NCBI GenBank assembly: GCA_025450915.1 | Contig: JANWLH010000039.1 | Coordinates: forward strand, 12,719-76,718 | From: Candidatus Limnocylindrales bacterium | GTDB lineage: Bacteria; Chloroflexota; Limnocylindria; Limnocylindrales; CSP1-4 | Direction: 5' to 3' | DNA length: 64,000 nucleotides | Position numbers and translations under genes: made by a program | The notes under the pieces: model-generated | The model's database searches: none | The model's input: only the letters and a program-made list of their open reading frames with translations | What the model was told of the DNA's origin: nothing | In this document: piece after piece, positions 1 to 64,000 of the stretch | How positions within the stretch are numbered: the first letter of the stretch is position 1 | How the letters are laid out: each line of letters starts with the position of its first letter

Positions 1-220
1 TGTAGACCAGCACCTGGGCAGCGGCCACGAGCGGCGCGCCGATCAGCACGTACAGCCCGGCCAGGGCGGCGAAGCTGACCATCATCGCCAGCCCGCAGCG
101 GATGATGTCGCGGAGGGTGACGACGAGGATGGCCGTGCCGATCATGACCGTGCTCAGGATGATGAACAGGAGGTCATCCCAGCCGAGGTTGATGAACGGC
201 ACAGCGTCCGGTATCGCCAC
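1..220 (-). CDS. nuoJ: NADH-quinone oxidoreductase subunit J, 5' end only (gene continues past window start)
   Basis: Reverse-complement translation VAIPDAVPFINLGWDDLLFIILSTVMIGTAILVVTLRDIIRCGLAMMVSFAALAGLYVLIGAPLVAAAQVLVY matches the NuoJ N-terminus (AQxLVY motif). GTG start at 220 is preceded by a GGAGAGAGGAG Shine-Dalgarno. Lies 70 nt downstream of the G' gene on the same strand. Confidence 0.7.
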   Translation of the reverse strand, partial: MAIPDAVPFINLGWDDLLFIILSTVMIGTAILVVTLRDIIRCGLAMMVSFAALAGLYVLIGAPLVAAAQVLVY

Positions 221-290
221 GCGACTCCTCTCTCCTTTGACCTTGCCGGGCGACCGGATCGGGACCTCCCGATCGGCCGTCCAGGATCAG

Positions 291-2918
291 CTACTTCGTG
301 TGAGCGTGACCCGGCCCCGCACCGGCCCCACCACCGGCGTGACCGTTGCCTGAGCCGTTGCCATGGCCATTGCCGGCCGCGCCGCCGGGACCGGCGGCCA
401 GCTCGGCGACGACCGCCGCAGGCAGGACCGGCAGCAGCCGGCCGGGATCGACGATCCGGCCATCTGCCCGGGCGCGGTCGAGCCAGTCGCGCTCGCGCCG
501 GATGTAGGTCACCTCGGTGTCCCGATCGACCATCGCCAGGGCCATCAGGTCGATCGTCGGCTCCTGGCGGCTGGCATGGGCGAGCTCGAAGTCCGCCCCG
601 TCGCGCAGAGCATCGTACGGGCAGGCATCGACGCAGATCCCGCACAGGATGCAGCGGCTCTCGTCGACTTCGTACTTCTGGAGGATCCGTGGCTTGGGCA
701 TGAGCGCGCCCGTCGGGCAGGTCTCGGCGCACCGCCCGCAGGAGACGCAGGGCGTGTCGTTCAGGCTCATGTCGAGCGGCGTCGTGACCAGGGTGTCGAA
801 GCCGATCCGCATGAAGTCGTAGCAGGCGGCGCCGACGACCTCCGCGCAGACCTGGGCGCAGCGCCCGCAGTCGATGCAGCGCGACGGCTCGCGCAGGATG
901 AATGCGTGGCTGTCGTCGCGAATGTAGTCGTGGTTGATCCCGGTAAACCGGTTCTCTGACACGCTCCGATAGCCCGCGCCCTGGTGGAAGCCGGGCTCGA
1001 GGGTCGGCAGGGTGGTGCCGTACTCGATGCCCAGGCGGCGCAGGTCACAGAAGCCGATCGCCTCGCAGGTGCACTGGAGGCAGCGGGTGCTCTCGGCGAC
1101 CGCCTCGGCCGGGCTGTACGGGATCTCGTACTCGACATAGCTCTTGTTGCGCAGCTCCGGGTCCATGGCCTTGAGCCGGTAGCGGGGCTCCTTGACCTCG
1201 CTCGTGAACGGCACGATCGAGAGGAACTCGGGCTGCGGCTCGGCCAGCGTCTGGCGGGTCTTGAGCGCACCCAGATCGAGGCCCTTGACGAACGCGTCGA
1301 CGGCATAGGCGCTGCGCCGGCCCTCCGCGACCGCGGCGACCACGGTTGACGCCCCGATCCGGACGTCGCCCGAAGCGAACACGCCCGGCCGGCCGGTACC
1401 GAAGGTGACCGCATCGGCCTTCAGCCGGTGCTGTTTCGTCGTCTCGAGTCCAGCCGAACCGGGTCCGATCCAGGCCAGGTCCGGCCCCTGGCCGATCGCC
1501 AGCAGGACCCGGTCGCATTCGATCGTGAACTCGGTGCCCGGCGCTGGTTCGGGTCGGCGCCGGCCCGAAGCGTCTGGCTCGCCCATCTTGTTGCGGATGA
1601 ACTCGACCCCATTGACCCGGCCCTTGGCGTCGACCAGGACCCGGATCGGCGCGGCCTGGAAGATCGCCGTGGCGCCTTCCTCGATCGCCTCGTGGACCTC
1701 GTCGGACGCGGGCATGTCCTTCATGTCGCGGCGATAGACGAGGGTCACCTCGGCCGCCCCCTGGCGAATCGACGTGCGGGTGCAGTCCATCGTGGTGAAG
1801 CCGCCGCCGATGACCACGACCCGCTTGCCGGCATGGCCCGGGAACGGCAGTCCCAGGGTCGCCGTCTTGAGGTAGTCGAGTCCCTCGAAGACGCCGTCGG
1901 CGTCCTCGTTCGGGACCCCCAGCTTGTTCGTCGCGTAGCAGCCGATCGTGACCAGGACCGCGTCGTAGCCCTGGCCCTGCAGGTCATCCAGGCTGAAGTC
2001 GCGGCCGAGGCCCTGGTTGCACTCGATCCGGCCGCCCAGGCGCGAGATGCTTTCGTACTCGGCCTCGAGGATCTCGACCTTGGGTAGCCGGTACTGGGGG
2101 ATGCCGTAGCGGAGCATCCCGCCGGGGGCCGCGTCACGCTCGAAGACCGTCACCTCGTGGCCGGCGATCAGCAGGTAATACGCGGCGGCCATGCCGGCCG
2201 GGCCCGAGCCGATCACGGCGACCCGCCGGCCGGTCTTCGGCTGGACCTCGTACGGGACCGGTGGATCAACGCCCTCGTTGAGCATCGCCCTGATCACCTG
2301 GTCGCCCGCGTACCGGTGGCTGTCCCGGATCGCGATCGCCTCGTCGACCTCGTCCCGCCGGCAGTGCTCTTCGCATGGGGCCGGACAGACCCGGCCGAGG
2401 ATGGACGGGAACGGGATCGTGCGCTTGAAGATCCGGCTCGACTCGCGCCAGTTGCCCTCGGCGTTCTGCTTGAGGAAGCCCGGGATGTCGATGTGACTGG
2501 GGCACTTGTTCTGGCAGGGCGGCAGGCAGTAGGCGTTGTGATCGCTGAAGATGAACTCGAGGTTCGTCTTGCGCAGGCGGCGCACCGCTTCGGTCTGGGT
2601 GGCGACCTTCATGCCTTCTTCGGCCGCCCGCGAGCAGGAGATCGGCGGATGCTCCTCGCCCTCGACCTCCACGACGCACATCCGGCAGGCACCGAAGCCG
2701 GGCAGCTTGGGTTCGTAGCACAGGGTCGGGATCTCGATCCCGTTGTCGCGGCAGACCTCGAGGATCGTCTGGCCGGCGCGACCCTCGACGACCCGCCCGT
2801 CGACCTCGACCCGGATCACCGGATCCGACTGCGGGCGCTGGGGCGCCTGGGTCGTGAGCAGGCGCTCGGACAGGGAGATCTCGGGCGGCGGGGCAGGGCG
2901 TGCGATCAGCTCGGTCAT
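291..2918 (-). CDS. Multidomain iron-sulfur flavoprotein at the NuoG position: NuoG-type [2Fe-2S] domain + GltD-like FAD/NAD(P)H module + C-terminal multi-[4Fe-4S] ferredoxin region; no molybdopterin-like domain; His/Gly-rich C-terminal tail
   Basis: N-terminal 2Fe-2S motif CYEPKLPGFGACRMCVVEV...ISCS. The GltD-like block matches E. coli GltD along its length (GRVCPAPCEEHC, GRRVAVIGSGPAGMAAAYYL, GGMLRYGIPQYRLPK, NEDADGVFEGLDYL, GKRVVVIGGGFTTMDCTRTSIRQGA, MGEPDASGRRRPE, VFASGDVRIGASTVVAAVAEGRR). C-terminal part carries CIDCGRCAQVC, CVSCGRCAETCP and CILCGICVDACP. Tail is GNGHGNGSGNGHAGGGAGAGPGHAH. Start overlaps the nuoF stop (ATGA). Confidence 0.8.
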   Translation of the reverse strand: MTELIARPAPPPEISLSERLLTTQAPQRPQSDPVIRVEVDGRVVEGRAGQTILEVCRDNGIEIPTLCYEPKLPGFGACRMCVVEVEGEEHPPISCSRAAEEGMKVATQTEAVRRLRKTNLEFIFSDHNAYCLPPCQNKCPSHIDIPGFLKQNAEGNWRESSRIFKRTIPFPSILGRVCPAPCEEHCRRDEVDEAIAIRDSHRYAGDQVIRAMLNEGVDPPVPYEVQPKTGRRVAVIGSGPAGMAAAYYLLIAGHEVTVFERDAAPGGMLRYGIPQYRLPKVEILEAEYESISRLGGRIECNQGLGRDFSLDDLQGQGYDAVLVTIGCYATNKLGVPNEDADGVFEGLDYLKTATLGLPFPGHAGKRVVVIGGGFTTMDCTRTSIRQGAAEVTLVYRRDMKDMPASDEVHEAIEEGATAIFQAAPIRVLVDAKGRVNGVEFIRNKMGEPDASGRRRPEPAPGTEFTIECDRVLLAIGQGPDLAWIGPGSAGLETTKQHRLKADAVTFGTGRPGVFASGDVRIGASTVVAAVAEGRRSAYAVDAFVKGLDLGALKTRQTLAEPQPEFLSIVPFTSEVKEPRYRLKAMDPELRNKSYVEYEIPYSPAEAVAESTRCLQCTCEAIGFCDLRRLGIEYGTTLPTLEPGFHQGAGYRSVSENRFTGINHDYIRDDSHAFILREPSRCIDCGRCAQVCAEVVGAACYDFMRIGFDTLVTTPLDMSLNDTPCVSCGRCAETCPTGALMPKPRILQKYEVDESRCILCGICVDACPYDALRDGADFELAHASRQEPTIDLMALAMVDRDTEVTYIRRERDWLDRARADGRIVDPGRLLPVLPAAVVAELAAGPGGAAGNGHGNGSGNGHAGGGAGAGPGHAHTK

Positions 2919-4204
2919 CGGGCGGCTTGCTCCGCGGCGGGCTGGAGCTTCGCGTCCAGCTCGGGTCGGAAGTATCGCATCACGCTGGTCATCGGAAGTG
3001 TCGCCAGGCGCTCGTGGTCACACAGGCCGCTGGCGACGATGTCCGCGGACAGGTCGCCGATCAGGTCCGCATCCGTCGGTCGCGGGGTCCCGGCATTGAT
3101 CCGGACCGCGATCTCCTCGAGGCGCCGAGTCCCGATCCGGCAGGGGATCGTCTTGCCGCACGCCTCGGTGGAGCAGAACCTGGTGAGGAGCTCGGCGAGC
3201 TCGAGGACGTCGGCGTTGGCGGCCGTGGCGACGATCGAGCCCGAGCCGATGTGCGCCCCGGCCGTCCGCAGGTCGTCGAAGGTATACGGGGTGTCGAGCA
3301 GGTCGGCCGGCAGGATTCCGCCCGATGGTCCGCCGACGAGGAGGGCCTTGGGCGGCGGGCCGGTCCGGGTCGTTGCCCCGACGAGGCCCAGGATCGTCCT
3401 GATGGTCGTGCCCAGCGGCACTTCGGCAACGCCCGCGCCGCCCGTCCCGCGGACGTGGACGAGGATCGTGCCCGGGGCATCAGGCGTGCCGATCGTCCGG
3501 AACTTGGCCGCACCTTCATGCATGATCCAGGCCGCCAGGGCCAGGGTCTGCACGTTCTGGACGACCGTTGGGCGGCCGAAGAGCCCGCGCTCGGCGGGAT
3601 GCGGTGGCCGCTGCTCGGGCTGGCCGCGCCTGCCCTCGAGCGCCTTGAGCAGGACGGTCTCCTCGCCGAGCATGTAGGCACCCTGGACCGGGCGGACCTC
3701 GACGTTGAGCTCATGGCCGGTGTCGAGGACGTCGCCACCGATGAAGCCGGCGTCCTCGGCGGCCCCGAGGGCGGCCTCGAGCCGCCGGATTGCCTCGGTC
3801 TCGGTCGCCCGGACGGCGATGATCGCGGTGTCGGCACCGATCGCCCAGGCGGCGATCGCGACGCCCTCGATCACGGCGTATGGGTCGCGCTCGATCAGGG
3901 TCGCATCGGTGCGCGTGGCGGGGTCCGCGCCGTAGCCGTTGGCCACGACGTAGCGCCGATCGGCAGGGGTGGTTGCGGCCAGGTGCCACTTGTCGGCCGT
4001 CAGGAAGCCCGCGCCGCCCCGACCGCGCAGGCCGGCCGCCCGGATCTCCGCGATGACGCCGGGAGGGGCGAGCCGTACCGCGATCCTGAGGCCCTCGAAG
4101 GCGCCGGCCTTGACGGCCGCGTCGAGATCGGTCGGATCCTTGGCGCCGGCCCGTCCCAGGATGGGCTGGGGCCAGCTCGCGGGTGTCTTGAGGAGGTCGG
4201 TCAT
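2915..4204 (-). CDS. nuoF: NADH-quinone oxidoreductase subunit F (51-kDa flavoprotein) with a variant N3-cluster motif
   Basis: FMN motif LRGRGGAGF and NADH motif YMLGEETVLLKALEGRRGQP are present. The N3 region reads STEACGKTIPCRIG...LCDH, where the canonical ESCGxCxPCR middle cysteine is absent. Confidence 0.85.
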   Translation of the reverse strand: MTDLLKTPASWPQPILGRAGAKDPTDLDAAVKAGAFEGLRIAVRLAPPGVIAEIRAAGLRGRGGAGFLTADKWHLAATTPADRRYVVANGYGADPATRTDATLIERDPYAVIEGVAIAAWAIGADTAIIAVRATETEAIRRLEAALGAAEDAGFIGGDVLDTGHELNVEVRPVQGAYMLGEETVLLKALEGRRGQPEQRPPHPAERGLFGRPTVVQNVQTLALAAWIMHEGAAKFRTIGTPDAPGTILVHVRGTGGAGVAEVPLGTTIRTILGLVGATTRTGPPPKALLVGGPSGGILPADLLDTPYTFDDLRTAGAHIGSGSIVATAANADVLELAELLTRFCSTEACGKTIPCRIGTRRLEEIAVRINAGTPRPTDADLIGDLSADIVASGLCDHERLATLPMTSVMRYFRPELDAKLQPAAEQAAR

Positions 4205-4208
4205 CGGA

Positions 4209-4877
4209 TCAGTGCACGCGTCCAGAGGGCTTCGTCGTGCCCGAGATCGCCTGGCCGAGGCCGCTCAGGTAGTCACCTTCGATGACCTCCCGGTCGGTGG
4301 CCGCCCCCTTGGATGGAGCCGGGGGTGCGAACCGGAGGTGGTCGTAGTACGTCGCCGTTCCGTAGACCATCGCGTACCAGGCCCCGGTCCCGAAGCTGAT
4401 CCGCTTGAGCGCCGCGACCGGCAGGTAGCCGTAGGCGGCCTGGGTCGCGGCAAGGATCTCGAGCATCCGCTTCGGATCGTGGTCGGCGTCGTGCAGGATC
4501 GCGTCGACCGGCCCGAGGTCGATCGGGCTCCAGTGCTCGTAGGCCACGTCGGGCACGGTCCGTCCGGCGCGGCGCAGGGCAGACTCCTCGCGCCGCTCGC
4601 CGTACGTCTCGGAGGCACCCCAGTGCACGGCGTAGCGACCCTTCGTGTCGACGCCGCCCATGTCGATGCACTCGATCGGGCAGGCCTGGGCGCACTGGAA
4701 ACAGGTCTCGCACTTGAGCGTGCCGTGCTCGTCGTAGAGGAGTTGCAGCCGGCCTCGGAACTTGGGCGAGACATCGGCCGGGACCTCCGGGTACAGGATC
4801 GTGGCCTTGGGCTGGAAGAACCGGAGCAGGGTCAGGCCCATCCCGCGCACGATGCCCAGGCCCGGGATCAGGCTCAT
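4209..4877 (-). CDS. Fusion protein: N-terminal NuoI-like domain with a single [4Fe-4S] motif + C-terminal NuoE N-terminal helical domain lacking the [2Fe-2S] thioredoxin-like domain
   Basis: YPEVPADVSPKFRGRLQLLYDEHGTLKCETCFQCAQACPIECIDM aligns to the NuoI first cluster region. The second CxxCxxCxxxCP motif is absent in all frames. C-terminal LEILAATQAAYGYLPVAALKRISFGTGAWYAMVYGTATYYDHLRF aligns to the NuoE N-terminal segment (..LPxxAxxxIxxxLGxxxxxVYGVATFYxxF). No Cys-bearing NuoE domain fits before the nuoF start 4 nt downstream. Confidence 0.7.
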   Translation of the reverse strand: MSLIPGLGIVRGMGLTLLRFFQPKATILYPEVPADVSPKFRGRLQLLYDEHGTLKCETCFQCAQACPIECIDMGGVDTKGRYAVHWGASETYGERREESALRRAGRTVPDVAYEHWSPIDLGPVDAILHDADHDPKRMLEILAATQAAYGYLPVAALKRISFGTGAWYAMVYGTATYYDHLRFAPPAPSKGAATDREVIEGDYLSGLGQAISGTTKPSGRVH

Positions 4878-4887
4878 GCCGCGGACC

Positions 4888-6228
4888 TCACCGGTTCACG
4901 ACCAGGATGGCGCCGGCGGTCACGAACAGGTTGAGCAGGGACGCCGGCAGCAGCCACTTCCAGGCAAAGCCCATGAGCTGGTCGATCCGGACCCGCGGCA
5001 GGGTGCCCCGCATCCACACGAACGTGAAGACGAAGACGTAGGTCTTGCCCATGAACCACAGCAGGCCCACGACCCAGTCGAAGCTCACGAAGGCCAGCCC
5101 GAGGACCGCGGCGACCGCGAGCAGGTTGAACAGCACGAAGCCGATGATCAGGGCCTGCCAGAACTTGACCTGGCTGTTGAGCAGGTAGAACGGCAGTCCG
5201 AGGACGACGATCGCCAGCGGCGGGCCGAGGGCCAGCAGGAAGAGCAGGCCGATCCCCAGACCGCCCGGATCGAGGCCGACGGTCACCGGCCAGGGCCAGT
5301 TGAACGGGGCGTTCCAGCCGCCCATGAACAGGGCGACGGTCAGGCCCGAGGCGATGAACACATTGACGTACTCGGCGAAGAAGAAGAAGCCGAAGCGCAT
5401 CCCCGAGTACTCGGTGGCGAAGCCGGCCACGATCTCCGAGTCGGCCTCGGTCAGGTCGAACGGCGTCCGGTTCGCTTCGGCGGTCACCGCGATGAAGAAG
5501 ATCACGAACGCCAGCGGCTGGCGAAAGACGTACCAGTCCAGGACGGTGCCGGCCTGCCCGAGGACGATCTTGTTGATGCTCAAGGTGCCCGCGAGGAGCA
5601 CCACCCCGACGACCGACAGGGTCAGCGGGATCTCGTAGCTGACGATCTGGGCCGCCGAGCGCAGGCCGCCCAGGAGCGAGTACTTGTTGAAGCTGGCCCA
5701 GCCGGCCATCAGCAGGCCGACGACGGTCAGGCCGCCCATCGCGAAGAAGTACAGCAGCCCGATGTTGAAGTCCTGGCCGAAGATTCCCGGGGCGAACGGC
5801 AGGACGAGCAGCGACATGACGCTCGACATGTAGACGACGACCGGCGCGAGGGTGAAGACCGGCACGTCGGCGCTCGTCGGGGTGAAGTCCTCCTTCATCA
5901 GGACCTTGAGCCCGTGGACCACCGAGAGCGCCGAGCCGAACGGGCCCACCCGGTCCGGGCCGTAGCGCAGGTTCATCAGCGCGATCACCTTCATCTCCAT
6001 GTAGATGATCAGGAAGGCGCTGGGCACGGTCATCAGGAGGACGATCGTGGCGGCCACCACGAACCGGACGAGCGGCAGGTTGTCGACCAGGAACTGGACG
6101 ACTGCCCCGCCGACCAGGGCGATCAGCACGGCCAGGCCGGCCGTCAGGACCGCTCCGAGGGGGATGACGACTGCCAGGATCTTGCCCGGGATCGTCAGCC
6201 GCTCCCAGGTCCTTCCAACCACGGTCAT
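4888..6228 (-). CDS. nuoH: NADH-quinone oxidoreductase subunit H
   Basis: Polytopic membrane protein with NuoH hallmarks (EYSGMRFGFFFFAEY, RTPFDLTEADSEIVAGF). Confidence 0.9.
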   Translation of the reverse strand: MTVVGRTWERLTIPGKILAVVIPLGAVLTAGLAVLIALVGGAVVQFLVDNLPLVRFVVAATIVLLMTVPSAFLIIYMEMKVIALMNLRYGPDRVGPFGSALSVVHGLKVLMKEDFTPTSADVPVFTLAPVVVYMSSVMSLLVLPFAPGIFGQDFNIGLLYFFAMGGLTVVGLLMAGWASFNKYSLLGGLRSAAQIVSYEIPLTLSVVGVVLLAGTLSINKIVLGQAGTVLDWYVFRQPLAFVIFFIAVTAEANRTPFDLTEADSEIVAGFATEYSGMRFGFFFFAEYVNVFIASGLTVALFMGGWNAPFNWPWPVTVGLDPGGLGIGLLFLLALGPPLAIVVLGLPFYLLNSQVKFWQALIIGFVLFNLLAVAAVLGLAFVSFDWVVGLLWFMGKTYVFVFTFVWMRGTLPRVRIDQLMGFAWKWLLPASLLNLFVTAGAILVVNR

Positions 6229-7464
6229 CTACTTGTCCACCCCGCCCATGACCGGATCGAGCGAGGCCATGATCGCCATCGTGTCGGCGATCAGGTTGCC
6301 GGGCGTCAGCAGGCCGACGGCCTGGAGGTGGACGAAGCTCGGGTCGTGGATCCGCATCCGATACGGCTGGTCCGTCCCGTCGCTGATCGCGTAGGTCGAG
6401 TACTGGCCGCGCGGGCCTTCGACCGCCGCGTAGGCCCGGCCCGGCCGGGGGCGGATGAGGCGGGGCATCTTGGCCATGACCGGCCCGTCGGGCATCTCGT
6501 GGAGGCACTGGTCGATGATCCGCAGGCTCTGCTTGATCTCGTCCATCCGGAGCAGGTAGCGGGCCAGGCAGTCACCCTCGGTCCGCGACGGAATGTCGAA
6601 GTCCAGCTCGGGATAGATGCTGTACGGGTGGGCCCGGCGGACGTCGAAGGGAACGCCGGTCGCCCGCAGGTTCGGGCCGGTCATGCACATGTTCAGCGCG
6701 GTGGCCGTGTCGATGACCCCCAGGCCCCGGGCGCGCCGGACGAAGATCTCGTTCTCGTTGAGCAGGGCGTTGTTCGAGTCGATCTGGTGGGTTGCCTTGC
6801 TCATCCAGGTGCCCAGCCGGCTCATGAACTCATGGTTCAGGTCGCCGTTCACCCCGCCGATCCGGAAGTAGTTGAAGAGCATCCGCTGGCCGGTCAGGGC
6901 CGCCAGCATCTCGACGATCTCGTCGCGCTCGATGAAGCTCCACAGGATCGGCGTCAGGCCGCCCAGGTCGAGCGCGAACCAGCCCATGAAGAGGGCGTGG
7001 CTGGCAATCCGGTTGAGCTCACCCGAGAGGACCCGGATGTACTCCGCCCGACGGGGCACCTGCACGTCGAGGAGCTTCTCGAAGGCGATCACCGGCGACC
7101 ACTCGCAGAAGAGCGAGCTGATGTACTCGAGAGGATCGGTGTAGCAGATCGCCTGGTGGTAGTCGGCGTTCTCGCACAGCTTCTCGACGCCCCGGTGGAG
7201 ATAGCCCAGGACCGGATCGAGATCGACGACGTTCTCGCCGTCGATCTTGAGGACGATCCGGAGAACGCCGTGGGTCGACGGGTGCTGAGGGCCCATGTTC
7301 ACGAACATCTCGCCGTCGCGGAGCGTGTAGAACTCGGCCTCGCGCTCCGTCCGGGGCGGGTACGGCGGGATCGGCTCGAACGTGCCGAGAGCCTCGTCGA
7401 GGGTGACCCGCGGATCGTCCGACGAGGCGTGGGCGGGGATGTCGAAGGGCGTTCGGGTGGTCAT
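6229..7464 (-). CDS. nuoD: NADH-quinone oxidoreductase subunit D (49-kDa)
   Basis: 411 aa with HRGVEKLCE and the NuoD C-terminal region. Abuts the nuoH start. Confidence 0.9.
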   Translation of the reverse strand: MTTRTPFDIPAHASSDDPRVTLDEALGTFEPIPPYPPRTEREAEFYTLRDGEMFVNMGPQHPSTHGVLRIVLKIDGENVVDLDPVLGYLHRGVEKLCENADYHQAICYTDPLEYISSLFCEWSPVIAFEKLLDVQVPRRAEYIRVLSGELNRIASHALFMGWFALDLGGLTPILWSFIERDEIVEMLAALTGQRMLFNYFRIGGVNGDLNHEFMSRLGTWMSKATHQIDSNNALLNENEIFVRRARGLGVIDTATALNMCMTGPNLRATGVPFDVRRAHPYSIYPELDFDIPSRTEGDCLARYLLRMDEIKQSLRIIDQCLHEMPDGPVMAKMPRLIRPRPGRAYAAVEGPRGQYSTYAISDGTDQPYRMRIHDPSFVHLQAVGLLTPGNLIADTMAIMASLDPVMGGVDK

Positions 7465-7481
7465 GGTCGGGCTCGTGCTCG

Positions 7482-8033
7482 CTAGCTCGACGAGGCCTGG
7501 CGGACGTGGGCGGCCGTCTCGGCGTTCGTCGGCCCGTGCGTCTGCTCCATCGGTCGAACGCCGCCACCGGGCGAGCGCGAGGCGTCATCGGGCAGGAAGA
7601 AGTCCTTGCGCAGCGGGAAGCTCGTGTAGTCCGGCGGCATGTAGATCCGGCGCAGGTCGCGATTGCCCTCGAAGGTGATCCCGAACATGTCGTACGCCTC
7701 GCGCTCCATCCACTCGGCGCCCTTCCACAGGAACGTGACCGAGGGGACCCGCGGGTCGTCGCGGGAAAGGCCGTCGGCGATCACCCGCAGCCAGTCGGCC
7801 GACGAATCGCTCCACAGGTGATAGACAGTCTGCATCGTCGTGCCGGTGTCGACGCCGGCCAGGTCCGAGAGGAGCCGGAAGCGGAGATCGGGCTCATCGT
7901 GGAGGGCGAGCATCACCTCGGGCAGGTCACCGGGCGCGATCCGGATCTCCGTCTCGTCATGGCGCTGGCGCACCGGGCCGGTGAGCTCCTCGCCGAACCG
8001 GGCCTCGAGGCGGCGCCGCAGGGCTCGATCCAC
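7482..8033 (-). CDS. nuoC: NADH-quinone oxidoreductase subunit C (30-kDa), separate from NuoD
   Basis: 183 aa, NuoC-like (..[32 protein letters not shown]..). Confidence 0.85.
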
Positions 8034-8738
8034 CTACAGGTCCTCGGGCACGGTGGGGCCGATCGGCCGGTCGGGCCAGTGGCCGCGGCGGTCCTTGATC
8101 AGCTGCTGGAGCTTCATCATCCCGTAGATCAGGCCCTCGGGGCGGGGCGGGCAGCCGGGCACGTAGACATCGACCGGCATGATCCGGTCGATCCCCTGGA
8201 TCGTGCTGTAGCTGCGCTTGTAGCGGCCACCCGAGCAGGTGCAGTCACCCATCGCCACGCACCATTTCGGCTCGGGCATCTGCTCCCAGAGACGGACGAG
8301 CGGGCCGGCCATCTTCGTCGTGCAGGTCCCGGCCACGATCAGGACGTCGGCCTGGCGCGGCGATGCCCGGAACGGGAACATTCCCCAGCGGTCCATGTCG
8401 TTCTTGCTGGTCGCCGCGGACATCATCTCGATGGCGCAGCAGGCCAGCCCCGAGAGCAGCGGCCAGAGGCTGTTGGCCCGGATCAGGTCGAGGACGATAT
8501 CGGCCTTGGTCGGGATGATCTCGAGCGGCCCGGCCCAGCGAGCGTTGTCGCGCCGGCCGAGACCCGATTCCTCGAACTCGCGCAGGTGGGTGATGTCCGA
8601 TTCCTGGCCGCCGTTGTAGGCGACCGGGTTGCTCGACTGCCAGAGCGTGTTCGGGACGATCACGGGCTCGACGAGATCGCGGCCCTCGGTGATGACCGCG
8701 GGCAGGTTGCCCACTGGTCCGTCGGGCTTCAGCGCCAC
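8034..8738 (-). CDS. nuoB: NADH-quinone oxidoreductase subunit B (20-kDa, N2 cluster) with ~60-aa N-terminal extension
   Basis: [30 protein letters not shown] motifs. Start overlaps the nuoA stop. Confidence 0.9.
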
Positions 8739-9085
8739 GTGAGAACCCCCTTGCGCCAGGCGTAGGCGAGGCCCAGCAGCAGGATGCCCACGAACAGCAG
8801 CATGCTCACGAAGCCCCCCAGCAGGACGCTCCGGAAGACGATCGCCCAGAGGTAGATGAAGATCACTTCGATGTCGAACGCCACGAACAGCAGGGCGTAG
8901 ATGTAGAACGACAGGCCGAATCGGCCGTGGGTGTCGCCGAACGTGTCGATCCCCGACTCATACGGCAGGCCCTTGTGGACGTCGCCACGGTTGCGGTGGG
9001 AGATCAGCCACGCCGCACCGATCGTGAGGAACACGAACGAGACACCGGCGACGCCGAACCCGACGATGTACCAGATCCCGGTCAA
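8729..9085 (-). CDS. nuoA: NADH-quinone oxidoreductase subunit A
   Basis: 118 aa, 3 TM helices, NuoA-like. First gene of the nuo operon, with 300 bp of intergenic sequence upstream. Confidence 0.85.
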
Positions 9086-9391
9086 GTGTTCCTCGCTGTG
9101 GCAGGTCGGGGGCTCCGCAGGCAGGCGGAGAGGGCGCGGTACCGCACGGGCATTCTACCGCGGAGCGCACGGGCAGGGTGCTCAAGGCTCCGGGCGTGCG
9201 CCGGCGCCGGTGGTCCGATGGGGGGAGAGGATCGAGGGATCAGCCGCGTCGAGCGCGCGTGCAGTTCGCGGCCGATCCCTCGTCGATGGCGCCGTGCCCA
9301 GCGCCGATGCAGAGAGTGCCTGCGGGCCGATTCCCCGGGCAATAGGGTGAATGCCCTAATCGCCCCCGTCCTCTCGCCCGCGGGCCACGGG

Positions 9392-10591
9392 CTACCGTGC
9401 GGGTTGGCTCCGGCCCAGGCCCATGAGCGGCGGTTGCGGATCGAGGCCGCGCCCGAGGAGGACCGCCCGGAACCCGCCCAGCGCGGCCGGATCCAGGAGC
9501 CGGGCAATCGCCGAGCGCAGGCCGAGCCACTCCTCCATCGACGTCTTCGGATTCGAGCGAACCCGGTCGACCAGCTCCTCGAGTCCGCAGCCCACCAGGA
9601 GCTCGGCCTGGCTCACCTCGCCGAGCACGGTGAGCTCGTGGGTCCGAGCGGCGGCCTCGAGCGCGGTCAGGTCGACGTGGGCCGTCAGGTCCTGGCGGCC
9701 GACCGCGATGAACGGGTCGGCGTGGGCGCGCTGGCCGGAGTACGCCCGCAACGTTCCGCCGCGCCGGGCCGGATCGTAGAGCGCCGGCGCCTGATGGCCG
9801 TAGTCGATGACCAGGACGAGGCCCTGCTCGAGGTCCGCCGCGACCCCGGCCAGCCAGGGTTCGACCTCGAGGCAGACCTCGCCGACCTGGCCGTCGAGCA
9901 GCGTGACGCCGTCCTCGTCGAGCCGGGCGGCCAGCGCATCGGTCGACGGTTCGCCGGGCTGCTCGACCAGCCTGCCGGCAGCGTCATCCCAGGCCACGAA
10001 CAGCTCCCGAAGCCGGCAGCCGTCCTGCTCGACACGATGGACGGGCAGGGCATCGAGGAACTCGTTGGCCAGGACGACGCCCGTGAACCGGCTCGGGCCG
10101 CCCGCCCGCCTGGTCCTGGCGGCCGGCCCGAGGCGTTCGACGGCCTCGGTGCGGCGCACCTCGTTGATCTCGACTGGCTCGTAGCGCAGCACGTCCCCGA
10201 GGCCCGAGTCGTCGGCGCGCAGGCCATCGAGGATCGCTGCGGCGAGCGTCCCGGATCCCGCACCGTACTCGCGCATGACGAACGGGTCGGGTCGCTCGAG
10301 GCGCCGCCAGACCTCGTCCACCTGCCGGCCGATCACTGCCCCGAAGATCGGATGGAGCTCCGGCGCCGTGAGGAAGTCGCCACTCCGGCTCGGCCGGTCG
10401 GCGGCCACCCGGTAGTAGCCGTGGTCGGGGTCATACAGCGCGATCGCCATGAACCGGGCGAACGTCAGCGGCCCGCTTGCAGCGATCTCGGCCCGGATGC
10501 GCTCGATGAGCACCGGCTCGCTGTCCGTTGCCAGGGGCCCGGCCGGCTCATCCCGGCGGAGCCCGGGCTCGAAGGGCTTCGGTCCGCTCAA
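9392..10591 (-). CDS. MidA/NDUFAF7-family (DUF185) class I SAM-dependent methyltransferase
   Basis: GDFLTAPELHPIFGAVIG...REYGAGSGTLAAAIL matches the MidA/NDUFAF7 signature (GDFxTAPE + GxGxG SAM motif). Immediately upstream of nuoA on the same strand. Confidence 0.75.
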   Translation of the reverse strand: MSGPKPFEPGLRRDEPAGPLATDSEPVLIERIRAEIAASGPLTFARFMAIALYDPDHGYYRVAADRPSRSGDFLTAPELHPIFGAVIGRQVDEVWRRLERPDPFVMREYGAGSGTLAAAILDGLRADDSGLGDVLRYEPVEINEVRRTEAVERLGPAARTRRAGGPSRFTGVVLANEFLDALPVHRVEQDGCRLRELFVAWDDAAGRLVEQPGEPSTDALAARLDEDGVTLLDGQVGEVCLEVEPWLAGVAADLEQGLVLVIDYGHQAPALYDPARRGGTLRAYSGQRAHADPFIAVGRQDLTAHVDLTALEAAARTHELTVLGEVSQAELLVGCGLEELVDRVRSNPKTSMEEWLGLRSAIARLLDPAALGGFRAVLLGRGLDPQPPLMGLGRSQPAR

Positions 10592-10601
10592 GCGTTGCTG
10601 C

Positions 10602-11663
10602 TCAGGCAGTCGCGACGAGCCGGATCCCAGGTCCGACCAGGGAGTGGCCGCCGAGGAGGATCGGGATCGTCGCGCCGGCAGCCGACCGGGTCAGCGCGGC
10701 CAGCCAGGGATCGGCGATCGAGTCGGCCTGGAGCAGGTCCGAGCCGAACCGGTCCTCGGCCACCGGCCAGGTCGATTCGTCCGCTCCGAGACGATGGGCG
10801 AGGAGGACCCGGCTGTCGATCAAGGCCGCGTCGCCCAGCTCGGCCAGGCGGACGCCGAGCGCCGCCGGCCCGTCGGAGTCGAGGATCGAGCCCAGAACGG
10901 AACGTGGCGGCCGCTGGGGACGATCGGTAGGCAGGCGGACCGAGGCGTGCAGCCCGCGCTCCTCGACGAGCGCCCTCACGCGGCACCGGGCGAAGCCTTC
11001 GAGCCAGCTCAGCACGGCGGCCGATGTCCGGCCGGCGATCACGAGCTCGGCCGCCGCGTCGTCGAGGACCCGGCGGATCCCCGCGAGGCGCTCGATGACC
11101 GGGCCATCTTCGGGGTGGTCGCCGGGATCGATCGACGCCTCGCGCCGGCCGAGCAGGACGAGATCGAGGGGCGAATCGAGGTCCACGCCGAGACGCTGGC
11201 GTGCCCGCAGGTCGGCGACCGGGATTCCCGCCTGCTCCGACAGCCAGCGCGGCAGCACGTTGTCGGTCGCGAGGTCCGCCGGCACGGCCCGGAGCCAGCC
11301 GGCATCGGCGACCGCCAGGACATCGGACGAGAAGCGATTGTTCGTGACGGCCATCGGCCCGCCACCTCCGGCGCACGCCACGAACGCCCGCCGATCGACC
11401 AGGCCGGCCAGGGGGATGGCCCCGGAGCCGAGGAGGATCAGGCCGCCATCGGGAACGTCGGGCAGCGCCTGCGCGAGCCGGCTGCCGAACGGCAATCCGT
11501 CGGGCAGTCCCGCGACGATCCGCACGGTCGTGGCCCCGGCGCGCAGGAACCCGGTCTCGTGGACCCGCGCGAGCCGCTCCCTGGCGAGCGCAAGGCGGCG
11601 TTCGAGGATCCCGGACCCGGGGCCGGCCTGCGGGTGGAAGATGAGGACGGTGATCGGACGCAC
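10602..11663 (-). CDS. Hypothetical protein (function unknown)
   Basis: ~354-aa ORF with a GTG start at 11663 (VRPITVLIFHPQAGPGSG...). Codon usage is consistent with neighbours. No motif recognised. Confidence 0.45.
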   Translation of the reverse strand: MRPITVLIFHPQAGPGSGILERRLALARERLARVHETGFLRAGATTVRIVAGLPDGLPFGSRLAQALPDVPDGGLILLGSGAIPLAGLVDRRAFVACAGGGGPMAVTNNRFSSDVLAVADAGWLRAVPADLATDNVLPRWLSEQAGIPVADLRARQRLGVDLDSPLDLVLLGRREASIDPGDHPEDGPVIERLAGIRRVLDDAAAELVIAGRTSAAVLSWLEGFARCRVRALVEERGLHASVRLPTDRPQRPPRSVLGSILDSDGPAALGVRLAELGDAALIDSRVLLAHRLGADESTWPVAEDRFGSDLLQADSIADPWLAALTRSAAGATIPILLGGHSLVGPGIRLVATA

Positions 11664-11721
11664 GGACCGAGTGTATGGGGCCCGGCGGCCGGAGTCCTCG
11701 GAGCCATGTTCTGGAGGTCGG

Positions 11722-12358
11722 GTTGGCGCAGCGGCGGGTTCGGGCGTATGTGGGCCTGGGGGCCAACCTCGGTGAGGCGGCCGGGACCCTGGCCGCGGCG
11801 ATCCATGCCCTGGCGGCACTGCCGGATTCGCGTCTCGTAGCGGTCTCGCGGCTGTATGCCACCGATCCGGTCGGCGACACGGATCAGCCCGAGTTTCGCA
11901 ACGCCGCGGTCGCGCTCGATGTGCCGGCGGGACCCGATCTCGCCACGGGCGCAACGTTCCTGCTCGTCGCCCTCAAGGGCCTCGAGATCGCCTTCGGCCG
12001 CCAGGCGCGACGTCGCTGGGGGCCGCGCGAACTCGACCTCGACCTGCTCGTCTTCGGGCGGGCTCGGCTGGCGATCGATCGCCCCGCCGCGGCTCGCTCG
12101 CGGGACGCCGTCGTTGATCCGGCGAAAGCGAGTCGCCTGCTCGAGGTCCCGCACCCTTCGGCGGCCGAGCGCCTCTTCGTCCTGGCGCCGCTCGCCGACC
12201 TGGCCGAGGGCCTGATTCCGGCGGGCTGGCACGAGAGCGTTGCCAGTGCTCGCCGCCGTCGCGAGATCGCCGAGGGTCCGACCGCGGTCCGGCCGATCGC
12301 CGAGTGGGATCGCGTGGCCGGCGACTGGCGCCCGCTCGCGGAGCCAGCCTCGACCTAG
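11722..12358 (+). CDS. folK: 2-amino-4-hydroxy-6-hydroxymethyldihydropteridine pyrophosphokinase (HPPK)
   Basis: RAYVGLGANLG...SRLYATDPVGDTDQPEFRNAAVALD...RRWGPRELDLDLLVFG matches HPPK. The exact start (TTG 11722, GTG 11748, or ATG 11675) is uncertain. Confidence 0.8.
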
Positions 12359-12414
12359 AGACGGACGCGCTAGAGACGGACGCGCTACAGACGGACGCGC
12401 TACAGACGGACGCT
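12357..12414. repeat. 15-bp tandem repeat, ~3.9 copies (AGAGACGGACGCGCT / ACAGACGGACGCGCT)
   Basis: Direct reading of 12357–12414. The folK stop (12356–12358) and the glpX stop (12400–12402, minus strand) both fall inside the array. Confidence 0.9.
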
Positions 12415-13389
12415 TGGCGGCCGCGACCGGTCGAACATCTGGACCGTGTCGACGAAGCGGACATGCGCTTCGCGATAGGACATCACCAGTGAGTGGGTCC
12501 GGGCGCCGCCGCCGAAGAAGCGAACGCCGTCGAGGAGGTCGCCGCTGGTCACCCCAGTCGCCGCGAAGAGCAGGTTGTCGCCCGAGGCCAGGTCTGCGGT
12601 GAAGTAGACCCGGCTCTCGTCGTCGTCGTTGCCCATCTGCTTCGCCCGGACCCGCTCGTCGTCGTTGCGGAACCGGAAGCGGGCCTGGATCTCGCCACCG
12701 AGGCAGCGCAGCGCGGCCGCCGTGATCACGCCCTCCGGTGCCCCGCCGATGCCCATGACGGCGTGCACGCCGGTGCCCGAGACAGCGGTGCTGATCGCCG
12801 CCGAGAGGTCGCCGTCGGAGATCAGCTTGATCCGCGCCCCCGCGGCTCGAACCTCCGCGATCAGCTCATCGTGGCGGGGTCGCTCGAGGATGACGATCGT
12901 GATATCGGCGACCCGCCGGCCGAGTGCCTCGGCAATCAGGTGGCAGTTCTCGGTGGGCGACTTGCGAATGTCGACCTTGCCGGCCACGACCGGGCCGACG
13001 CACAGCTTCTCGAGGTACGTGTCCGGGGCATGGAGCAGGCCGCCGCGCTCGGCTGCGGCCAGGACGGTGATCGCGTTCGCCTGGCCGTGGGCCACGAGGT
13101 TCGTGCCCTCGAGCGGATCGACGGCGATGTCGATCGCGGTCGACGCTTCGCGGGCTTCGACGCCCTTTCGCCCGACCTCCTCGCCGATGTACAGCATCGG
13201 GGCCTCATCGCGCTCGCCCTCGCCGATGACGATCGTCCCGGCCATGTCGATCTCGTCCATCGTCCGGCGCATCGCCTCGACCGCGGCCCGGTCGGCGTCG
13301 TCCTTGGCGCCGCGGCCCATGTAGCGAGCCGATGCGATCGCCGCGGCCTCCGTGACCCGGACCATCTCCAGCGCAAGCAGCGGCTCCAT
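12400..13389 (-). CDS. glpX: Fructose-1,6-bisphosphatase class II (GlpX)
   Basis: 329 aa. ..[34 protein letters not shown].. are typical of GlpX. Confidence 0.9.
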
Positions 13390-13400
13390 GCGGCAGTCCC

Positions 13401-14948
<1,548 letters not shown>

Positions 14949-15141
14949 CCGGGCATCCTCCGTCCAGCGTTCGCGGCTCTCGCGGGCGCCCCGATCCGCG
15001 ACCGCCCGGCGCTTCGGGGCGAATCAGGGTCGTCTGTCGGCAGGCGGTGCCGCACCTGCGGCCGAGTATAGCGTCCCGGCGTGGCATACTCGGGACCCTC
15101 GCCCGGCCTCCAGCCACGGTCCGACAAGGAGAATCCAACCG

Positions 15142-15609
15142 GTGACGCTGCTTCCCTGGGAATACATGTTCCAGTCGTTCAGCGCCTCGAACTTCCACGA
15201 CCTGTTCTACCCGATTGCGCTCGGCTCGCTGGTTCTGCTGATCGCCCTGTGCGTCCTGTATGCCGTCCGGACGCGAGCGCTGCGCCACCACCCGCCGTAC
15301 CTCGACCTGTACGAGTGGCTGCTATGGACGGGGATCATCGCCTTCGGGCTGCTCCTGATCTTCAGCATCTTCGTCTGGGACTTCATCTTCGTGCTGGCCA
15401 CGGTCATCACGTCGGCCGTGGTCTTCGTCTGGGTCCGCTTCGTCCGGTTCCCGCCGATCCTGGCGATGTACGAGCAGAAGCTCGCTCGCCAGCGCTACCT
15501 GAGCCGCCAGAAATACGCCCACCCCGAGGCGACGATCCGCACGAAGTCGAGCCGGCCGACGCGGGTGGTTCGGGCCGCTCCAGCCAAGCGGACGCGCAAG
15601 CGCCGCTAG
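15142..15609 (+). CDS. Small integral membrane protein (3 predicted TM helices, basic C-terminal tail)
   Basis: GTG start at 15142 follows an AAGGAGA Shine-Dalgarno. Hydrophobic segments LFYPIALGSLVLLIALCVLYAV, LLWTGIIAFGLLLIFSIFVW, FIFVLATVITSAVVFVWV. Confidence 0.55.
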   Translation: MTLLPWEYMFQSFSASNFHDLFYPIALGSLVLLIALCVLYAVRTRALRHHPPYLDLYEWLLWTGIIAFGLLLIFSIFVWDFIFVLATVITSAVVFVWVRFVRFPPILAMYEQKLARQRYLSRQKYAHPEATIRTKSSRPTRVVRAAPAKRTRKRR

Positions 15610-15615
15610 CGGGCG

Positions 15616-16100
15616 TGGAGATTCGACGGTTCGGGATCGGCCAGCGACGGCCCGACGGTCCCGCCGGAACGCACAACGTCGAGGCTGCGGTCATCGAATC
15701 AGGGCCGCGCGGCGTGGTCGCCGAGCTGGCCTTCGCGCGCCACGCGGCGATCGAGACGCACACCAATCCGAACACCGCCTGGTTCGTGGTCATCGAGGGC
15801 GGCGGCTTCGTGACAGTGGGTGCGGACCGGGCCCGGGTCTTCGCGGGCGAAGCCGTCCTGTGGCCGGCCGGGGTGCCCCACGGCGCATCGACCGAGCTGT
15901 CCGAGATGCGGGCGATCGTGGTCGAGTTCCCGGTCGCCGACCTTGCCCTGGGTCCCGGCGCGGCGATCCTGGATGCCGGCGTGCTGCCCTCGGCGCCCTC
16001 GGCTCGCTCGGAGGCCGCGAAGGTCGTTGCCCCGGCCGACGGGCACCTCGTTGATGAGCGGCCGGCGCCGTACGACCCCCGCCACGGCGAGCCGCGCTAG
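15616..16100 (+). CDS. Cupin-domain protein
   Basis: Cupin motifs ..AIETHTNPNTAWFVVIEGGG.. and ..GEAVLWPAGVPHGASTE... GTG start 6 nt after the upstream stop. Confidence 0.6.
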
Positions 16101-16170
16101 GCTGAACGGCCGCGTACGGGCTCGGGCTCCGTTGCGGCCCGACGCCCAGGAGCCGCCGATGCGGGACGTG

Positions 16171-16350
16171 CACCCAGTACAACAGAACCCCGTTTTCGAC
16201 CCGTTCCTTCGGCGGGGTGCCCTGCCCGCAGCATCGCATCCGGCGATTTCATGCCGCGCCACGCTCACGGCGGAATGATTCCTGCCGCCGAGGCGCGAGG
16301 CGACTGGGTCGAACCCCTGGAAATCGCCCGTTTGTTGTTCTGGGTACACG
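16171..16350. repeat. Imperfect long inverted repeat (arms ~16171–16203 and ~16305–16350) enclosing nested GC-rich stems; candidate structured element
   Basis: Arm 1 is CACCCAGTACAACAGAACCCCGTTTTCGACCC. The reverse complement of arm 2 is GTACCCAGAACAACAAACGGG...GGTTCGACCC, sharing ACCCAG, ACAACA, AAC and TTCGACCC blocks. Internal CTTCGGCGG / CCGCCGAGG pairing also present. Confidence 0.35.
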
Positions 16351-16612
16351 CATTGCCGTGATCGTGTTCGCCGCGGCCCGGGCATGGCCAGGGTCTGTCA
16401 GCCGTGGGGCCCCGGGAAGCGTGGGCACCGAGGGGATGGGATGGTGGCCGGTCGAGCGACGTGCGTCGCGACTCTCCTCGCCAACGTTGCCGGACCCCTC
16501 GACGACGAACAGACCACTCGCATGGCGGGCGGGCGCTCGTCCGCCGGAAGGCGCCAATCTCATCACCCGGCTGATGTCGCCGACGTTTGTGCCGGCCCAA
16601 GCTGGGCCGCAA

Positions 16613-16763
16613 TACCACGACTAACCTCAAGTCGACGGGTTGTGCGGGGCTCAGGCCCGGATCGGGACCAGGTGGCGCCGTCCTGGCCACTGGAATACCA
16701 CGACGATTCTTGGAACGAGGCGGAAAGGCGTTGGCAGCCGTCCGGCCAAGGTTAGTCGTGGTG
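16613..16763. repeat. MITE-like element, copy A (~151 bp) with perfect 13-bp terminal inverted repeats
   Basis: Left TIR ACCACGACTAACC at 16614–16626; right TIR GGTTAGTCGTGGT at 16750–16762. Internal TIR-like ACCACGACGATTC. Confidence 0.65.
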
Positions 16764-16804
16764 CGAGGCCAGGTCCAACGAGCGTCGCGTCTCGGACCCG
16801 GCGG

Positions 16805-16952
16805 TACCACGACTAACCTTATGCGGCGGGTTGAGCACGGCTCAGGACCCGAATCGGGACCCATGGGCCATCCTGGCCGCTGGAACACCACGACGATTCG
16901 TAGAACGAATCGTCGGGCGTCGCGAGCCGTCGGCCTAAGGTTAGTCGTGGTG
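16805..16952. repeat. MITE-like element, copy B (~148 bp), ~75–80% identical to copy A, same perfect TIRs
   Basis: Left TIR ACCACGACTAACC at 16806–16818; right TIR GGTTAGTCGTGGT at 16939–16951. Conserved cores GCTCAGGNCCGNATCGGGACC and TCCTGGCCNCTGGAANACCACGACGATTC. Internal hairpin ACGATTCG-TAGAA-CGAATCGT. Confidence 0.65.
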
Positions 16953-16986
16953 TCGGGGCGCCAGAGGGGTCGGGGCGCCAGAGGGG
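16952..16986. repeat. 17–18-bp direct repeat x2 (GTCGGGGCGCCAGAGGGG TCGGGGCGCCAGAGGGG)
   Basis: Direct reading, immediately 3' of MITE-like copy B. Confidence 0.8.
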
Positions 16987-17025
16987 CCGGGCCAGCGCCA
17001 GAATGGCGTCCGGAGCGCAGGACAG

Positions 17026-17699
17026 CTATGCCTCTACCGCCAGCTCTGCGACGAGCGCGCCGAGCTGGCCGAGGATCCGGGCGGTGGCGCCCCAGACGTG
17101 GAGGCCGTCGATCCGGTAGCCGCCGTAGCGCAACGGCCAGTCGCGAACCTGGCGCTCGACGATCTCGACCGGCGCGTCGGGCAGGAACGCGTCGAGGGGC
17201 GCCCAGATGATCCGGGCCACCTCCGACTCGAACGCCTGCAGCTCAGGCGAACGGCGGGCAATCCCGAGAACGGGCGTGATGCTGAAGCTGCTGACCGGAA
17301 TTCGAAGGGGATCGAGCCGGCCGATCACCTCGACCTCTGCTGCGGCCGGGTCCAGACCAACCTCCTCCTCCGCCTCGCGCAGGGCGGTCGCCTCGAGGTC
17401 GGCGTCCCCGGGCTCGACCTTCCCACCCGGGAACGAGACCTCGCCGCTGTGCATGCCCTCGTAGGTTGCCCGCTCGGTGAGGATGACGACTGCCGTGCCG
17501 TCAACGCTCGGGGCGACGAGCACGAGCACCGCGGCGGGCCGGTCGCCGGGCACAGCCTCGAGACGCAGCTCGCTCCGCGGTCGCCCGTCGGTGAAGACAG
17601 GCATCAGCACGACGGGGCCAGGGGGCAAGCGACCCCTGGCACCAACGGCCGTTCGATCCGGCAGCCGGGAGAGTCTCGCGGCCGCCTCGTCGAATTGCA

Positions 17700-17700
<1 letters not shown>
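17026..17700 (-). CDS. NUDIX hydrolase, CoA pyrophosphatase-like
   Basis: NUDIX box HSGEVSFPGGKVEPGDADLEATALREAEEEVGL. Start ATG overlaps the clpB stop (TGATG). Confidence 0.8.
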
Positions 17701-20468
<2,768 letters not shown>

Positions 20469-20480
20469 GGTTCGTTCTCG

Positions 20481-21569
20481 CTATGAGGTCGTGGCCCGCG
20501 GATCGGGCTGGTCGATGAGCTCGAGGAAGGCGACGCCGGCGGTCCGCGCCTCGTCGCTGAGGTTGGTCGGCAGGATCACCCGCACGGTGACCAGGAGGTC
20601 GCCGGTCGGCTTGACCCCGTCCTTGGGCTTGAGCCGGGGCATCCCCTGGCCGGTGAGCCGAAAGGTCCGGCCGTTCTGGGTGCTCGCCGGGATCTTGAGG
20701 AGGACCTTGCCCTTGAGCGTCTGAACGGGAACCTCCGCGCCCAGGAGCGCCTCGCGGAGGGTCAGCGGCAGGTCGCGGGTCAGGTCGGCGCCCTTGCGTC
20801 CGAAGGTCGGGTGCGGGCGGACCCGGGTCACGAGGTCGAGGTCACCGCCGTCGGCACCCTTGCCGCGCAGGCGGATCCGGCTGCCCGTCTCCACGCCGCG
20901 TGGGACCGCGACCTCGAGGCGCTTCCCGTCGACCTCGAGGAGCCGGCTCGTGCCATGGAACGCCTCTTCGAGACCGATCTCGACGTCAGCCTCGCTCGTC
21001 ACCTGGCCGGCGGCCGACCTCGCCCGGCCGGCCGGCTGGCCATGGCCCCCGCCGTCGACGTTCAGGCCGGCAAGGATGTCTTCGAAGCTGGCGCCACCCA
21101 CCGGTCGCGAGCCGCGTCCGCCGCTTGCAGGTGACGTCTCGGCCCCGGCGGCCGCCCCGAAGAACGTCCGGAAGAAGTCGCTGAAGCCACCGGCGTCACC
21201 GGCCGATCGAAACTCGTAGCGGACATTGCCGCCAGCGGCCCCCTGGCCGTAGCCGGCGAACGGGCCACCCGGCCCGAACGGATCGCCGCCGGCACTGCCA
21301 CGACCGCCCGACCGGCCCGGACGACCTGCGCCGGCCTGGGAAAGCTGCTCCCAGTTGGCCCCGAGCATGTCGTATTTCGAGCGCTTCTCGGGATCGGAGA
21401 GGACCTCGTTGGCCTCGTTGATCTCCTTGAACTTGGCCTCAGCGGCCTTGTCGCCGGGCTTCAGGTCCGGGTGGTGCTGGCGAGCGAGCTTGCGGAAGGC
21501 ACGCTTGACCTCCGCTGGGGAAGCGTCGCGCTTGATCCCCAGCGTCGCGTAGTAATCGCGATAGTCCAT
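20481..21569 (-). CDS. DnaJ-family co-chaperone without zinc-finger domain (CbpA-like)
   Basis: J-domain [40 protein letters not shown], a G/F-rich region, and C-terminal DnaJ substrate-binding domains. No CxxCxGxG repeats. ATG at 21567–21569. Confidence 0.85.
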
Positions 21570-21588
21570 GGGCGGCCTCGCTCGTTGC

Positions 21589-24207
21589 TCAGCGGCCCTT
21601 GGTGGTGCCCTGGGCTGCCCGCTGCACCGCGACCGGCGGCTGGTCTGTTGGCGGGAACGGGGACCGGCTGGCCGGCCCGCTGCCACTCGACGTCCCACGC
21701 TCGGGCACCGGCACCGGCCGGGGAGCCAGGGCCCGAGGACGGCGCCGGAGCGCGTTCTCGAGCACCTGGGTCATGTCGTCGACCATCACGAGCTTGATCT
21801 GCTTGCGGATCTCCTCGGGGATATCCCGCAGGTCACGCTCGTTCTTGCGAGGCAGGATGACCACGCCGGCACCGGAGAGGTGCGCGGCGAGGATCTTGCT
21901 CTTCAGGCCGCCGATCGGCAGGACCCGCCCGCGGAGGGTGATCTCGCCGGTCATCGCGACGTCCTTGCGAACGGGGATCCCAGTCAGCGCGCTGACCATG
22001 GCCGTGGCCATCGTCACGCCCGCCGAAGGGCCGTCCTTGGGGATGCCGCCGGCCGGCACGTGGATATGGAGGGTGTTCCGCTCGAAGAGCTCGCGCTCGA
22101 TACCCAGGCTGGCCGCGTTGGCGCGGATCCAGGACAGGGCGGCCCGAGCGGACTCGCGCATCACTTCACCGAGTTGTCCGGTGAGGATGAAGTCCTCCTT
22201 GCCTTCCATCTTGGTGACCTCGACGGCGACGATGTCGCCACCGGCCTCGGTCACGACCAGGCCCGTTGCCGCGCCGGTCTGATCCTCCGACTCGAGCTCG
22301 CCGTACTCCCAGCGCGGCTGGCCGAGGTATTCCTCGAGCTTCTTGACGTCGACGACGGTCTTGCGCTTGCGGCCCTCGGCGACGCTTCGGGCGACCTTGC
22401 GCATGACGTTGGCGATCTCGCGCTCGAGATTCCGGACGCCGGCTTCCTTGGTGTAGGCCTGGACCAGGCGGACCATCGCCTCGGCGGTGATCTCGATCCG
22501 CTTGTCGGTCAGGCCGTGGTTCTCCATCTGCTTGGGGACGAGGAACCGGCGGCCGATCTCGATCTTCTCCTGCTGCGTGTAGCCGGGCAGCTGGATGATC
22601 TCCATCCGGTCGCGCAGGGCGGCCGGGATCGGATCGACCAGGTTGCCGGTCGCGATGAACAGGACCTTGCTGAGATCGAAGGGCACCTCCAGGTAGTTGT
22701 CCTGGAACGTGTTGTTCTGCTCCGGGTCGAGGACCTCGAGGAGGGCCGAGCTCGGATCGCCCCGGAAGTCCATGCCGATCTTGTCGATCTCATCGAGCAT
22801 GAAGACCGGGTTGTTGGTCCCTGCCGTCTTCACGTTCTGGATGACCCGGCCGGGCAGTGCCCCGATGTACGTCCGGCGATGGCCGCGGATCTCGGCTTCG
22901 TCGTGGATTCCGCCGAGGCTCATCCGGACGAACTTGCGACCCATGGCCCGGGCAACGCTCTTGCCGAGCGAGGTCTTGCCGACGCCGGGAGGTCCGACCA
23001 GGGCGAGGATGGGCGAGCGGATCGTGTCGGTCAGGACGCGCACGCTCAGGTATTCGAGGATCCGTTCCTTGATCTTCTCGAGGCCGTAGTGGTCCTCGTC
23101 GAGGATCCGGGCCGCTTCGTGGATGTCGAGCTGATCGGTGGTCGAGACGTTCCAGGGCAGGCCGACCAGCCAGTCGACGTAGGTCCTGATGACGCCGACC
23201 TCGGGCGAGGCGGACGGGATCCGGCTCATCCGGTCGACTTCCTTGATCGCCCGCGCCTTGATCTCGTCGGGCATGCCGGCCGATTCGACCTTCTCGCGAA
23301 GCTCGTTGAGCTCGGCCTGCTGGGGATCGTCCTCGCCCAACTCGCGCTGGATCGCCTTGAGCTGCTCGCGCAGGATGTACTCGCGCTGGGTCTTGTCCAT
23401 CTCGGACTTGACCTCGGACTGGATCCGACCCTTGAGCTCAAGGATCTCGACCTGCCGGGCGAGGAAGTTGCTGACGAGCTTCAGGCGTTCGGTGACGTCG
23501 ATCGTCTCGAGGAGCTCCTGGCGCTGCTCGGTGGTCATGTCGGGGCTGTAGGCGATCATGTCGGCCAGCAGGCCCGGGTCGGTGATGTTGCGGGCGGCGA
23601 CGGCCGCCTCCGGCGGGACCGGAGCGCCGTTCGCCACGTACGCCTCGATCTGCGTCTGGACGGAGCGCATCAACGCCTGGATCTCGACCCCGGCGGGCAC
23701 CTTGTCGGGGAGGTCCTCGACGGTTGCCAGCAAGTACGGACCGCTGGCGTTGAAGCCGGTGACGCGCAGGCGGCTCTGGCCCTGGACGATGGCCCGAACC
23801 GTGCCGTCCTGGAGCTGGACGACCTGGGCGATCTTGGCCAGGGTGCCGATCTCGTAGAGCTGCGACGGGTCGGTGATCTCTTCCATCTCCGGCGACCGCT
23901 GGGTCACCAGGGCGATGGGCCCACCGCTGGCCACGGCCGCATTGAGGGCGGCGACGCTCTTGTCGCGGCCGACCTGGAGCGGCACGATCATCTCCGGGAA
24001 GATCACGGTCTCGCGCAGGGCGACGAGGGGCAGCTCGCGGCTCGACGGCGCGGCCTTGCTCGACCGGGCCTTCCTCGGGACGACCTTGGTCGGCGCATCT
24101 GGATCAGTTGCGCGCTTGGTCCGTCGCTTGGTCTCCGGATTCGACGGTTTGCTAGCCATTGCCTGGTTCTCCTTGTCGACGGCTTGCGGCCGCCGCTCGT
24201 TGGTCAC
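21589..24207 (-). CDS. lon: ATP-dependent Lon protease (endopeptidase La) with basic N-terminal and Pro/Ser-rich C-terminal extensions
   Basis: Lon N-domain, AAA+ Walker [14 protein letters not shown], and protease domain with catalytic DGPSAG and ..KILAAH.. context. Confidence 0.95.
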
Positions 24208-24253
24208 GCTGTCGGGTTGTGGTTCGTCCGGGCGGACGAGCCTGCTGCGAACG

Positions 24254-24769
24254 TCAGTGGTGGTCGGCTCCGACGACTTGTCGGGTCCGGTTCGGGGTCT
24301 GCTGGGATGGTTCGTTCGAGGTTGATGCGCGGCTTGCTCTCGGCGCAGCAGCGTTCGTCTCAGGTTCGGTGGCTGGAGGCGGTGTCGCTGCTGTCGCGGG
24401 CGCCTCGGGCCGGGCCGCCTGAGGCCGGGCCGCCTCGGCTTTCGAGGCCTGCCGGGCCTGTTCGTCGTCGATGGCGTTGGCTTCGTCGAACAAGGTCTCG
24501 AGAATCCGCGTGCCGAGCCGCTCTTCGAGCTCGAAGAGGATCCGGATCCCGGCGAGATTGACGCCCCGGTTCTGGGTCAGGTGACGGATCCACAGGATCC
24601 GCCGGACATCCTCTTCGCTGTAGAGGCGAATGTTGGTGGCTGTCCGCGCCGGACACAGGAGACCCTCGTCCTCGTAGATCCGCAACGTGCGCGGATGGAC
24701 GCTGACGATGCTCGCGGCGACGCTGATCACGTAGACCGGCCGGGTCGGATCGCGGTCGAGGCGACGCAC
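24254..24769 (-). CDS. hspR: MerR-family heat-shock repressor HspR
   Basis: VYVISVAASIVSVHPRTLRIYEDEGLLCPARTATNIRLYSEEDVRRILWIRHLTQNRGVNLAGIRILFELE is HspR-like. First gene of the hspR–lon–dnaJ–clpB–nudix operon. Confidence 0.85.
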   Translation of the reverse strand: MRRLDRDPTRPVYVISVAASIVSVHPRTLRIYEDEGLLCPARTATNIRLYSEEDVRRILWIRHLTQNRGVNLAGIRILFELEERLGTRILETLFDEANAIDDEQARQASKAEAARPQAARPEAPATAATPPPATEPETNAAAPRASRASTSNEPSQQTPNRTRQVVGADHH

Positions 24770-24821
24770 CTCAGCGGGCCTCGCCGGGCGGATTCGCGGC
24801 TCTGTTGATGGACATGGGGAG

Positions 24822-24886
24822 AGTCTAGAACCCTATCAATACCATTGTCAAGAGTTTGGACGTGGTTCTTCCATCAAGAGTGGAAG
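24822..24886 (-). promoter_or_regulatory. Candidate sigma-70-type promoter (-35 TTGACA, 18-nt spacer, -10 TAGACT) and overlapping palindrome/direct-repeat operator upstream of hspR
   Basis: On the minus strand: TTGACA (rc of 24846–24851) and TAGACT (rc of 24822–24827). Palindrome CTTCCA-TCAAGAG-TGGAAG at 24868–24886. Two direct copies of ACTCTTGA (minus strand) about 28 bp apart. Confidence 0.4.
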
Positions 24887-25136
24887 GGGTTCGAGAAGGC
24901 TCGGGTGGCCCCGGCGCTCATCGAGCGGTCCGTAGCCCCGATCCAGCGCCGATGCCGGGCGGGCCGAGCGGGGCCGTGGTGGGGCGGAGCGGGGTGCCCC
25001 GAATATCACGACGATCCTTGATCGGCGTGTTCCAGGTCCTGCGACTGCCCGAATCTGGCCTTGTCGAGGCGCTTGAGCCGCGCTTTGTCTGGTGGCGATG
25101 CAGGGGCCGCGGCGCAGGACCGCCCGCCGAGCCGCC

Positions 25137-25835
25137 CTACGTGCGAGGAGTGGTCGCGACCTCGATCGCGTCGGTGGCGTCGCCGATCAGCTGCTCGTGG
25201 AGGGCGTTCTGGCACTCGGTCTTGCCGATCGCGATGACCTTGTCGCCCTCGGCGAGGACCGTGTCCGCCCGGACCGAGATCGCCACGTCGTCGCGGATGA
25301 CGGCGAAGATCGCGCAGCCCTCGGGCAGCGGGATGTCGCGGGCGTTCCGGCCGACCGCCGGTGACGAGGGCTGGAGGAGCGCCTCGATCAGCTCGAGCTC
25401 GCCGCTGCCCAGGGCCGCGAGGTGGAGCAGCTCGTGGACCGGGATGTCCTGCTCGATCGAGCCCAGGATCATCCGGGTCGGGCTGATCAGCTCGTCGACG
25501 CCGAGGTGCCGGAAGAGCTCCTCGTTCTTCGGGTTGTTGACCCGGGCGATCGTCCGGGGGACATCGAAGTGGTGCTTGGCCATCTGGCAGATCACGAGGT
25601 TGTCCTCGTCATCGCCGGTCACGGCCGCCACGACGTCAGCCCGGTTGCAACCGGCCTCGGCCAGGTACTTGCCCTCGCAGCCGTCGTGGGCGACGACGAT
25701 CGAGCCGATCTCGTCGGCGATCTGGCTCGCCCGGGCGCGATCCTTCTCCATCACCACGACCTCGTGGCCCGAGCCGAGGAGCTCCTTGGCGAGGTAGTAG
25801 CCGACCTTGCCGCCGCCGATGACCAGGACGAACAC
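25137..25835 (-). CDS. trkA: TrkA-family K+ transport regulatory protein (TrkA-N + TrkA-C), CeoC/CeoB-like
   Basis: MFVLVIGGGKVGYYLAKEL Rossmann motif. TrkA-C domain ..AIFAVIRDDVAISVRADTVLAEGDKVIAIG... Confidence 0.85.
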   Translation of the reverse strand: MFVLVIGGGKVGYYLAKELLGSGHEVVVMEKDRARASQIADEIGSIVVAHDGCEGKYLAEAGCNRADVVAAVTGDDEDNLVICQMAKHHFDVPRTIARVNNPKNEELFRHLGVDELISPTRMILGSIEQDIPVHELLHLAALGSGELELIEALLQPSSPAVGRNARDIPLPEGCAIFAVIRDDVAISVRADTVLAEGDKVIAIGKTECQNALHEQLIGDATDAIEVATTPRT

Positions 25836-25838
25836 GGC

Positions 25839-26477
25839 TCAGCCCTCCACCTTGACGGGACCGCTCGACGCTTCGGAACCGGGCTCGGTTGCCGGAGCCG
25901 GGCCATCCGACGGCGGCGTCGAGGCATCGAGCGTCCGGATCGGGATCCCGGCCTCGGCCAGCCCGGCGATCAGGTCGGCGGCGACGTCCCCGCCGCCGGC
26001 CGCGTGGCCGGCCGGGCCGTCCTCGGGCTCGTGGCGGTGGTGGCCGGTGCTCGAGCGGACGCCCGGCACGACCGAGACCGGCAGCTTGAGGTACGACAGG
26101 ATCGCGTTCGCCATGAGGTCGGTCCGGCAGATCGTGGCGATCCCCAGCTCGGCGTAGGCCAGCGCCCGGAGCGGGTCGTTGATCTTGGCGATCACCTGGC
26201 CGACCCGGAACGCCTCGGAGGCGAGCTGGGCGGCCATGATGTTGCGGTTGTCGCCCTCGGTCATCGCCAGGAACAGGTCCGCATCCTCGGTGCCGGCGCG
26301 CCGGAGGGTGTCCTCGTCGGTGCCGTCCCCGCGCAGGGCATTGCCCTTGAACGTGCTCGGCAGGCGATCGAAGGCACCGGTCGCGATGTCGAGGACCGTC
26401 ACGTTATGGCCGCCGTCGTCGAGCATCACGGCGAGCATCGCGCCCACCCTGCCGCAACCGACGATCACTGTTCGCAT
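25839..26477 (-). CDS. Second TrkA-N domain protein with His-rich disordered C-terminal tail (CeoB/CeoC-like paralog)
   Basis: MRTVIVGCGRVGAMLAVML NAD-binding motif. Tail ..STGHHRHEPEDGPAGHAAGGG... Start may be 26537 instead. Confidence 0.75.
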   Translation of the reverse strand: MRTVIVGCGRVGAMLAVMLDDGGHNVTVLDIATGAFDRLPSTFKGNALRGDGTDEDTLRRAGTEDADLFLAMTEGDNRNIMAAQLASEAFRVGQVIAKINDPLRALAYAELGIATICRTDLMANAILSYLKLPVSVVPGVRSSTGHHRHEPEDGPAGHAAGGGDVAADLIAGLAEAGIPIRTLDASTPPSDGPAPATEPGSEASSGPVKVEG

Positions 26478-26485
26478 GCTCTTGC

Positions 26486-26956
26486 CTAACCTCGAGCTGT
26501 CTCGCCAATCGGTTCCCGGACGACCCAGACCGCGCACGGCGCGTTCGAGAATACGTACGGTATCGTGCGCCCGATCGCGAAGTCGCCACCAAAGCGCTTG
26601 CGATACGGGAGCCCCAGGATCAGCAGGTCGGCCGCCCGCTCGCTCGCCTCATCGACGAGCGCGGCACCGACGTCGCGTGCCTGGAGCAGGACCGTCTCCA
26701 CGTCCTGGTGTTCCGATTCGGCGATTCCTTCGACTGCATCCAGCACCCGCTGGGCATCTTCGGAGCGGCTGGCGACGTCTGCCTCGAGAGGCAGGCTCCA
26801 GTCGATCTCGACGACGTGCACGGCGACCAGCTGGGCCTTGCTCAGCTTCGCGGCCTGGCAGGCGAGGCGAACGATACGGGCGTCGCTCGCGCCTCCATTG
26901 ACCGCTAGGACCGCTCGTCGAAACGGCGGTTGATGGACGTCGGGCACGGCGGTCAC
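26486..26956 (-). CDS. Universal stress protein (UspA family)
   Basis: 156 aa Usp fold. ..LVAVHVVEID.. and C-terminal ..GSVSRAVAHHAHCPVLVV-type region (FGGDFAIGRTIPYVFSNAPCAVWVV). Confidence 0.75.
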   Translation of the reverse strand: MTAVPDVHQPPFRRAVLAVNGGASDARIVRLACQAAKLSKAQLVAVHVVEIDWSLPLEADVASRSEDAQRVLDAVEGIAESEHQDVETVLLQARDVGAALVDEASERAADLLILGLPYRKRFGGDFAIGRTIPYVFSNAPCAVWVVREPIGETARG

Positions 26957-26999
26957 GATACCACCGCCGCACGCTCGCGAACCGTCTCCGGTGTTCGAT

Positions 27000-29060
27000 T
27001 CAGGATTGGCTGGTGGATTCAGGCACCGGTGGCGGGTCGAACCGGTTCTCTTCCTCGCGTCGGTACGGCGCGCTCACGACCACGGTATGGGGCCGCCCGA
27101 CGAGGACCGCCCGGAGCCGCTTCGAGGACTGGTTGTAGAGGATCCGCTCCCACCAGTGGCGGGCGACGTACTCGGGCACGACGACGAACGTGATCGGCTC
27201 GGGCTTGTCCGGCGGCCACGCCCGGTCGAGGACATCGAGGTAGGCGAGGAGCGGCCCGACCAGGGCCCGATAGGGCGACTCGACGACGACGAGCGGCACG
27301 CCCGGAACCTGCCGCTCCCACTGCTTGCGGACCTCGAGCGCGGCGTCGGGATCCTCCGAGATGTAGACCGCCCGGACGTCATCGCTGATCGACCGGCCCA
27401 CGTTCACCGCCTGGACCACTGCCCGGGTCAGCCCCGGGATCGGGATGACCACCCGCTCCTCGCGGTGGGGTGGCTTGGCGACGTAGTCGGGGCGGATCGC
27501 CAGCTGTCGCTGGCTCGCGCCGTACTGGTGCTGGATGAACAGCATCATCGCCACGAGCAGGGGAATCAGGATGATCACCAGGTAGGCGCCGTTCTGGAAC
27601 TTCACCGAGGTGACGATGATCAGGACGACGAAGGTCAGGACACCGCCGAAGGCGTTGACGATCGCCCGCCACCACCAGCCCGGCTCGCGGGTCGTGAACC
27701 AGTGCTTGACCATCCCCGACTGGGAGAGGGTGAAGCACACGAACACGCCCACCGAGTACAGCGGAATCAGGGCGTGGGTATCGCCGTTGAACAGGACCAG
27801 CAGGCCGAAGGCGATCCCCGCCAGCAGCACGATCCCCCAGGAGTAGGCCAGGCGGTCACCGCGGAAGCTGAACTGGCGGGGCATGTAGCCGTCCTCGGCG
27901 AGGATCGCCGCGAGGCGCGGGAAGGCGTTGAAGCTGGTGTTGGCGGCCAGGAACAGGATCAGGGCCGTGGCGATCTGGAACAGGTAGAAGAGCGGGCTCG
28001 CGCCGAAGACGGTCCCCGCGACGAGCGCCACGACGGTCGGCCCGCCGCTGTTGTCGACCGACGGGACGATCGCGAACGCGTGGGCGACGATCGTGATCCC
28101 GATGAAGATGATCCCGAGCAGGAACGCCATCGTGATCATCGTGTTGGCCGCGTTCTTCGCCTCGGGCTTCTTGAAGGCCGGCACGCCGTTGGCGATCGCC
28201 TCGACCCCGGTCAGGGCGACCGACCCGCCGGCGAATGCCTTCAGGAGCAGGAAGATGCTCAGCTGCTCCGTGGCCCCGAGGGGCACCGCATCGGGCTGCG
28301 AGGGCAGGGCGTGGGCTGTGCCGCTGACGATCCGGAAGACGCCACCGATGACGATCAGCAGCGCCAGGCCCACGAACAGGTAGGTCGGGACGGCAAAGAT
28401 GTTGCCCGACTCGCGCAGCCCCCGGAGATTGCCAATCGTGATCAGCGAGATCGACACGAACGCGATCTCGATCCGGTAGTCGAACGCCGCCGGCAGGATC
28501 GACTGGATCTGCTGGATCGCTGAAGCCGTCGACACGGCGACGGTCATGACGTAGTCGATGAGCAGCGCCGCCGCGGCAATCAGGCCGAAGATCGGGGCAA
28601 GGTTCTGGCGGGCGACGATGTACGCGCCGCCACCGTTCGGATACGCCCGGCAGACCTGCCGGTACGAGAACGAGACGATCGTGAGCAGGAGGGCGATGGC
28701 GATCGAGACGCCGATCGAGTAGGCCAGTGCGCCGGCCGCCCCGGCGACGATCAGGACCCGCAGGATCTCCTCGGTCGCGTACGCCGACGAGCTGATCGCG
28801 TCCGAACTGAAGATCGCCAGGGCCTTCTTCTTGGCCAGGCGCTCGCCGATCTCCTCCTCGCTCGCGAGGGGTCGTCCGAAGATCAGGCTCCGTGCCCGGA
28901 AGACCAGCCGGCCGGCCGGGGTCAGGGGCAGGCTGGCCGCCTGCTTGGCCACCATCTGGCCGGGCCCGGTGTAGCGGAAGTACGGCGAATGCGGCCGTTC
29001 GACGCGGACGCGACGATCGGCCAGCTTGCGCCCGGGCAGCGGGCGACGGCCGCCGATCAT
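27000..29060 (-). CDS. APC-superfamily permease with ~200-aa C-terminal cytoplasmic domain (Rv2690c-like), likely K+/cation uptake partner of the adjacent TrkA pair
   Basis: 12 predicted TM helices, APC-like. Same strand and tightly linked with usp–trkA–trkA. True start may be internal (MVAKQAASL). Confidence 0.75.
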   Translation of the reverse strand: MIGGRRPLPGRKLADRRVRVERPHSPYFRYTGPGQMVAKQAASLPLTPAGRLVFRARSLIFGRPLASEEEIGERLAKKKALAIFSSDAISSSAYATEEILRVLIVAGAAGALAYSIGVSIAIALLLTIVSFSYRQVCRAYPNGGGAYIVARQNLAPIFGLIAAAALLIDYVMTVAVSTASAIQQIQSILPAAFDYRIEIAFVSISLITIGNLRGLRESGNIFAVPTYLFVGLALLIVIGGVFRIVSGTAHALPSQPDAVPLGATEQLSIFLLLKAFAGGSVALTGVEAIANGVPAFKKPEAKNAANTMITMAFLLGIIFIGITIVAHAFAIVPSVDNSGGPTVVALVAGTVFGASPLFYLFQIATALILFLAANTSFNAFPRLAAILAEDGYMPRQFSFRGDRLAYSWGIVLLAGIAFGLLVLFNGDTHALIPLYSVGVFVCFTLSQSGMVKHWFTTREPGWWWRAIVNAFGGVLTFVVLIIVTSVKFQNGAYLVIILIPLLVAMMLFIQHQYGASQRQLAIRPDYVAKPPHREERVVIPIPGLTRAVVQAVNVGRSISDDVRAVYISEDPDAALEVRKQWERQVPGVPLVVVESPYRALVGPLLAYLDVLDRAWPPDKPEPITFVVVPEYVARHWWERILYNQSSKRLRAVLVGRPHTVVVSAPYRREEENRFDPPPVPESTSQS

Positions 29061-29143
29061 TCGGGCGCTATGCCGATATCCACCGGGCCTCCGTCTCTCC
29101 CCACTCCTGCGACCGCCAAGGCTATCACTCGGATTTGCACGCC

Positions 29144-29878
29144 TCAGATCCCCAACGCAAGGCGGCTGATCCCGCGGACCGGCAGGCCCACCGCCTGCAT
29201 CGCCGCCTGGGTGCCGGCGATGTCGTACTCGGCGCGGATCCAGGCGACGCTGTGCCGGCCGACATCGAGCACGAGCGCACTGGCCCGCGGGTCGCCGTCA
29301 CGGGGCTGGCCGACGCTGCCCGGGTTGACGAGCGCCCGCCGGCCGTCGAGGTTGAGCCAGCCGCCCGCCTCCGGGGCGAGGGTGTCGATCTCGTCGGCCG
29401 ATGCGTTCGCCGCGAGGACGTAGGCGAGCGGCAGGTGGGTGTGGCCGAAGAGCCCGCGGGCGGTCGGCAGGACCGCGAGATTGGCCGCGGCGGCCTCCTC
29501 GGTGAGGATGTACTCCCAGGTCGGGTCACGGGGGCTGGCGTGGACGAGGCTCCAGTCGTCGATCGCCAGGCGTGGCGGCAGGGCCGAGAGCCAGGCCAGG
29601 GTCTTCGGCGTGATCGTCCGGCGGGTCCACTCCATCGCGGCGCGGGCATCGGTGTTGAAGTCGCGGATGGCGTCGTCACCGGTTGCCGCCAGGTCGTGAT
29701 TGCCCCGGACGCCGCGCGCCTTGAGCTCGCGCAGCCGGTCAACGACGGCGTCGGGATCGGGGCCATAGCCGACGACGTCGCCGAGATGCCAGACGGCATC
29801 GACCTTGCCCGCCTTCGCGAGGATGGCGTCGAGGGCCCGGATGTTCGCGTGGATGTCGGACAGGACGGCGACACGCAT
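29144..29878 (-). CDS. Calcineurin-like metallophosphoesterase
   Basis: MRVAVLSDIHAN, GDVVGYGP, GNHD and GHTH motifs. Confidence 0.8.
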   Translation of the reverse strand: MRVAVLSDIHANIRALDAILAKAGKVDAVWHLGDVVGYGPDPDAVVDRLRELKARGVRGNHDLAATGDDAIRDFNTDARAAMEWTRRTITPKTLAWLSALPPRLAIDDWSLVHASPRDPTWEYILTEEAAAANLAVLPTARGLFGHTHLPLAYVLAANASADEIDTLAPEAGGWLNLDGRRALVNPGSVGQPRDGDPRASALVLDVGRHSVAWIRAEYDIAGTQAAMQAVGLPVRGISRLALGI

Positions 29879-30711
29879 CAGGGCGAGGGTAGTCGCTCGG
29901 CGACGGCGAGGGGCAACCGCCGGCGCTGGGCGGGGTCACGCGGATAGCCGGGCGGCGAGGCCGCGACCTTGTCGATCAGCACGAGCACGTGGTCCTCGAG
30001 GCCACCGACGGTGACGGCGACGAGCTCGGGCCGGGCGCCGCCGAGAAGCTCGATCGCCGGCCACGCCGCGTCGAGCTCGGCGTCGAGCGGATGGCGCTTC
30101 CAGGCGACGAGCAGGCCGCCCCGGGCGACGAGCGGCAGGGCGATCTCAACGAGCTCCGCGAGGGGTGCGATCGCCCGGGCGACGACCGCCGGCCAGCGCT
30201 CGCGAGGACCCGGGTCTGCGGCGAGCGCCTCGGCGCGACCGTTGAAGACCTCGATCTCGCCGGGGATCTCGGCGGGGATTTCGACCTGGGCGTTCGCCGT
30301 TGCGAGCGCGGCCGCAGCCGACAGGAAGGCCGCCTTCTTGCCGACGCTTTCGACGAGCAGCGTCCGGCGGGCGGGCACCGCCAGCGCGAGCGGCAGCCCC
30401 GGATAGCCGCCGCCGCTGCCGAGGTCGAGGAGCGCGTCGATACGGCGCGCCCGCAATAGACCGACCGCGGTGAGGCTGTCGAGGATGTGCTCGCGGACGG
30501 CGGCCGTCGGCTCGCGGATCGCGCTCAGGTTGATCGCCTGGTTCCAGGCGTCGAGGAGCCGGAGGTGGTCGATCATGGCGCGCCGCGCCGGGGCCGGCAG
30601 CCCATCCAGACCGAGCTGGGCGAGGCCGGTGTCGAGCAGGCGGAGCGCCTCGCCGGGGAGCTCGGGAAGGCCCTCGACGCGCGACGGGAGCGGTTCGCGG
30701 TCCTGGTTCAC
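29878..30711 (-). CDS. rsmG: 16S rRNA (guanine527-N7)-methyltransferase RsmG (GidB)
   Basis: ..REHILDSL..LLDLGSGGGYPGLPLA.. RsmG SAM motif. GTG start at 30709–30711 follows a GGAGGA Shine-Dalgarno. Confidence 0.8.
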   Translation of the reverse strand: MNQDREPLPSRVEGLPELPGEALRLLDTGLAQLGLDGLPAPARRAMIDHLRLLDAWNQAINLSAIREPTAAVREHILDSLTAVGLLRARRIDALLDLGSGGGYPGLPLALAVPARRTLLVESVGKKAAFLSAAAALATANAQVEIPAEIPGEIEVFNGRAEALAADPGPRERWPAVVARAIAPLAELVEIALPLVARGGLLVAWKRHPLDAELDAAWPAIELLGGARPELVAVTVGGLEDHVLVLIDKVAASPPGYPRDPAQRRRLPLAVAERLPSP

Positions 30712-30716
30712 GCATC

Positions 30717-30730
30717 CTCCGGATCCGGAG
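30717..30730. promoter_or_regulatory. Perfect 14-bp palindrome CTCCGGATCCGGAG overlapping the rsmG Shine-Dalgarno
   Basis: Direct reading. Could sequester the SD as an RNA hairpin or act as a protein-binding site. Confidence 0.3.
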
Positions 30731-30978
30731 AGGGCGAACCGTCCGCTAGCGCTCCCGACGTCGACGTATGTACGCACCGAGAGGTCGATCGGTCTTCCGC
30801 GCCGCGCCTGGTTCCGGTCCGGGTCTCCCCGGGCCCCTCACGCGTCACGTTACCCTCCGGCCCCGTTTGGGTGCGGTTGCTGGACGCTAGGTGACCGTGT
30901 CCGGCGCGTCAACGGGGTTATCCACGAAGTGAACAGCCGATTACCGAAGATGGTGGACAACCCCGGACTCGGGCGGCG

Positions 30979-32430
30979 TCAGCCCGGCTCGCTGCCCTGC
31001 TCGTCGGCGGTCCGGGCATGGGCCTCGCGCATCGCCCGGATCACCGCGGACTCCTCGAGGCGCATCTCCTCCTCGGCGAGGGCGGCCGCGAGAGCGGCCT
31101 GCAGGGCGTCCAGCTCGACCTCGGCCGGGCCGGGCAGGGCGAGGACGAAGCTCGAGCCCGACTCGAGGACCGAGGTGGCATGAAGGTCGCCGGACATTGC
31201 CCGGGCGAGCTCGCGGGCGATCGGCAGGCCCAGCCCGGTGCCCGGGACCTGCGAATGGCTGGCGATCCGGTAGAAGCGCTCGAAGATCCGGGGCAGGTCC
31301 TCGGCGTCGATTCCCGCCCCGTCGTCGCGGACTGCGATGAGCGCCACCCGGCCCTCGAACCAGGCGGCGATCTCGACCGTGCCGCCGGCGCGGGTGAACT
31401 TCAGGGCATTGCCGGCCAGGTTCGTCAGGATCTGCTCGACCCGCCGGCGGTCGCCGACCGCCGCCCGCATCCTGGGCGGGAGGTCGGCGCGGAGCTCGAC
31501 CCCCCGTTTCTGGGCGATCGGGCGGAGGGCGCCGATGACCCGCCGCGAGACATCGGCGATCGAAAACGGCTCGAGTTCGAGGGCCAGGTTGCCGGCTTCG
31601 ATCCGGCTCATCTCGAGCAGGTCTCCGACAAGCCCGCTCATCGTCTCCACGATCTCGCGGCTCCGATCGAGGAACTCACTCCGGATCATCGGATCCTGGA
31701 CGCGCCCGTCGGCGATCAGCTCGAGGTACCCGGCGAGGCCGGTCAAGGGCGTGCGCAGGTCATGGGCGACGGTCGACACGTAGCGCTCGCGCTCGCGGTC
31801 ACGGGCCGCCAGGTCGGCGGCCTGGCGCTCGCCCGCCATCTGGTCAGTAACCAGGGCAAGGGCTACCGCGGCATGGCGCGCAATCTGGCTGGGAAGCCGC
31901 TCGCCGACGTGCTCGACCGCCGCTGCCGAGGCCAGCTCGAAACCGAGCACAACCCGGCCGCTGCTCGGAATCTCGACCCAGGCGTAGTGCTGGGCGGCAG
32001 TCGCCGACCGGCCGGCCGGCGGTTTGCCCGCCGGTGCGCCCTGGACGACGGTGATCGCGGCCGGGGCCCCGGCAGCCCGCTCGGCCCGTGAACCGGGACC
32101 CCGGGCGTCGAGCCAGGCGGCCAGGGCAAGCGCGTCGGCGGGATCCTCGTCCTCGCCCGCCACGACGGCGATGCGCCGGTTTGGAGCCATCGACAGGACG
32201 GCGGCCCGCCGGGCGCCGACCGTGTCGGCGAGCAGCTCGAGGAGGGCGGCGAGTCGGGCCTCGGCGGCCCGGTCCGAGACGAGGATGTCGAGCGAGCGGG
32301 CGAGGAGCGTCGTCTCGCGCCAGGCCAGCTGGTCTTCGAGCCGGCGGGCGGCGACGCGTCGCTCGGTGAATTGAGGTGGCGCGCCGATCGTTGGCCCCTG
32401 CTGCGGGCGCCGAGCCGCCTGGTCAGTCAT
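30979..32430 (-). CDS. Sensor histidine kinase (HisKA + HATPase_c); no cognate response regulator nearby
   Basis: H-box ..VSTVAHDLRTPLTGLAGYLELI... N, G1 and G2 boxes ..LTNLAGNALKFT.., ..DDGAGI.., ..GTGLGL... Confidence 0.85.
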   Translation of the reverse strand: MTDQAARRPQQGPTIGAPPQFTERRVAARRLEDQLAWRETTLLARSLDILVSDRAAEARLAALLELLADTVGARRAAVLSMAPNRRIAVVAGEDEDPADALALAAWLDARGPGSRAERAAGAPAAITVVQGAPAGKPPAGRSATAAQHYAWVEIPSSGRVVLGFELASAAAVEHVGERLPSQIARHAAVALALVTDQMAGERQAADLAARDRERERYVSTVAHDLRTPLTGLAGYLELIADGRVQDPMIRSEFLDRSREIVETMSGLVGDLLEMSRIEAGNLALELEPFSIADVSRRVIGALRPIAQKRGVELRADLPPRMRAAVGDRRRVEQILTNLAGNALKFTRAGGTVEIAAWFEGRVALIAVRDDGAGIDAEDLPRIFERFYRIASHSQVPGTGLGLPIARELARAMSGDLHATSVLESGSSFVLALPGPAEVELDALQAALAAALAEEEMRLEESAVIRAMREAHARTADEQGSEPG

Positions 32431-32517
32431 CGCACGGATCCTTGCAGGATGACGCGCCGCCGACGTTGACCCGAACGTCCTGAACCGGGGCGTGGCGCGC
32501 CGGCAGCTCGGGACCGG

Positions 32518-32907
32518 TCAAGCCGGGCGGCCGGCTCCGCGGACCGGGCGGCCCAGCGTTCGCCTGACGACGTCCACGACCTCGTCGACATAGGCGTCGG
32601 ACTCACCCCGCTCGGCCGCGCTCCGCACGCACCCCCGAACATGGTCCTCGAGGATCAGGATCCCGACCGAATCGAGTGCCGCCCGCAGGGCTGCGGTCTG
32701 CTGGAGGATGTCCACGCAGTACTCCTCACGCTCGATCATCCGGGCGATCCCCCGGACCTGGCCCTCGATCCGGCTGAGGCGCCGGACAAGATTGGCCTTG
32801 TCCTTCGAATAGCTGTGACGGAAGTGGTCGGCGGGCTCGGTCCCGGGGCGGGCGTGGGTCGCGCCGGCCGGCGTGGCGGCCTTGGCGGGGCGGGCTGTCG
32901 TCGGCAT
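32518..32907 (-). CDS. csoR: CsoR/RcnR-family (DUF156) metal-sensing transcriptional repressor
   Basis: ..LVRRLSRIEGQVRGIARMIEREEYCVDILQQTAALRAALDSVGILILEDHVRGCV.. carries the family signature and a W-X-Y-Z-type Cys/His set. ~35-aa N-terminal extension. Confidence 0.8.
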   Translation of the reverse strand: MPTTARPAKAATPAGATHARPGTEPADHFRHSYSKDKANLVRRLSRIEGQVRGIARMIEREEYCVDILQQTAALRAALDSVGILILEDHVRGCVRSAAERGESDAYVDEVVDVVRRTLGRPVRGAGRPA

Positions 32908-32918
32908 GGTCCCATCAT

Positions 32919-32937
32919 GATACCCCCCAGGGGTATC
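32919..32937. promoter_or_regulatory. CsoR-type operator: perfect 8-3-8 palindrome GATACCCC-CCA-GGGGTATC
   Basis: Direct reading, 12 bp upstream of the csoR start codon. Matches the GC-rich TACCC...GGGTA pseudo-palindromes bound by CsoR/RicR-family repressors. Confidence 0.6.
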
Positions 32938-32997
32938 GGCGGCGAGCGTCGCAACGCTTCTTCGCCAACCCGCCCGAGTGGGCTAGACTGACCGCCG

Positions 32998-33606
32998 ATG
33001 GATCAGCGCGACGATGCCCCGGACGCCCAGCGTTCGACCGACGCCGGCCCCGCGTTCGCCCACGTCAGCGAAGCCGAGTTCGCCCGGATCCTCGACTATT
33101 ACCAGGTCCGCTGGGAGTACGAGCCGCACACGTTCCCGATCCTCTGGAACATGTCAGGCGACCTCCTCGAGAGCTTCTCGCCGGACTTCTTCCTGCCGGA
33201 GCTCGACCTGTACGTCGAGCTCACCACGCTCCGTCAGAAGCTCGTGCGCAAGAAGAACCGCAAGCTGCGCCGGCTGCGCGAGCTGTACCCCGAGCTGCGG
33301 ATCAAGCTGTTCTACGCTCGCGACTTCCGCGCCCTGATGCTCAAGTACGGCCGGCTCGAGCTGGCCGAGGAGCTGAGCGGAACGGCCGGCCACGTCACGC
33401 CGTCACGCTCGGCCGCATCGATGCTGGCCGGGCCGTTCGGCGCCGACCGGATCGCGGCGGCCGCCGTGCAGGCCGACCTGGCCTCGGCTGCCCTCGCTCC
33501 GGCCCTCGACCCCCTCGAGCACCCGGCGCCTGTCCATCATCGCCGCCGGCGTCGCGGAGCGGCCCGCAGCGCGACCGCGGCTGAGCGCGCCAGGGCCGGC
33601 GCATGA
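32998..33606 (+). CDS. Conserved hypothetical protein
   Basis: 202 aa. Non-biased N-terminal 130 aa (..EFARILDYYQVRWEYEPHTFPI..FSPDFFLPELDLYVELTTLRQK..) followed by an Ala/Arg-rich tail. Stop overlaps the hpt start. Confidence 0.5.
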   Translation: MDQRDDAPDAQRSTDAGPAFAHVSEAEFARILDYYQVRWEYEPHTFPILWNMSGDLLESFSPDFFLPELDLYVELTTLRQKLVRKKNRKLRRLRELYPELRIKLFYARDFRALMLKYGRLELAEELSGTAGHVTPSRSAASMLAGPFGADRIAAAAVQADLASAALAPALDPLEHPAPVHHRRRRRGAARSATAAERARAGA

Positions 33607-34241
33607 AGGTGCCGATCGACCTGCAGGGCGACGTTGCCGAGGTCCTCGTCTCCGAGGACCAGATCCAGGCCAAGGTCCTCGAGCTCGGGGCGCGGATCAG
33701 CGCCGATTACGCCGGCCGCCAGCTGACCCTGGTGAGCGTCCTCAAGGGCTCCCTGCCGTTCATGGCCGACCTGATGCGCTCGATCACCGTGCCGGTCCGG
33801 ATCGACCTGATGGAGGTCTCGTCGTACGGCGGCTCTTCGACCGAGTCGTCGGGCCTCGTGCGGATCCTCAAGGACCTCTCGGCAAGCATCGCCGACGAGC
33901 ACGTCCTCCTCGTCGAGGACATCATCGACACGGGCCTGACCCTCAACTACCTCGTCCGCTACCTGCGCGGCAAGAGCCCGGCCTCGCTGCGCATCTGCAC
34001 CCTCCTCGACAAGCCGGCACGGCGGCTCGTGGAGATCCCCGTCGACTACACCGGCTTCACGATCGACGATCGATTCGTCGTCGGCTACGGCCTCGACTTC
34101 GGTGAGTTCTACCGGAACCTGCGCTACGTCGGCGTCCTTCGCCCGGAGGTCTATTCGACGCCGCCGGTCGCCGATGCGGGCCCGGCCGTCGAGCCTGGTC
34201 CACCCGGGGATCCGGTCGCCGCCGCCGAAACCGGGGCGTAG
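33603..34241 (+). CDS. hpt: Hypoxanthine-guanine phosphoribosyltransferase
   Basis: PRT motif HVLLVEDIIDTGLTL and ..VGYGLDF.. are typical of Hpt. Confidence 0.9.
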   Translation: MKVPIDLQGDVAEVLVSEDQIQAKVLELGARISADYAGRQLTLVSVLKGSLPFMADLMRSITVPVRIDLMEVSSYGGSSTESSGLVRILKDLSASIADEHVLLVEDIIDTGLTLNYLVRYLRGKSPASLRICTLLDKPARRLVEIPVDYTGFTIDDRFVVGYGLDFGEFYRNLRYVGVLRPEVYSTPPVADAGPAVEPGPPGDPVAAAETGA

Positions 34242-34256
34242 CCGAGTGGCAGCCCG

Positions 34257-34706
34257 ATGACGATGCATCGACGGCCGCTGGGCATGGGCCGGCTGATGGC
34301 GGCGGGCGGCGCGATCCTCATCCTGCTCGCCTCGTTCCTCGCCTGGTACACGGCCGGCGGCGACACCGGCGGCCTCAGCCCGATCTCGTGCAACGCGTTC
34401 GACGGACGCTGCGGTACGGCCGGCGGGATGATCGACTTCATCATCGCCCTGCTCGTTCTCGGGCTCGTGGCGCTGCCGTACGCGATCGGCGACCGGCCGG
34501 TGGCGGTCGATCGCGGGCTGAGCTTCGGCCTGCTCACGCTCCTCGGCTGGCTGGCCCTGCTGTACGCCCTCTTCTCGTTCCTGACCCAGGGCGACCTTAC
34601 CGGCCTGCGACCCGATCGGGCGCCCGGTGCCTGGCTGGCCGTCATCGGCCTGATCGTCCTGTCCCGGGCCACCTACCTGATCAGCCGCGGCGGCGACCGG
34701 GTCTAG
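34257..34706 (+). CDS. Hypothetical membrane protein (4 predicted TM helices)
   Basis: Hydrophobic segments LMAAGGAILILLASFLAWY, IDFIIALLVLGLVALPYAI, LLTLLGWLALLYALFSFL, AWLAVIGLIVL. Confidence 0.5.
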   Translation: MTMHRRPLGMGRLMAAGGAILILLASFLAWYTAGGDTGGLSPISCNAFDGRCGTAGGMIDFIIALLVLGLVALPYAIGDRPVAVDRGLSFGLLTLLGWLALLYALFSFLTQGDLTGLRPDRAPGAWLAVIGLIVLSRATYLISRGGDRV

Positions 34707-34733
34707 GTCTCGTCCCGAGCCGGCCCGCGGGCC

Positions 34734-35405
34734 TCACAGGATCTGGACGGCGAACCACTCCTCGCTCCCGGGCTTCGTCGCCAGGTGGATTCCGAACACA
34801 TACGTCGCCAGCGGCCAGGCGCCAGTAGACGGCAGCGAGCTCGCGAGGAGTGCCGGCGGTCCGTAGATCACCCCGGTGTCCGGATCGCTGGGCGCCGCCC
34901 CGGGCTCCGGTGCGAGGAGGACGGGCTGGGCACTGCCACCCGGACGGAGCCGCCAGGCCTGGGTGCCCAGGATGTGGGTCGGGCCCGGCCGGCTGATGCT
35001 GCAGTAGCCGAGCTCGCCGATCGAGGTCGAATGGATCCGGACCACCTCGATCCGCGGATCGGTCGGCCCGCTGGCCTCGAGTGGCTGGAGGCCGTACCAG
35101 GTCCGGACCGGGCCGATGTCGGTCGTCTCGGCCGTGAACAGGCGCCAGGCCAGCCCCCACGAGCATGGACCGCCGTCACCGCTGCTGGCAGCCGGGCCGG
35201 CGGCCGCGACGCCGACCGGCGCGGGAGTTGCGGCCGTGGGCGCCGTGGGCCGCCCGGCGGCGACCGGCGCGGGCCCCGGCTGCGGCTCGCCGCCCCATGG
35301 CTTGAGCACGCCGAACGCGAGGACCGCGACGATCAAGGCGGCCACCGCCAGGGGCCGGCCGTTGCCGCCGGCCGGAGCCAGTCTGACTCGGTTCGGGACG
35401 GTCAT
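34734..35405 (-). CDS. Hypothetical membrane-anchored/secreted Pro/Ala-rich protein
   Basis: N-terminal TM/signal LAVAALIVAVLAFGV, then a Pro/Ala-rich linker and a C-terminal globular region. No motif recognised. Confidence 0.4.
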   Translation of the reverse strand: MTVPNRVRLAPAGGNGRPLAVAALIVAVLAFGVLKPWGGEPQPGPAPVAAGRPTAPTAATPAPVGVAAAGPAASSGDGGPCSWGLAWRLFTAETTDIGPVRTWYGLQPLEASGPTDPRIEVVRIHSTSIGELGYCSISRPGPTHILGTQAWRLRPGGSAQPVLLAPEPGAAPSDPDTGVIYGPPALLASSLPSTGAWPLATYVFGIHLATKPGSEEWFAVQIL

Positions 35406-35432
35406 CGAGACCGTCAGTCTACTCGGGGTCTC

Positions 35433-36722
35433 CTACGGCTGGCCCGCGCCGGCCGGGCTCAACCAGGCGGTTGCCTGGTAGGCGTCCGGGGCGCCGCGGT
35501 CCCCGACCAGGATCACCTTGTCGTTCCAGGCTGTCGCGGCGTTGACCTCGTTGTCGAGGAACTCCGGACCGTCGGGCACCCGCTTCCAGGCGAGCCCGTC
35601 CGACGATGTCCAGATGGCCGCCTCGCCGTACTGGACGCCGGCGTCGAGCGTGCCCGCGACGACGACGCCGCCCAGGCCGGCGGTCACGGCGTACATCCGG
35701 ACCTGGATCCCGACCCGGCCGAAGATCGGATCGGCCGGCGTCCGCTGCCAGCTGCGGCCGTCCTTCGAGATCCACATGATGCCGGTGTCGCCCTTGAGAT
35801 CCTCGCCGACGGCCACGAAGCCGATCGACGGGACGCTGGCGACCGCCCGCAGCCGGCCGCCGTCGAAGATCCGGCCCTCGAGGACCCGGCTCCAGCTCAG
35901 GCCGTCTTTCGAAGTCCAGATGATCGGCGGTCCGGGCGTATCGGCCGGTCCGGTCTGGCCGACGGCCACGAGGCCCGCCGGTCCCGCGGCGACGCCCCAC
36001 ACCCGGGCGTCATGGAAGCTCGGCGAGTCCGTGGCCTGCTTCCAGGTCAGGCCATCGGGCGAGACCCACAGTGCCGCATCGGCCGAGAAGAACTCGTTGC
36101 CCTTGTAGCCGCCGGCCACGAACCCGCCCTTCCATGGGGTGATCGACGTCAGCCGAAGGGGCGACGCCGAGAACACCGGGCTGGTCACCTTCTGCCAGGT
36201 CGCGGCGTCGGTCGAGGTCCAGGCCGTTGCGCCGTTGCCGTCCCGCCCGACCGCGACGTACCGTCCGCCGTTGACTGCCACGGCGGACAGCAGCGATTGG
36301 GCCGGGAAGCTACCGGTGAAGGTCCACGTCGATCCATCCGTGGACCGCCAGCTCGCGCCGCTGAAATCCTGGAGGACCCAGCCGACGGCAACCAGTCCCG
36401 CGGGCCCGGCGGTCACGCCGGTCATGAGCGTGTCGATGGCCGGGTGGCAGGGAGCGCAGCCGCGAGTGATCACGACGCCCGTCTGGGGGGTCATGAAGCC
36501 GTCGGGCTGCTCGATGTTCGGGGCCCGCAACCAGGCCGATGGATCGATGCTGGCCGGCGCCGTGCTGGCCGATGGGGCGGGTGCGATGGACCCGGCTGGG
36601 GCACTGGCAACGGGAACGGAAGTCGGCGAGGCGATCGGTGTGGCGGTCGGCGCCGGGCTCGCGCAGGCCGAGACCAGGAGCGCGACGACGACGACGAGGG
36701 TCGCTGCGGTGGCTCGTGTCAC
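35433..36722 (-). CDS. Lipoprotein with six BNR/Asp-box (S-x-D-x-G-x-T-W) repeats, predicted beta-propeller
   Basis: Lipobox LLVSAC. Repeats STDGSTWTF, TSTDAATWQ, VSPDGLTWK, TSKDGLSWS, ISKDGRSWQ, TSSDGLAWK. Confidence 0.7.
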   Translation of the reverse strand: MTRATAATLVVVVALLVSACASPAPTATPIASPTSVPVASAPAGSIAPAPSASTAPASIDPSAWLRAPNIEQPDGFMTPQTGVVITRGCAPCHPAIDTLMTGVTAGPAGLVAVGWVLQDFSGASWRSTDGSTWTFTGSFPAQSLLSAVAVNGGRYVAVGRDGNGATAWTSTDAATWQKVTSPVFSASPLRLTSITPWKGGFVAGGYKGNEFFSADAALWVSPDGLTWKQATDSPSFHDARVWGVAAGPAGLVAVGQTGPADTPGPPIIWTSKDGLSWSRVLEGRIFDGGRLRAVASVPSIGFVAVGEDLKGDTGIMWISKDGRSWQRTPADPIFGRVGIQVRMYAVTAGLGGVVVAGTLDAGVQYGEAAIWTSSDGLAWKRVPDGPEFLDNEVNAATAWNDKVILVGDRGAPDAYQATAWLSPAGAGQP

Positions 36723-36790
36723 GAAGGGTCGACCTCCGGTTCCTGTGACCGACGGGGCCAGTCTAGCGTCTGGGCTACGAACGGTACGAC

Positions 36791-37456
36791 ATGGTCAATC
36801 ATCGTGCAAGACCATTACCATGTGCGCGTGCCACTACCGAGGCCAACGCATTGAGCCGGATCGGTCCACGCGAGCCGGGCATCGTCGAGCTCACGCCCCG
36901 GCGGTCCCTGACCGACCTTCTGTGGGTCGCCAACACGCGTCACGGTCCGGGCGGCCACTGGTTCGCGAGGGTCGTCGAGGACAGCGGTGACCACGATCAC
37001 CTGGGCCAGCCGGGCAGTGCCGTCAAGTACCTCGCCGACCACAAGGTCGAGCTGCCCGCCGCGGAGGTCACGGCCGCTGACCTGCGGGCGCTCGACGCGA
37101 TCCGGGAGATGGTCCGCGGCCTCCTCGACCCGGCGCAGGGTTGGACGCCGGCAGCCCGGGCGATCCTGGAGCAAACCCGCTTTCGGATCGATGCGGACCG
37201 TCGCCTGGCGGCCGAGGGCGCCGGCTGGGCCGGCTTCGCCGGCGACCTGATGGTCCCGCTCATCCAGCTCGTCGAGATCCGCGACCGCCTGCAGATCTGC
37301 GCCAATCCGCTGTGCCGGCTGATCTTCCTCGACCTGTCGAAGAACAGGGCTCGCCAGTGGTGCGACAACGGCGGCTGCGGCAACCGCGTCCGGGTGCGGC
37401 GCTACCGGACGAAACAGCGGGCGACCGAGGCGCCGGGCAGCTACTCCCCGAGATAG
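36791..37456 (+). CDS. CGNR zinc-finger / ABATE domain protein (putative stress-responsive regulator)
   Basis: C-terminal CANPLCRLIFLDLSKNRARQWCDNGGCGNRVRVRRYR is the CGNR zinc-ribbon signature. Confidence 0.75.
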   Translation: MVNHRARPLPCARATTEANALSRIGPREPGIVELTPRRSLTDLLWVANTRHGPGGHWFARVVEDSGDHDHLGQPGSAVKYLADHKVELPAAEVTAADLRALDAIREMVRGLLDPAQGWTPAARAILEQTRFRIDADRRLAAEGAGWAGFAGDLMVPLIQLVEIRDRLQICANPLCRLIFLDLSKNRARQWCDNGGCGNRVRVRRYRTKQRATEAPGSYSPR

Positions 37457-38207
37457 GCCTTGCGGACCATCTCGTTCTCGCGGAGGTCCGCCGAGGCGCC
37501 CGACAGGGCGACATGGCCGGTCTGGAGGACGTAGCCACGGTTGGCCACGATCAGCGCCTGGAGGGCGTTCTGCTCGACGAGCAGGATCGTGGTCCCGCTG
37601 GAGTTGATCTCCTGGATGATCGCGAAGATCTGCTGGACGAGGATGGGCGAGAGGCCGAGCGAAGGCTCGTCGAGGAGGAGGACCCGCGGGCGGGCCATCA
37701 TCGCCCGGCCGATCGCGAGCATCTGCTGCTCGCCGCCCGACAGGCTGCCGCCGCGCTGGCTGATCCGCTCCTTGAGCCGCGGGAAGAGCTCGAAGACGTG
37801 GTCGAGGTCGCCCTGGATCTCGTCCTGGGGACGGGTGAAGGCGCCCATCTTGAGGTTCTCGAGGATCGTCAGCCTCGAGAAGATCCGGCGGCCCTCCGGT
37901 GAATGGCCGATCCCTGCCCGGACGAGCTGGTGGGCCGGGGTCCGGGAGATGTCCTTGCCCTCGAAGCTGATCTTGCCCTGGCGTGGGTGGAGGAGCCCGG
38001 AGATCGTCTTGAGGGTCGTCGTCTTGCCGGCCCCGTTGGCCCCGATCAGGGTCACGATCTCGCCGCGGCGAACCTCCAGCGAGACGCCCTGGAGGGCGTG
38101 GATCTGGCCGTAGTAGGTATGGACGTCCTCGAGCCGCAGTAGGATGTCGTCGGGCGCGGGGCTGGCGCTCGCGCCGGGGGCGATCGCCGTCGTCGTCGGT
38201 GCGCCGG

Positions 38208-38211
<4 letters not shown>
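37441..38211 (-). CDS. livF: Branched-chain amino acid ABC transporter ATP-binding protein (LivF-like)
   Basis: Walker A GANGAGKTT, signature LSGGEQQML, Walker B VLLLDEPS. Confidence 0.85.
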
Positions 38212-39220
<1,009 letters not shown>

Positions 39221-39224
<4 letters not shown>

Positions 39225-40369
39225 TGGCCGAGCGCCTCGGTCGGCGGCGGGATGTCCGAGATATCTTCGGAGTCCACGTGGAGCTCCTCCCGTCTCCGGC
39301 TGCTCGGGAAGAGGCCTTCGGGGCGCAGCAGCATCATCGCGACCAGGGCGATGCCGTACAGCAGGTACTGGTACTGGACGAAGTCGATGTTCTGGAGGAT
39401 CGGTGCGTGGATCGCCTGGAAGAACTGGTTGAGCTCCTTGAGGAGGACGGCCTGGATCGTGTAGATCACGAACGCGCCGGTGGCCACGCCCCAGATGTTG
39501 CCCATGCCGCCGAGGACGACCATCGCCAGGACGGTGAACGAGACCTGGAAGCCGAACTGGCCCGGCCCGACGAACGTCAGCTTCGACGTCGCGAAGACGC
39601 CCGCAAGGCCGGCGGTCGATGCGCCGAGGGCGAAGGCCAGCAGCTTCGTCGTGATCGTGTTGATCCCGCTGCTCGCCGCGGCGAGCTCGTCCTCGCGGAT
39701 CGCCATCCAGGCGCGGCCCAGCCGTGATCCCTGGAGCCGGTAGAGGAGGACCATCGTGACCGCCAGGATCGCGACCATCGTGATGTAGTAGGGAACCGGG
39801 TTCTCAAGCGTGAAGTTGAAGCCGAACAGCGTCGGCTTGTAGATCCCGCCGATCCCGTTGGTGCCCTTCGTGAACGAGCTGGCGTTCAGGAAGACGGCCG
39901 GCACGATCTCGCCGAAGCCGAGGGTCACGATCGCCAGGTAGTCACCGCGCAGGCGGAGCGTCGGGGCGCCGAGCAGGAGGCCCAGCGTCGCCGCGATCAG
40001 GGCGCCGACGAGGAGCATCGGCCAGAAGGGGATCTGGGTGGCGGTGAACGGCGAGGCCCCGAATGCATAGACGTAGGAGCCGATCGCGAAGAAGGCGGCA
40101 TAACCCAGGTCGAGCAGGCCGGCCAGTCCGACGACGACGTTCAGGCCCATCGCCAGCAGGATGAAGACGCCGGCGTTCGAGAAGCCGTCGATCCACAGCG
40201 ACTGCGGCTGGAACGTGCTCAGTGGCGGGATCAGGACGATCAGCGGCAAGCCGACGGCGATAATCAGCCAGCCGGCGAGGATCGTGATCGAGCGATGGTT
40301 GCGGGCGCTGCTGCGCAGGCGCGCCCAGGGCGAAGGTGATTGCGCCTGGGGCTTGGACACGGCGGTCAT
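39221..40369 (-). CDS. livM: Branched-chain amino acid ABC transporter permease (LivM-like)
   Basis: 382 aa polytopic permease. Operon position between livH and livG. Confidence 0.85.
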
Positions 40370-41352
40370 GCCCGTTCACCGAGCTGCTGGCCGAGCAGGC
40401 CGCTCGGGCGGAAGACGAGGACCAGGATCAGCACGGTGAAGACGGCTACCTCCGACCACTGGGTATAGCCGATCACCGTCGCGTAGACCTCGACGAAGGC
40501 GATGACGAAGCCGCCGATCGCGGCGCCCGTCGTGTTGCCGATCCCACCCAGGACCGCGGCCGTGAATGCCTTCAGGCCGACGAAGAAGCCCAGGTCGAAC
40601 TTGATGCTCCCGGCGTACAGGCCCTGGACCATGCCGCCCGCACCGGCCAGGGCGGCCGCGATGAAGAAGGTGATCGCGATCGTCTGGTTGATGTCGACGC
40701 CCATCAGCTCGGCGGCCTCGCGATCCTGGGCCGTCGAGCGCATCGCCCGGCCCAGCCGCGTCCTGCCGATGAACACCTGGAGGGCGATCATCAGGACGAC
40801 CGCCATGATCACGATGAACAGGTTCAGGTAAGCGATTCTCGCGCCCATGAGCGCAAACTTGTCGGCCGGCACGATCTGCGGAAAGTTGACCGGCGACGGT
40901 CCGAAGGCCGTGGCGATGATGTTCTGGAGGATGAACGACACGCCGATCGCCGTGATCAGCGGGGCGAGTCGCGGCGCGTGGCGGAGCGGGCGATAGGCGA
41001 CCCGCTCGATGAACGCCCCGATCAGGCCCATCCCGACCATCGTGGCCAGCATGACGATCGCCAGCAGGCCGACCAGGTTCACGAGGTTGGTCACCGGGCC
41101 GGTCAGCCCGAAGATCGTGGTCATGATCCACATCGCCAGGAACGAGCCGACCATGAACACGTCGCCGTGGGCGAAGTTGATCAACTCCACGATCCCGTAG
41201 ACCATCGTGTAGCCGAGGGCAATCAGGGCGTAGATCGCGCCGAGGGTCAGCGCGTTGGCAAATTGCTGCGTCCCGAGGAGCAGGTACTCGACGATCAGCG
41301 CGACTGCGCCGATGCCGAGCGGACGGGCGAAGCGCGGAAGGTTGACGGTCAT
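40366..41352 (-). CDS. livH: Branched-chain amino acid ABC transporter permease (LivH-like)
   Basis: 328 aa polytopic permease. Conserved ..GLTGPVTNLVN.. and EAA-like loop. Confidence 0.85.
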   Translation of the reverse strand: MTVNLPRFARPLGIGAVALIVEYLLLGTQQFANALTLGAIYALIALGYTMVYGIVELINFAHGDVFMVGSFLAMWIMTTIFGLTGPVTNLVNLVGLLAIVMLATMVGMGLIGAFIERVAYRPLRHAPRLAPLITAIGVSFILQNIIATAFGPSPVNFPQIVPADKFALMGARIAYLNLFIVIMAVVLMIALQVFIGRTRLGRAMRSTAQDREAAELMGVDINQTIAITFFIAAALAGAGGMVQGLYAGSIKFDLGFFVGLKAFTAAVLGGIGNTTGAAIGGFVIAFVEVYATVIGYTQWSEVAVFTVLILVLVFRPSGLLGQQLGERA

Positions 41353-41434
41353 TCGGCAGCCCTGCTTGCGAGGTCTTCCGAGTCTAAAAAGAGGCCGGGG
41401 AGCTTGGAACTCCCCGGCCTCTTGGAACGCTGTG

Positions 41435-42799
41435 CTACGGGGCGTTCGGGTCCGTGAAGGACTCCTGCTTCACGAAGACCCAGTCGCCCTTGCCACCGGC
41501 GGCCGTCATGTCGGTCTTGTAGAACGAGATGAACGGCTTGGTGTTGTCACCGTACTTGTCGAAGCTCAGCGTGCCAAGCGCGGTGGTGAAGGTGTTGGCC
41601 GAGTTGACCGCGTTGGCGCGGACGCCTTCGCGGGCGCTGGCCAGGTCCGTGGCGGTGGCCGCGGCCTTGGTCAGCGAGGCAACGATGATCTGGGCGCAGG
41701 CGTAGGCCGCTGCGCTGTAGGCGCCCGGAGCGCCACCGAACTTGGCGGTGTAGTCCGCGACGAACGTGGACCCCGAGGCGAGGTCGTGGGCGGCGCCAAC
41801 GGTGCCGTACACGTTGGCGGCAGCGGCGCCGGCAATCGTGATCGTTGCACCCTGGGTGCCACCCGGGCCGAGGTCAGCCACGCCGTCGGGGCCGACGAAC
41901 GGGATGGTCTCCATGCCGGAAACGGTCCGGCCCTGCTTGAGGGCCAGGCCCATGCCCGTCGGGGTGGTGCCGGCGAGGTAGACGCCCTGCGGGTTCATGG
42001 CCGCGGCGGCCGTGAACAGCGGGGTGTAGTCGGTCGTCGACTTCGGGGCGCTGTCGCGCTTGACGACGGTGCCGCCCAGCTTCTTGAACTCAGCCTCGAA
42101 GCTGTCACCAACGCCGACGCCGAAGGTCTCGGTGTCGTCGATGATGTAGACGCTCGTCTTGCCGAGGTCCTTGTACAGGTAGTCAGCGGCCGACGGGCCC
42201 TGGATGCTGTCCGGGGTGGCCGTGCGGATGTAGCTGATCTTGTCGGGATGGGCCGACCGGTACTGGTCGCCGTCCGGCGGCTGGGTCACCGCGTTGGCGG
42301 TGTTGGCCGGGCTGCACATGAGCAGGCCGGCGCCGTTGCTGATCGGAATCTCCGCCTCGGCAACGCCCGAGTTGAACGGACCGACGACGCCCATGACCGA
42401 CGCGTCGGCGACGAGCGTCTGCATGTTCTTGGCGCCCGTCTGCGGGTCGTGGACGCCGTTCAGGGCGTCGTCCTGGACGTTGGTGGCCAGCTTGCAGCCG
42501 GCGACGCCGCCGGCGGCGTTGACCTGGGCAACGAGAAGCTCGACGCCGTTCTCAGTCGGGACGCCGTTGGCCGTCTCGCCACCGCTCATCGGGAGCTCGG
42601 TGCCGATCTTGACGGTTCCGCCGACGCACCAGGCACCGGGGGTAACCGCTCCACCGGAGCTGGCAGGTGCCGAGCCTACTGGAGCCGAGCTGGCTCCTGA
42701 TCCACTGCTCGCCGCCGGGGGTGTGGTGGCGCTGCCACTACAGGCCGACAGAACGAGCACAGCCGCGGCGCCCAATGCGCCGAGCTTGCCGTACTTCAT
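41435..42799 (-). CDS. livK: ABC transporter substrate-binding lipoprotein (LivK/LivJ-like, type I periplasmic binding fold)
   Basis: Lipobox LVLSACSG, Ser/Ala-rich linker, then a Leu/Ile/Val-binding-protein-like domain. ATG at 42797–42799 follows a GAGGAGGAG Shine-Dalgarno. Confidence 0.8.
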   Translation of the reverse strand: MKYGKLGALGAAAVLVLSACSGSATTPPAASSGSGASSAPVGSAPASSGGAVTPGAWCVGGTVKIGTELPMSGGETANGVPTENGVELLVAQVNAAGGVAGCKLATNVQDDALNGVHDPQTGAKNMQTLVADASVMGVVGPFNSGVAEAEIPISNGAGLLMCSPANTANAVTQPPDGDQYRSAHPDKISYIRTATPDSIQGPSAADYLYKDLGKTSVYIIDDTETFGVGVGDSFEAEFKKLGGTVVKRDSAPKSTTDYTPLFTAAAAMNPQGVYLAGTTPTGMGLALKQGRTVSGMETIPFVGPDGVADLGPGGTQGATITIAGAAAANVYGTVGAAHDLASGSTFVADYTAKFGGAPGAYSAAAYACAQIIVASLTKAAATATDLASAREGVRANAVNSANTFTTALGTLSFDKYGDNTKPFISFYKTDMTAAGGKGDWVFVKQESFTDPNAP

Positions 42800-42821
42800 C
42801 AAATGCTCCTCCTCTTATCAC

Positions 42822-42843
42822 CGTCCGCCGTTCTCGGCGGACG
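42822..42843 (-). promoter_or_regulatory. Perfect 9-bp stem / 4-nt loop hairpin (CGTCCGCCG-TTCT-CGGCGGACG) in the livK 5' leader, 8 nt upstream of the Shine-Dalgarno
   Basis: Direct reading. Position is relative to the livK SD and start. Confidence 0.4.
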
Positions 42844-43161
42844 TTCCCGGTCGATGCCCCTGCTCTTCAAACCGAGGCCCGTCGCCAGCCGCCCTCTTCG
42901 CCCATTCGTCCGTGGCCCAGGATGGGTCAGTCGGGGACGTCGGTGCGGCACAGAAGGTGGCACGGCGATCAAGGCAACGGACGACGCGCAGGTGGCCGCC
43001 GGAGCGATGCCGTATATTAGGCACTGGCGCGTCGATTGCAACACTGCTGTTGGGTGCCCCTTGGGTGGTTGTAGTGCGCTTCGGCGCCCAGCACCGAGAG
43101 GCGCGCTCACGGCGGGGAAACGTCGAGCCGGTCGGATCTCGATCGCCTCTGCCGCAGCCGG

Positions 43162-43659
43162 ATGCGCCACCCTCGTGAGGTCAGGCCCGTCGGCGTGGAC
43201 TACCAGGTTCGGACGGCTCGCATCACCGATGTCGATCGGCTCGTCGCGCTCTTCGCGCCGGGCCTCGACCCGGCCGGCGGGCCGCTCGTGGCAGCCGATC
43301 TTCTGCGGCAGCTCATCTATCTGCCGCAGGCCAGCGTGCTCGTCGTCGAACGGCGGCGGGAGGTCATCGGCGGCGCGGTCCTCGCCCTTCGTCCCTCGGT
43401 GCGCGCCGGCGGATATATCGGCACGATCGACCTGCTGACCGTTGACCAGGACGCCGACGCAGTGAGCGTCACCAACGACCTGCTCGAGGAGATCTTTCGT
43501 TCCGCGCGCAACAAGGGCTGCACCGTCGTCGAGGCGGCGCTGCCCATCGATCCCGGCGAGCGAGCCCGTTGGGAAGATCGTGGCTTCACCATTGGCGGCT
43601 CGCTCATGACCCGGTCCGTGGCGGCCCGCAAGGCCGCCGCGCGCCAGGTCCGAATCTGA
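43162..43659 (+). CDS. Putative GNAT-family N-acetyltransferase
   Basis: 165 aa. Weak GNAT-like motif arrangement (..VLVVERRREVIGGAVLAL.., ..SARNKGCTVVEAAL..). Low-certainty call. Confidence 0.4.
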   Translation: MRHPREVRPVGVDYQVRTARITDVDRLVALFAPGLDPAGGPLVAADLLRQLIYLPQASVLVVERRREVIGGAVLALRPSVRAGGYIGTIDLLTVDQDADAVSVTNDLLEEIFRSARNKGCTVVEAALPIDPGERARWEDRGFTIGGSLMTRSVAARKAAARQVRI

Positions 43660-43717
43660 TCCCCGCCGAGCTGCGCAGCCTGCGCCGGCGGTTCGCACAC
43701 AGGACATAGGAGTCAAC

Positions 43718-45670
43718 GTGGGCAAGAACGTCGCCGTCTTCGTGGACGTCGCGAACATCTTTTATGCGGCCAAGGCCGCCGGCGTCGACATCGATTACGT
43801 GACGCTGTTGAAATCGGCCATCGCCGGACGCGACTTCGTCCGGGCGTACGCCTACACCGGGCTCGACCCGGACAACGAGAACCAGCGCAACTTCCATGCG
43901 TTCCTGGCCCGGCACAGCTACAAGGTCGTGAGCAAGGACATCCGGAAGTACGGCGACGGCAAGGTCAAGGCAAACCTGGATATCGAGCTCGTCGTCGACC
44001 TGATGAAGACCGCCCGCAATCTCGATGTCGCGATCATCGTGTCGGGCGACGGCGACTTCGCGCCGGCCATCCGCGCCGTCCAGGAGATGGGCGTTCGCTG
44101 CGAGGTCATCAGCTTCCGGGGCAACACCAGCTCGGACCTGATCGAGGTCGCCGACCTGTTCACCGACATCACCCAGATCGCCAAGGTCGAGAAGGGCTCG
44201 TCGCGCTCCGGCCGGCGGGTCGCCGATGACGATGAAGACCTGTCGATGACCGAAGTCCCCGACAAGCAGACCGAGGGCACCGGCGTCGGCCGGGGCCGCG
44301 GAACGCGTGGCGGCCGGACCCGGACGACCCGGGTTGGCGAGCCCGAGCCGGTGGCCGCGGCCGCCCGCCCGGCCACTCGTGGTCGCCGGCCCGCCGAGCC
44401 AGCCCTCGAGGTCGCGGCAAGTGCCGCTCCGGTCGCGCCGGCCGCCTTCACGGCTGGCCTGGTGGCATTGCCCGGAGAGAAGCTGTCCAAGGCGGCCATC
44501 GCCGCGGCTGCCCGGGCGGCCGAACCCGTGGCCGTACCGGTCGCGGCGGAGCCCGAGTTCGAGCTCGACATCGAGGAAGAGGAGATCCTTGCCGGCCAGG
44601 CGGCCGGTGGCGAATCCGAGGCCGAGGGCCAGCGCAGGCGGCGCCGTCGTGGTGGCCGTGGCCGCGGTCGCGGTCGGGGCCGGGCAGAGGGCGAGCCCGT
44701 GGCCGGAGCCGTCGCTCCGCCGCGGGAGATCATTGCCCGTCCGCTCGAGCTCGACGAGGACGAGGAAGAAGAGGACATCCCGGTCGCGCCGCGACCGCCG
44801 CGGTCGGCCGCATTCGGCTCCTTCTGGGACAGCCAGATCGGCATGGATCGGGCGCCCGCCGCGAATCTCTCGCCGCTCGACGTCGACGACGAGGACGAGC
44901 CGGCGATCCCCGAGTACCTGATCGCCGAGCAGCGGCGCGGCAACCGGCCGGTCGGCCGGGATGGCCGTCGACCGGGTGGTGGCGGGCCCCAGCGTGGAGG
45001 CCGGGGTGGCGGCTATTCCGCCGCGGTCGACCGCGAGCGCGACGGCCGTGGTGGGGGTGGCGGCGGCGGGATCAACCGCTATCCGGGCGTCTCCGCCCGC
45101 CGGCCCGAGGAGCGTCCCCGGAACGACGATCGGCCGGCGATCGCCCCGCGCCAGGAACGGCCGAAGGGCGGCGACGAGCCGTGGAGCGAGGTTCCGCCCG
45201 AGCTCGAGGCGATGCTCCGGGCCCAGATCGCGGCCAAGCCGGCAAGTCGACCGTCCGGGCGACCGGCAGGTCGTGCGCCGGAGGCAGCACCCGTCGCGGA
45301 AGCCGCTCCGGCAGCAGCAGACGCTCCGGCGGCGGCCCCGGCCCGTCGTGGACGGCCGCCCAAGGCTGCCGCGGCAGCGGTTCCGGCCGAGGCTGCCGGC
45401 GCCGATTCGGCAGCACCGAAGCGTCGGACCGCGACGCGGCGCCCGTCCGAGCCGGTCGTCGCGGCTGCCGAAGCGCCGGCCCCCGAGGATCCAGCGGCTC
45501 GCAAGCGGACCTCGACCCGGTCCGCGGCAGCGACGGCGTCCGCGCCGGCCCCCGAAGCGGCTCCGGCCGCCAAGCGGCGCGGCCCGGCCAAGGCAACGGC
45601 TGCCGAGGCGCCGGCCGAAGCGCCGGCCGCGGCTCCGAAGCGGCGCGCGACCCGGAAGGTTGCCGAGTAA
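43718..45670 (+). CDS. NYN-domain (PIN-like) ribonuclease fused to a ~480-aa disordered tail with RGG/RG repeats, acidic blocks and AT-hook-like RRGRPPK / Ala-Pro-Lys-Arg-rich segments
   Basis: NYN/LabA-like core VAVFVDVANIFY...YAYTG...DIELVVD...VAIIVSGDGDFAPAIRAV. Tail carries GRGRGTRGGRTR, RRRRRRGGRGRGRGRGR, GGGGPQRGGRGGGY, EEEDIPVAP, ARRGRPPKAAAA, KRRGPAKA, PKRRATRKV. GTG start follows an AGGAG Shine-Dalgarno. Confidence 0.7.
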   Translation: MGKNVAVFVDVANIFYAAKAAGVDIDYVTLLKSAIAGRDFVRAYAYTGLDPDNENQRNFHAFLARHSYKVVSKDIRKYGDGKVKANLDIELVVDLMKTARNLDVAIIVSGDGDFAPAIRAVQEMGVRCEVISFRGNTSSDLIEVADLFTDITQIAKVEKGSSRSGRRVADDDEDLSMTEVPDKQTEGTGVGRGRGTRGGRTRTTRVGEPEPVAAAARPATRGRRPAEPALEVAASAAPVAPAAFTAGLVALPGEKLSKAAIAAAARAAEPVAVPVAAEPEFELDIEEEEILAGQAAGGESEAEGQRRRRRRGGRGRGRGRGRAEGEPVAGAVAPPREIIARPLELDEDEEEEDIPVAPRPPRSAAFGSFWDSQIGMDRAPAANLSPLDVDDEDEPAIPEYLIAEQRRGNRPVGRDGRRPGGGGPQRGGRGGGYSAAVDRERDGRGGGGGGGINRYPGVSARRPEERPRNDDRPAIAPRQERPKGGDEPWSEVPPELEAMLRAQIAAKPASRPSGRPAGRAPEAAPVAEAAPAAADAPAAAPARRGRPPKAAAAAVPAEAAGADSAAPKRRTATRRPSEPVVAAAEAPAPEDPAARKRTSTRSAAATASAPAPEAAPAAKRRGPAKATAAEAPAEAPAAAPKRRATRKVAE

Positions 45671-45711
45671 CCAATCTCGGCCAACGGGCCAGGCGCTGAA
45701 AGGCGACGCCA

Positions 45712-46919
45712 TGACCGTCGGGCGGCAGTGGATCACCCGGGCCGCGCCCGGGACGCTCTCCGCTGCCGCCGCGATCGTCGAGGGCGCGGCCGCCCACGCG
45801 GTCCTGATCGCGGGGCCGCCGTCGGTCGGCAAGATGACCCTTGCCGATGACCTCGCCGCCGGCTTGCTGTGCGTTGCTCCGGATCCGGCGAATCGGCCCT
45901 GTCGCGCATGCCGGGGCTGCCGGCTCGTCGCCGGGGCCAATCATCCCGACCTGCACCGGCTGGGTCCCGAAGGGCCCGGCGGCCAGGTGGTGATCGGCGA
46001 CTCGGCGCGGCCCGCCGGGCGTGGCGTTCGCAACCTCGTCGCCAAGCTCGCCTACCTGCCGGTCGAAGGCGGCCATCGCGTCGCGATCGTCGAGCACGCC
46101 GAGCGGATGAACGAGGATGCCCAGAACGCCCTCCTGAAGACGCTCGAAGAGCCTCCGCCGCGGACCACGCTCATCCTGTCCGCCGACGAGGAGGACCGTC
46201 TCCTGCCGACGGTCCGCTCACGCTGCGTCCGGTTGCGCATGGCGCCGCTCGGCATCCGGGCGATCGAGGATCTGCTCGTCGAGCGGGGCGTCGCCGATGC
46301 CTCGGTCGCTGCCCGGCTTGCCCGGATCGCGGCCGGCCGGCCGGGCGTCGCGATGGCCTATGCCCGGCTTCCGGAAGCCGTGACGATCCACGACGAGATC
46401 GCCCGCAGCCTGCTCGACCTCCTGTCGGCGCCGGTGTCGGCGCGGCTCGTCTCCGGGCGGGAGCTGATCGAGCGAGCCGTCGCCCTCGATACCGCGCTTC
46501 GCCCAGTCGAGCCGGCGGTCGTCCCGGCGGCCCGTCTGCCGCGCGGATCTTCGAAGGGTCCTCGCCCGGCAACCCCGGTCCCAACCGCTGATGAGGCCGA
46601 CGCCGGAGGCGAGGCGCCGGCCACCGGCAAGCGCTCACCCGCCGAGCGGCGGCGAGGCGTGCTGGTCCTGCTCGACCTGTGGCGCGACGTGGCCCTCGAC
46701 CTGGCGATTGCCGCCCTGGGTGGCCGCCACGAGGTCCGGGACCCGGCCCTGCTGGACGACCTGGTCGCGAGCGCGAGCATTGTTCGGCCCCAGCAGATCG
46801 GCGCATTCCTCGTCCACCTCGACCGGATCGCCGAGCTCGTCGAGGGCAACACCGGGCCGGAGCTGGCGATCGACGTTCTCGTCCTCGCCTGGCGTCCCGC
46901 CGCCTCCGCCGCGGCCTGA
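45712..46919 (+). CDS. holB: DNA polymerase III subunit delta-prime
   Basis: HAVLIAGPPSVGKMTLA, PCRACRGCRLVAGANHPDL zinc module, NALLKTLEEPPPRTTLIL, VRSRCVRL. Confidence 0.85.
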
Positions 46920-46922
46920 GGC

Positions 46923-47243
46923 GTGGATCCCGGTTCGTCGACCGGCTCGGCGTTCGAGCGCCTCGAAGCGACGGTCACCGGCCGCGTCCAGGCCGTGGGC
47001 TTCCGTGTCTTCGTCGCGAGCCGGGCCGCAACGCTGGGCCTGACCGGCTGGGTCCGGAACGGCTCCGACGGCTCGGTCGAATGCGTCGCCGAGGGGCGCC
47101 GGGCGGATCTCGAGATGCTTCTCGCCGCCCTCGAGCTTGGCCCATCCGGTGCTCGGGTCGATGCTGTCAGCCGTTCCTGGACGGTTGCCACGGGATCATT
47201 CGACCGCTTCTCGATCGCCAGCGGCTGGACCTCCGGCGACTGA
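46923..47243 (+). CDS. acyP: Acylphosphatase
   Basis: VTGRVQAVGFRVF...GLTGWVRNGSDGSVECVAEG matches the acylphosphatase signatures. Confidence 0.8.
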   Translation: MDPGSSTGSAFERLEATVTGRVQAVGFRVFVASRAATLGLTGWVRNGSDGSVECVAEGRRADLEMLLAALELGPSGARVDAVSRSWTVATGSFDRFSIASGWTSGD

Positions 47244-47523
47244 CCCCGGGCAGATTGCCGGACGTTCCTCTGGCAAAACGCGATTCTTCACGGGCGTATG
47301 GTCGGGACTGGGCTCTTTCAGTTCCCCGGACACGGCCGCCTCGCCAGATTCCGTGCTCAACCGAGGCTTGAACGGAGCTCCGCAGGATCCTCGATCGGTC
47401 GCCACCGACATAAGCCGGCCTCATCTCGTGCGTTGACAAAGAACGTCGCAACGAGCCGTTGCGTGGCAAGCCGATCCGGCTCACGATCGCCGCGGCCAGA
47501 CCGACGCTGGGAGGGGGATCCCG

Positions 47524-47804
47524 TGAAGCGGCTTCGCAGCAAGGCAGCCCGCGCATTCGTGCTCTGGACGCTGCTCATCCTTGTCGTGGCGATTCTCCTG
47601 TCCGTGCAGGCGACCGGCAGCCTGATCGTTGCGGGACAGGACTGCTTCTTCAACTACCCGGCGGTGCCCTGCCCGAGCCCAACCGATCCCGCGTTCGTCC
47701 GGCTCACGTTCGTATTCTTCGGACTCCCGCTGATCTGGCTCCTCGGGATCGGCGTTGCCACCGCCGCGCGAGCTTTCCGTAGAAGGGGCCGCGGTTCGCA
47801 ATAG
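47524..47804 (+). CDS. Small membrane protein (2 predicted TM helices)
   Basis: GTG start follows a GGGAGGGGG Shine-Dalgarno. FVLWTLLILVVAILLSV and FVFFGLPLIWLLGIGVATAA. Confidence 0.45.
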
Positions 47805-47948
47805 CGCCGGGGTAGTTAGCAGTCATCGTGGCCGCGGCTGGATCCAGCGCCTGATGGTCTGGCGGTAATCGCCCGTGCGTGGCGGAGGCACGGGGCGCGA
47901 CTTGCGGCCGCTGGTCTGACCGAATCTGTCCAGAAGTGCCCCGACCAG

Positions 47949-47988
47949 CTACCCGGTGGGTAGGGCCACCGGTCGGGCAACTGCCCGG
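47949..47988. terminator. Two short GC-rich hairpins (CTACCC-GGT-GGGTAG; CGGGCA-AC-TGCCCG) in the convergent intergenic gap; possible bidirectional terminator
   Basis: Direct reading. No U-tract, as expected for high-GC genomes. Weak call. Confidence 0.25.
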
Positions 47989-48000
47989 GATTGCGTTGGA

Positions 48001-48792
48001 TCAGGGCAGGCCGCTGATCAGGCCGCCGTCGACCGCGGTGAACGTGCCGGTCTGGTAGCTGGCCAGGTCCGAGGCCAGGTACGTGACGTACGAGGCCAGC
48101 TCGTCCGGACGCCCGTAGCGGCCGGCCGGGATCGTGGCGAGGTGGCCGGCGCGAATGCTCTCGACCGATTGCCCGGTCGTCTCGGCGCGGCCGGCATCGA
48201 GGCTCTCGATCCGCGGAGTCGTAAGGCGCCCGGGCAGGACCCCGTTGATCGTCACGCCGTCGGCGGCCACGGCCCGGGCGGCCGTCTTCAGCCAGGCGGC
48301 GAGCGCGCCCCGGCCGGCATTCGAATAGACGAGATCGGGGATCGGCTGGCGGATGCCGGATGACAGGATCGCCACGATGCGTCCCCAGCCCGACGCGCGC
48401 ATCGCCGGCAGGAGCGCCGTCGCCATCTCGATCGGCGTGGTCGCGAGGAGCTGGAAGGCCCGTCCCCAGCCGGCCGGATCGGTCTTCGTCGGGTCGATGG
48501 CGGGCGGCCCGCCGGCGTTCAGGACGAGGATGTCGACCCGGCCGACGGCCGCGGTCGCCTCGGCGGCAATCCGGGCACCGACCCCCGGGACGCTGGCATC
48601 GCCCGCAAGGCTGATGACTTCGACGCCGTGACGTCGGTGGATCTCGTCGGCGGTCTTCGCCAGGCCGTCCGCGCCGCGGGACCAGATGACGAGGCGGCAG
48701 CCCTCCTCGGCAAGGCGCTCGGCCGTCGCCCGCCCGAGGCCCGAAGAGCCGCCACCGACGAGCGCCGTTCGCCCGCGAATCCCGAGATCCAT
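48001..48792 (-). CDS. SDR-family short-chain dehydrogenase/reductase
   Basis: TALVGGGSSGLGRATAERL (TGxxxGxG), catalytic YSNAGRGALAAWLK (YxxxK). ATG at 48790–48792. Confidence 0.8.
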   Translation of the reverse strand: MDLGIRGRTALVGGGSSGLGRATAERLAEEGCRLVIWSRGADGLAKTADEIHRRHGVEVISLAGDASVPGVGARIAAEATAAVGRVDILVLNAGGPPAIDPTKTDPAGWGRAFQLLATTPIEMATALLPAMRASGWGRIVAILSSGIRQPIPDLVYSNAGRGALAAWLKTAARAVAADGVTINGVLPGRLTTPRIESLDAGRAETTGQSVESIRAGHLATIPAGRYGRPDELASYVTYLASDLASYQTGTFTAVDGGLISGLP

Positions 48793-48931
48793 GTCGTCCT
48801 CCGTCGGCCCTGAACGCGATCCATCGTGCCACGCGCCGGCCGCACGTGCGTCGAGGGGTGGGCCGATTGCCGGGTCGAGCCCGGACGAGTCGGCCATTGG
48901 CGGCCGCTGATCGAGGTGCCAGTCTGACCGT

Positions 48932-49193
48932 GATGGAATCGGGTTCGAATCTGGCTGCCGACCTGCCGATCGTCTACCGCGCCGCCCTGGACGCGGTCGA
49001 CGGGCTCAGCCAGATCGGCCTGCGCCGCGAGGCCACGAAGCTGCGCGACGAGGCGATTCGTGCCTATAGCCGGGCGTGGGACGAGAAGTGCCGGCGAAAG
49101 CTCGAGGAGATCCAGGGCAAGGCCGTTGCCGCCAGCGCCGTCGAGGCGACGCGGACCGGCCGACAGCTGCCGCGGGCAGGCTCGGCCGCCTAA
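48932..49193 (+). CDS. Small hypothetical helical protein
   Basis: 87-aa ORF (MESGSNLAADLPIVYRAALDAV...). No motif recognised. Confidence 0.35.
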
Positions 49194-49253
49194 CCTCGAC
49201 GCGGGCCGGGCGGTCCGGCGGCTGTTCCGGGCACATTCCAGTACGCTCCAGCC

Positions 49254-49559
49254 ATGGCTGGACCCACGATCGGCGCGCTCCTCGAGTCGGCAGTTGCCGC
49301 CGAGGAGGCCCTCGCCGAGCTCGGCGAGACGATCGAGGACGAGTGGTCGTACGTGAATGACCTGCGCCAGGCCTGGACCGATCGGCTCGACGAGGTCGCG
49401 GCTGGGCCGACGGGAGCGCGCGAGGCCAGCCCGGAGATCGTCGACGCGATCGAGCTGGCCATCGAAGAGGCCGGCCTCGTCCACGATCCCCATCGGGCGA
49501 TCGACTGGCTCTCCACCTTGCCCCAGGTAGTCCTCCTCGCCGCCGAATCGCTGGCCTGA
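49254..49559 (+). CDS. Small acidic hypothetical protein (pI very low), translationally coupled to downstream gene
   Basis: 101 aa rich in Glu/Asp/Ala. Stop/start overlap (ATGA) with the 49559 gene. Confidence 0.45.
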   Translation: MAGPTIGALLESAVAAEEALAELGETIEDEWSYVNDLRQAWTDRLDEVAAGPTGAREASPEIVDAIELAIEEAGLVHDPHRAIDWLSTLPQVVLLAAESLA

Positions 49560-50221
49560 TGCGCTTCCAGGACGCGGCGAAGGACGGCCGGGCGGTGGTC
49601 TACGCGGCGATCCAGGCCGATCCGCTCGTGGCCCGAGCCGCCGAGCTCCTCAGCCAGGCGACGCTCGGGGAGCGAATCCTCGCCCGCGCGGTCATGAACG
49701 GCGAATCGACCGACGCCGATCGCTGGCGGCGGATCTTTCCGAGCCTCTTCTCGTCCGCCAGCGCCGAGCGTGCCGTCGAAATCCTCGCGGTTTCGCTCGC
49801 CGTCGCCGACCGCGGCGAGCAGGTCCGAAGCCAGGTTCGCGGCGCGATTGTCGAGGAGCTGACCGCGCGCCTGCTCGCGAGGCGGGCGTCGCCGGCCGCC
49901 GTCCGGCGCGAGCGTCGGATCCTGTTCGACGGCGTGCCCGCCGAGATCCATCCCTACGACGTGACCGTCGAGGCGGCCGGCGCGGGCGAGGCGTTCGATT
50001 GCAAGTGGGGCGCGCGGGGGATCAACGCCGACGTCCTCCACCAGCTCGACGACGCGCGGACCCACGCGCTCGATGAAGACGAGCCGCTCAACGTGGCGAT
50101 CGTGGTCTTCGACGCCGAGCGCTCCTGCCGGGTCCGGCTGGATGCGCAGACGGCGCCCCACGCGCAGACCCGCCTTGTTGCCATCGAGCAGCTGGACACC
50201 CTCGCAGGCCCGCGCCAGTGA
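49559..50221 (+). CDS. Hypothetical protein with possible PD-(D/E)xK nuclease-like motif
   Basis: ..ILFDGVPAEIHPYDVTVEAAGAGEAFDCKWG.. gives an hYD ... ExxDCK spacing resembling the PD-(D/E)xK core. Otherwise unrecognised. Confidence 0.45.
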   Translation: MRFQDAAKDGRAVVYAAIQADPLVARAAELLSQATLGERILARAVMNGESTDADRWRRIFPSLFSSASAERAVEILAVSLAVADRGEQVRSQVRGAIVEELTARLLARRASPAAVRRERRILFDGVPAEIHPYDVTVEAAGAGEAFDCKWGARGINADVLHQLDDARTHALDEDEPLNVAIVVFDAERSCRVRLDAQTAPHAQTRLVAIEQLDTLAGPRQ

Positions 50222-50249
50222 CCGGCGAGTCGCGCCAGTGACCGGCGAG
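50211..50249. repeat. 19-bp direct repeat x2 with 20-bp period (CGCGCCAGTGACCGGCGAG) spanning a gene junction
   Basis: Copy 1 contains the upstream stop TGA. Copy 2 contains the GTG start of the thioesterase. Confidence 0.85.
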
Positions 50250-51032
50250 GTCCATGACCCGGCGAGCGACCGCTACGCGCCCCCGAGCGAGACCGAGCGT
50301 CGTTCTTCCTCGACCTACCGGGTGCGCTTCGACGAAGCCGGTCCCGATGGGATCGCTCGCGCCTCGGCCTACCTGCGCTACGCCCAGGACCTGGCCTGGC
50401 TCCACTCCGAGCGGCGTGGCTTCGGCCGGCCCTGGTACCAGGAGCGTGGCCTGGCCTGGGTCGTGCGGGCCGTCGACCTGACGATCGTGGCCGCCCTGCC
50501 GACGGGAACGGCAATGCTGGCCACGACCGAGGTGACCGGCGGCCGCCGGGTGATGGCCCGCCGGCGCTGCGACCTGCGCGACGAGACCAGCGGCAGGCCG
50601 ATCGCGACCGTCCTGACCGATTGGGTGATGACGACCACGGCGGGCGTGCCGACCCGGGTTCCGGATGCGTTTCCGATCGCCTTCGGCGTTCCCGCCAGCA
50701 GCTTCGAGCCGACCCGGGTCGATCCGGGCCAACCGCCCGACGGTGCGGTTCGCCGGTCGTTCGATGTCCGGCTCCACGAGCTCGACCCGATGGGCCATGT
50801 CAACAACGCGGTCTACCTCGACTGGCTCGATGAGGCAATCGACCTCGTCGAGCCGGCTGCGATCCGGGCGGTGCCCCGGCGCTATCGCCTCGAATACCGG
50901 GCCGCCGCGTCGCCCGGCGCCACTCTCGTCGGCTGGGCCTGGGGCGATGCGTCGGGCTGGTCGTACCGGCTCGCCGACGACGCCGGGCGGCTCTGCCTGG
51001 GCGGCCGGCTGGAGGGCACAGCGGGGATCTGA
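50238..51032 (+). CDS. Acyl-ACP/acyl-CoA thioesterase (tandem hotdog fold)
   Basis: ..YRVRFDEAGPDGIARASAYLRYAQDLAWLH.. and ..HELDPMGHVNNAVYLDWLDEA.. are typical of acyl-ACP thioesterase-family proteins. Confidence 0.7.
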   Translation: MTGEVHDPASDRYAPPSETERRSSSTYRVRFDEAGPDGIARASAYLRYAQDLAWLHSERRGFGRPWYQERGLAWVVRAVDLTIVAALPTGTAMLATTEVTGGRRVMARRRCDLRDETSGRPIATVLTDWVMTTTAGVPTRVPDAFPIAFGVPASSFEPTRVDPGQPPDGAVRRSFDVRLHELDPMGHVNNAVYLDWLDEAIDLVEPAAIRAVPRRYRLEYRAAASPGATLVGWAWGDASGWSYRLADDAGRLCLGGRLEGTAGI

Positions 51033-51349
51033 GCCCGCGCCTTCGCCGTGTCGGTGGGCGGGTCGTGGACAGCGGTCAACAAGGCCTCGGTGACGCCCAG
51101 CAACGAGGGCCCCACAGCACGCCAGCAGACCGCATCGCGGGCAGTACGTTCGGGCCACCGACGGGCGGGACGTGCGCCGGTGCACCGCCCCGCCAGGGAC
51201 GGGTACCGGTCGCGGTAACGACCTCCAGTGGACTATCTGGCTATTGGGGACTGGGACCCCCGGCCCCAGTGTTCGGCCCAGATCAACACATCGTCATGTG
51301 CCTCGAATCGGGGCACCGATGTGACTGGGCCGAAGGGGATAACGAAGAG

Positions 51350-52915
51350 ATGGCGATCTCGCCCGGCACCGAGCTCCTGCTCGCCGCGCTGGTCGTCGCC
51401 TTCATCGGAGCCATCCTCGGCAGTGCCGGATTCGCGGCGACCATCGGTCGCCGGCAGGTCGCCCGAATCACCGCCGTCACCGTCGCCCTGGCCGGCGCCA
51501 CCGACCCATCCTCGATCGTCGACACCGACGGCCTTGACGACCCGAAGCTGCGCGCCGCCTTCGGGCGGCTGGCCGAGCGTGTCTCGGAAGCCTGGACCCT
51601 GGCGACCGTCGATCCCCTGACCGCCGTCCTCAACCGGCAGGCGCTCATCGGCCGGATCGAAGCTGAGCTCGACCGGGCCAGCCGCTATGCGCGGCCGCTC
51701 TCGATCGTCCTCGTCGACCTCGACCATTTCAAGCGAGTGAACGACACCCACGGCCACTCGGCGGGCGACACGGTCCTGCGCGAGTTCGCCGCGGTGCTCC
51801 GGGCGAGCGTCAGGGCCGTCGACATCGTCGGCCGCTACGGCGGCGAGGAATTCATGCTCGTCCTGCCCGAGACGGACGCAGACGCCGCGGCGACGATGGC
51901 CGAGAAGCTGCGCCGGGCGGTGGCGGGTCGCCAGATCCAGGTCCAGGACGGGACGATCCTGTCGATCACGATGAGCGCCGGCGTCGCCGGCGGCCTGGGT
52001 CCGCACATGAACCTCGAAGGCCTGATCAACGACTCCGACGCGGCGCTGTACTCCGCGAAGGCGCTCGGCCGCGACCAGGTCTACGTCTTCCACGAAGTGG
52101 CCGAGGGCGACCTCGTCCGCCGGGCGGCAATCGCCCCACAGGCCCGCCAGCGGGCCGTGGACGTTGGCCGGGCGGCGATGCGTGCGGCCACGGCCACGCT
52201 CCAGGCGGCGCTCGAAGAGCGCAACGGCTGGACCGGCAAGCCCTCGAACATGATCGCCGAGATGTCGGCAATGCTCGCCCAGGCGCTCGAGCTGCCGCCC
52301 GGGGAGATCGAGCGCGTGCATACGGCCAGCCTCCTCCACGACCTGGGCAAGCTGGCCATCCCGGACGCGATCCTCGACAACCCGGGCGAGCTCGACGATC
52401 GCGAATGGCGGGTCGTCTCGGAGCATCCCAAGATCGGCCAGGTCGTCCTCGAGCAGGCCGGCGCGCTGCGCGACGCAGCCACGATCGTCCTCCATCATCA
52501 CGAGTGGTTCGATGGCCGGGGCTACCCGCACGGCCTGGCCGGACGCGAGATCCCCGTCGGGGCCCGGATCGTGGCGATCGCCGACGCCTACGAGGCGATG
52601 GTCGCCGGCCGGCCCTACAGGAGCGCGATCGCCCACGAGGCCGCGCTCGCGGAGCTCCGCCGGCACGCCGGTGTCCAGTTCGATCCGGAGCTCGTCGAGC
52701 TCTTCGTGACCCTGTTCGCCGACGGTGTCCCGTGGGAGCCATCCGAAAACGGCCACCAGCGCGAGGGCGCCGACTCCGAGGTCGACCTCCTTGGCAACGA
52801 CCATCGCCACCACGGCGTGATCCACGACGCCGTCCATGCCCGCCGGCGCGGCGAGGTCCTGCCGCCGGCGGCTCGCTCGCGGCGCGCCGCCCGCCCGCCG
52901 TCCAAGGCCGTCTGA
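51350..52915 (+). CDS. Membrane-anchored diguanylate cyclase (GGDEF) fused to an HD-GYP phosphodiesterase domain
   Basis: N-terminal TM LLLAALVVAFIGAILG. GGDEF RYGGEEF with upstream RxxD-like context. HD-GYP HDLGK...HHHEWFDGRGYPHGL. Confidence 0.85.
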   Translation: MAISPGTELLLAALVVAFIGAILGSAGFAATIGRRQVARITAVTVALAGATDPSSIVDTDGLDDPKLRAAFGRLAERVSEAWTLATVDPLTAVLNRQALIGRIEAELDRASRYARPLSIVLVDLDHFKRVNDTHGHSAGDTVLREFAAVLRASVRAVDIVGRYGGEEFMLVLPETDADAAATMAEKLRRAVAGRQIQVQDGTILSITMSAGVAGGLGPHMNLEGLINDSDAALYSAKALGRDQVYVFHEVAEGDLVRRAAIAPQARQRAVDVGRAAMRAATATLQAALEERNGWTGKPSNMIAEMSAMLAQALELPPGEIERVHTASLLHDLGKLAIPDAILDNPGELDDREWRVVSEHPKIGQVVLEQAGALRDAATIVLHHHEWFDGRGYPHGLAGREIPVGARIVAIADAYEAMVAGRPYRSAIAHEAALAELRRHAGVQFDPELVELFVTLFADGVPWEPSENGHQREGADSEVDLLGNDHRHHGVIHDAVHARRRGEVLPPAARSRRAARPPSKAV

Positions 52916-52916
52916 G

Positions 52917-53144
52917 ATGACATCCGTCTGCGCTCACTGCGGGTCGCCGCTCGTCGAGCGCCGGGATCGGACGACCGGCCTGCCGTACCCGGCCTGCGAG
53001 AGCGCGGCATGCCCGGGAGCCAGGCCGGCGTCCGATACCACCGGCTGGACGCGGGCCGATCGCACCCGGACACGCCCCCATGGCTCGAGCCGCCGGCGCT
53101 GGTGGCGCGCGGCTCGGCGGGCAATCTGGTCGCTGACGGGCTGA
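52917..53144 (+). CDS. Possible small zinc-ribbon protein (CxxC...C...C)
   Basis: MTSVCAHCGSPLVERRDRTTGLPYPACESAACPG. ATG 1 nt after the upstream stop. Could be spurious. Confidence 0.3.
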   Translation: MTSVCAHCGSPLVERRDRTTGLPYPACESAACPGARPASDTTGWTRADRTRTRPHGSSRRRWWRAARRAIWSLTG

Positions 53145-53266
53145 CAAGCTGACCACATGACCGACTGGCCGGCGTTCTGCCGGACCAGCCGGTCGCCATG
53201 GTGGACAATTGGCCCGAAGGGCCGCCGCCGGGACCCCCCGTCCGCCCGGATCCACGAGCAGGACCG

Positions 53267-54763
53267 TTGAGCCAGTTCCTCGGCGCGCTCGACCAGGGCA
53301 CCAGCAGCACCAGGTTCATCGTCTTCGACCACGCCGGCCGCCCGGTCGCGACCGACCAGCGCGAGCATCGCCAGGTCTATCCGGCCGCGGGCTGGGTCGA
53401 GCACGATCCGCTCGAGATCCTCGAGCGCTGCCACGAGGTGATCAGCGGAGCGCTGGCCAGGGCCGGGATCGAGGCGGCCGACCTGGCTGCGGTCGGGATC
53501 ACCAACCAGCGGGAGACGACCGTCCTCTGGGAGCGAGCCACCGGCCGGCCGATCCACAACGCGATCGTCTGGCAGGACACGCGGACGACCGACATCGTCG
53601 GGGAGCTGGCCGCCGCGGGTGGAGTCGATCGCTTCCGGGCCGTGACCGGCCTGCCCATCGCCACCTACTTCTCGGGACCGAAGGTCCGCTGGCTCCTCGA
53701 CAACGTCCCCGGGGCCCGGAGCCGCGCCGAGGCCGGCGACCTGCTCTTCGGGACGATCGACACGTGGTTGATCTGGAACCTGAGCGGCGGGCCGGCGGGC
53801 GGCGTCCACGTGACCGACGTGACGAACGCCAGCCGGACGATGCTGATGAACCTCCGGACGCTCGACTGGGACCCGGACGTGCTCACCTCGCTGGACATCC
53901 CGCGGAGCCTCCTGCCCCGCATCGCGTCGTCGAGCGAGGTCTACGCGACGGCCGGCGCTCCGCTCGCGGGCGTCCGGATCGCCGGCGATCTCGGCGACCA
54001 GCAGGCGGCCCTTTTCGGCCAGACCTGCTTCGCGGCCGGTGAGGCCAAGAACACGTACGGCACCGGCTGCTTCATGCTCCTCAACACCGGCCCGGAGCCG
54101 GTGACGTCGAGGAGCGGCCTGCTCACGACGCTCGCCTACCGCCTCGGTGGCCAGCCACCGGTCTACGCCCTGGAAGGTTCGATCGCCGTGGCCGGCGCGC
54201 TGGTCAGCTGGCTGCGCGACAACCTCGGCCTGATCGCCGACTCGGGTGAGATCGAGGCACTGGCGCGATCGGTGCCCGACAACGGCGGCGTGTCGTTCGT
54301 TCCGGCGTTCTCGGGCCTCTTCGCGCCGTACTGGCGGAGCGAGGCCCGGGGTCTCATCGCCGGGCTCACCGGGTTCGCCACGAAGGGCCATATTGCCCGG
54401 GCTGCGCTCGAGGCGACGGCCTGGCAGACCCGGGAGGTGCTCGAGGCGATGAACCGCGATTCGGGCGTGGCCCTCGGTGCGCTCAAGGTCGACGGCGGCA
54501 TGGTCACGAACGAGCTGCTCATGCAGTTCCAGGCCGACGTCCTGGGCGTCCCGGTCATCCGCCCCGAGGTCATCCAGACGACCGCCCTCGGTGCGGCCTA
54601 CGCCGCCGGCCTGGCGGTCGACTTCTGGCCGGCCCTCGACGACCTCCGGGCGTACTGGCGAAAGGACCGCGAGTGGACGCCGGCGCTCGACCCTGGGGCC
54701 CGGGCGGTCGCCTATCACTGGTGGCAGAAGGCCGTCGCCCGCACGTTCGACTGGCTCGAGTGA
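53267..54763 (+). CDS. glpK: Glycerol kinase
   Basis: ..[17 protein letters not shown].., ..[12 protein letters not shown].., ..TYGTGCFML.. FGGY-family motifs. TTG start assumed. Confidence 0.9.
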
Positions 54764-54800
54764 CCCGCGCGAGCCGAACTCGGACGCCGGCTGGGGCATC

Positions 54801-56441
54801 ATGGCCCGGATGACTGGCCCAACCCGACTACCCAGGATCGTGGACGTCCTGATCGTCGGCGGCGGCGCGACCGGCGCCGGCCTCCTGCGCGACCTCGCCC
54901 GGCGCGGCCTGCGCTGCCTCCTCGTCGAGAAGGGCGATCTGGCCAGCGGCACGAGTGGCCGGTACCACGGCCTCCTCCACTCGGGCGCACGCTACATCGC
55001 CCGCGATCCGCAGGCCGCCCGGGAGTGCATCGCCGAGAACGCGATCCTGCGCCGGATCGCTCCGGCGACGATCGAAGAGACCGGTGGCCTGTATGTCGCC
55101 ACGCCCGACGATCCCGACGACTATGTCGACGCCTTCGCGGATCGGTGCGATGCGGTCAACGTTCCATGCGACGACGAGCCGCTCGCCGCGCTGTTCCGCC
55201 GGGAACCGGCCCTGAATCGCCAGATCCGACGGGCCTACCGCGTCCCCGATGCGTCGCTGGAGCCGTGGCAGCTCGTCGAAGCGAACCTGCGCGATGCGGC
55301 CGATCGCGGCAGCCAGGCGCTGCCCTATCACCAGGTCGTGGGGATGGAGCGCAACGGCGGTTTCGTCTCGTCGGTCTCGATCGCCGACCTGCGCAGCGGG
55401 ACCATCGAGCGGGTCGTTCCCCGGATCATCGTCTCGGCCGCCGGGGCCTGGGCCGGCCGGGTGGCCGCGCTCGCCGGGATCGAGCTCCGGATGTCGCCGG
55501 GCAAGGGCACGATGCTCGTCTACAACCAGCGGATGACCGACACCGTCATCGCCCGCTGCAAGCCGCCCGGGGACGGCGACATCATGGTCCCGGTCCACAC
55601 CGTGGCGATCCTCGGCACGACCGACATCCCGGTCGAGGATCCCGACCACTACGAGGTGACGCCGGCCGAGATCGAGGACCTGATCTACGAGGGTGAGAAG
55701 CTCTTCCCGGACCTCCGGCGGATGCGGATCCTGCGGGCCTACGCCGGCGTCCGGCCGTTGTATGCCGCGGCCGAGTTCGCCCGATCCGGGGAGCTGGCCG
55801 GCGGCGACCGGGCGATCTCGCGGGCGCATGCCGTCATCGACCACGAGTCCCGCGACGGCGTCGCGAACTTCGTGTCGATCGTCGGCGGCAAGCTGACGAC
55901 CTACCGGTTGATGGCCGAGCAGACGGCCGATGTTGTCTGCGCGAAGCTCGGCGTCGACCAGCCGTGCACGACGGCCGACGAGGTCCTTCCCGGCCAGGGC
56001 TCGGGCCGGGGCTACTACTGGCTCGGGGATCGGCTGGCGGCGCACGAGGCGACCGGCGGCGGCGACGCAGCCCTGATCTGCGAGTGTGAGCTCGTGACCC
56101 GGCCGATGCTCGAAGCCTTCCTCGATGAGCGAATGCCGTGCAGCCTCGACGATGTTCGCCGCGGCACCCGGCTGGGCATGGGCCCATGCCAGGGGGCGTT
56201 CTGCACGTTCCGGGCGGCGGGTGTGATGGCCGCACGAACCGGCGGGACCGTCGCGGCGCAGGCCGAGCCGGTCGAGGACGAGCTCGTGGCCTTCCTGCGC
56301 GAGCGCTATCGCGGGACGAGGCCGATCGCCTGGGGCCGCCAGCTCCAGGAGCTGTGGCTGTCGACGGGCATCTACTGGGGGGCGCTCGGGCTCGACGCGT
56401 TCGTCTCCCCGGGCAGCGAGGCCGGCGATGGCCACGGCTGA
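54801..56441 (+). CDS. glpA: Anaerobic glycerol-3-phosphate dehydrogenase subunit A (FAD; C-terminal BFD-like [2Fe-2S] domain)
   Basis: VDVLIVGGGATGAGLLRDLARRG FAD motif. C-terminal CECELVT...GMGPCQGAFC. Confidence 0.9.
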   Translation: MARMTGPTRLPRIVDVLIVGGGATGAGLLRDLARRGLRCLLVEKGDLASGTSGRYHGLLHSGARYIARDPQAARECIAENAILRRIAPATIEETGGLYVATPDDPDDYVDAFADRCDAVNVPCDDEPLAALFRREPALNRQIRRAYRVPDASLEPWQLVEANLRDAADRGSQALPYHQVVGMERNGGFVSSVSIADLRSGTIERVVPRIIVSAAGAWAGRVAALAGIELRMSPGKGTMLVYNQRMTDTVIARCKPPGDGDIMVPVHTVAILGTTDIPVEDPDHYEVTPAEIEDLIYEGEKLFPDLRRMRILRAYAGVRPLYAAAEFARSGELAGGDRAISRAHAVIDHESRDGVANFVSIVGGKLTTYRLMAEQTADVVCAKLGVDQPCTTADEVLPGQGSGRGYYWLGDRLAAHEATGGGDAALICECELVTRPMLEAFLDERMPCSLDDVRRGTRLGMGPCQGAFCTFRAAGVMAARTGGTVAAQAEPVEDELVAFLRERYRGTRPIAWGRQLQELWLSTGIYWGALGLDAFVSPGSEAGDGHG

Positions 56442-57732
56442 CGTGGCCGTCGTCGGAGCGGGGCTGGCCGGGCTGACCGCCGCGATCCGCCTGGCCGAGG
56501 CGGGCGCCCGGGTCCACGTCCTGGCGGCCGGCCACGCGACGACCCACTGGGCGCCGGGCGGCATCGACCTCGGCGCGCTGCCGGATTCGCGGACTTCCCA
56601 GGAGGCGATCGACCGCCTGGCGATGGTTCCCGGCCACCCGTACGGCGTCCTTGCGGCCGAGCTCCCGGCGGCCCTCGCCTGGCTCCGGGCCGTCCTGGCC
56701 CGGGAGGGCTTCGAGCTCGAGGGTGCGCCCGGTGACCCGCTCCGGGCGATTCCCACCGCGATCGGGGCGACCCGCCTCGCGGCGCTCCTGCCGGCCGGAA
56801 TGGCGGGCGCGCTGCCTGCCTGGGCGCCGGACGAGACCCTGGTCGTCTGCGGCCCCGCGGGATTCCGCGACTTCTGGCCCGAGGCCATCGCCGGCGCTCT
56901 GCGCCGGCCGAGCTCGTGGCGCGGCCAGACGCCGCCCGGGCGAATCGAAGCCGTCAGCGTTGAGCTGCCCGGTCTCGCCGGCCGGCGCAACCTCTCGAGC
57001 CTCGACCTGGCCCGGCTCTTCGACGATCCGGCCTGGCGCCGCGCCGCCCTCGAGGGGATCGCCCGGGCGGTGGCGGCGCGATCCCGGGCTCCCGGGCGCG
57101 TGGCCCTGCCGGCCATCCTCGGGTTGAACGACCATCCAGCCGCCCTCGCGGCCGCCCGCGAGATCCTGCCGCTCCTCCCGTTCGAGGTGGCCCTCGCCCC
57201 ACCGAGCGTCCCGGGGCTGCGCTTGTACGCGGTCCTTCGCGGCGCCCTGCGGCGCCACGGCGGCCGGCTCCAGGTCGGCGAGGCCGTCCACGGGACGATC
57301 GACGCCGCCGGCCGGGTCGCGGAGCTGCGAGCGCCGGCCGCGGCGCGGGAGTTCGTCCTCTCGGCGGGGGCGGTCGTCCTGGCGACCGGCGGCATCGCCG
57401 GCGGCGGGATCGTGGCGGACGGCCCGGCAACCCTGCGCGAGGAGGTCCTTGGGCTGCCGGTCGATGGCCCGCCGGCCGGCAACTGGCTGAGCGACGACGC
57501 GTTAAGCCCGGCGGGCCATCCGCTCGAGACGGCCGGGATCCGGACCGACCGGCACCTCCGGCCGGTCGCACCCGCCGGATCCACGGCTGATGGGCGGCCG
57601 ATCGCCGAGAACGTCCGGGTCGCCGGCAGCCTGCTCGCGGGCCAGCGCTACCTGCGTGAGCGCTGCGGCGACGGCGTCGCCCTGGCCAGCGGCGTCCTCG
57701 CCGCCCGGAAATTGGCCGGGGTGGCTCGATGA
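56428..57732 (+). CDS. glpB: Anaerobic glycerol-3-phosphate dehydrogenase subunit B
   Basis: ADVAVVGAGLAGLTAAIRLAEAG. Overlaps glpA stop and glpC start. Confidence 0.85.
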   Translation: MATADVAVVGAGLAGLTAAIRLAEAGARVHVLAAGHATTHWAPGGIDLGALPDSRTSQEAIDRLAMVPGHPYGVLAAELPAALAWLRAVLAREGFELEGAPGDPLRAIPTAIGATRLAALLPAGMAGALPAWAPDETLVVCGPAGFRDFWPEAIAGALRRPSSWRGQTPPGRIEAVSVELPGLAGRRNLSSLDLARLFDDPAWRRAALEGIARAVAARSRAPGRVALPAILGLNDHPAALAAAREILPLLPFEVALAPPSVPGLRLYAVLRGALRRHGGRLQVGEAVHGTIDAAGRVAELRAPAAAREFVLSAGAVVLATGGIAGGGIVADGPATLREEVLGLPVDGPPAGNWLSDDALSPAGHPLETAGIRTDRHLRPVAPAGSTADGRPIAENVRVAGSLLAGQRYLRERCGDGVALASGVLAARKLAGVAR

Positions 57733-59048
57733 CGATCGCCGACATCGTGGCCCAGGCGTCCGCGCCCGGGCAGCCGCGGTCCGTCGGCCTGAGCGCGGAC
57801 GAGTGCCTGAAGTGCAACGTGTGTACCACGGCCTGCCCGGTTGCCCGGGTGACGGACCTCTTTCCGGGCCCGAAGTACTCCGGCCCGCAGGCCCAGCGCT
57901 TCCGCCTGGGCAGCGAGCTGGCACCGGGCAGCGGGAGGCTGTCGGTGGTGCCGTCGCCGGATCGCTCGGTTGACTACTGCTCGGGGTGCGGCTTCTGCAC
58001 GACGGCCTGTCCGGCGGACGTGAAGATCGCCGAGATGAACAACCGGGCCCGGGGAGCATTGCGCTCCGGCCGGCGGCCCCGGTTGCGCGACTGGCTCCTC
58101 GGACAGACGGACCTGACCGGCCGGCTGGGCGGCCTGACCGAGCCGCTTGCCAACTGGGGGCTCCACAATCGGCTCGTCCGGGTCCTGATCGACAGGATCC
58201 TGCGGATCGACCGGCGGGCGCCCTTGCCACGGTTCGCGAGGCGCTCGTTCCGTTCCCGGCTCGGCCGCCATTGGCGCGGGCGATGGTCGGCGAACGCGCC
58301 GGCGCCGGCCACGAGCGTCGTCTACTTCCACGGCTGCGCGGCCAACTACTACGAACCGGAGGTGGGCCAGGCGGCGATCGATGTCCTCGAGCGGAACGGC
58401 TTCACCGTCATCGTCCCGCCCCAGGTCTGCTGCGGCCTGCCGCTGATCAGCAATGGCCTCTACGCGCCGGCGCGCGGCCGGGCGCGAAGCAATATCGCCG
58501 TCCTCGCCGGCTACGCCCGGGCGGGCTACCGGATCGTCGGCACGTCGACGTCGTGCACCCACACCCTCAAAGCCGAGTATCGCGAGATGCTCGACATCGA
58601 CGACGCCGATGCCCGGATGGTCGCCGAGGCCACGTGGGACATCTGCGAGCTCCTCGTCGATCTCCACGCCCAGGGCCGGCTCGATACTCGCTTCGGGGCG
58701 CTTGACCGGACGCTGCCATACCACGCCCCGTGCCAGCTGCGGAGCCACGGGATCGGGCTGCCCGCGCTCGACCTGTTCGAGCTCGTCCCGGGCCTGCGGG
58801 CGATCGACCTGGACCACGACTGCTGCGGGATTGCCGGCACGTACGGCCTCAAGAGCGAGAAGTACGAGATCGCGATGGCTGTCGGGAAGCCCCTCTTCGA
58901 GCGGATCCGGGCGGGCGGTGCGGAGCAGGTGGCCTGCGACTCGGAGACCTGCCGCTGGCAGATCGCCGCGGCGACCGGCGCGAGGCTGCGGCATCCCGTC
59001 GAGCTGCTGGCCGAGGCCTACGACGCGTATCTCGCGGCCGAGCCGTGA
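57729..59048 (+). CDS. glpC: Anaerobic glycerol-3-phosphate dehydrogenase subunit C (2x[4Fe-4S], CCG domains)
   Basis: CLKCNVCTTACP and CSGCGFCTTACP ferredoxin motifs. Cys-rich CCG repeats (..VVYFHGCAANYY.., ..LPYHAPCQLR..). Confidence 0.85.
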   Translation: MTIADIVAQASAPGQPRSVGLSADECLKCNVCTTACPVARVTDLFPGPKYSGPQAQRFRLGSELAPGSGRLSVVPSPDRSVDYCSGCGFCTTACPADVKIAEMNNRARGALRSGRRPRLRDWLLGQTDLTGRLGGLTEPLANWGLHNRLVRVLIDRILRIDRRAPLPRFARRSFRSRLGRHWRGRWSANAPAPATSVVYFHGCAANYYEPEVGQAAIDVLERNGFTVIVPPQVCCGLPLISNGLYAPARGRARSNIAVLAGYARAGYRIVGTSTSCTHTLKAEYREMLDIDDADARMVAEATWDICELLVDLHAQGRLDTRFGALDRTLPYHAPCQLRSHGIGLPALDLFELVPGLRAIDLDHDCCGIAGTYGLKSEKYEIAMAVGKPLFERIRAGGAEQVACDSETCRWQIAAATGARLRHPVELLAEAYDAYLAAEP

Positions 59049-60073
59049 TCCTGGTCATCGGCGCGGGTGCCGTCGGTTCGCTGCTGGGCTGGACGCTCGC
59101 GGTGGCCGGCGAGCCCGTCGTGCTGCTCCGGCGCGGCGGGCCCATCCAAGAGCATCCGGAGCCGTTGAGCGTGGCCGGTGGGGCTGCTCCGCCGAGCAGC
59201 GTCCAGGTCCAGGTCGCGGGATCGCCGGCGGGCCTGAGCGACGTGCCCGAGATCATCATCGTGGCGGTCAAGATGCCCGATCTGGCCGGCGCGATCGAGA
59301 CGGCCGCAGCCTGGCCCGAGGCGACGATCGTGGCGGTCGAGAACGGCGTCGGGGCCGACGACCTCCTCCTCGAGCAGCGGCCCGTGGGCGGCCTCGTCGC
59401 GGCCGCGCTCACCGCCTCGGTCGAGCGGGCGGCCGACGGGTCGATCCGCCGCTTGTCGCGCGGCGGCATCGTCCTCGCCGCCGTTCGGGGGAACGTCGCA
59501 CCGGCGATCGGGCGGCTCGTGACGGCGTTCAACGCTGGGGGCCTGCGCGCCCGCGTCGTCGCCGACCCGGCCGCGATGCGCTGGTCGAAGCTCCTGGTGA
59601 ACCTGATGGGCAACGCCAGTGGCGCGATCGTCGACATGGACCCGGTCGCCGTGTATCGCGATGCCGGCCTGTTCGGGGTCGAGCGCCGGCAGCTCGGCGA
59701 AGCACTCGGCGTGATGAGCCGGCTGAACCTCCGGCCGATCAAGCTCTTTGGTGCAGACACGCGCCTCCTGCCGATCGCCGGGCGGCTGCCCGGTCCGCTC
59801 GTGCAGCCCATCCTCGCCCGGGTCGTGGGCGCCGGCCGGGGCGGCAAGCGCCCCTCGCTCCATCTCCATCTCGACGCCGGCAGCGGCGCGCCGACCGAGG
59901 TGGAGTGGCTCAACGGAGCGGTCGCCGATGCCGCCACAAGGCTCGGTGGGCGGGCGCCGGTCAACGCCCGGCTCGCCGAGCTCGTCGCCGAGTGCAACAC
60001 CGATCCTGATCGGCGGGCGTGGTTCCGGGGCAGGTCCGATCGCCTCCTCGAGGCGATCGCCGCGCCGGCCTGA
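59045..60073 (+). CDS. panE: 2-dehydropantoate 2-reductase (ketopantoate reductase, PanE/ApbA family)
   Basis: VILVIGAGAVGSLLG Rossmann motif and an ApbA C-terminal domain. GTG overlaps the glpC stop. Confidence 0.75.
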   Translation: MILVIGAGAVGSLLGWTLAVAGEPVVLLRRGGPIQEHPEPLSVAGGAAPPSSVQVQVAGSPAGLSDVPEIIIVAVKMPDLAGAIETAAAWPEATIVAVENGVGADDLLLEQRPVGGLVAAALTASVERAADGSIRRLSRGGIVLAAVRGNVAPAIGRLVTAFNAGGLRARVVADPAAMRWSKLLVNLMGNASGAIVDMDPVAVYRDAGLFGVERRQLGEALGVMSRLNLRPIKLFGADTRLLPIAGRLPGPLVQPILARVVGAGRGGKRPSLHLHLDAGSGAPTEVEWLNGAVADAATRLGGRAPVNARLAELVAECNTDPDRRAWFRGRSDRLLEAIAAPA

Positions 60074-60114
60074 GGGTCCGATTCGGCCGGGGTCGGCCGA
60101 TATACTCGGCCGGC

Positions 60115-60735
60115 ATGGACACGATGACGATTGCCGTGGGGGTGGTGTCGATCGGCGGCGCCTACCTTGTCGGCGGGATTCCGTGGGGCGTCCTGCTGGC
60201 GCGGTTCGTGGGCGGGCCCGATCCCCGCACCCAGGGCAGCGGGCGGACCGGCGGGGCCAATGTCCTGCGGGTCCTCGGTCCCCGGGTGGCGGCGGCAGCC
60301 GGCATCCTCGACCTGCTCAAGGGCGTCTTCGCCGCGGCGGTTCCGTGGCTCCTTGGGGCCGGCCTCGTGATCCAGGGACTGGCCGTCCTCGTGGCGATCA
60401 TCGGCCACAGTCGCTCGCCGTACATCGGCTTTCGCGGCGGCCGGGGCGTGTCACCGGCCTTTGGCTCGTTGATCGTCCTGTGGCCGCTCGTCGCCCTCGC
60501 CGTCGTGCCGGTCTTCTTCGGGGTCATCCGGGTGACCCGCTACTCGTCAGTCGGCTCGCTGGTGGCGACGAGCCTGGCGGGCGTGATCGTCGTGGCGATC
60601 GTGCTCCTCCAGGGCCTCCCGCTGGCACACCTCATCTACGCCATCGGGGCCCCGGCCCTGATCTGGTATTTCCACCGCGACAACGTCGAGCGCCTGCTGG
60701 CGGGCACCGAACGGACGATCGACAACAGGACCTGA
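60115..60735 (+). CDS. plsY: Glycerol-3-phosphate acyltransferase PlsY
   Basis: ..SGRTGGANVLRVLG..ILDLLKG..HSRSPYIGFRGGRGV.. are PlsY signatures. Confidence 0.85.
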   Translation: MDTMTIAVGVVSIGGAYLVGGIPWGVLLARFVGGPDPRTQGSGRTGGANVLRVLGPRVAAAAGILDLLKGVFAAAVPWLLGAGLVIQGLAVLVAIIGHSRSPYIGFRGGRGVSPAFGSLIVLWPLVALAVVPVFFGVIRVTRYSSVGSLVATSLAGVIVVAIVLLQGLPLAHLIYAIGAPALIWYFHRDNVERLLAGTERTIDNRT

Positions 60736-60832
60736 CCACCGAAAGTCCGGCATGGCCGGCGCGCTACGGTCTCGGCCAGGGCTACCTGCTCGGCCGCCCC
60801 GGGTCCCTCGGGACGATCGTCGGCCCGGCCAC

Positions 60833-61318
60833 CTAGCGCGGAGCCTGGCCCGGGAGCGTTGGTCCGCCGCCGGCCACGGCGCGCTCGAGGATCTCGAGGA
60901 CCTTGTTCTGGCCATCGAGGATCTGGACCTGCTTCTTGCCCAGCTCGTGGAGCGAAACCAGCGTCGCGTGATCGGCCAGTGCGCGGGCGTCGCTTGCCGC
61001 CTGGGCCCGGTTGGCGCTCACCTGGAGCGAGATCATGATCGAGAGCTGGGGCAGGTTGAGCAGGGTCAGCAGGAGCGGCCAGGGTGTCTTGTCGAAGCCG
61101 ACGATGTTGCCGGCGAAGAGCCAGACCACGATGCCCACGGTGATCGCCACGAACAGGTACATCGAGCCGATGAGCTTGTTCACGAAGTCGGCGATGTGGT
61201 CGAGGACGGCCTCGCCCGAGATGTCCTTCGACGTGACCAGGCGGGGCACGTGGAGATGGGGCGCCGTGCTGGCCCGGGCCATCTCTTCCGCGGGGCTGAG
61301 CACCGATTCGTCGGCCAT
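60833..61318 (-). CDS. DUF1003-family small membrane protein
   Basis: 161 aa from MADESVLSP. 2 TM helices, then C-terminal ..NRAQAASDARALADHATLVSLHELGKKQVQILDGQNKVLE.. typical of DUF1003. Confidence 0.6.
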   Translation of the reverse strand: MADESVLSPAEEMARASTAPHLHVPRLVTSKDISGEAVLDHIADFVNKLIGSMYLFVAITVGIVVWLFAGNIVGFDKTPWPLLLTLLNLPQLSIMISLQVSANRAQAASDARALADHATLVSLHELGKKQVQILDGQNKVLEILERAVAGGGPTLPGQAPR

Positions 61319-61355
61319 GTGCGTACCACTCCTCCTGCAGGTTGGCCGGGCGTTC

Positions 61356-61901
61356 CTACGGCCCGACCACGGTCGCCCGGGAGACCTCCGGGTCGGTGAA
61401 CAGATCCAGATCATCGCGGCTCTGGGTCGAGAATTCCGAGACGATCGCGCCGTCGGGTCCCGCCTGGAACCAGTGGCGCGTGTCAGGCGGCACGGTGAAC
61501 TGCCCGCCGGGCCCGAGCTCGATCTCGCGGGCCGCCGTGTAGACGCCGAGCTCGGCGCGCGCCGGCCGGGCCTTCGGGTTGGCGGTCGGGGCCCCGTCGA
61601 CGTGGAGGTAGACGCGGCCGGCGCGGACTCGGAACGTCTCTTCCTTGCCCGGCGACCCCGGGTACGGGGGATGGCGATGCTCGGCGCAGGTCTGGTTCGG
61701 GAAGAGGACCAGCTCCTTGGCGCAGACACGCTCGGTGTTGACGTAGACGACGAGCTGGAGGCCGATCTCCTCGAGCTGGCCCAGGCCGAAGTCGGCGATC
61801 TCGATCGCCCCGATCTCGCCGGCCGTCAGGGCGATCCCCGCGGCGGCCAGCGCCGCCGCGGTCCGCTCGCGTGCGTCCTGGACCTGGCGCTGCGTCAGCA
61901 C
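61356..61901 (-). CDS. Cupin-fold sugar isomerase (D-lyxose/D-mannose ketol-isomerase-like)
   Basis: ..VNTERVCAKELVLFPNQTCAEHRHPP.. metal-binding cupin motif, like YdaE-type lyxose isomerases. Confidence 0.6.
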   Translation of the reverse strand: MLTQRQVQDARERTAAALAAAGIALTAGEIGAIEIADFGLGQLEEIGLQLVVYVNTERVCAKELVLFPNQTCAEHRHPPYPGSPGKEETFRVRAGRVYLHVDGAPTANPKARPARAELGVYTAAREIELGPGGQFTVPPDTRHWFQAGPDGAIVSEFSTQSRDDLDLFTDPEVSRATVVGP

Positions 61902-61973
61902 GCCCGCGGCACCCGGAGCGCTACTGGTGGATCGATCGGAGACGCATCGGGCGCATTGTGCGCCTCCCGCTGG

Positions 61974-63380
61974 CTAGCCTCCGGGCACGATCTCGAGGAC
62001 CTGGCCCGTGTCGCCGATCGCGCCCAGCTGATCGCGGGTCAGGACGTACAGCTCGCCCGCGGCGTCCTCTCCGAAGCCGGCCACGAATCCCAGCCGCGGG
62101 TCGCCGGTGATCGACAGCCTTGCCCACGGCCAGGTTCCGGCGCCGCCCGACGGCGTCGCCGCCAGGATCGAGCCGCGGCCGATGGGCGTGTTGCCGGTCC
62201 AGTCCTGGGACAGGTCGGCGAAGACGTACTTGCCGGCGAGGCTCGAGATCGCGCTGCCGTGGTAGACGAAGCCGCCGACGATCGCGATCCCGACCGCGGC
62301 GTGGGTGTACTCGAAGACCGGATCGATCAGCGGCCTGCCGCGCTTGTCGGTCGATGCGCACGTCGGGACATCGGAGAGGGGCGCCGTGACATCCAGGCAG
62401 TGGAGTCCCTCGCGGATCGGCCAGCCGTAGTTGCCGCCGGCAACGATCACGTCGACCTCCTCGTACCGACCCCAGCCGACGTCGCTCGCGAGGAGCCGGT
62501 GCTGGCCGGCCGGCTCCCACGAGAAGCGCCACGGATTGCGCAGGCCGAAGGCGTAGATCTCGGGCCGCCCACCGCTCCTGGCAAAGGGGTTGTCGGCAGG
62601 GATCGTGTAGCCGGACGCGCCGCTCACGTCGATCCGCAGGATCTTGCCGTTGAGCCTGCTCGTGTCCTGGGCGTTGCCCCCGGCTGCATGGCCCGGGCCG
62701 ACGTCGCCTTCACTGCCGCCGTCACCGACGCCGATGTACAGGTCGCCGTCCGGCCCGAAGCCCAGCCCGCCGCCGTTGTGGTTGGCCTGGGGCTGCTCGA
62801 ACTGGAGGATCCGCTGCTCGGACGCCGGGTCGACCTGGTTCGGGTTGCCGGCGCTGACCCGGAACGAGCTGACGACGTCCGTGTGGTCCATGCCCGCGGC
62901 CGCGCCCTTGCGCAGCTTCGCCGTGTAGTCGACGAAGACCCGGCCGGTCGTTGCGAAGCTCGGGTCGAATGCCAAGCCGAGCAGGCCGCGCTCGTCGTAG
63001 CTCGGGTCGAGGCTGGGCATCTCGGCGCTCACGTCGAGGAACGGCTGGGGCAGCAGGCTGCCGCTGGCAATGATGAAGACCTTGCCGGTCTGGTCGATCA
63101 CGAAGAGCCGGCCGGTCGAGTCGGGCGCGCCGACGAGGCCATCCGGGCCGGGCAGGCCGTTGGCGATCTCCCTCACGCCGATGTCGGCGGGCGGCAGGGT
63201 GACGTGGGGCTTGGCGCTCGGCGCGGTCGATGCCGTCGCGAGGGGCGGCGTCGACGCGCCGGCCGAGGCGCCTGGTGCGGCGGTGAAACCAGCGGGCGGC
63301 GTGCTCGAGCAGCCGATCACCGACAGCGCGGCGGCCAGGACGAGGATCGCCGACTGGGTTCTCCCGATGCGCCGCGTCAC
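61974..63380 (-). CDS. PQQ-dependent sugar dehydrogenase (soluble glucose/sorbosone dehydrogenase-like beta-propeller), lipoprotein
   Basis: Lipobox AAALSVIGCSS. ..HNGGGLGFGPDGDLYIGVGDGG.. and ..YAFGLRNPWRFSWEP.. sGDH signatures. Confidence 0.8.
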   Translation of the reverse strand: MTRRIGRTQSAILVLAAALSVIGCSSTPPAGFTAAPGASAGASTPPLATASTAPSAKPHVTLPPADIGVREIANGLPGPDGLVGAPDSTGRLFVIDQTGKVFIIASGSLLPQPFLDVSAEMPSLDPSYDERGLLGLAFDPSFATTGRVFVDYTAKLRKGAAAGMDHTDVVSSFRVSAGNPNQVDPASEQRILQFEQPQANHNGGGLGFGPDGDLYIGVGDGGSEGDVGPGHAAGGNAQDTSRLNGKILRIDVSGASGYTIPADNPFARSGGRPEIYAFGLRNPWRFSWEPAGQHRLLASDVGWGRYEEVDVIVAGGNYGWPIREGLHCLDVTAPLSDVPTCASTDKRGRPLIDPVFEYTHAAVGIAIVGGFVYHGSAISSLAGKYVFADLSQDWTGNTPIGRGSILAATPSGGAGTWPWARLSITGDPRLGFVAGFGEDAAGELYVLTRDQLGAIGDTGQVLEIVPGG

Positions 63381-63680
63381 CCGCGCGGGTCGTTTCGCCG
63401 GGTCACGCGGAGCAGCCAGTCGTAGCCCGGATAGCCCAGGGCGAGGACGGCGATCCAGACGGCGCCGCCGCCAACCCACAGCCACCAGCCGGGCGTGCCG
63501 ACCTGGCGCTCGGCCGAAACGGCGATCCCGACGACTGGGCGAGGACCGCTTCGATCGTCACGAGCAGGCCGACGAGCTCGGCGCGCTGGTTGCCGCTCCG
63601 GCGCAGGATCGGCTGGGCGCGGTTCAGCCAGAACCAGACCGCCGCGACCGCGCACGCGAGGGGCAGGATCGCGAGGACGC
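63377..63680 (-). pseudogene. Small membrane protein ORF apparently split by a frameshift (~63535), or a sequencing error
   Basis: Two overlapping frames encode contiguous hydrophobic segments [34 protein letters not shown] and VGIAVSAERQVGTPGWWLWVGGGAVWIAVLALGYPGYDWLL. Stop is adjacent to the PQQ-dehydrogenase start. Confidence 0.3.
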
Positions 63681-63991
63681 TCACGGCGTCACCGGCTCGA
63701 GCACGAAGACTGGAATCTGGCGTCTGGTCCGGGTCTGGTACCTGGCATCGTCGGGCCAGGTTGCGATGGCCCGTGCCCACCAGGCCGCCTTCTCGTCGTC
63801 GCTCACCTCGCGGGCCAGGTAGTCGAGCTTCGTCGGGCCATCCTGGAGCTCGACATGGTCAGGACGATGATCGGCCGGCCGCGCAGGTCGTTGCCTTCGG
63901 CGCCGCCGGTGGCCTCGTACAGCTCGACCTGGCGTCGTGCCCAACGGGCCCTGCTCGGTGCAAACTCTCCGGTCAGCGGCATGGCAGCCAT
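63681..63991 (-). pseudogene. F420H2-dependent nitroreductase/quinone reductase (Ddn, DUF385 family) remnant with internal ~45-aa deletion plus frameshift
   Basis: N-terminal frame [24 protein letters not shown] matches the Ddn N-terminus. C-terminal frame [47 protein letters not shown] matches the Ddn C-terminus. The central PLYxxDG..VASxGG..NPxWYxNL core is missing. Confidence 0.6.
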
Positions 63992-64000
63992 TCTAGATTC

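Follow-up and report, generated by a model that had tools for sequence, protein, structure and literature searches.

In a 64,000-nt stretch of Candidatus Limnocylindrales DNA (the window), a set of nuo genes is arranged H-I'-F-G'-J, in contrast to the D-E-F-G-H-I-J order of canonical complex I, which raises the question of what I', F and G' encode and which electron donor they would serve. Our answer, which we regard as probable with moderate confidence, is a 13-gene proton-pumping complex I with NADPH input, in which an NfnABC/Stn-type cassette is spliced into NuoI.

Organization of the nuo operon

The nuo genes are contiguous on the minus strand at 1-9085 and are read from 9085 to 1. Profile searches of the individual ORFs, as the earlier note had proposed, gave clear Pfam or NCBIfam matches for all nine genes in the window, from nuoA to the start of nuoJ, and confirmed the order A-B-C-D-H-I'-F-G'-J claimed there. 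The genes, together with one neighbour, are:

9392..10591, minus strand: Methyltransf_28 (NDUFAF7/MidA-family) gene (PF02636, E 4.7e-51)
8729..9085, minus strand: nuoA, 118 aa (PF00507 Oxidored_q4, E 7.6e-31)
8034..8738, minus strand: nuoB, 234 aa (TIGR01957, 217.7 bits against a cutoff of 142.7)
7482..8033, minus strand: nuoC, 183 aa (PF00329, E 1.9e-36)
6229..7464, minus strand: nuoD, 411 aa (PF00346, E 3.3e-87; NF004739, 432.5 bits against a cutoff of 360)
4888..6228, minus strand: nuoH, 446 aa (PF00146, E 2.4e-102; NF004741, 315 bits against a cutoff of 305)
4209..4877, minus strand: I' gene
2915..4204, minus strand: F, nuoF-like, 429 aa (PF01512 and PF10589)
291..2918, minus strand: G' gene
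1..220, minus strand: 5' part of nuoJ, cut by the window edge (tblastn with the NuoJ of locus L001, 100% identity)

Long ORFs on the plus strand (e.g. 4762-7485) were rejected as genes; since codon-position GC analysis places a GC3 of 0.9-0.99 in the minus-strand nuo frames, they are shadows of these frames. The tight coupling described earlier is also seen: nuoA and nuoB overlap by 10 nt, nuoB/nuoC and nuoD/nuoH abut, I' and nuoF are separated by 4 nt, and nuoF and G' share an ATGA overlap. NuoB has an N-terminal extension of roughly 70 aa and contains the N2 ligand motifs (CC100/101, C166, and C196 in PGCPP). At 446 aa, NuoH is above the usual length. The Methyltransf_28 gene immediately precedes nuoA, likewise on the minus strand, a position that it also occupies in 65 of 67 Limnocylindria loci, and is possibly a candidate assembly factor.

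The window holds the first nine genes of an operon that, on related contigs, comprises 13 genes, nuoA-B-C-D-H-I'-F-G'-J-K-L-M-N. In other assemblies, nuoJ is followed on its contig by the nuoK-L-M-N genes, which the earlier note had suggested looking for.

Conservation of the operon

The operon is real. An artefact of assembly, or a degenerating copy beside a canonical nuoA-N operon, might be suspected from the canonical motifs that are missing or changed, namely N1a, one N3 Cys and the acidic residues of the FMN site. However, the same operon with an identical G' is present on seven independently assembled contigs, which excludes mis-assembly and agrees with the earlier argument against a chimera. 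The gene-order profiling proposed at the time gave the 13-gene order in 83 of 83 related loci from two phyla, contig-end truncations being the only exceptions, and in 81 of the 81 relatives examined from Limnocylindria, a class of Chloroflexota. A G' relative is encoded in at least 486 GTDB species genomes, and all 32 G' cysteines are invariant in 239 sequences. Approximate dN/dS values are 0.18-0.41 across all tested genes (0.18 for G', 0.18 for NuoD and 0.41 for F), which, together with the conservation, contradicts a decaying paralog. Within the 64-kb window the operon is set among housekeeping genes. The artefact or paralog explanation is effectively refuted.

NuoI is encoded in two halves

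Examination of I' and G' revealed the following segments:

4614..4877, minus strand: N-half of NuoI, I' residues 1-88, with the first motif C56xxC59xxC62xxxC66P
4317..4526, minus strand: NuoE/NfnC/StnA-type N-terminal helical domain, I' residues about 118-187 (PF01257 positions 2-63 of 145)
2592..2819, minus strand: [2Fe-2S] domain, G' residues 34-109 (PF13510, E 4.9e-21)
1281..2543, minus strand: GltD/NfnL-like domain, G' residues 126-546 (PF14691 and PF07992; NF009454, 545 bits)
699..1121, minus strand: NuoG/HydA-type Fe-S region, G' residues 600-740 (PF22117 Fer4_Nqo3 and Fer4 family matches)
483..695, minus strand: C-half of NuoI, G' residues 742-812, with C756xxC759xxC762xxxC766P followed by DFE..RQE
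294..407, minus strand: Gly/His-rich low-complexity tail, G' residues 838-875 (direct sequence reading), variable in length and composition among homologs

It had been claimed that the second NuoI motif, and with it cluster N6b, is missing. The motif is instead found at the C-terminus of G', where the second CxxCxxCxxxCP and the DFE...RQE segment (residues 744-790) correspond to TIGR01971 positions 71-116 (47.3 bits). The N-half in I' can be aligned with residues 6-86 of E. coli NuoI and covers TIGR01971 positions 1-66 (50.6 bits). When joined, the halves score 99.3 bits over positions 1-116 in a single stretch, below the curated cutoff of 113.05, and align without interruption to E. coli NuoI 6-131 and Arabidopsis TYKY 23-147. 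Both motifs are invariant among homologs, the first being conserved in 76 of 76 Limnocylindria species. No other NuoI-like sequence was found in the 64-kb window or in any of the 83 loci, 78 of which contain exactly two half-matches and five of which, all truncated, contain one.

As judged from these alignments, NuoI is split, not truncated, and N6a and N6b are thus most likely both present. The sequence complementarity of the two orphan half-ferredoxin motifs suggests that they pair across polypeptides to form N6a/N6b. Since the half-motifs would assemble across I' and G', the input module would be linked covalently to the Q-module at each side.

G' is related to the NADPH-binding subunits NfnA and StnC

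The GltD-type flavoprotein module noted earlier at the G position is well supported, both by its profile matches and by a fold match of this domain to NfnL and GltD (TM 0.78-0.80). The domain has sites for two [4Fe-4S] clusters, for FAD and for NAD(P)H. Its relationship extends over most of the protein: G' residues 34-766 align with NfnA of Csac (9bov_A, E 5e-159) and Tsi (9n5u_A, E 1e-141) and with StnC of Sov (8oh5_C, E 4e-141), which are also the top three Foldseek matches.

Relative to NfnA/StnC, G' has kept all Fe-S ligands as well as the FAD and NADPH motifs, but not the formate-dehydrogenase-like C-terminal domain. The [2Fe-2S] ligands C67, C78, C81 and C95, equivalent to cluster A1/N1b, are invariant in 239 homologs. 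By alignment to NfnA/StnC, C613/616/618/624 were assigned to cluster A3, C681/684/687 with C734 to A2, and C724/727/730 with C691 to A4, and all of these cysteines are invariant. In both the Limnocylindria and the Thermoleophilia clade, G' preserves GxGxxG, GGGFxxMD and YRR..MPA. It should be noted that the Lys ligand of cluster A7 in NfnA/StnC corresponds here to an invariant His (H201), and the NADPH branch would therefore differ from that of NfnA/StnC in redox tuning.

The C-terminal part of I' and the divergent F subunit

The absence of nuoE, as stated in the earlier note, holds in part. The NuoE [2Fe-2S] domain is indeed absent, and with it cluster N1a, since no NuoE-type [2Fe-2S] cysteines follow the helical domain of I' and the I' tail is Cys-free in 71 of 79 species; the NuoE/NfnC-type helical domain itself is present, fused within I'. 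Its best PDB matches are NfnC (9bov_C, 3.2e-7) and StnA (8oh5_A, 1.8e-6).

F is a flavoprotein with a NuoF/BfuB core, in which the nucleotide site and the N3 motif are remodelled and the terminal Fe-S domains of BfuB are lacking. Its best match is NfnB (9bov_B residues 107-513, 312.7 bits, compared to 221.5 bits for Thermus Nqo1); scores against NfnB, StnB and HydB are 296-313 bits, and 244 bits or less against any complex I NuoF. CPAGVC(H/R)P, found in F of 62 of 79 Limnocylindria species, is a vestige of the BfuB linker. F keeps GAYxxGEET, the conserved C344 and the CDHE motif, and looks able to bind FMN; it is not obviously dead.

This raises an alternative, which we hold as tentative and rather unlikely, that NADH is the main donor: a divergent but working F would feed N3, A1, A2 and NuoI, while an accessory GltD domain would equilibrate NADPH with the chain as a built-in non-bifurcating transhydrogenase or an overflow entry. 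NADH could be the principal substrate, and the GltD domain of secondary importance, because the motifs of F are kept and its dN/dS, at about 0.41, indicates purifying selection. These motifs include the FMN phosphate loop GRGGAG (77 of 77 species), GEET (79 of 79), Y177, R/K199, N217, T220 and three N3 cysteines (77-78 of 79). Among the retained residues is the Glu that discriminates against NADPH in E. coli NuoF. In addition, FAD and FMN are joined by the same wire in Stn and NfnABC. However, the acidic pair beside the flavin has given way to other residues in 71-75 of 77 species (NADEGDP to NGYGADP), NNVET has become xNVQT, and one N3 Cys is lost in 78 of 79 species, which bears out the substitution reported earlier: ESCGKCxxC reads EACGKTIPC, the second Cys being Thr352. 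In canonical complex I, NuoF tends to be one of the best conserved subunits, whereas F is the fastest evolving and least conserved subunit of the peripheral arm, with a median identity of 64% where G', NuoD and NuoB reach 82-85%. G', at 82%, ranks with the best conserved subunits, and all its cofactor motifs are intact.

Origin of the input module

By sequence, the C-terminal part of I' together with F and G' is closest to the NfnABC/Stn electron-bifurcating transhydrogenases of the Bfu family, not to a modified NuoEFG, and the view of these genes as rearranged E/F/G dehydrogenase-module genes was not upheld. In NfnABC/StnABC (Csac 9BOV/9BP5, Sov 8OH5, Tsi 9N5U), as in the window, a NuoE-like gene is followed by a NuoF-like gene and a 2Fe2S+GltD+NuoG-like gene; F is closest to NfnB/StnB, the I' C-part is closest to NfnC/StnA, and G' carries all A1, A2, A3, A4, A6 and A7 ligands. 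Because the inserted genes are such a cassette in its native order (I'-F-G' corresponding to stnA-B-C, natively C-B-A), the unusual operon gene order is explained: a cut-down cassette would have been inserted within nuoI of an 11-gene operon A-B-C-D-H-I-J-K-L-M-N.

The cassette also differs from its relatives. Nfn/Stn are soluble, whereas in the window each end of the cassette is fused to a NuoI half inside a nuo operon, and their formate-dehydrogenase-like domain with A5 is replaced in G' by the NuoI C-half. Furthermore, C1, B2-B5 and the terminal domains of BfuB have been lost from the window's lineage, in which B1 and the FMN site have also changed, and one would therefore not expect it to bifurcate. 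Judged by the missing C1 and B2-B5 sites, this lineage cannot carry out electron bifurcation.

Two Thermoleophilia operons (L088 and L089, from MAGs) share the split NuoI but encode a NuoE [2Fe-2S] domain in full, together with a BfuB of 636 aa in which all canonical motifs are present. Their BfuBC core is complete: the C1 [2Fe-2S] cluster, the N-terminal [2Fe-2S] domain and the C-terminal 2x[4Fe-4S] domain. This suggests reductive evolution, not recognised in the earlier note, from a complete bifurcating module (the ancestral form, in Thermoleophilia) to the stripped version of the window's lineage.

A complex I-like operon with a Bfu-type ABC input set in place of plain NuoEFG has been predicted: the Nuo-Bfu complex I of Geobacter, Deferribacteres, Planctomycetes and Nitrospirae, with 14 subunits (A-N) and BfuABC genes mid-cluster (Schut et al. 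2022, PMC9304861). The portion of that description considered here mentions neither a GltD/NADPH domain nor a split NuoI, and the phyla differ. That the window's enzyme confurcates or bifurcates in the Geobacter manner, using reduced ferredoxin plus NAD(P)H, is very improbable. The Bfu homology of the cassette, the intact Thermoleophilia core and the published proposal all speak for it, but the window's lineage has no NuoE/NfnC cluster domain, its F has neither terminal Fe-S domain and an altered B1/N3, and homologs without B2-B5 are listed as non-bifurcating by Schut et al. (PMC9304861).

Proposed electron path

Like canonical complex I, the enzyme has the complete set of eleven Q- and P-module subunits, the ligands of N2, the two motifs of NuoI, an N1b-type [2Fe-2S] cluster, clusters at the N4 and N5 positions, and a NuoF-type flavoprotein. 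It differs in the distribution of NuoI over two polypeptides, in the absence of N1a, N7 and the molybdopterin-like domain at the C-terminus of NuoG, and in an inserted GltD/NfnL FAD-NADPH domain that brings two further clusters.

Oxidation of NADPH at the NfnA/StnC FAD, and the Stn/NfnABC wire FAD-A7-A6-A3-A2-A1-B1-FMN, are established (PMC10482914, PMC12018979, PMC11829005). By homology, NADPH would be oxidised at the G' FAD and its electrons would pass to A7, A6, A3 and A2. They may leave through A4, a dead-end side branch in NfnA with the NuoI C-half 21 residues further on in G', or through A3, as in canonical N5-to-N6a transfer, and would continue via N6a/N6b and N2 to menaquinone, powering proton pumping. 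F, on the A2-A1-N3 branch, may admit NADH or be largely structural. The most likely function is thus transfer of electrons from NADPH, perhaps also NADH, to menaquinone (the assumed quinone) with proton pumping and no bifurcation. NADPH entry through the GltD-like FAD domain, as suggested in the earlier note, is strengthened by the homology to NfnA/StnC and the retained motifs, and the anatomy is corrected to a split NuoI and a Bfu cassette.

Complex I is reversible, and the enzyme could instead use the pmf to drive quinol electrons uphill to NADP+ and so supply NADPH for biosynthesis, or act chiefly as a membrane-anchored NADPH/NADH transhydrogenase. Stn and NfnABC do produce NADPH physiologically, and the FAD-to-FMN wire is retained. 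We nevertheless consider this quite improbable: the window carries ordinary heterotroph housekeeping and substrate uptake and oxidation genes (including a branched-chain amino-acid-type ABC transporter, and glycerol kinase with a GlpABC-like dehydrogenase), there is no sign within 64 kb of a lithoautotrophic lifestyle needing reverse electron flow, and a plain FAD-to-FMN short circuit, if not coupled to bifurcation, would run down the NADPH/NADH disequilibrium.

Swapped input modules are found in cyanobacterial and chloroplast NDH-1 (ferredoxin), in Fpo (F420H2 via FpoF) and in Campylobacter/Helicobacter complex I (NuoE/F replaced). In these, in Mbx-like operons and in the window, a common 11-subunit core takes different electron-input modules; to our knowledge, none of the others has a split NuoI or an Nfn-Bfu cassette. 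Mbx-like operons (Degli Esposti 2015, PMC4758237) are a precedent for a GltD-like NAD(P)H flavoprotein on a complex I-type core. There, a gltD-like flavoprotein is reported to take the place of NuoI, whereas the window's GltD domain would be wired through it.

Taken together, a complex I with NuoI cut in two and an NADPH-oxidising transhydrogenase module in the gap is previously undescribed, and a widespread group of soil bacteria probably has a complex I that is able to burn NADPH.

Operon structure and gene neighbourhood

The G+C content of the window is ~70%, hence its many spurious long open reading frames, and the strand of the real genes was decided using the codon-position GC profile. 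By this measure, the real genes at positions 1-9085 all lie on the minus strand. A plus-strand reading was rejected: in the codon-position GC profile, its long open reading frames, e.g. 4762-7485 (907 aa), only mirror the genes of the minus strand. In the list below, I' is the N-terminal half of NuoI fused to a NuoE/NfnC/StnA-type N-terminal domain, F is a NuoF/BfuB-core flavoprotein, and G' is a [2Fe-2S]+GltD/NfnL+NuoG-like protein that ends in the C-terminal half of NuoI.

Genes of the operon in the window, identified by Pfam/NCBIfam matches
8729-9085, minus strand: nuoA
8034-8738, minus strand: nuoB
7482-8033, minus strand: nuoC
6229-7464, minus strand: nuoD
4888-6228, minus strand: nuoH
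4209-4877, minus strand: I' (222 aa)
2915-4204, minus strand: F, NuoF-like (429 aa)
291-2918, minus strand: G' (875 aa)
220-1, minus strand: nuoJ, 5' start only

The earlier note described tightly coupled genes and argued against an assembly chimera, and both points are borne out. nuoA and nuoB overlap by 10 nt, the B/C and D/H pairs abut, I' and F are separated by 4 nt, and F and G' overlap at an ATGA. An identical G' is found in the same operon on 7 independently assembled contigs (from one NCBI MAG and several JGI metagenomes), where nuoJ-K-L-M-N continue the operon. This makes the locus a full operon of 13 genes and excludes an assembly chimera. It encodes the eleven core subunits A, B, C, D, H, I, J, K, L, M and N together, with I as two halves; A, B, C, D and H lie in the window, and J, K, L, M and N are seen on the same contig in other assemblies. 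The gene order is unchanged in 83 loci, contig ends aside. No paralog of any of the 13 subunits was found by tblastn in the remaining 55 kb, which consist of housekeeping genes.

The ligands of cluster N2 can be read from the NuoB sequence, namely: the tandem C100/C101, C166 (MGDCTCSGG) and C196 (PGCPP). NuoB also has an N-terminal extension of ~70 residues, with an uncertain start codon (226 aa in the JGI gene calls vs. 234 here), and NuoH is unusually long (446 aa), its Pfam match beginning only at residue 61.

nuoA is immediately preceded by a Methyltransf_28 gene (9392-10591, minus strand), which has the same orientation. The gene takes this place in 65 of 67 Limnocylindria loci and is not found there in the two Thermoleophilia loci. 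Methyltransf_28 is the NDUFAF7/MidA family; in mitochondria, this assembly factor of complex I methylates NDUFS2/NuoD. Further away (53267-59048, plus strand), an FGGY-family glycerol kinase gene is followed by three genes resembling anaerobic-type GlpABC (DAO with a BFD-like 2Fe-2S domain; FAD_binding_2; CCG + Fer4), which would be another quinone-linked dehydrogenase nearby. ARAGORN calls a tRNA-Gly(GCC) at 49865-49939 (plus strand), inside a region scored as coding by a codon-usage gene finder (49559-50221, plus strand); Rfam at the gathering threshold returns no tRNA anywhere in the window, including this site. Two stretches of ~1 kb, 16100-17026 and 46919-48001, have no gene in the codon-usage scan and no Rfam match.

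NuoI is encoded in two halves

Residues 3-81 of I' align with residues 6-86 of E. coli NuoI, through the first CxxCxxCxxxCP motif, and are followed at residues ~118-187 by a NuoE-type N-terminal helical domain with best matches to NfnC and StnA. No [2Fe-2S] cysteines, such as those of the BfuC cluster C1, follow this domain in the I' of the window. The earlier note held that the second NuoI motif, and with it N6b, had been lost; instead, the motif is found at the C-terminus of G', in which the last folded segment (residues 744-790, RCILCGICVDACPYDALRDGADFELAHASRQE) matches positions 71-116 of the NuoI profile TIGR01971.

To join the halves, residues 1-88 of I' were fused to residues 742-812 of G' and scored on TIGR01971. 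Separately, I' gives 50.6 bits (positions 1-66) and the G' tail 47.3 bits (positions 71-116), while joined they give 99.3 bits over a single stretch (positions 1-116), a score under the curated cutoff of 113.05. The joined halves also align in one stretch with E. coli NuoI 6-131 and plant TYKY 23-147. The cut falls in the hairpin that joins the two halves of the ferredoxin fold. Both CxxCxxCxxxCP motifs of NuoI are invariant but carried by two separate polypeptides. Neither the window nor any related locus has an intact nuoI, the two half-matches being all that was found.

G' already has a complete HydA/NuoG-type motif pair (C681..., C724...), and its third motif is therefore an orphan half. 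On the simplest reading of these sequences, the orphan motifs of I' and G' would assemble across the two polypeptides into N6a/N6b. Alternatively, the second and third motifs of G' might form a dicluster domain of their own, as a Pfam Fer4_7 match to residues 724-770 would have it. This is less likely, since motifs 1 and 2 already constitute a complete Fer4_Nqo3/HydA-type pair, as in NfnA and StnC, and motif 3 with its flanks specifically matches NuoI positions 71-116. A single-sequence AlphaFold model of the joined NuoI halves was uninformative (mean pLDDT 44).

G' resembles the NADPH-oxidizing subunits NfnA and StnC

Residues 34-766 of G' align with Csac NfnA (9bov_A, 5e-159), Tsi NfnA (1e-141) and Sporomusa StnC (4e-141); entries 9BOV and 9BP5 are the Caldicellulosiruptor NfnABC. 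The NfnA/StnC architecture is present in G', i.e. an N-terminal [2Fe-2S] domain, an NfnL/GltD region (FAD, NADPH, clusters A6 and A7) and NuoG-like clusters. An AlphaFold model of G' built with a 141-sequence alignment is confident at residues 30-555 and uninformative for the tail (pLDDT ~28 at 616-811). When the confident part is searched with Foldseek, NfnA, StnC and NfnA take the first three ranks, and NfnL, GltD and dihydropyrimidine dehydrogenase come next.

Cluster ligands of G' from the alignment with NfnA/StnC
A1: C67, C78, C81, C95
A6/A7: C131, C135, C139, C178, C182, C186 and a His
A3: C613, C616, C618, C624
A2: C681, C684, C687 and C734
A4: C724, C727, C730 and C691

The lysine that ligates A7 in NfnA and StnC aligns with an invariant His201 of G'. 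K165 of G' was considered as the lysine ligand and rejected, as K165 of Tsi NfnA (chain position 173) aligns with His201 instead. A comparison of 119 sequences from Limnocylindria and 120 from Thermoleophilia shows conservation of all 32 cysteines of G', of His127 and His201, of the FAD GxGxxG and of the NADPH motifs GGGFxxMD and YRR..MPA. The NADPH motifs are degenerate (GDGFAAAE; YRR to SPC) in a sub-branch of ~9 sequences around the library protein P0138.

In the alignment, the formate-dehydrogenase-like C-terminal domain and A5 are absent from G', with NfnA and StnC running 250-480 residues further. A GltD insertion is present in G', and a molybdopterin-like C-terminal domain is missing. 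The protein ends ~110 residues past the A4 motif, with the NuoI C-terminal half, whose motif starts 21 residues past the last A4 ligand, and then a Gly/His-rich tail. This low-complexity tail (residues 838-875; window 294-407, minus strand; …GNGHGNGSGNGHAGGGAGAGPGHAHTK) varies in length among Limnocylindria and is absent from the aligned Thermoleophilia member P0138; it may bind metal or act as a linker.

F is the core of a Bfu-type B subunit

The match of F to Bfu-type B subunits is confined to their residues 107-513, both terminal domains being missing. It scores 312.7 bits against NfnB (9BOV_B), 302.5 against Tsi NfnB, 297.8 against HydB and 295.9 against StnB, and at most 244 against any complex I NuoF. 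Thr or Ser replaces the second cysteine of N3 in 78 of 79 Limnocylindria species, with a conserved C344 (71/79) nearby; a C-D-H-E motif is conserved as well. Two other motifs have also changed, NADEGDP to NGYGADP (71-75 of 77 species) and NNVET to xNVQT (75 of 79). A vestige of the BfuB linker, CPAGVC(H/R)P, is kept in 62 of 79 species and is absent from the F of the window.

Median identity within Limnocylindria is 82% for G', 85% for NuoD and 82% for NuoB, with F the least conserved subunit of the peripheral arm (64%). The dN/dS values (G' 0.18, NuoD 0.18, I' 0.27, F 0.41) are rough Nei-Gojobori estimates under extreme GC3 bias, usable as a ranking only. On this ranking, with F at 0.41 vs. 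0.18 for G', F is maintained under relaxed constraint and the NADPH-binding subunit is the most strongly constrained.

Distribution and the Thermoleophilia form

The names of homologs place the window in Candidatus Limnocylindrales/Limnocylindria (Chloroflexota). In a scan of one genome per GTDB species, at least 486 genomes encode a G' relative; the best 80 of these are 79-91% identical, and almost all carry a Chloroflexota or Limnocylindria label. Clustering of a library at 50% identity leaves few clusters of the G' family, and among the best 150 representatives, P0138 (40-43% identity) is the sole distant member with a NuoI tail, the only others being Limnocylindria-family fragments. The relatives of P0138 form a second large clade, labelled Thermoleophilia (Actinomycetota).

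Six other representatives, StnC/FdhA-like proteins of ~810-850 aa (P0129, P0153, P0162, P0185, P0188 and P0223), all end in ...NNIDHCARL. They are probably formate-dehydrogenase-type calls truncated at an in-frame UGA selenocysteine codon, with the same 2Fe2S+GltD N-terminus. P0243 (1049 aa) has the 2Fe2S+GltD-like+NuoG-like architecture fused with a ferredoxin motif and a C-terminal domain resembling the TPP-binding beta subunit of 2-oxoacid:ferredoxin oxidoreductase.

Two Thermoleophilia loci, L088 and L089, have the same operon with the same split NuoI. Their I' has a full NuoE-type domain with four [2Fe-2S] cysteines, and their F (636-638 aa) is a Bfu-type B subunit with an N-terminal [2Fe-2S] domain and a C-terminal 2x[4Fe-4S] domain.

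Thermoleophilia F genes
L088, 8084-9994: complete Bfu-type B subunit
L089, 8088-10004: complete Bfu-type B subunit

The F motifs of both loci are canonical, namely GRGGAGFP(T/A), CNGDEGDPGAF, NNVET and ESCGKCVPC, and L089 departs from canonical at GESTAL and the PP(F/Y)PA segment. By motif, the BfuBC core (B2-B5, B1, FMN, C1) is present in L088 and L089. The window's lineage is without B2-B5 and C1, and in Limnocylindria the NuoE cluster domain is swapped for Cys-free variable tails in 71 of 79 species. By these features, the Thermoleophilia module is potentially bifurcating and joined to the proton pump via the split NuoI, and the window's lineage appears as a reduced derivative of this full form.

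Proposed origin and electron route

The order of the cassette, i.e. NuoE-like, NuoF-like, [2Fe2S+GltD+NuoG-like], is the native stnA-B-C order. Taking the cassette out and joining the NuoI halves again would leave A-B-C-D-H-I-J-K-L-M-N, the 11-gene form. From this we infer that an Nfn/Stn cassette entered nuoI and was fused to it in frame on either side.

In Stn/NfnABC, NADPH reduces the non-bifurcating FAD, from which the electron path runs along A7-A6-A3-A2-A1 to B1 and the B-subunit FMN; A2-A4-A5 is a dead-end side branch in these enzymes and a functional wire in formate dehydrogenases (PMC10482914, PMC12018979, PMC11829005). Our best estimate for G' is that electrons would pass from NADPH to FAD, A7, A6, A3 and A2, leaving via A4, or directly from A3 (the cluster at the N5 position), to N6a/N6b, and from there to N2 and menaquinone. 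The dead-end A4 branch of NfnA/StnC would thus be re-used as an exit wire, with F hanging on the A2-A1-N3 branch. In canonical complex I, the large C-terminal domain of NuoG forms much of the Q-module contact, and the double covalent tether to NuoI plausibly stands in for it.

Bifurcation is not expected in the window's lineage because C1 and B2-B5 are missing, judging by motif; Schut et al. 2022 class homologs without B2-B5 as non-bifurcating (PMC9304861). As argued there for Nuo-Bfu, menaquinone (E0' ~-74 mV) vs. NADH (~-280 mV in cells) offers little driving force, so that a more reducing donor helps (PMC9304861). By analogy, this argument would carry over to NADPH, with menaquinone assumed as the quinone. 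NADPH:quinone activity and proton translocation are predicted from the conserved cofactor and nucleotide motifs and from homology to NADPH-oxidizing subunits; NADPH as physiological donor, what F does and the pairing of the NuoI halves are likewise predictions from sequence, and the type of quinone is assumed.

Comparison with known systems

The window operon departs from the canonical complex I N-module (NuoE with N1a; NuoF with FMN and a four-Cys N3; NuoG with N1b, N4, N5 and a molybdopterin-like domain), and NuoI, one 2x[4Fe-4S] subunit in canonical complex I, is divided here between two polypeptides. The closest characterized enzymes, NfnABC and Stn, are soluble heterotrimers with a formate-dehydrogenase-like domain, whereas the window genes are embedded in a nuo operon and lack that domain. 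In the Bfu family, BfuB has B1, FMN and B2-B5 and BfuC has C1, whereas F and I' of the window are without B2-B5, the terminal domains and C1.

Among predicted systems, Nuo-Bfu (Geobacter, Deferribacteres, Planctomycetes and Nitrospirae) comes closest; Schut et al. 2022 describe it as a 14-subunit A-N cluster with BfuABC replacing NuoEFG (PMC9304861). In contrast, the window operon has 13 genes with H-I'-F-G'-J as their order, its NuoI is split, it includes a GltD domain, and the bifurcating core is absent in this lineage; the available part of the Nuo-Bfu description mentions neither a GltD domain nor a split NuoI (PMC9304861). In Mbx-like operons, a gltD-like flavoprotein replaces NuoI (Degli Esposti 2015, PMC4758237). 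Cultured Thermoleophilia have been reported with a 14-gene NADH dehydrogenase locus. A search of the open-access literature (Limnocylindria/Thermoleophilia, complex I, Bfu, GltD+NuoF) found no description of this arrangement. We classify the operon as a complex I with an alternative input module, an already-known principle; the split core subunit as tethers and the Nfn-type NADPH module are without precedent found in that literature.

Implications

Complex I is among the best-studied enzymes, its 11-subunit core is regarded as nearly invariant, and its known diversity concerns the docking module. Here, a core Fe-S subunit, NuoI, is cut in two and would serve as a covalent tether pair for a foreign module. 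As a tentative overall picture, to which we give somewhat less than even weight, a large clade of uncultured Chloroflexota from soil and freshwater, Limnocylindria, may respire with a proton-pumping NADPH:menaquinone oxidoreductase built by splicing an Nfn-type cassette into a split NuoI. Thermoleophilia relatives with the full bifurcating core may be respiratory complexes in which a single enzyme links NADH, NADPH and ferredoxin to quinone; the series from Thermoleophilia to most Limnocylindria to the window would then show a bifurcating module becoming a simple input arm.

At present, I' has no name in annotations and G' goes under 'FAD-dependent oxidoreductase' or 'formate dehydrogenase major subunit', so automated pipelines may score these genomes as being without NuoI, NuoE and NuoG. 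In the Thermoleophilia version, a flavin-based bifurcating module would be naturally fused to a proton pump, and together with the reduced Limnocylindria version this one would offer a natural evolutionary experiment on the parts of the Bfu core that are needed for bifurcation. NADPH in cells is a stronger reductant than NADH, and if the NADPH route is true, this would help menaquinone-linked proton pumping. Abundant soil bacteria would then conserve energy directly from NADPH, and the redox-balance and energy-yield models of these uncultured groups would change.

Follow-up and report, generated by a model that had tools for sequence, protein, structure and literature searches.

What enzyme does an 875-residue fusion of a [2Fe-2S] domain, a GltD-like flavoprotein and ferredoxin motifs serve when its gene lies among the genes of complex I, and is the protein part of that complex or only its neighbor? 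We addressed this question for one such gene, the target, in a 64-kb stretch of Candidatus Limnocylindrales DNA, referred to here as the window. Sequence comparisons make it probable that an electron-input module derived from the NfnABC/StnABC (Bfu-family) transhydrogenases is now integral to complex I, with the target as its large Fe-S flavoprotein.

A conserved gene within the nuo operon

The 875-codon target ORF runs uninterrupted from ATG to TAG (window 291..2918, minus strand), and its start shares 4 nt with the stop of the nuoF-like gene that precedes it. Because its product is 100% identical to protein P0001 of a second Ca. Limnocylindrales MAG (GCA_036561665.1) and has hundreds of full-length homologues, it is not a chance ORF; a frame split by stops, which the preliminary description had named as an objection to its own reading, is not what we find. 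All known members of the family come from MAGs.

The operon begins with nuoA-B-C-D-H, continues with a gene joining an N-terminal half of NuoI to a NuoE N-domain, an NfnB-like nuoF and the target, and closes with nuoJ-K-L-M-N. The nuoJ gene follows the target after 70 nt and precedes nuoK, L, M and N on the source contig (L001 gene table). Within the window the genes are:

8729-9085, minus strand: nuoA (Pfam match)
8034-8738, minus strand: nuoB (Pfam match)
7482-8033, minus strand: nuoC (Pfam match)
6229-7464, minus strand: nuoD (Pfam match)
4888-6228, minus strand: nuoH (Pfam match)
4626..4877, minus strand: NuoI N-half, aa 1-84 of a 222-aa protein (C56/59/62/66; TIGR01971 positions 1-66/121)
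4209..4625, minus strand: aa 85-222 of the same protein, a linker and the N-terminal helical domain of NuoE/NfnC (about aa 118-187)
2915..4204, minus strand: nuoF-like gene, 429 aa, an NfnB/HydB-derived flavoprotein core without both terminal Bfu domains (9bov_B match)
291..2918, minus strand: target gene, an 875-aa NfnA/StnC-like subunit (NuoG-equivalent) whose C-terminal end is the NuoI C-half (intact ORF; 9bov_A match)
1..220, minus strand: start of nuoJ, continuing beyond the window (translation of 1-290)

This order is common to 86 of the 86 related loci fetched, where the target's neighbors are nuo genes and no gltB occurs. Shared order and covalent fusion to half of NuoI bear out the earlier view that the target is a member of the nuo operon, not merely adjacent to it. 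The gene had been assigned the nuoG position, which in the canonical operon falls between F and H. It sits instead within a split nuoI, with the nuoF-like gene on one side and nuoJ on the other. Its conservation is on par with that of NuoB and NuoD (median identity 82% vs 83% and 85%), and its signature C-terminal region is found in at least 487 species-level genomes.

A GltD-like module inserted into a NuoG/HoxU-type scaffold

Pfam and NCBIfam searches confirmed the domain content first read from the letters, including the FAD and NADPH motifs and the His/Gly-rich tail. They place Fer2_4 at aa 34-109 (Pfam, E 5e-21), the start of the NuoG His-cluster motif at aa 116-132, Fer4_20 at aa 131-208, Pyr_redox_2 at aa 232-533 (GltD models cover 133-546), Fer4_Nqo3 at aa 674-739 and Fer4 at aa 749-772, and they detect no molybdopterin domain in the target. 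Two ferredoxin motifs had been counted; there are three, one CxxCxxCxxxC and two CxxCxxCxxxCP. The target divides as follows:

2565..2819, minus strand: N-terminal [2Fe-2S] domain, aa 34-118, A1/N1b-type (C67, C78, C81, C95; Fer2_4)
1083..2528, minus strand: inserted GltD/NfnL-like module, aa 131-612, with two [4Fe-4S], FAD and NADPH sites (Fer4_20, Pyr_redox_2)
1047..1082, minus strand: CxxCxCx5C, aa 613-624, second part of the NuoG-type His-ligated cluster motif (PF10588 after excision)
699..899, minus strand: HoxU/HydA/Nqo3-type 2x[4Fe-4S] domain, aa 674-740 (Fer4_Nqo3; FeFe_hydrog_A 2-75)
534..689, minus strand: NuoI C-half, aa 744-795 (C756/759/762/766; TIGR01971 positions 71-116/121)
294..533, minus strand: post-NuoI segment (conserved to about aa 839), then a His/Gly-rich low-complexity tail, aa 796-875

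The Cys patterns are C67/78/81/95; H127 with C131/135/139; C178/182/186; C613/616/618/624; C681/684/687/691; C724/727/730/734; and C756/759/762/766. None of the 29 cluster Cys varies in the orthologue alignment, nor does H127; for the Cys of the [2Fe-2S] domain this holds across about 63 distinct orthologues. In the post-NuoI segment R807, D811 and P830 are nearly invariant; the tail is present with variable sequence in all Limnocylindria homologues and absent from those of Thermoleophilia.

The GltD module splits the His-ligated cluster motif, with H127-x3-C131 before it and CxxCxCx5C after it; the Cys of the latter do not vary within the target family or among 45 NfnA-like proteins. In-silico excision of aa 131-612 leaves 230 aa that match HoxU 4-210/238 (E 4e-45) and the N-termini of NuoG and [FeFe]-hydrogenase in a single stretch, and only then does PF10588 pass its cut-off (30.5 vs 27, model positions 1-36/40). 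Since the sequence left after excision matches HoxU and NuoG continuously, the module is a clean insertion into a NuoG/HoxU-type scaffold, with N1b, His-ligated N5 and N4-type cluster domains recognized by NuoG and HoxU models. Excision and Pfam thus uphold the earlier proposal of a complete GltD inside a NuoG-like Fe-S scaffold that has no Mo-pterin-like domain. The AF2 model of the module is confident (pLDDT 80-95), and its best Foldseek matches are NfnA, StnC, NfnL and GltD. A stand-alone GltD (~470 aa, paired with GltB) was considered and rejected, given the nuo neighbors and scores of 239 bits vs 448 for TIGR01317 and 323 vs 483 for TIGR01318.

The insertion had been noted as undescribed in textbook complex I. 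The architecture is already present in NfnA/StnC, the large subunit of electron-bifurcating transhydrogenases of the Bfu type, NfnABC (StnABC), with solved structures (9bov, 9n5u, 8oh5), and is modelled by NCBIfam PRK12814; what is new is its nuo context. NfnA/StnC share with the target, in the same order, the [2Fe-2S] domain, the GltD/NfnL-like insertion with two [4Fe-4S], the His-motif cluster and the HoxU-type 2x[4Fe-4S] domain, whose two clusters (C681/684/687/691 and C724/727/730/734) are equivalent to A2/A4 of NfnA. Identity is 37-42% over aa 34-766, the best PDB match is NfnA (9bov_A, E 5e-159), and NfnB and NfnC have homologues in the target's partner proteins. Unlike these soluble enzymes, the target is encoded within a nuo operon and has neither the Fdh/Mo-pterin-like C-terminal domain nor the A5 cluster, with the NuoI C-half in their place: it aligns to 9bov_A no further than residue 699 of 1178 and ends 110 aa past the A4 motif. 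In Stn this domain with A5 is needed for tetramer and complex stability, and deleting the FdhF-like domain of StnC destroyed the complex, so its loss in the target must be compensated, presumably by the two NuoI tethers.

Electron entry through the partner flavoprotein and the GltD module

The best PDB match of the NuoF-like protein is NfnB (9bov_B residues 107-513, 312 bits), with genuine NuoF reaching at most 243 bits. In all Limnocylindria its flavin-site motif NADEGDPG has become NGYGADP, and its cluster motif is altered to CGK(T/S)IPC with loss of the second Cys of the N3/B1 motif, for which the candidate replacement C344 is absent from 5 of 60 sequences. Conservation is also lower for it than for any other of the 13 operon products (65.7% median identity). 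Among the subunits of complex I, NuoF normally ranks with the best conserved. Altered motifs and rapid evolution suggest that the NADH branch may be impaired, and would favor a complex I fed by NADPH only, in which the GltD-type FAD is the sole entry and the NuoF-like protein a dead or flavin-less scaffold holding the [2Fe-2S] domain and the NuoE-like tether. We consider this unlikely, because the protein retains GLRGRGGAGF, GEET and loop 3 as well as all but one (F294, here H/Y) of five NADH-contact residues that have been named in Csac NfnB, and its gene is intact at every locus. The altered motifs are moreover conserved among themselves, which suggests re-tuning rather than decay.

The target's FAD motif (GSGPAG) and NADPH motif (GGGFTTMD...VYRRDMKDMPA) are both present and conserved, and agree with those of NADPH-bound NfnA/StnC. 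The NAD(P)H:Fe-S entry point that the preliminary description had offered is supported, and through it NADPH may feed the respiratory chain directly. Both complex I and Nfn/Stn are reversible, and FAD/NADP(H) and FMN/NAD(H) sites on one Fe-S chain could exchange electrons between nucleotides. The enzyme could mainly run in reverse, the pmf driving electrons from menaquinol to NADP+ (and/or NAD+), as a membrane-coupled NADPH generator or transhydrogenase substitute. We regard this as improbable: the sequence gives no sign of direction, and forward NAD(P)H oxidation is simpler for heterotrophs that respire aerobically or with nitrate, as Limnocylindria are said to do (PMC13212565).

Bifurcation requires B1-FMN-C1 together with B3/B4 (PMC11829005, PMC9304861). 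The NuoE/NfnC-like domain of the 222-aa protein (PF01257 positions 2-63/145; NfnC 9bov_C 20-88) can have no C1/N1a [2Fe-2S], since the only Cys of that protein lie in its NuoI half. The NuoF-like protein covers NfnB 107-513 only and has only 4 Cys, and so has neither the B2-B5 sites nor the ferredoxin-binding domain. With these Bfu-defining elements (C1, B2-B5 and the NfnB C-terminal domain; PMC11829005, PMC9304861) absent, the Limnocylindria enzyme, unlike NfnABC, most likely does not bifurcate and works as an NAD(P)H:quinone oxidoreductase. The same gaps make the flavin-based bifurcation suggested earlier unlikely. A module that still bifurcates or confurcates as Nfn (Bfu) does, coupling NADPH, NAD and ferredoxin with complex I as partner, would fit the homology of all three proteins to NfnABC and the complete counterparts in a Thermoleophilia sister family, but without those elements in the window proteins it is very improbable.

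NuoI is probably divided between two polypeptides

The NuoI N-half matches E. coli NuoI 6-86 (E 2e-11) and holds the first CxxCxxCxxxCP, whose Cys and Pro are invariant in 58 orthologues. The C-half in the target comprises the second CxxCxxCxxxCP plus the flank 'YEVDESRC...CPYDAL...FELA', and matches P. denitrificans NuoI 93-141 (E 2e-12) and E. coli NuoI 92-132. Because the target's last motif and flank are the missing C-half, the Nfn-type cassette sits inside nuoI. A chimera spliced from both halves matches TIGR01971 1-116/121 in one stretch (E 2e-29), at 101.4 bits, slightly below the cut-off of 113.05. The case for a split-NuoI assembly is one of sequence, since the AF2 model of the target's C-terminal Fe-S region failed (pLDDT about 28 for aa 616-811) and the chimera, folded with no alignment supplied, was also predicted poorly.

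It had been proposed that the C-terminal ferredoxin pair compensates for a NuoI-like protein with one motif. This holds for the last motif (aa 744-795), while the pair preceding it belongs to the HoxU/HydA-type scaffold domain. That the pieces are generic ferredoxin motifs or decaying remnants, in a defective complex I beside a soluble Nfn-like enzyme, is hardly credible: each piece alone falls below NuoI family cut-offs, ferredoxin motifs are common, and polyferredoxins head the raw PDB list for the C-half, via summed repeats, but its best single-stretch PDB matches and top nine NCBIfam models are all NuoI and extend past the Cys motif, the halves are exactly complementary with identical breakpoints in two phyla, all ligands are invariant across hundreds of species, and no other NuoI-like gene is present in the operon or the window. 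The electron-input end of complex I appears to have given way to a trimmed NfnABC-type transhydrogenase module, attached through the split of NuoI, whose halves are joined to one module protein apiece.

Related proteins of Thermoleophilia

Thermoleophilia contain a sister family that is likewise embedded in nuo genes and has the same NuoI split, with a complete bifurcation-type B/C core by sequence: BfuB has its thioredoxin-like N-domain and C-terminal 2x[4Fe-4S], and NfnC is complete with the [2Fe-2S] Cys. As these Bfu core elements are kept, bifurcation is plausible in this family. The complex-I-linked proteins of the two phyla form one clade, separate from NfnA-like proteins (100/100 NJ bootstraps). 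Ligation of A7 by three Cys and Lys170 is said to be conserved across all Bfu members. The target's A7 site (C139, C178, C182 and H201, mapping to Csac NfnA C108/C147/C151/K170) keeps the three Cys, but the Lys position is His201, in 19 of 19 complex-I-linked sequences against Lys in 45 of 45 NfnA-like ones. C699 is also common to both complex-I-linked families, with A/V/I at this position in the 45 NfnA-like proteins.

Proposed origin and electron path

In our model, the ancestral operon would have been an 11-gene nuoABCDHIJKLMN that received an nfnC-nfnB-nfnA cassette inside nuoI, so that the N-half became joined to the NfnC/NuoE N-domain and the C-half to NfnA, replacing the Mo-pterin-like domain. 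The two halves, each with one CxxCxxCxxxCP, would form the 2x[4Fe-4S] NuoI fold (N6a/N6b) across two polypeptides, and the assembled split NuoI would tether the module to NuoB/D/H. The established complex I chain leads from N5/N4 to N6a, N6b and N2. Here NADPH would reduce the FAD of the GltD-like insertion, and electrons would pass through the two [4Fe-4S] of that module to the His-motif cluster and the HoxU-type clusters, then through the A2-A4 branch to N6a/N6b, N2 and menaquinone, driving proton pumping. The NuoF-like protein would feed in NADH electrons via its own cluster and the [2Fe-2S], provided that its flavin site has stayed active. We infer this path and the split-NuoI assembly from the known Nfn/Stn cofactor and complex I chains. 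Two Nfn/Stn cryo-EM studies called the A2-A4 branch a 'dead end' or non-functional evolutionary remnant; the path, if confirmed, would give it a physiological role.

Relation to known complexes

Like canonical complex I, the enzyme has NuoA-D, H and J-N partners, NuoG-type N-terminal Fe-S domains, a NuoF-type core, a NuoE N-domain and the NuoI motifs. Unlike canonical NuoG (e.g. T. thermophilus Nqo3), the target lacks the large C-terminal domain and carries the GltD module with a second nucleotide site (FAD/NADPH); it scores 102 bits with TIGR01973 vs a cut-off of 470, matching only model positions 1-98. The NuoE-like part lacks the [2Fe-2S] domain of canonical NuoE (T. thermophilus Nqo1-3 set), and the two NuoI motifs, on one chain in canonical NuoI (e.g. 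Nqo9), lie on two polypeptides, both of them fusions with module subunits. The genes run ...H-I'E'-F-G'I''-J... vs the canonical E-F-G-H-I-J.

The predicted 'Nuo-Bfu' of Geobacter and others (Schut et al. 2022, PMC9304861) has BfuABC-type genes in the middle of the nuo cluster, replacing NuoEFG, and is reported from Deferribacteres, Proteobacteria, Planctomycetes and Nitrospirae; as described there, its BfuA is NuoG-type without GltD and its NuoI is intact. The embedded position is alike, but the Limnocylindria enzyme lacks the invariant six-cluster BfuBC core; by sequence, the Thermoleophilia relatives have both. In Mbx-like operons a gltD-related flavoprotein substitutes for NuoI (Degli Esposti 2015, PMC4758237), so that there too the NuoI position is where a complex-I-like membrane module is coupled to an NAD(P)H flavoprotein of the GltD type. 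Those Mbx/hydrogenase-like complexes lack NuoE/F and the NuoG scaffold, and NuoI is said to be substituted there, whereas here it is split and fused. The literature within reach of our search holds no description of a complex I with a split NuoI and an Nfn-type module.

Significance and distribution

Complex I is considered highly conserved in its NADH electron entry (NuoE/F/G) and in the route to NuoI. We tentatively propose an unrecognized complex I class in Limnocylindria and Thermoleophilia, in which a naturally split NuoI bridges two polypeptides, an Nfn input module makes NADPH a direct respiratory substrate, and the Thermoleophilia form couples NADPH, NADH and ferredoxin to quinone reduction and proton pumping in one machine. 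The input module would then be of different origin (Nfn/Stn transhydrogenase), would bring an additional FAD/NADPH site, and would be attached through the split of a core Fe-S subunit. If confirmed, this would be the first complex I to have a dedicated entry for NADPH, bearing on redox-pool balance in high-NADPH organisms without a separate transhydrogenase, and a natural 2x[4Fe-4S] ferredoxin fold built from two chains. The Thermoleophilia form would amount to either a complex I that pumps protons and confurcates electrons or an energy-linked transhydrogenase, and the pair would make a graded series, from bifurcation-capable to stripped-down, for testing the roles of the Bfu core.

Limnocylindria and Thermoleophilia are uncultured lineages abundant in soils and in lakes and other freshwater, so the enzyme is probably common in the environment. 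Existing annotations hide it under 'FAD-dependent oxidoreductase' or 'formate dehydrogenase major subunit'.

A GltD module inserted in a NuoG-type scaffold

The window has a G+C content of ~70%, and the 875-codon ORF at 291..2918 on the reverse strand is real: it runs uninterrupted, and its ATG shares a 4-nt overlap with the stop codon of the upstream nuoF-like gene. Pfam and NCBIfam models place the following parts on its product (the target):

aa 34-109, Fer2_4
aa 116-132, positions 1-17 of the NuoG His-cluster motif
aa 131-208, Fer4_20
aa 232-533, Pyr_redox_2 (GltD models cover 133-546)
aa 674-739, Fer4_Nqo3
aa 749-772, the last Fer4 of the protein

The same searches found no molybdopterin domain in the target, as the preliminary description had claimed, and the Cys/His pattern, the dinucleotide motifs and the His/Gly tail also match that description. 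The tail (GNGHGNGSGNGH...GHAH; aa 840-875, window 294-401, reverse strand) is of low complexity and variable in sequence but occurs in all Limnocylindria homologues, is absent from the related Thermoleophilia family, and is possibly a metal-binding segment or a flexible spacer.

When aa 131-612 were deleted in silico, the 230 aa left over aligned in one unbroken stretch with HoxU (4-210 of 238, E 4e-45), and likewise without a break with the N-terminus of group A6 [FeFe] hydrogenase and with NuoG models. The PF10588 score rose from 21.2 bits (model positions 1-17) to 30.5 bits (positions 1-36), against a cut-off of 27. Because of this unbroken match and rise in score, the GltD module is recognized as a clean insertion into a NuoG/HoxU-type scaffold, placed within its His-cluster loop.

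Kinship with NfnABC and StnABC

Among solved structures, the closest relative is NfnA of the Caldicellulosiruptor saccharolyticus NfnABC complex (9bov_A; aa 34-766 of the target against 3-699, E 5e-159), and the other best ones are an archaeal NfnA (9n5u_A) and StnC of Sporomusa ovata (8oh5_C). Foldseek returned the same top three for an AlphaFold2 model of the whole target, built from a 50-sequence alignment, in which the [2Fe-2S] and GltD parts are good and aa 616-811 have a pLDDT of ~28. NfnA and StnC have been described as a [2Fe-2S] N-terminal domain, a GltD/NfnL-like FAD/NADPH domain and an Fdh/NuoG-like part (PMC11829005, PMC10482914), so the earlier claim that a GltD insertion in a NuoG-like scaffold is undescribed does not hold for the protein family; it does hold for complex I.

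The partners point the same way. The NuoF-like protein (429 aa) scores 312 bits against NfnB (residues 107-513 of 584) versus at most 243 bits for true NuoF, and the 222-aa protein matches the NfnC/NuoE N-terminal domain at residues 118-186; both proteins encoded upstream of the target belong to the same Nfn system.

The target nevertheless differs from each family it resembles. It lacks the Fdh-like domain, cluster site A5 and the bifurcating (Bfu) partners of NfnA/StnC proper, and has His in place of a Lys; it lacks the large C-terminal domain of NuoG and scores far under that family's cut-off; it carries only one half of NuoI; and it falls under the GltD family cut-offs and has no GltB partner. 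A glutamate synthase small subunit or formate dehydrogenase subunit that only happens to lie beside the nuo genes is ruled out by the family cut-offs, by the lack of gltB in the fetched loci and of a Mo-pterin domain, and by the position among nuo genes, which never varies.

A split NuoI

The N-terminus of the 222-aa protein corresponds to residues 6-86 of Escherichia coli NuoI and to positions 1-66 of the 121 in TIGR01971, and this NuoI N-half holds one CxxCxxCxxxCP motif. The missing stretch lies in the target, where aa 744-795 cover TIGR01971 positions 71-116 of 121 and E. coli NuoI 92-132, and match Paracoccus denitrificans NuoI 93-141 at E 2e-12. The top nine NCBIfam hits to this segment are all NuoI models, with likeness extending beyond the Cys motif into 'FELA...'. 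Spliced together, the halves match NuoI positions 1-116 in a single stretch (E 2e-29), at 101 bits versus a cut-off of 113. Predicted without an alignment, the spliced protein reached a mean pLDDT of 57, with four of five models below 36 and no meaningful Foldseek match. No further NuoI-like gene was found within the 64-kb window.

In the NfnA alignment, the NuoI motif of the target sits where NfnA has cluster A5, whose Cys motif is the first in the Mo-pterin-like domain. As read from the sequences, the new feature is a NuoI split in two, with an Nfn-type cassette inside nuoI.

Operon organization and conservation

On the source contig, the operon reads nuoA-B-C-D-H-[I'E']-F'-[target]-J-K-L-M-N, where I'E' is the 222-aa protein and F' the NuoF-like one; the window takes in the start of nuoJ (220..1). 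The arrangement corresponds to the 11-gene order ABCDHIJKLMN with an nfnC-B-A-type cassette inside nuoI. NuoB (234 aa; 8034-8738, reverse strand) has an N-terminal extension of ~99 aa, its Pfam match beginning at aa 100, and NuoH (446 aa; 4888-6228, reverse strand) exceeds its Pfam model, with aa 61-438 spanning 298 model positions. The extra length of both suggests additions specific to this lineage, close to where NuoI docks.

Full-length homologues of the target above 80% identity are very numerous, and the named ones belong to Candidatus Limnocylindria/Limnocylindrales (Chloroflexota). Scanning a single genome for each species with its C-terminal 201 aa gave relatives in at least 487 genomes, and the best 80 of these match at full length with at least 90% identity. 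Gene order is the same in all 86 loci fetched, with zero exceptions. Across ~60 distinct orthologues, neither H127 nor any of the 29 cluster Cys varies in the target, and the NuoI N-half has an equally invariant Cys/Pro motif. The named members are all metagenome-assembled genomes (MAGs), and no cultured carrier was found.

A sister family in Thermoleophilia and a single origin

The next relatives that appear on clustering at 50% are NfnA-like proteins of 1000-1260 aa with ~42% identity. One of them, P0138 (816 aa), is different: like the target it has a NuoI C-half at its end, and it represents a family from MAGs of Thermoleophilia (Actinomycetota) that comprises at least 120 clusters, with operon and NuoI breakpoints identical to those in Limnocylindria. 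The NADPH motif of P0138 is degenerate (GDGFAAAE, YRR missing), in which it differs from most of its family. The Thermoleophilia I'E protein (253 aa) fuses the NuoI N-half to a complete NuoE/NfnC with its [2Fe-2S] Cys present, and the ~640-aa B subunit has all parts of a BfuB: a thioredoxin-like N-terminal domain, the canonical ESCGKCVPC motif and a C-terminal 2x[4Fe-4S] domain. Sister loci with complete BfuB and NfnC are:

L005, 7330-12451
L087
L088

In a neighbour-joining analysis (667 columns; 19 complex-I-linked and 45 NfnA-like sequences), the Limnocylindria and Thermoleophilia proteins formed one group in 100/100 bootstraps. Position 201 (codon at window 2316-2318, reverse strand) is His in 19/19 complex-I-linked and Lys in 45/45 NfnA-like proteins, and Cys699 is clade-specific and common to the complex-I-linked proteins of both phyla. 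Given the single group and the shared His201 and Cys699, the NuoI/Nfn fusion arose once; convergent fusions in two phyla are ruled out by these features together with the identical breakpoints.

Nucleotide entry and bifurcation

We infer that the FAD site of the target uses NADPH because its GGGxTxMD...YRR...MPA motif is identical to that of NADPH-bound NfnA/StnC. Our main reading of the sequences is a dual NADH/NADPH entry, with NADH oxidized at the NuoF-like subunit. This subunit (window 2915-4204, reverse strand) keeps loop 1 (GLRGRGGAGF), GEET, loop 3 and four of the five residues that contact NADH in the C. saccharolyticus NfnB, all of which speak against the strongest rival of that reading, an NADPH-only entry in which the NuoF-like protein is a scaffold. 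The subunit also shows changes, conserved across Limnocylindria: the flavin-site motif is NGYGADP instead of the NADEGDPG that is canonical in every NfnB/HydB compared and in the Thermoleophilia B subunit, VQNVQT replaces INNVET, and the N3/B1 cluster motif CGK[T/S]IPC has lost its second Cys (an upstream C344 is present in 54/60 sequences). The NuoF-like protein is also the least conserved of the 13 operon products, with a median identity of 65.7% over 50 complete loci, compared with medians of 82.1% (target), 83.4% (NuoB) and 85.3% (NuoD).

Bfu enzymes are defined by a B1-FMN-C1 flavobicluster, a B3/B4 ferredoxin-binding domain and the B2/B5 sites (PMC11829005, PMC9304861). Since C1, B2-B5 and both NfnB terminal domains are missing from the module in the window, the Limnocylindria enzyme is most likely non-bifurcating. 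The Thermoleophilia enzyme could be a bifurcating or confurcating complex I, with the sister operons as candidates.

Proposed electron path

In Nfn/Stn structures, NADPH electrons enter at FAD and follow the chain A7-A6-A3-A2-A1 into NfnB, where they reach cluster B1 and FMN; A2-A4-A5 forms a side branch to an empty pterin site and has been termed a non-functional evolutionary remnant (PMC11829005, PMC10482914). The target keeps all NfnA cluster sites but A5, where the NuoI C-half stands. We propose that the two NuoI halves would come together as the standard 2x[4Fe-4S] fold (N6a/N6b), with three Cys of each cluster supplied by one chain and the fourth by the other. The assembled NuoI would dock the module on NuoB/D/H, standing in for the contacts of the NuoG large domain, and the NuoE-like N-terminal domain, which in NfnABC is a wedge between NfnA and NfnB (PMC11829005), would be a second tether. 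FAD/NADPH electrons would reach A2 and continue over the A2-A4 branch to N6a/N6b, N2 and quinone, and NADH electrons of the NuoF-like subunit would join via its own cluster and [2Fe-2S].

In the target, C139, C178 and C182 correspond to ligands of A7, the FAD-proximal [4Fe-4S] cluster, with H201 at the place of the NfnA/StnC Lys170, a ligand called conserved in all Bfu members (PMC11829005). Speculatively, H201 may re-tune this first cluster for another downstream potential.

Relation to described systems and neighbouring genes

The nearest described systems differ in arrangement: in predicted Nuo-Bfu complexes (PMC9304861), BfuA is NuoG-type and the phyla are others, and in Mbx-like operons a gltD-related protein replaces NuoI (PMC4758237). 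In the open-access literature we found no description of an Nfn/GltD module inside nuoI or a nuo operon, of a split NuoI, or specifically of complex I from Limnocylindria or Thermoleophilia. Present database annotations of the complex-I-linked proteins are generic.

No mobile-element signs were seen beside the operon in the parts inspected. Housekeeping neighbours at window 9392-24207 include a Methyltransf_28 protein and glpX, each with a Pfam hit, folK (Pfam HPPK) on the opposite strand and, by eye from ORF translations only, putative purH, clpB, a dnaJ-like gene and lon. Another CxxCxxCxxxCP pair at 57804-58013 (forward strand) looks GlpC/LutA/heterodisulfide-reductase-like by motif and is unrelated to the nuo operon.

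Six NfnA-like proteins of 800-850 aa (P0129, P0153, P0162, P0185, P0188 and P0223) all end at '...NN[IV]DHCARL', which is where FdhA-type enzymes have their selenocysteine; the ORFs were probably truncated at a TGA that encodes Sec. If so, genuine (seleno)formate dehydrogenases containing GltD exist.

Follow-up and report, generated by a model that had tools for sequence, protein, structure and literature searches.

Few respiratory enzymes have been studied as thoroughly as complex I, whose 14 core subunits are generally regarded as fixed building blocks. The helical domain of NuoE/StnA type normally docks on NuoF, and the large C-terminal domain of NuoG normally makes the contact between the electron-input module and the complex I core. 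In ferredoxin folds that hold two [4Fe-4S] clusters, each cluster is bound by three cysteines of one motif and one cysteine of the other. Limnocylindria are abundant uncultured Chloroflexota of soil and freshwater. In the Bfu family, extra clusters define the bifurcating members and are absent from the non-bifurcating homologues (PMC9304861; PMC10482914). Both the extra Fe-S domains of the B subunit (B2-B5) and the NuoE-like [2Fe-2S] cluster are needed for bifurcation (PMC9304861).

The window, the whole 64,000-nucleotide stretch of DNA analysed here, carries a nuo operon on the minus strand that runs across the window start. Pfam matches identify nuoB (8034..8738, with the tandem-Cys N2 motif GLACCAIEM), nuoC (7482..8033), nuoD (6229..7464) and nuoH (4888..6228), and nuoA (8729..9085) was assigned by position, as the counterpart of the PF00507 gene of the related locus L001, rather than by a Pfam scan of its own. 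Downstream of nuoH lie a 222-aa reading frame, ORF222 (4209..4877), the gene for a 429-aa flavoprotein with a NuoF/StnB core, an FMN/NADH site and an N3-type cluster (nuoF; 2915..4204), and the gene for an 875-aa flavoprotein, G' (291..2918), whose first 4 nt overlap the end of nuoF. Just upstream of nuoA is an NDUFAF7/MidA-type methyltransferase gene (PF02636; 9392..10591), likely an accessory or assembly gene, for which conserved adjacency is the one sign of membership in the unit. The gene order is nuoA-B-C-D-H-[I'::E']-F-[G'::'I]-J-K-L-M-N, with nuoJ-N lying beyond the window start and seen in colinear relatives. Colinearity of nuoA-B-C-D-H-IE-F-G'-J-K-L-M was found in 84/84 related loci; nuoJ, K, L and M are present in 55 full-length related loci, and a third antiporter-type gene of PF00361, presumed to be nuoN, was seen in L001, L002 and L004. 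Given this colinear order, the E-F-G' cassette sits exactly at the place that nuoI holds in the operons of 11-subunit complex I (PMC3144371). The locus looks like an 11-subunit-type operon with a Stn/Nfn-like cassette (E, F and a protein combining 2Fe2S, GltD and ferredoxin parts) inside its nuoI. Rfam and tRNA scans of the window returned nothing relevant.

ORF222, preceded 7 nt upstream of its start by a Shine-Dalgarno-like GGTGAGG, begins with the N-terminal half of NuoI (residues 1-84; 4626..4877), made up of the N-terminal segment, the first ferredoxin motif CETCFQCAQACP (Cys56/59/62/66; 4677..4712) and the DTKGRY strand. Profile searches aligned residues 9-81 to positions 13-86/180 of a NuoI model (E 4e-15) and matched positions 1-66/121 of TIGR01971, on which the whole protein scores 47.8 bits, under the curated cut-off of 113.05. 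E. coli NuoI is the best solved relative of this half (residues 3-81 against NuoI 6-86), and profile-profile comparison with hhalign placed residues 8-75 on columns 23-90/175 of the NuoI profile (99.7%, E 1e-26). The limits of these matches show that the NuoI similarity stops near residue 84, not at ~130 as the original prediction had it. Residues 85-124 (4506..4625) form a lineage-specific linker, matched by neither NuoI nor NuoE profiles, in which HWG..ETYGERREESALRRxGRTVPD is nearly invariant within the window clade. The linker is followed by a NuoE/StnA/HydC-type N-terminal helical domain without cysteines (residues 125-186; 4320..4505), which matches PF01257 positions 2-63/145 at 30.5 bits (E 4e-7; Pfam cut-off 24.8 bits) and the N-terminal stretches of PDB chains of the StnA, NfnC and HydC types. 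ORF222 is therefore a genuine chimera of a NuoI N-terminal half and a NuoE N-terminal domain, as had been proposed.

Comparison across genomes confirmed that ORF222 is a real, widely conserved fusion and no artefact. The identical protein, HEY7937984.1, occurs on 10 contigs and belongs to a 113-member 90% cluster; homologues number ~2,900, hundreds of them at 70-89% identity with the same length. An ORF222-type gene lies in a colinear operon in ~510 species-representative Chloroflexota genomes, mostly Limnocylindria MAGs, and the chimera is kept in every one of the 84 colinear loci. All sequences behind the family come from MAGs or metagenomes, and all named matches are MAGs. A pseudogene, or a sequencing or assembly error, with an ordinary nuoI and nuoE cut short by a frameshift, is refuted by this conservation, and we give it practically no credence. 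Nothing speaks for it directly, although a fragmented G' in L004 shows that frameshifts do occur in some assemblies. The frame is moreover coding-like (GC3 0.92, with similar values in neighbouring genes), and the missing motifs are absent from the alternative frames, so that correction of a single-base indel would not restore the two canonical genes.

Only one CxxCxxCxxxC motif was found in the six frames of positions 4100-5000; the second NuoI motif is thus missing from ORF222, as originally noted. The protein has five cysteines (56, 59, 62, 66 and 70) and none beyond residue 70, so it has no [2Fe-2S] site. PF01257 positions 64-145, which correspond to the thioredoxin-like domain, found no match in ORF222; a variable C-terminal tail (residues 187-222; 4212..4319) stands where some distant relatives still have this [2Fe-2S] domain, and the stop codon ends at 4209, leaving a 4-nt gap before the nuoF start at 4204. 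Neither ORF222 nor NuoF encodes an N1a-binding thioredoxin-like domain; the earlier statements on the gap, the absent domain and the missing N1a all hold. Stages in the decay of the NuoE domain can be seen among relatives: P0243 keeps CxxxxC...CxxxC; P0124, P0161 and P0270 keep the thioredoxin-like domain and have lost its cysteines; and P0226 and P0245, together with the window protein, have no thioredoxin-like domain. The absence of N1a and of a second motif or thioredoxin-like domain in any frame speaks for the original reading of ORF222 as a self-sufficient minimal NuoI/NuoE chimera, serving a complex with a single NuoI-type cluster and neither N6b nor N1a. We consider this reading very unlikely. 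A lone CxxCxxCxxxCP motif provides three ligands for one cluster and one for another and therefore completes neither, and the operon also carries a matching NuoI second half, which accompanies ORF222 in every clade examined.

This second half forms part of the C-terminus of G'. G' consists of a [2Fe-2S] domain, a GltD-type FAD/NAD(P)H domain with two [4Fe-4S] clusters, a 2x[4Fe-4S] ferredoxin-like domain and the NuoI C-terminal half (residues 741-800, ending ...IDLMAL; 519..698), after which residues 801-875 (294..518) comprise a conserved extension, TEVTYIRRERDW, and a Gly/His-rich tail. The best single-stretch matches of the G' tail are the second halves of NuoI proteins: it aligns to TIGR01971 positions 71-116/121 (45.2 bits), to residues 152-200/222 of mitochondrial TYKY (~50 bits, reaching 27 residues beyond the CP) and, in profile-profile comparison, to columns 99-156/175 of the NuoI profile (99.0%, E 2e-18). 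In 59 loci most positions of the NuoI-like tail show conservation of 90% or more, and in all five divergent clades examined (the window clade, L089, L087, L085 and L092), whose IE proteins are 25-51% identical, G' ends in the NuoI C-half. Two of these loci are variants in gene content: L087 has no nuoJKLMN next to it, and L092 comprises only nuoB-nuoD-IE-F-G'. N6b, originally taken to be missing, is thus probably not absent, its half of NuoI being encoded in trans, and ORF222 belongs to a wider reorganisation of the N-module rather than being a minimal chimera.

The third ferredoxin motif of G' (Cys756/759/762/766, residues 756-767; 618..653) has no partner motif within the protein, and no further cysteine follows it. 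G' contains three CxxCxxCxxxC motifs and ORF222 one; together the four would give two complete dicluster domains. A Mo-domain (N7-type) site of Fdh/NuoG was also considered for the third motif and rejected, because it reads CxxCxxCxxxCP, not CxxCxxxC, and is flanked by NuoI-like sequence. G' can be aligned with StnC, 9bov_A and T. maritima HydA through residue ~766, which means that these proteins too have a Cys-rich stretch there, and polyferredoxin repeats also match the motif. The motif itself could therefore come from a Stn-like ancestor, its flanks alone being NuoI-specific. Under such an origin the two halves might not pair at all: the third motif would be a Stn/Fdh-like leftover that binds a cluster of its own or none, and the N-half in ORF222 would either be only a structural anchor on NuoH/NuoD or pair with itself. 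We regard this as unlikely. The 10 residues before the motif and the ~30 after it (FELxxxxR...IDL..L) match NuoI and not StnC, and G' has no further cysteine with which to complete a cluster. The four cysteines of the ORF222 motif are invariant in all clades, down to 25% identity, which argues for cluster binding, and a homodimer of N-halves is not expected since complex I contains one NuoI.

The alternative that we favour, and consider likely from the sequence evidence, is that NuoI, though split, comes together again from two chains and holds a two-flavin NAD(P)H module in place. The two halves are complementary, covering columns 23-90 (ORF222 family) and 99-156 (G' tail) of the 175 columns of the NuoI profile. 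When joined in silico they gave one end-to-end match to TIGR01971 (positions 1-116/121) of 95.2 bits, close to the sum of the separate halves (50.5 and 45.2 bits) and below the cut-off of 113.05. The rejoined protein is colinear with six canonical NuoI sequences at 30-34% identity, and all eight cysteines and both prolines are invariant. AlphaFold2 predictions of the rejoined NuoI were of too low confidence to interpret, both alone (mean pLDDT 36.8) and with the six canonical NuoI as the alignment (pLDDT 49.2).

From these observations we infer that the two polypeptides pair physically to form a normal 2x[4Fe-4S] NuoI domain. The first 84 residues of ORF222 would provide the N-terminal segment and the first Cys motif, and the last ~135 residues of G', encoded two genes downstream, would provide the second Cys motif and the C-terminal segment. 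Both N6a and N6b would be occupied, each chain giving three cysteines to one of them and a fourth to the other. The N-half is fused to the cluster-less NuoE/StnA-type helical domain and the C-half to the end of the G' Fe-S chain; because both halves are thereby part of electron-input subunits, reassembly of NuoI would staple the input module onto the complex I core. The module, which has no large NuoG C-terminal domain, would be a Stn/Nfn-derived unit with two flavins (the FMN of NuoF and the FAD of GltD), joined to an 11-subunit-type core of NuoA, B, C, D, H and J-N. Cluster N1a has been lost. Electrons would enter from NADH at the FMN site, and probably from NADPH at the GltD site, and pass through the G' clusters to N6a/N6b, N2 and quinone. 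Judged only by gene content, the complex would act as an NAD(P)H:quinone oxidoreductase coupled to proton pumping.

The inserted module might instead be a true electron-bifurcating Bfu/Stn enzyme, giving a ferredoxin- plus NAD(P)H-dependent 'Nuo-Bfu' complex. F and G' have their nearest relatives in StnB/StnC and NfnB/NfnA, and Nuo-Bfu complexes have already been proposed (PMC9304861). When compared with Bfu-family structures (PDB 8oh5, 9n5u and 9bov), G' has 9bov_A (534 bits), NfnA (477) and StnC (475) as its closest solved relatives, and the window F scores 313, 303 and 296 bits against the B subunits. F (429 aa, 4 Cys), however, aligns to StnB-like chains only at residues 107-513 of 584: it covers the StnB core and has neither the [2Fe-2S] domain at the N-terminus nor the 2x[4Fe-4S] domain at the C-terminus that bifurcating StnB/HydB carry. 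The StnA-like subunit has in addition lost its [2Fe-2S] domain. As the extra clusters that define the bifurcating members are missing, a bifurcating function is highly improbable, and the window module is probably non-bifurcating.

In the literature searched, on split or fused NuoI, GltD in complex I, Limnocylindria respiration and Stn/Nfn/Bfu, a search that covered few subscription-journal papers, this arrangement is not described. More tentatively, as something possible rather than probable, Limnocylindria may use an unrecognised class of complex I, in which a Stn-derived FMN + FAD module sits in nuoI, N6a and N6b lie between chains, N1a is dispensable and the GltD site lets NADPH, besides NADH, drive proton pumping; in reverse, proton-motive force might reduce NADP+, or transhydrogenation might be coupled to quinone reduction. 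If this is true, nature has split a core Fe-S subunit and uses the two halves to tether a foreign electron-input module covalently. The case would clearly exemplify how modules are exchanged by insertion into a gene, and [4Fe-4S] clusters on the main electron path would be held jointly by two chains. Such a complex I would occur naturally with neither N1a nor the NuoG C-terminal domain and bear on the debated roles of both. A proton-pumping complex might moreover use or produce NADPH directly, in a lineage of ~500 species-level genomes that abound in soils and lakes. Automated annotation names the ORF222-type protein 'NAD(P)H-dependent oxidoreductase subunit E' or 'ferredoxin' and the G'-type protein 'FAD-dependent oxidoreductase' or 'formate dehydrogenase major subunit'. 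In pathway calling, such genomes would probably count as devoid of NuoI, NuoE and NuoG.

The individual parts of the module each have recognisable counterparts. As in canonical NuoI/Nqo9/TYKY (NDUFS8), the N-terminal segment, both CxxCxxCxxxCP motifs and the segment after the second motif can be identified, and the gene position between nuoH and nuoJ is that of canonical operons. In contrast to canonical NuoI, the fold is here divided between two polypeptides, with nuoF and most of G' in between; each half is fused to an N-module subunit, and the halves, alone or joined, score under the NCBIfam cut-off. ORF222 shares the N-terminal helical domain of NuoE/Nqo2/NDUFV2, StnA, HydC and NfnC (PF01257), and its gene lies directly upstream of a NuoF-type gene, as in nuoEF and stnAB (PMC10482914). 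Unlike NuoE and StnA, it lacks the thioredoxin-like domain and its four cysteines (N1a / A1). With StnABC and NfnABC the module has in common the A-B-C gene order and a GltD domain inserted in a NuoG/HydA-like Fe-S protein (PMC10482914). It differs from them in that its A-type subunit is without the [2Fe-2S] cluster, its B-type subunit is without the extra Fe-S domains and G' is without the FdhF-like domain of StnC/NfnA; it also has NuoI halves at both ends and is embedded in a nuo operon, whereas StnABC and NfnABC are free-standing. The order A-B-C-D-H-(I)-J-K-L-M-N is that of the 11-subunit 'ancestral' complex I, nuoABCDHIJKLMN (PMC3144371), whose operons, like the window, have an adjacent NDUFAF7-type gene (10.1101/2021.02.01.429150). 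Papers on the 11-subunit complex I and on Nuo-Bfu and Mbh-Bfu complexes do not report a split NuoI. In the described Nuo-Bfu clusters BfuABC replaces NuoEFG, whereas at this locus the input module is inserted within nuoI and fused to both of its halves.

ORF222, the 222-aa open reading frame at 4209-4877, lies in a tight operon on the minus strand that runs from nuoA (8729-9085) through nuoB (8034-8738), nuoC (7482-8033), nuoD (6229-7464) and nuoH (4888-6228) to ORF222, a NuoF-type gene, F (2915-4204), and the gene for an 875-aa flavoprotein, G' (291-2918). ORF222 is preceded by the ribosome-binding site GGTGAGG and, as originally predicted, ends, stop codon included, 4 nt ahead of nuoF; G' in turn begins with a 4-nt overlap of the nuoF stop. 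GC3 is ~0.9 in all operon genes, as is typical for real genes of this genome. In relatives with longer contigs, nuoJ, K, L and M directly follow G', and after nuoM comes one more antiporter-type gene, the third, which is presumably nuoN. Directly upstream of nuoA (9392-10591, minus strand) is an NDUFAF7/MidA-type methyltransferase gene (PF02636), a family whose mitochondrial member is a complex I assembly factor. A PF02636 gene was also observed beside nuoA in locus L001, and the same association has been reported for the 11-subunit operons of Actinobacteria in a preprint (10.1101/2021.02.01.429150).

The original prediction described ORF222 as a NuoI/NuoE chimera, to be set against an indel artefact. 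The artefact reading is ruled out, and ORF222 is a genuine gene. The identical protein occurs on 10 contigs; its GenBank entry, HEY7937984.1, comes from a MAG of Candidatus Limnocylindrales, and at 90% identity it falls in a cluster of 113 members. A database search returned ~2,900 homologues, of which hundreds share 70-89% identity with it and measure 218-240 aa, and scanning a single genome for each GTDB species yielded ~510 loci, nearly all labelled Chloroflexota or Limnocylindria. All sequences compared were from MAGs or metagenomes, and the operon was colinear at 84/84 loci (L001-L084). In one long-read MAG (L004:12063-14668), G' is called as three pieces of 122, 465 and 48 aa, reflecting either an assembly frameshift error or a pseudogene. 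Databases name the ORF222 and G' proteins 'NAD(P)H-dependent oxidoreductase subunit E', 'ferredoxin', 'FAD-dependent oxidoreductase' or 'formate dehydrogenase major subunit', with no hint of NuoI.

Both parts of the chimera are real and are kept across genomes. In ORF222, residues 9-81 align with just the first half of NuoI models (NF004536 positions 13-86 of 180, E 4e-15; TIGR01971 positions 1-66 of 121), and among solved structures E. coli NuoI is the closest (residues 3-81 against 6-86). Residues 125-186 match PF01257 positions 2-63 of 145, at 30.5 bits against a Pfam cut-off of 24.8, and are also matched by the N-terminal parts of StnA-, NfnC- and HydC-type chains. The NuoI similarity was originally placed up to residue ~130, but it stops near residue 84, and residues 85-124 form a separate linker containing HWG..ETYGERREESALRRxGRTVPD, nearly invariant within the window clade (the near relatives of ORF222). 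Its first part (residues 85-110, window 4548-4625, HWGASETYGERREESALRRAGRTVPD) gave no match to NuoI or NuoE profiles; the linker is presumably a docking element for some partner. A six-frame scan of 4100-5000 found one CxxCxxCxxxC motif and confirmed that the second is missing there. The window's only other double CxxCxxCxxxCP motif, at 57804, follows two FAD-dependent oxidoreductase genes (Pfam DAO, FAD_binding_2) in a plus-strand cluster (54477-~58700) that by eye resembles glpA/B/C and is unrelated to NuoI. Elsewhere, 12400-24207 and 43718-52915 hold ordinary housekeeping genes (glpX-type FBPase, PurH, ClpB, Lon, an amino-acid permease, a histidine kinase, a 650-aa NYN-domain protein and a GGDEF-HD protein); tRNA-Gly (49865-49939) is the single tRNA, and the window has no Rfam matches.

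The five cysteines of ORF222 all lie between residues 56 and 70, so that no [2Fe-2S] site is possible and cluster N1a is absent, as originally claimed. Among distant family members, the loss of the NuoE thioredoxin-like [2Fe-2S] domain is graded in three stages: the domain is full in P0243, with CxxxxC...CxxxC; kept with one or two cysteines lost in P0124, P0161 and P0270; and absent in P0226, P0245 and the window type. The P0161 type (~280 aa) is a large second clade in Limnocylindria. The fusion to the NuoI N-half therefore predates the loss of N1a. Every clade retains the four cysteines of the N-half without change.

Cluster N6b, by contrast with the original claim, is probably not missing, since the second half of NuoI is encoded at the C-terminus of G'. 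In a Pfam/NCBIfam scan this region matched TIGR01971 positions 71-116 of 121, and for the isolated tail (residues 741-875) the nine best NCBIfam matches were all NuoI models (45 bits). Polyferredoxins outrank NuoI/TYKY for the tail in a PDB search solely because many weak repeats are summed; the best single-stretch matches are NuoI/TYKY second halves (e.g. residues 152-200 of 222, ~50 bits), with alignments extending 27 residues past the CP of the motif. Profile-profile comparison placed the ORF222 family on NuoI columns 23-90 of 175 (99.7%, E 1e-26) and the G' tail family on columns 99-156 (99.0%, E 2e-18), complementary ranges without overlap. Joining ORF222 residues 1-92 to the G' tail in silico gave one end-to-end match to TIGR01971 (positions 1-116 of 121) at 95.2 bits, below the curated cut-off of 113 bits. 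The rejoined protein is colinear with six canonical NuoI proteins at 30-34% identity, with eight of eight cysteines and both prolines invariant; two AlphaFold2 models of it were of low confidence (pLDDT 37 and 49).

Across 59 loci, conservation of the NuoI-like G' tail reaches 90% or more at most positions. G' also ends in the NuoI C-half in four of four further clades (L089, L087, L085 and L092, with P0124, P0226, P0243 and P0245, respectively), whose ORF222 counterparts are 25-51% identical to that of the window; the example CIFCGDCVEVCPHGALGETTAFELSSYQRFGKEAILDKEQL has the NuoI C-terminal signature FE..xY....L..KE.L. The C-terminus proper (window 294-~400, minus strand) is a Gly/His-rich stretch, GNGHGNGSGNGHAGGGAGAGPGHAHTK, variable among relatives (...SSHVHHK in L089), that could be a metal-binding or assembly tail. 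Two divergent loci differ in content. L087 (6481-14281; Chloroflexi MAG GCA_016190715.1) has nuoA-B-C-D-H-IE-F-G', IE being the ORF222 counterpart, followed not by nuoJKLMN but by genes for a flavin reductase, a GYD protein, a ferredoxin and a 2-oxoacid:ferredoxin oxidoreductase; its antiporter-like subunits may be encoded elsewhere, or its complex may be smaller. L092 (3216-9221; Limnocylindria MAG GCA_036518215.1) has only nuoB-nuoD-IE-F-G' and a PF02636 gene, with no nuoA, C, H or J-N nearby; its NuoD-like protein has a NuoD-type, not NiFe-hydrogenase-type, C-terminus, and the product may be a sub-complex that is soluble or encoded apart from the rest.

Each cluster in a 2x[4Fe-4S] ferredoxin fold is ligated by three cysteines of one motif plus a single cysteine of the other. 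G' has three ferredoxin-type motifs (residues 681-691, 724-735 and 756-767) and no cysteine beyond residue 766, so that the unpaired motifs left over in ORF222 and G' are explicable only as partners of each other. Alignments of G' with StnC, 9bov_A and HydA continue through the third motif, and the G'-NuoI junction may therefore fall inside it. The full gene order, from the window and its relatives, is nuoA-B-C-D-H-[I'::E']-F-[G'::'I]-J-K-L-M-N; the order nuoA-B-C-D-H-I-J-K-L-M-N is that of an 11-subunit complex I operon (PMC3144371), and the E-F-G' cassette sits inside its nuoI.

We consider it likely that NuoI is split and reassembles. The two fragments would form one dicluster domain, with N6a and N6b occupied, at the usual place on NuoB/D/H. 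Since each fragment is fused to an N-module subunit, this physical pairing would fix the presumed NAD(P)H module to the Q-module, taking over from the contacts that the NuoG C-terminal domain usually provides. Electrons leaving FMN and/or FAD are predicted to reach quinone by way of the G' clusters, N6a/N6b and N2. Such a complex merits structural and biochemical testing.

Among solved structures, F and G' are nearest (296-313 and 475-534 bits, respectively) to the B and large subunits of the Stn transhydrogenase (8oh5), NfnABC (9n5u) and 9bov. StnB is HydB/NuoF-like and carries FMN and extra clusters, while StnC is a NuoG-like Fe-S protein with an inserted GltD domain and an inactive FdhF-like domain (PMC10482914). 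Subunit order is the same in the window module, but the window version is reduced: the cluster domain is gone from the A-type part, F covers the core of the B subunit alone (residues 107-513 of 584) and has four cysteines in total, and G' carries the NuoI C-half in place of the FdhF-like domain. Read by eye, the GltD domain of G' seems to interrupt an N5-like His/Cys motif, with HNAYCLPPCQNKCP (residues 127-140, 2499-2540) before it and CLQCTCEAIGFCDL (residues 613-624, 1047-1082) after it, a feature probably common to StnC-type proteins. The N3 motif of nuoF (3137-3181, minus strand) reads RFC-STEA-C-GKTIP-C against the canonical CxxCxxC, with Thr/Ser for the second Cys and an extra Cys 5 residues upstream; this form was observed in 34/34 window-clade NuoF sequences where the motif was found, and the canonical form is kept in L087 and L092. 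Extra B-subunit clusters set bifurcating Bfu enzymes apart from non-bifurcating relatives (PMC9304861). As these are missing from F, the module is most likely a dehydrogenase that does not bifurcate and has nucleotide sites at both the FMN of F and the GltD-domain FAD.

The literature searched, on split or fused NuoI, GltD in complex I, Limnocylindria respiration and Stn/Nfn/Bfu enzymes, contained no description of this arrangement. It comes closest to two complexes proposed elsewhere, Nuo-Bfu, in which BfuABC replaces NuoEFG, and Mbh-Bfu (PMC9304861). Neither has a split NuoI. The system here is best described as a new complex I variant with a naturally split NuoI, widespread in Limnocylindria.

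Follow-up and report, generated by a model that had tools for sequence, protein, structure and literature searches.

Among the described systems closest to the elements studied here, the Correia (CREE/NEMIS) elements of Neisseria are present in hundreds of near-identical copies with a demonstrable TA duplication; in the REPIN/RAYT and BIME systems, each REP is a palindrome that acts as a single-strand hairpin; and in the IR/DR-type Tc1/mariner elements, Mu and Tn7, the ends carry binding sites within kilobase-long autonomous elements. The IESs of Paramecium have a size period of approximately 10 bp, interpreted by the authors as reflecting a DNA loop in a transpososome-like complex (PMC3464196). 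A dependence of function on helical repeat length has also been documented for the ends of IS1 and IS50, for repressor loops (lac, ara) and for the Hin invertasome (PMC3464196).

We identified two units in a stretch of Limnocylindrales DNA that belong to a small family of non-coding, double-stranded-DNA inverted-repeat elements in Limnocylindria. These elements are similar to Correia elements in being approximately 150 bp long, non-coding and intergenic, in having perfect terminal inverted repeats that start with TA, in containing an internal protein-binding feature (here putative) and in lying often at gene ends; transcripts across them would likewise form a long hairpin. In contrast, they share no sequence similarity with Correia elements, and differ in their few copies, unalignable interiors, third copy of the terminal box inside the element, lengths quantised in steps of 10.5 bp and resident copies apparently under purifying selection. 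With REPINs and BIMEs they share two conserved short inverted sequences around a less conserved spacer, vertical inheritance and persistence at orthologous sites, a location at the 3' ends of genes, also between convergent ones, and dependence on a possibly domesticated protein that acts in trans (here inferred). However, the boxes found here are not palindromes, and REPINs are shorter and far more numerous. The terminal 18-mers contain no internal stem beyond CTAA..TTAG, and only the internal box forms a small hairpin, so that we rejected a REP/REPIN assignment; to our knowledge, helical phasing of the double strand is not a described property of REPINs. The repetition of sites both terminally and internally, the asymmetry created by one additional site, and a possible TA target recall the Tc1/mariner, Mu and Tn7 ends, although no autonomous parent or transposase was found for the Limnocylindria family. 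Finally, Paramecium IESs are also short TA-bounded elements with conserved ends, freely drifting interiors and a size period of approximately 10 bp (PMC3464196). IESs are nonetheless single-copy, eukaryotic, mostly shorter than 150 bp and selected since their excision from genes is needed, whereas the present elements are bacterial and intergenic, with a third internal site and no known excision. The family is set apart by its three-box design, its 10.5-bp quantisation, and the apparent selection on geometry in its resident copies.

The window, meaning the whole 64-kb stretch of DNA that was analysed, has a G+C content of 70.6%. The units lie in a gap of approximately 925 nt, in the gene order purH (minus strand), a cupin gene (plus strand, ending at 16100), the gap, a NUDIX/CoA-pyrophosphatase gene (minus strand) and clpB (minus strand), and no gene was called in this gap in an assembly of the same species. 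Homologues of the NUDIX protein belong to Candidatus Limnocylindrales, in the phylum Chloroflexota. Both units are bounded by the ends TACCACGACTAACC and GGTTAGTCGTGGT. The 13-mer ACCACGACTAACC has exactly four exact matches in the window, on the plus strand at 16614 and 16806 and on the minus strand at 16750-16762 and 16939-16951, compared to 0.69 expected by chance, and none of 100 shuffles reached four; allowing one or two mismatches retrieved nothing further in the 64 kb. Unit coordinates (Table 1) comprise these 13-mers plus the flanking T and closing base.

Table 1. Coordinates of the two units, their boxes and associated features. Positions are those of the window unless a locus is named.
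Feature	Coordinates	Strand	Description
Unit 1	16613..16763	+	151 bp, short length class; A' to B' 83 nt, B' to end 68 nt
Box A' of unit 1	16613..16630	+	TACCACGACTAACCTCAA; direct, terminal
Box B' of unit 1	16696..16713	+	TACCACGACGATTCTTGG; direct, internal, A/T-rich bases on either side
Box C' of unit 1	16746..16763	-	CCAAGGTTAGTCGTGGTG as read on the plus strand; inverted, terminal
Inter-unit spacer	16764..16804	.	41 nt; no relation to either outer flank
Unit 2	16805..16952	+	148 bp, short length class; A' to B' 81 nt, B' to end 67 nt
Box A' of unit 2	16805..16822	+	TACCACGACTAACCTTAT
Box B' of unit 2	16886..16903	+	CACCACGACGATTCGTAG; overlaps a local hairpin-forming palindrome, 16891-16915
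Box C' of unit 2	16935..16952	-	CTAAGGTTAGTCGTGGTG as read on the plus strand
NUDIX/CoA pyrophosphatase gene	17026..17700	-	stop 73 nt from unit 2; synteny anchor for orthologous elements
Remnant of the C-terminus of 'gene2'	16477..16533	+	found by tblastn (58% over 19 aa; E 4e-4, small search space) and by synteny
Tandem-repeat sites	window 16949-16982; L138 5720-5825, 6050-6100; L139 5710-5765; L152 3790-3880
Elements at contig ends	L115 1608-1628; L133 2034-2054; L131 1-49; L114 1-146; L122 921-1098

A sequence-only reading of this region had described two units of approximately 150 bp, each beginning with a 13-bp end and closing with its exact reverse complement, and its account of their layout was largely confirmed by the four ACCACGACTAACC copies. 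The units are 79-80% identical (80% by BLAST), in keeping with the 75-80% claimed for their interiors; the spacer given as 41 bp measures 41 nt when the 18-mers are taken as its limits and 43 nt with the 13-mers; and the internal near-copy of the terminal repeat is real in both units. Of the two cores said to be shared, CCTGGCCNCTGGAANACCACGACGATTC is present in both units (16682-16709 and 16872-16899), whereas GCTCAGGNCCGNATCGGGACC is exact in unit 1 and requires a 1-nt indel in unit 2 (16840-16861). An alignment of 16600-16775 with 16792-16965, comprising the units and their flanks, has a mean column identity of 84%, and the similarity breaks off at the box edges. Unit 2 contains a perfect 11-bp palindrome at 16891-16915, CGACGATTCGT aga ACGAATCGTCG, which overlaps the internal box and has no equivalent in unit 1.

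No further full copy was found elsewhere in the 64-kb window, where we obtained weak matches only. A solo 18-mer, TATCACGACGATCCTTGA, lies in intergenic DNA at 25003-25020 and is like the internal box of unit 1 at 15 of 18 positions; no inverted partner occurs within approximately 200 nt, and it may be the final trace of a decayed element. A match to the core at 925-935 lies inside a long ORF and was dismissed as chance.

We identified at least 21 full elements with the same ends in the window's species (L145-L150), in MFD MAGs, in metagenome contigs and at syntenic loci, a small sample of which approximately 14 are independent. The diverged, dispersed family that had been suspected from the two units is thereby borne out. 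An exact 15-mer scan of 185,579 species representatives yielded mostly chance matches, and additionally six loci in the long-read MAG CAVSEN01 (MFD01872.bin.2.209) and one in another MAG, with the 18-mer in plus and then minus orientation at a distance of 145-190 nt. Seven further full elements came from a 17-mer scan of metagenomes, as did five that are truncated by the end of their contig; all are on high-G+C contigs. Searches of viral contigs, plasmids and phages found no relatives. There are at least seven copies in one long-read MAG with megabase-scale contigs, and the two window units together with an element downstream of a saccharopine dehydrogenase gene (the SDH locus) give at least three in the window's species. 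The interiors of paralogues are at background identity (57 ± 3%), with few clearly related pairs, namely units 1 and 2, and L113 and L128 (75-79%). The family is confined to Limnocylindria, within a single order, and our search of the literature for Limnocylindria repeats turned up nothing.

When all elements are read in a common orientation, each contains three copies of one 18-nt box: A' at the 5' end (direct), B' in the interior (direct) and C' at the 3' end (inverted). The box consists of the 11-nt core TACCACGACTA followed by nnCkTrG, and the core is almost invariant in all three positions, with B' sitting in an A/T-rich patch. Across the 21 elements, which range from 148 to 192 bp, the 18-bp ends are 89% Watson-Crick paired. 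One element, L064 (175 bp), has no recognisable B' box, and in L087, L113 and L122 the orientation of the internal box is inconsistent with that of the slightly asymmetric ends.

Some further ideas about the elements were rejected. A T-arm-like left flank of L113 proved not to be a tRNA, and a tRNA-His is nearby in L128 only; the neighbouring genes are unrelated housekeeping genes and not a recurrent family; a recombinase-type second half-site beside the terminal boxes showed weak similarity (6-7 of 11-12 positions); and mixed orientations within a CAVSEN contig gave no bias with the direction of replication. Several short-read metagenome contigs stop inside or a few bases from an element (Table 1), two of them exactly 3 nt beyond the 18-mer. 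These breaks may represent assemblies broken by the repeats, or population heterogeneity.

The key feature of the family, absent from the sequence-only reading, is that total lengths and box spacings are quantised in steps of 10.5 bp. The lengths fall into classes of 148, 149 and 151 bp; 159, 160, 160 and 160 bp; 169, 170, 170, 171, 171 and 171 bp; 180, 181, 181 and 181 bp; and 191, 191 and 192 bp, with the 175-bp L064 as the lone outlier. Over 20 elements (omitting L145, 169 bp), the total lengths gave a Rayleigh R of 0.83 with a peak at 10.5 bp, a value equalled in none of 20,000 draws from a uniform-length null in which the best period between 8 and 13 bp was taken each time; once relatives had been merged, leaving 14 elements, the observed statistic was matched in 8 of 20,000 draws. 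Both internal distances follow the same rule, each with R of approximately 0.93 at 10.5 bp: the A' to B' spacing is 61, 70-72, 81-83 or 92 nt, and the B' to end spacing is 67-68, 78, 99-101 or 109 nt, with one more instance of 109 in the truncated element L114. The two spacings vary independently and combine freely, which would imply at least six separate length changes, each of approximately a whole number of 10.5-bp steps.

A related periodicity is present in the interiors themselves, even though these do not align. A/T-rich positions recur at approximately 27, 38, 48.5 and 59 nt from each end, with a best period of 10.25-10.5 bp (approximately 10.3) in both arms that was attained in none of 2,000 shuffles; the signal persists when relatives are collapsed and the conserved subterminal GGGTT/AACCC is left out. 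Periodicities of this kind are a classical sign that proteins sit on one face of a short, stiff double helix and are connected through a loop; the loops and transposon ends introduced above are the experimental precedents. Our literature search found no report of helical length quantisation in a bacterial repeat family, and retrieved only ciliate IES/MITE work and a conference report.

The possibility raised in the sequence-only reading of a structured small RNA with pairing ends was not supported. No Rfam family matched the window at gathering score, and in permissive E-value mode the sole match to 16550-17020 was to VA RNA at E = 7.8. Whole units do fold well whichever strand is taken (z-scores of -2.4 to -7.4), but only the terminal stem accounts for this: single-sequence folds of both strands contain this trivial stem and nothing else, and the much stronger z-score of unit 2 is due to its 11-bp palindrome. 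Folded alone, the interiors are no more stable than dinucleotide shuffles (mean z of -0.26 for one strand and -0.33 for the other), and RNAalifold on six orthologues revealed no interior helix that was convincing for either strand. The terminal helix does not covary more than shuffles do (0.124 versus 0.116, with 119 of 500 shuffles as high); it pairs because both boxes are conserved and not because they covary. Mismatches compatible with G·U pairing are equally frequent on the two strands (12 versus 12), giving no strand-specific signal, and neither a promoter nor an intrinsic terminator was predicted. RNA-type signals are absent from these tests, save that one clade carries two adjacent compensatory pairs (ACC/GGT to TTC/GAA).

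A role in RNA might still be envisaged in read-through transcripts, where a 3'-UTR hairpin closed by the 18-bp terminal stem would stabilise the upstream mRNA or serve as an RNase III substrate, for which REP and Correia elements are the reported precedents. The strong terminal stem and whole-unit z-scores, the compensatory pairs in one clade and the position of elements just downstream of co-directional genes are consistent with such a hairpin. However, besides the null results for Rfam, interior stability, covariation, G·U balance, promoters and terminators, the sequence of the box itself is invariant, beyond what complementarity demands, and folding provides no cause for the 10.5-bp quantisation of three independent distances or for the A/T phasing. 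We thus give the RNA explanation a small chance of being right.

We investigated resident copies at syntenic loci, fetched via the NUDIX protein and sharing the gene order Lon-DnaJ-ClpB-NUDIX ... cupin-purH. In the window's species, the two units lie shortly after the NUDIX stop; a relative whose NUDIX protein is 88% identical also has two, with a 249-aa gene between them; and the CAVSEN MAG (80%) and another species (81%) have one element each. A fifth relative (86%, L141) retains a remnant only, and three more distant relatives have none. This remnant, at L141 4664-4727, is a 64-bp mini inverted repeat (TATCGCCGCGATTCTTGA ... TTGAGGAATCGTCGTGATA) in the place of the full element of its relatives, and resembles a B'-C' portion from which A'-B' has been lost; it is shorter than the short class by approximately a whole number of 10.5-bp steps. 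The element can thus decay. At the SDH locus, an element is present in the query genome and in the window's species, in six independent assemblies, and is missing from relatives at 90% and 85% identity. In some long-read MAGs, clpB and dnaJ are each split into two gene calls (L138 2242-5001, L139 1109-4990) and in others they are intact, which probably reflects frameshift errors of assembly and not biology.

Between orthologues at the NUDIX locus, the interiors are 49-80% identical, compared to 54-71% at the four-fold degenerate sites of the adjacent gene, whereas the boxes are 83-91% and their cores 88-94% identical. L137b, L138 and L139 have zero indels in segments that are otherwise randomised, so that near-neutral interiors retain a conserved length, and the same pattern of conserved boxes and drifting interior was seen at the SDH locus. 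The contrast between box and interior is not due to ascertainment, because these copies were located by synteny and not by box matching. Judged from these comparisons, the resident boxes and their exact spacing are apparently under purifying selection, with a near-neutral interior. Such selection would be unexpected for a purely selfish, inert MITE, and suggests a role at the level of the host or the locus.

Gene 3' ends are the usual location of the elements, in many cases between two convergent genes. Typically it is the A' side that follows the stop of a co-directional gene, at a distance of 32-120 nt (7 versus 0-1 among loci where just one side has a 3' end close by); this bias is only suggestive because gene calls were crude and the sample small. 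The looping model discussed below leaves the position after co-directional stops unexplained, and no model explains the bias fully.

These observations would suit elements that are not mobile at present and are kept by host selection as architectural or regulatory sites, at which a nucleoid-associated or a terminator/insulator-type chromosomal protein binds the three boxes and loops the DNA at gene 3' ends, where the loop could stop read-through or absorb supercoiling between convergent genes. Resident orthologues that keep boxes and exact spacing while the interior drifts, the placement past co-directional stops and between convergent genes, and the lack of a nearby transposase all favour such sites, and they would account for helical phasing and A/T periodicity equally well as the explanation that we prefer. 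Nevertheless, close relatives lack the element at these loci or have it in decayed form (the L141 remnant; L142-L144, L152 and L153), and it is thus dispensable; units that are nearly identical are found at unrelated loci, their homology stopping exactly at the boxes, which needs a process of copying and insertion; and the family is restricted to one order. We consider this architectural explanation unlikely, although it is the strongest competitor of the one that we prefer.

The interval between the NUDIX and cupin genes is itself variable (window 16100-17026; L137 5666-8221; L138 5690-6820; L139 5684-8508), with differing combinations of two unrelated genes, which encode a membrane protein of 249-259 aa and a protein of 200-210 aa without Pfam hits. 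The latter ('gene2') stops 79-113 nt upstream of the element in L137, L138 and L141. In most loci a gene is followed by an element; the window has lost both genes save for a 19-codon remnant of gene2, decayed and 80 nt upstream of unit 1. Short G+C-rich tandem repeats (units of 8-20 nt in 2-6 copies) fill the stretch that separates the element from the gene stop, or the site of a missing element, with a different repeat in each species (Table 1). These might be hotspots of replication slippage, or footprints.

An integron-like organisation, in which the element would be an attC site at the 3' end of each cassette, recombining in folded single-stranded form, would be consistent with these gene-plus-element modules (two in L137, one each in L138 and L139, and a decayed gene with two elements in the window), with the biased orientation relative to the upstream gene, and with the GTTAGTC / GACTAAC in the boxes, one mismatch from the attC core GTTRRRY / RYYYAAC. 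That mismatch in each core is also a departure from the consensus, and further attributes disagree: the length of 148-192 bp exceeds that of a typical attC, extrahelical bases cannot be accommodated in a perfect 18-bp duplex, a third box in the interior is foreign to attC sites, and helical phasing of the double strand is unexpected for a single-strand substrate. Most copies are singletons beside conserved housekeeping genes, the SDH-locus element came or went without a gene, and no integrase was found in any fetched locus. An attC identity is extremely improbable.

Several properties of the family are those of miniature inverted-repeat transposable elements, as the sequence-only reading had proposed: terminal inverted repeats surround a short non-coding sequence (148-192 bp, below the limit of approximately 300 bp for a MITE; no called gene), and the element has been duplicated as a discrete unit. 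The family is dispersed, with few pairs that are clearly copies of one another. Between L113 and L128, an identity of 79% extends exactly as far as the terminal repeats, and the flanks are unrelated. Homology running exactly from end to end between unrelated flanks is the behaviour of a mobile unit, and presence and absence at the NUDIX and SDH loci fits gain and loss. In other respects the family is not a typical MITE. Copies are few (at least seven in one MAG), and a low copy number with paralogue interiors at background identity is not the signature of a MITE burst; resident copies appear to be under purifying selection for their boxes and exact spacing; none of the fetched loci has a transposase, a recombinase or any other possible partner beside the element; and no longer element with the same ends, as a possible autonomous parent, was seen among the exact 15-mer matches in the 185,579 species representatives. 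Inspection of the flanks found no direct repeats, the sole candidate for a target-site duplication being the TA that starts and ends the inverted repeat, which is palindromic and cannot be told apart from it. An alignment of L118, L145 and L152 had no alignable flanks past the stop codon, and hence yielded no base-exact empty site.

Conserved inverted repeats around a short variable interior at several dispersed loci also recall invertons, in which a site-specific recombinase would flip the 110-155-bp interior, as in the Mpi-dependent invertible promoters of Bacteroides. The inconsistent internal-box orientation in L087, L113 and L122 and the metagenome contigs that break at an element would be consistent with flipping, and helical phasing matters for assembly of the Hin invertasome (PMC3464196). 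However, a single orientation of the interior was found in all duplicate assemblies (window/L136, L139/L140, L134/L116, L145-L150) and in the different species compared at the NUDIX locus. The boxes also lack the palindromic form of crossover sites, the neighbouring genes include no recombinase and the element contains no promoter-like site; moreover, most elements lie between gene 3' ends, where a flipping promoter would have no obvious target. An inverton is accordingly a very improbable explanation, with a slim chance at best.

With slightly better than even confidence, we favour a protein-looped, transposase-type, non-autonomous, MITE-like nucleoprotein element. Under this looping model, a trans-encoded, sequence-specific DNA-binding protein would occupy the 18-bp boxes and join the two ends, bending the intervening 110-155 bp into a tight loop or wrap. 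DNA this short is costly to twist, so that the complex would need boxes placed whole helical turns apart and A/T-rich, bendable positions facing alike. We infer such looping from the three-box anatomy, the phasing of length, spacings and A/T positions, and the conservation of boxes and geometry described above. The protein would most likely be a transposase or its domesticated descendant, which may mobilise the elements or have done so formerly. The family would have spread as a discrete MITE-like unit, and the pair in the window may have originated by local duplication, or by insertion of one unit beside another.

A more elaborate form of the looping model is that the elements and a candidate transposase-derived or architectural DNA binder constitute a domesticated system, in which a phased loop is selected at gene 3' ends, being useful as, for example, a polar roadblock or an insulator between convergent genes. 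We offer this tentatively, as possible but rather doubtful.

Helical-turn size classes, phased A/T positions and conserved spacing over a drifting interior constitute direct evidence, obtained from sequence only, for a DNA loop closed by protein. The 18-bp box, its three sites and the permissive lengths provide a handle for identifying the protein that would bind them in Limnocylindria, a clade that is widespread in soil and fresh water and lacks a cultured model. These repeats may break short-read assemblies of Limnocylindria genomes, and could be mis-annotated as small RNAs. The family additionally allows a test of whether short bacterial repeats are maintained by selection on loop geometry rather than on sequence. 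If the domesticated loop system is true, it would be a bacterial counterpart of the 'natural helical-twist experiment' of ciliate IESs, and a new sequence-specific chromosomal loop element.
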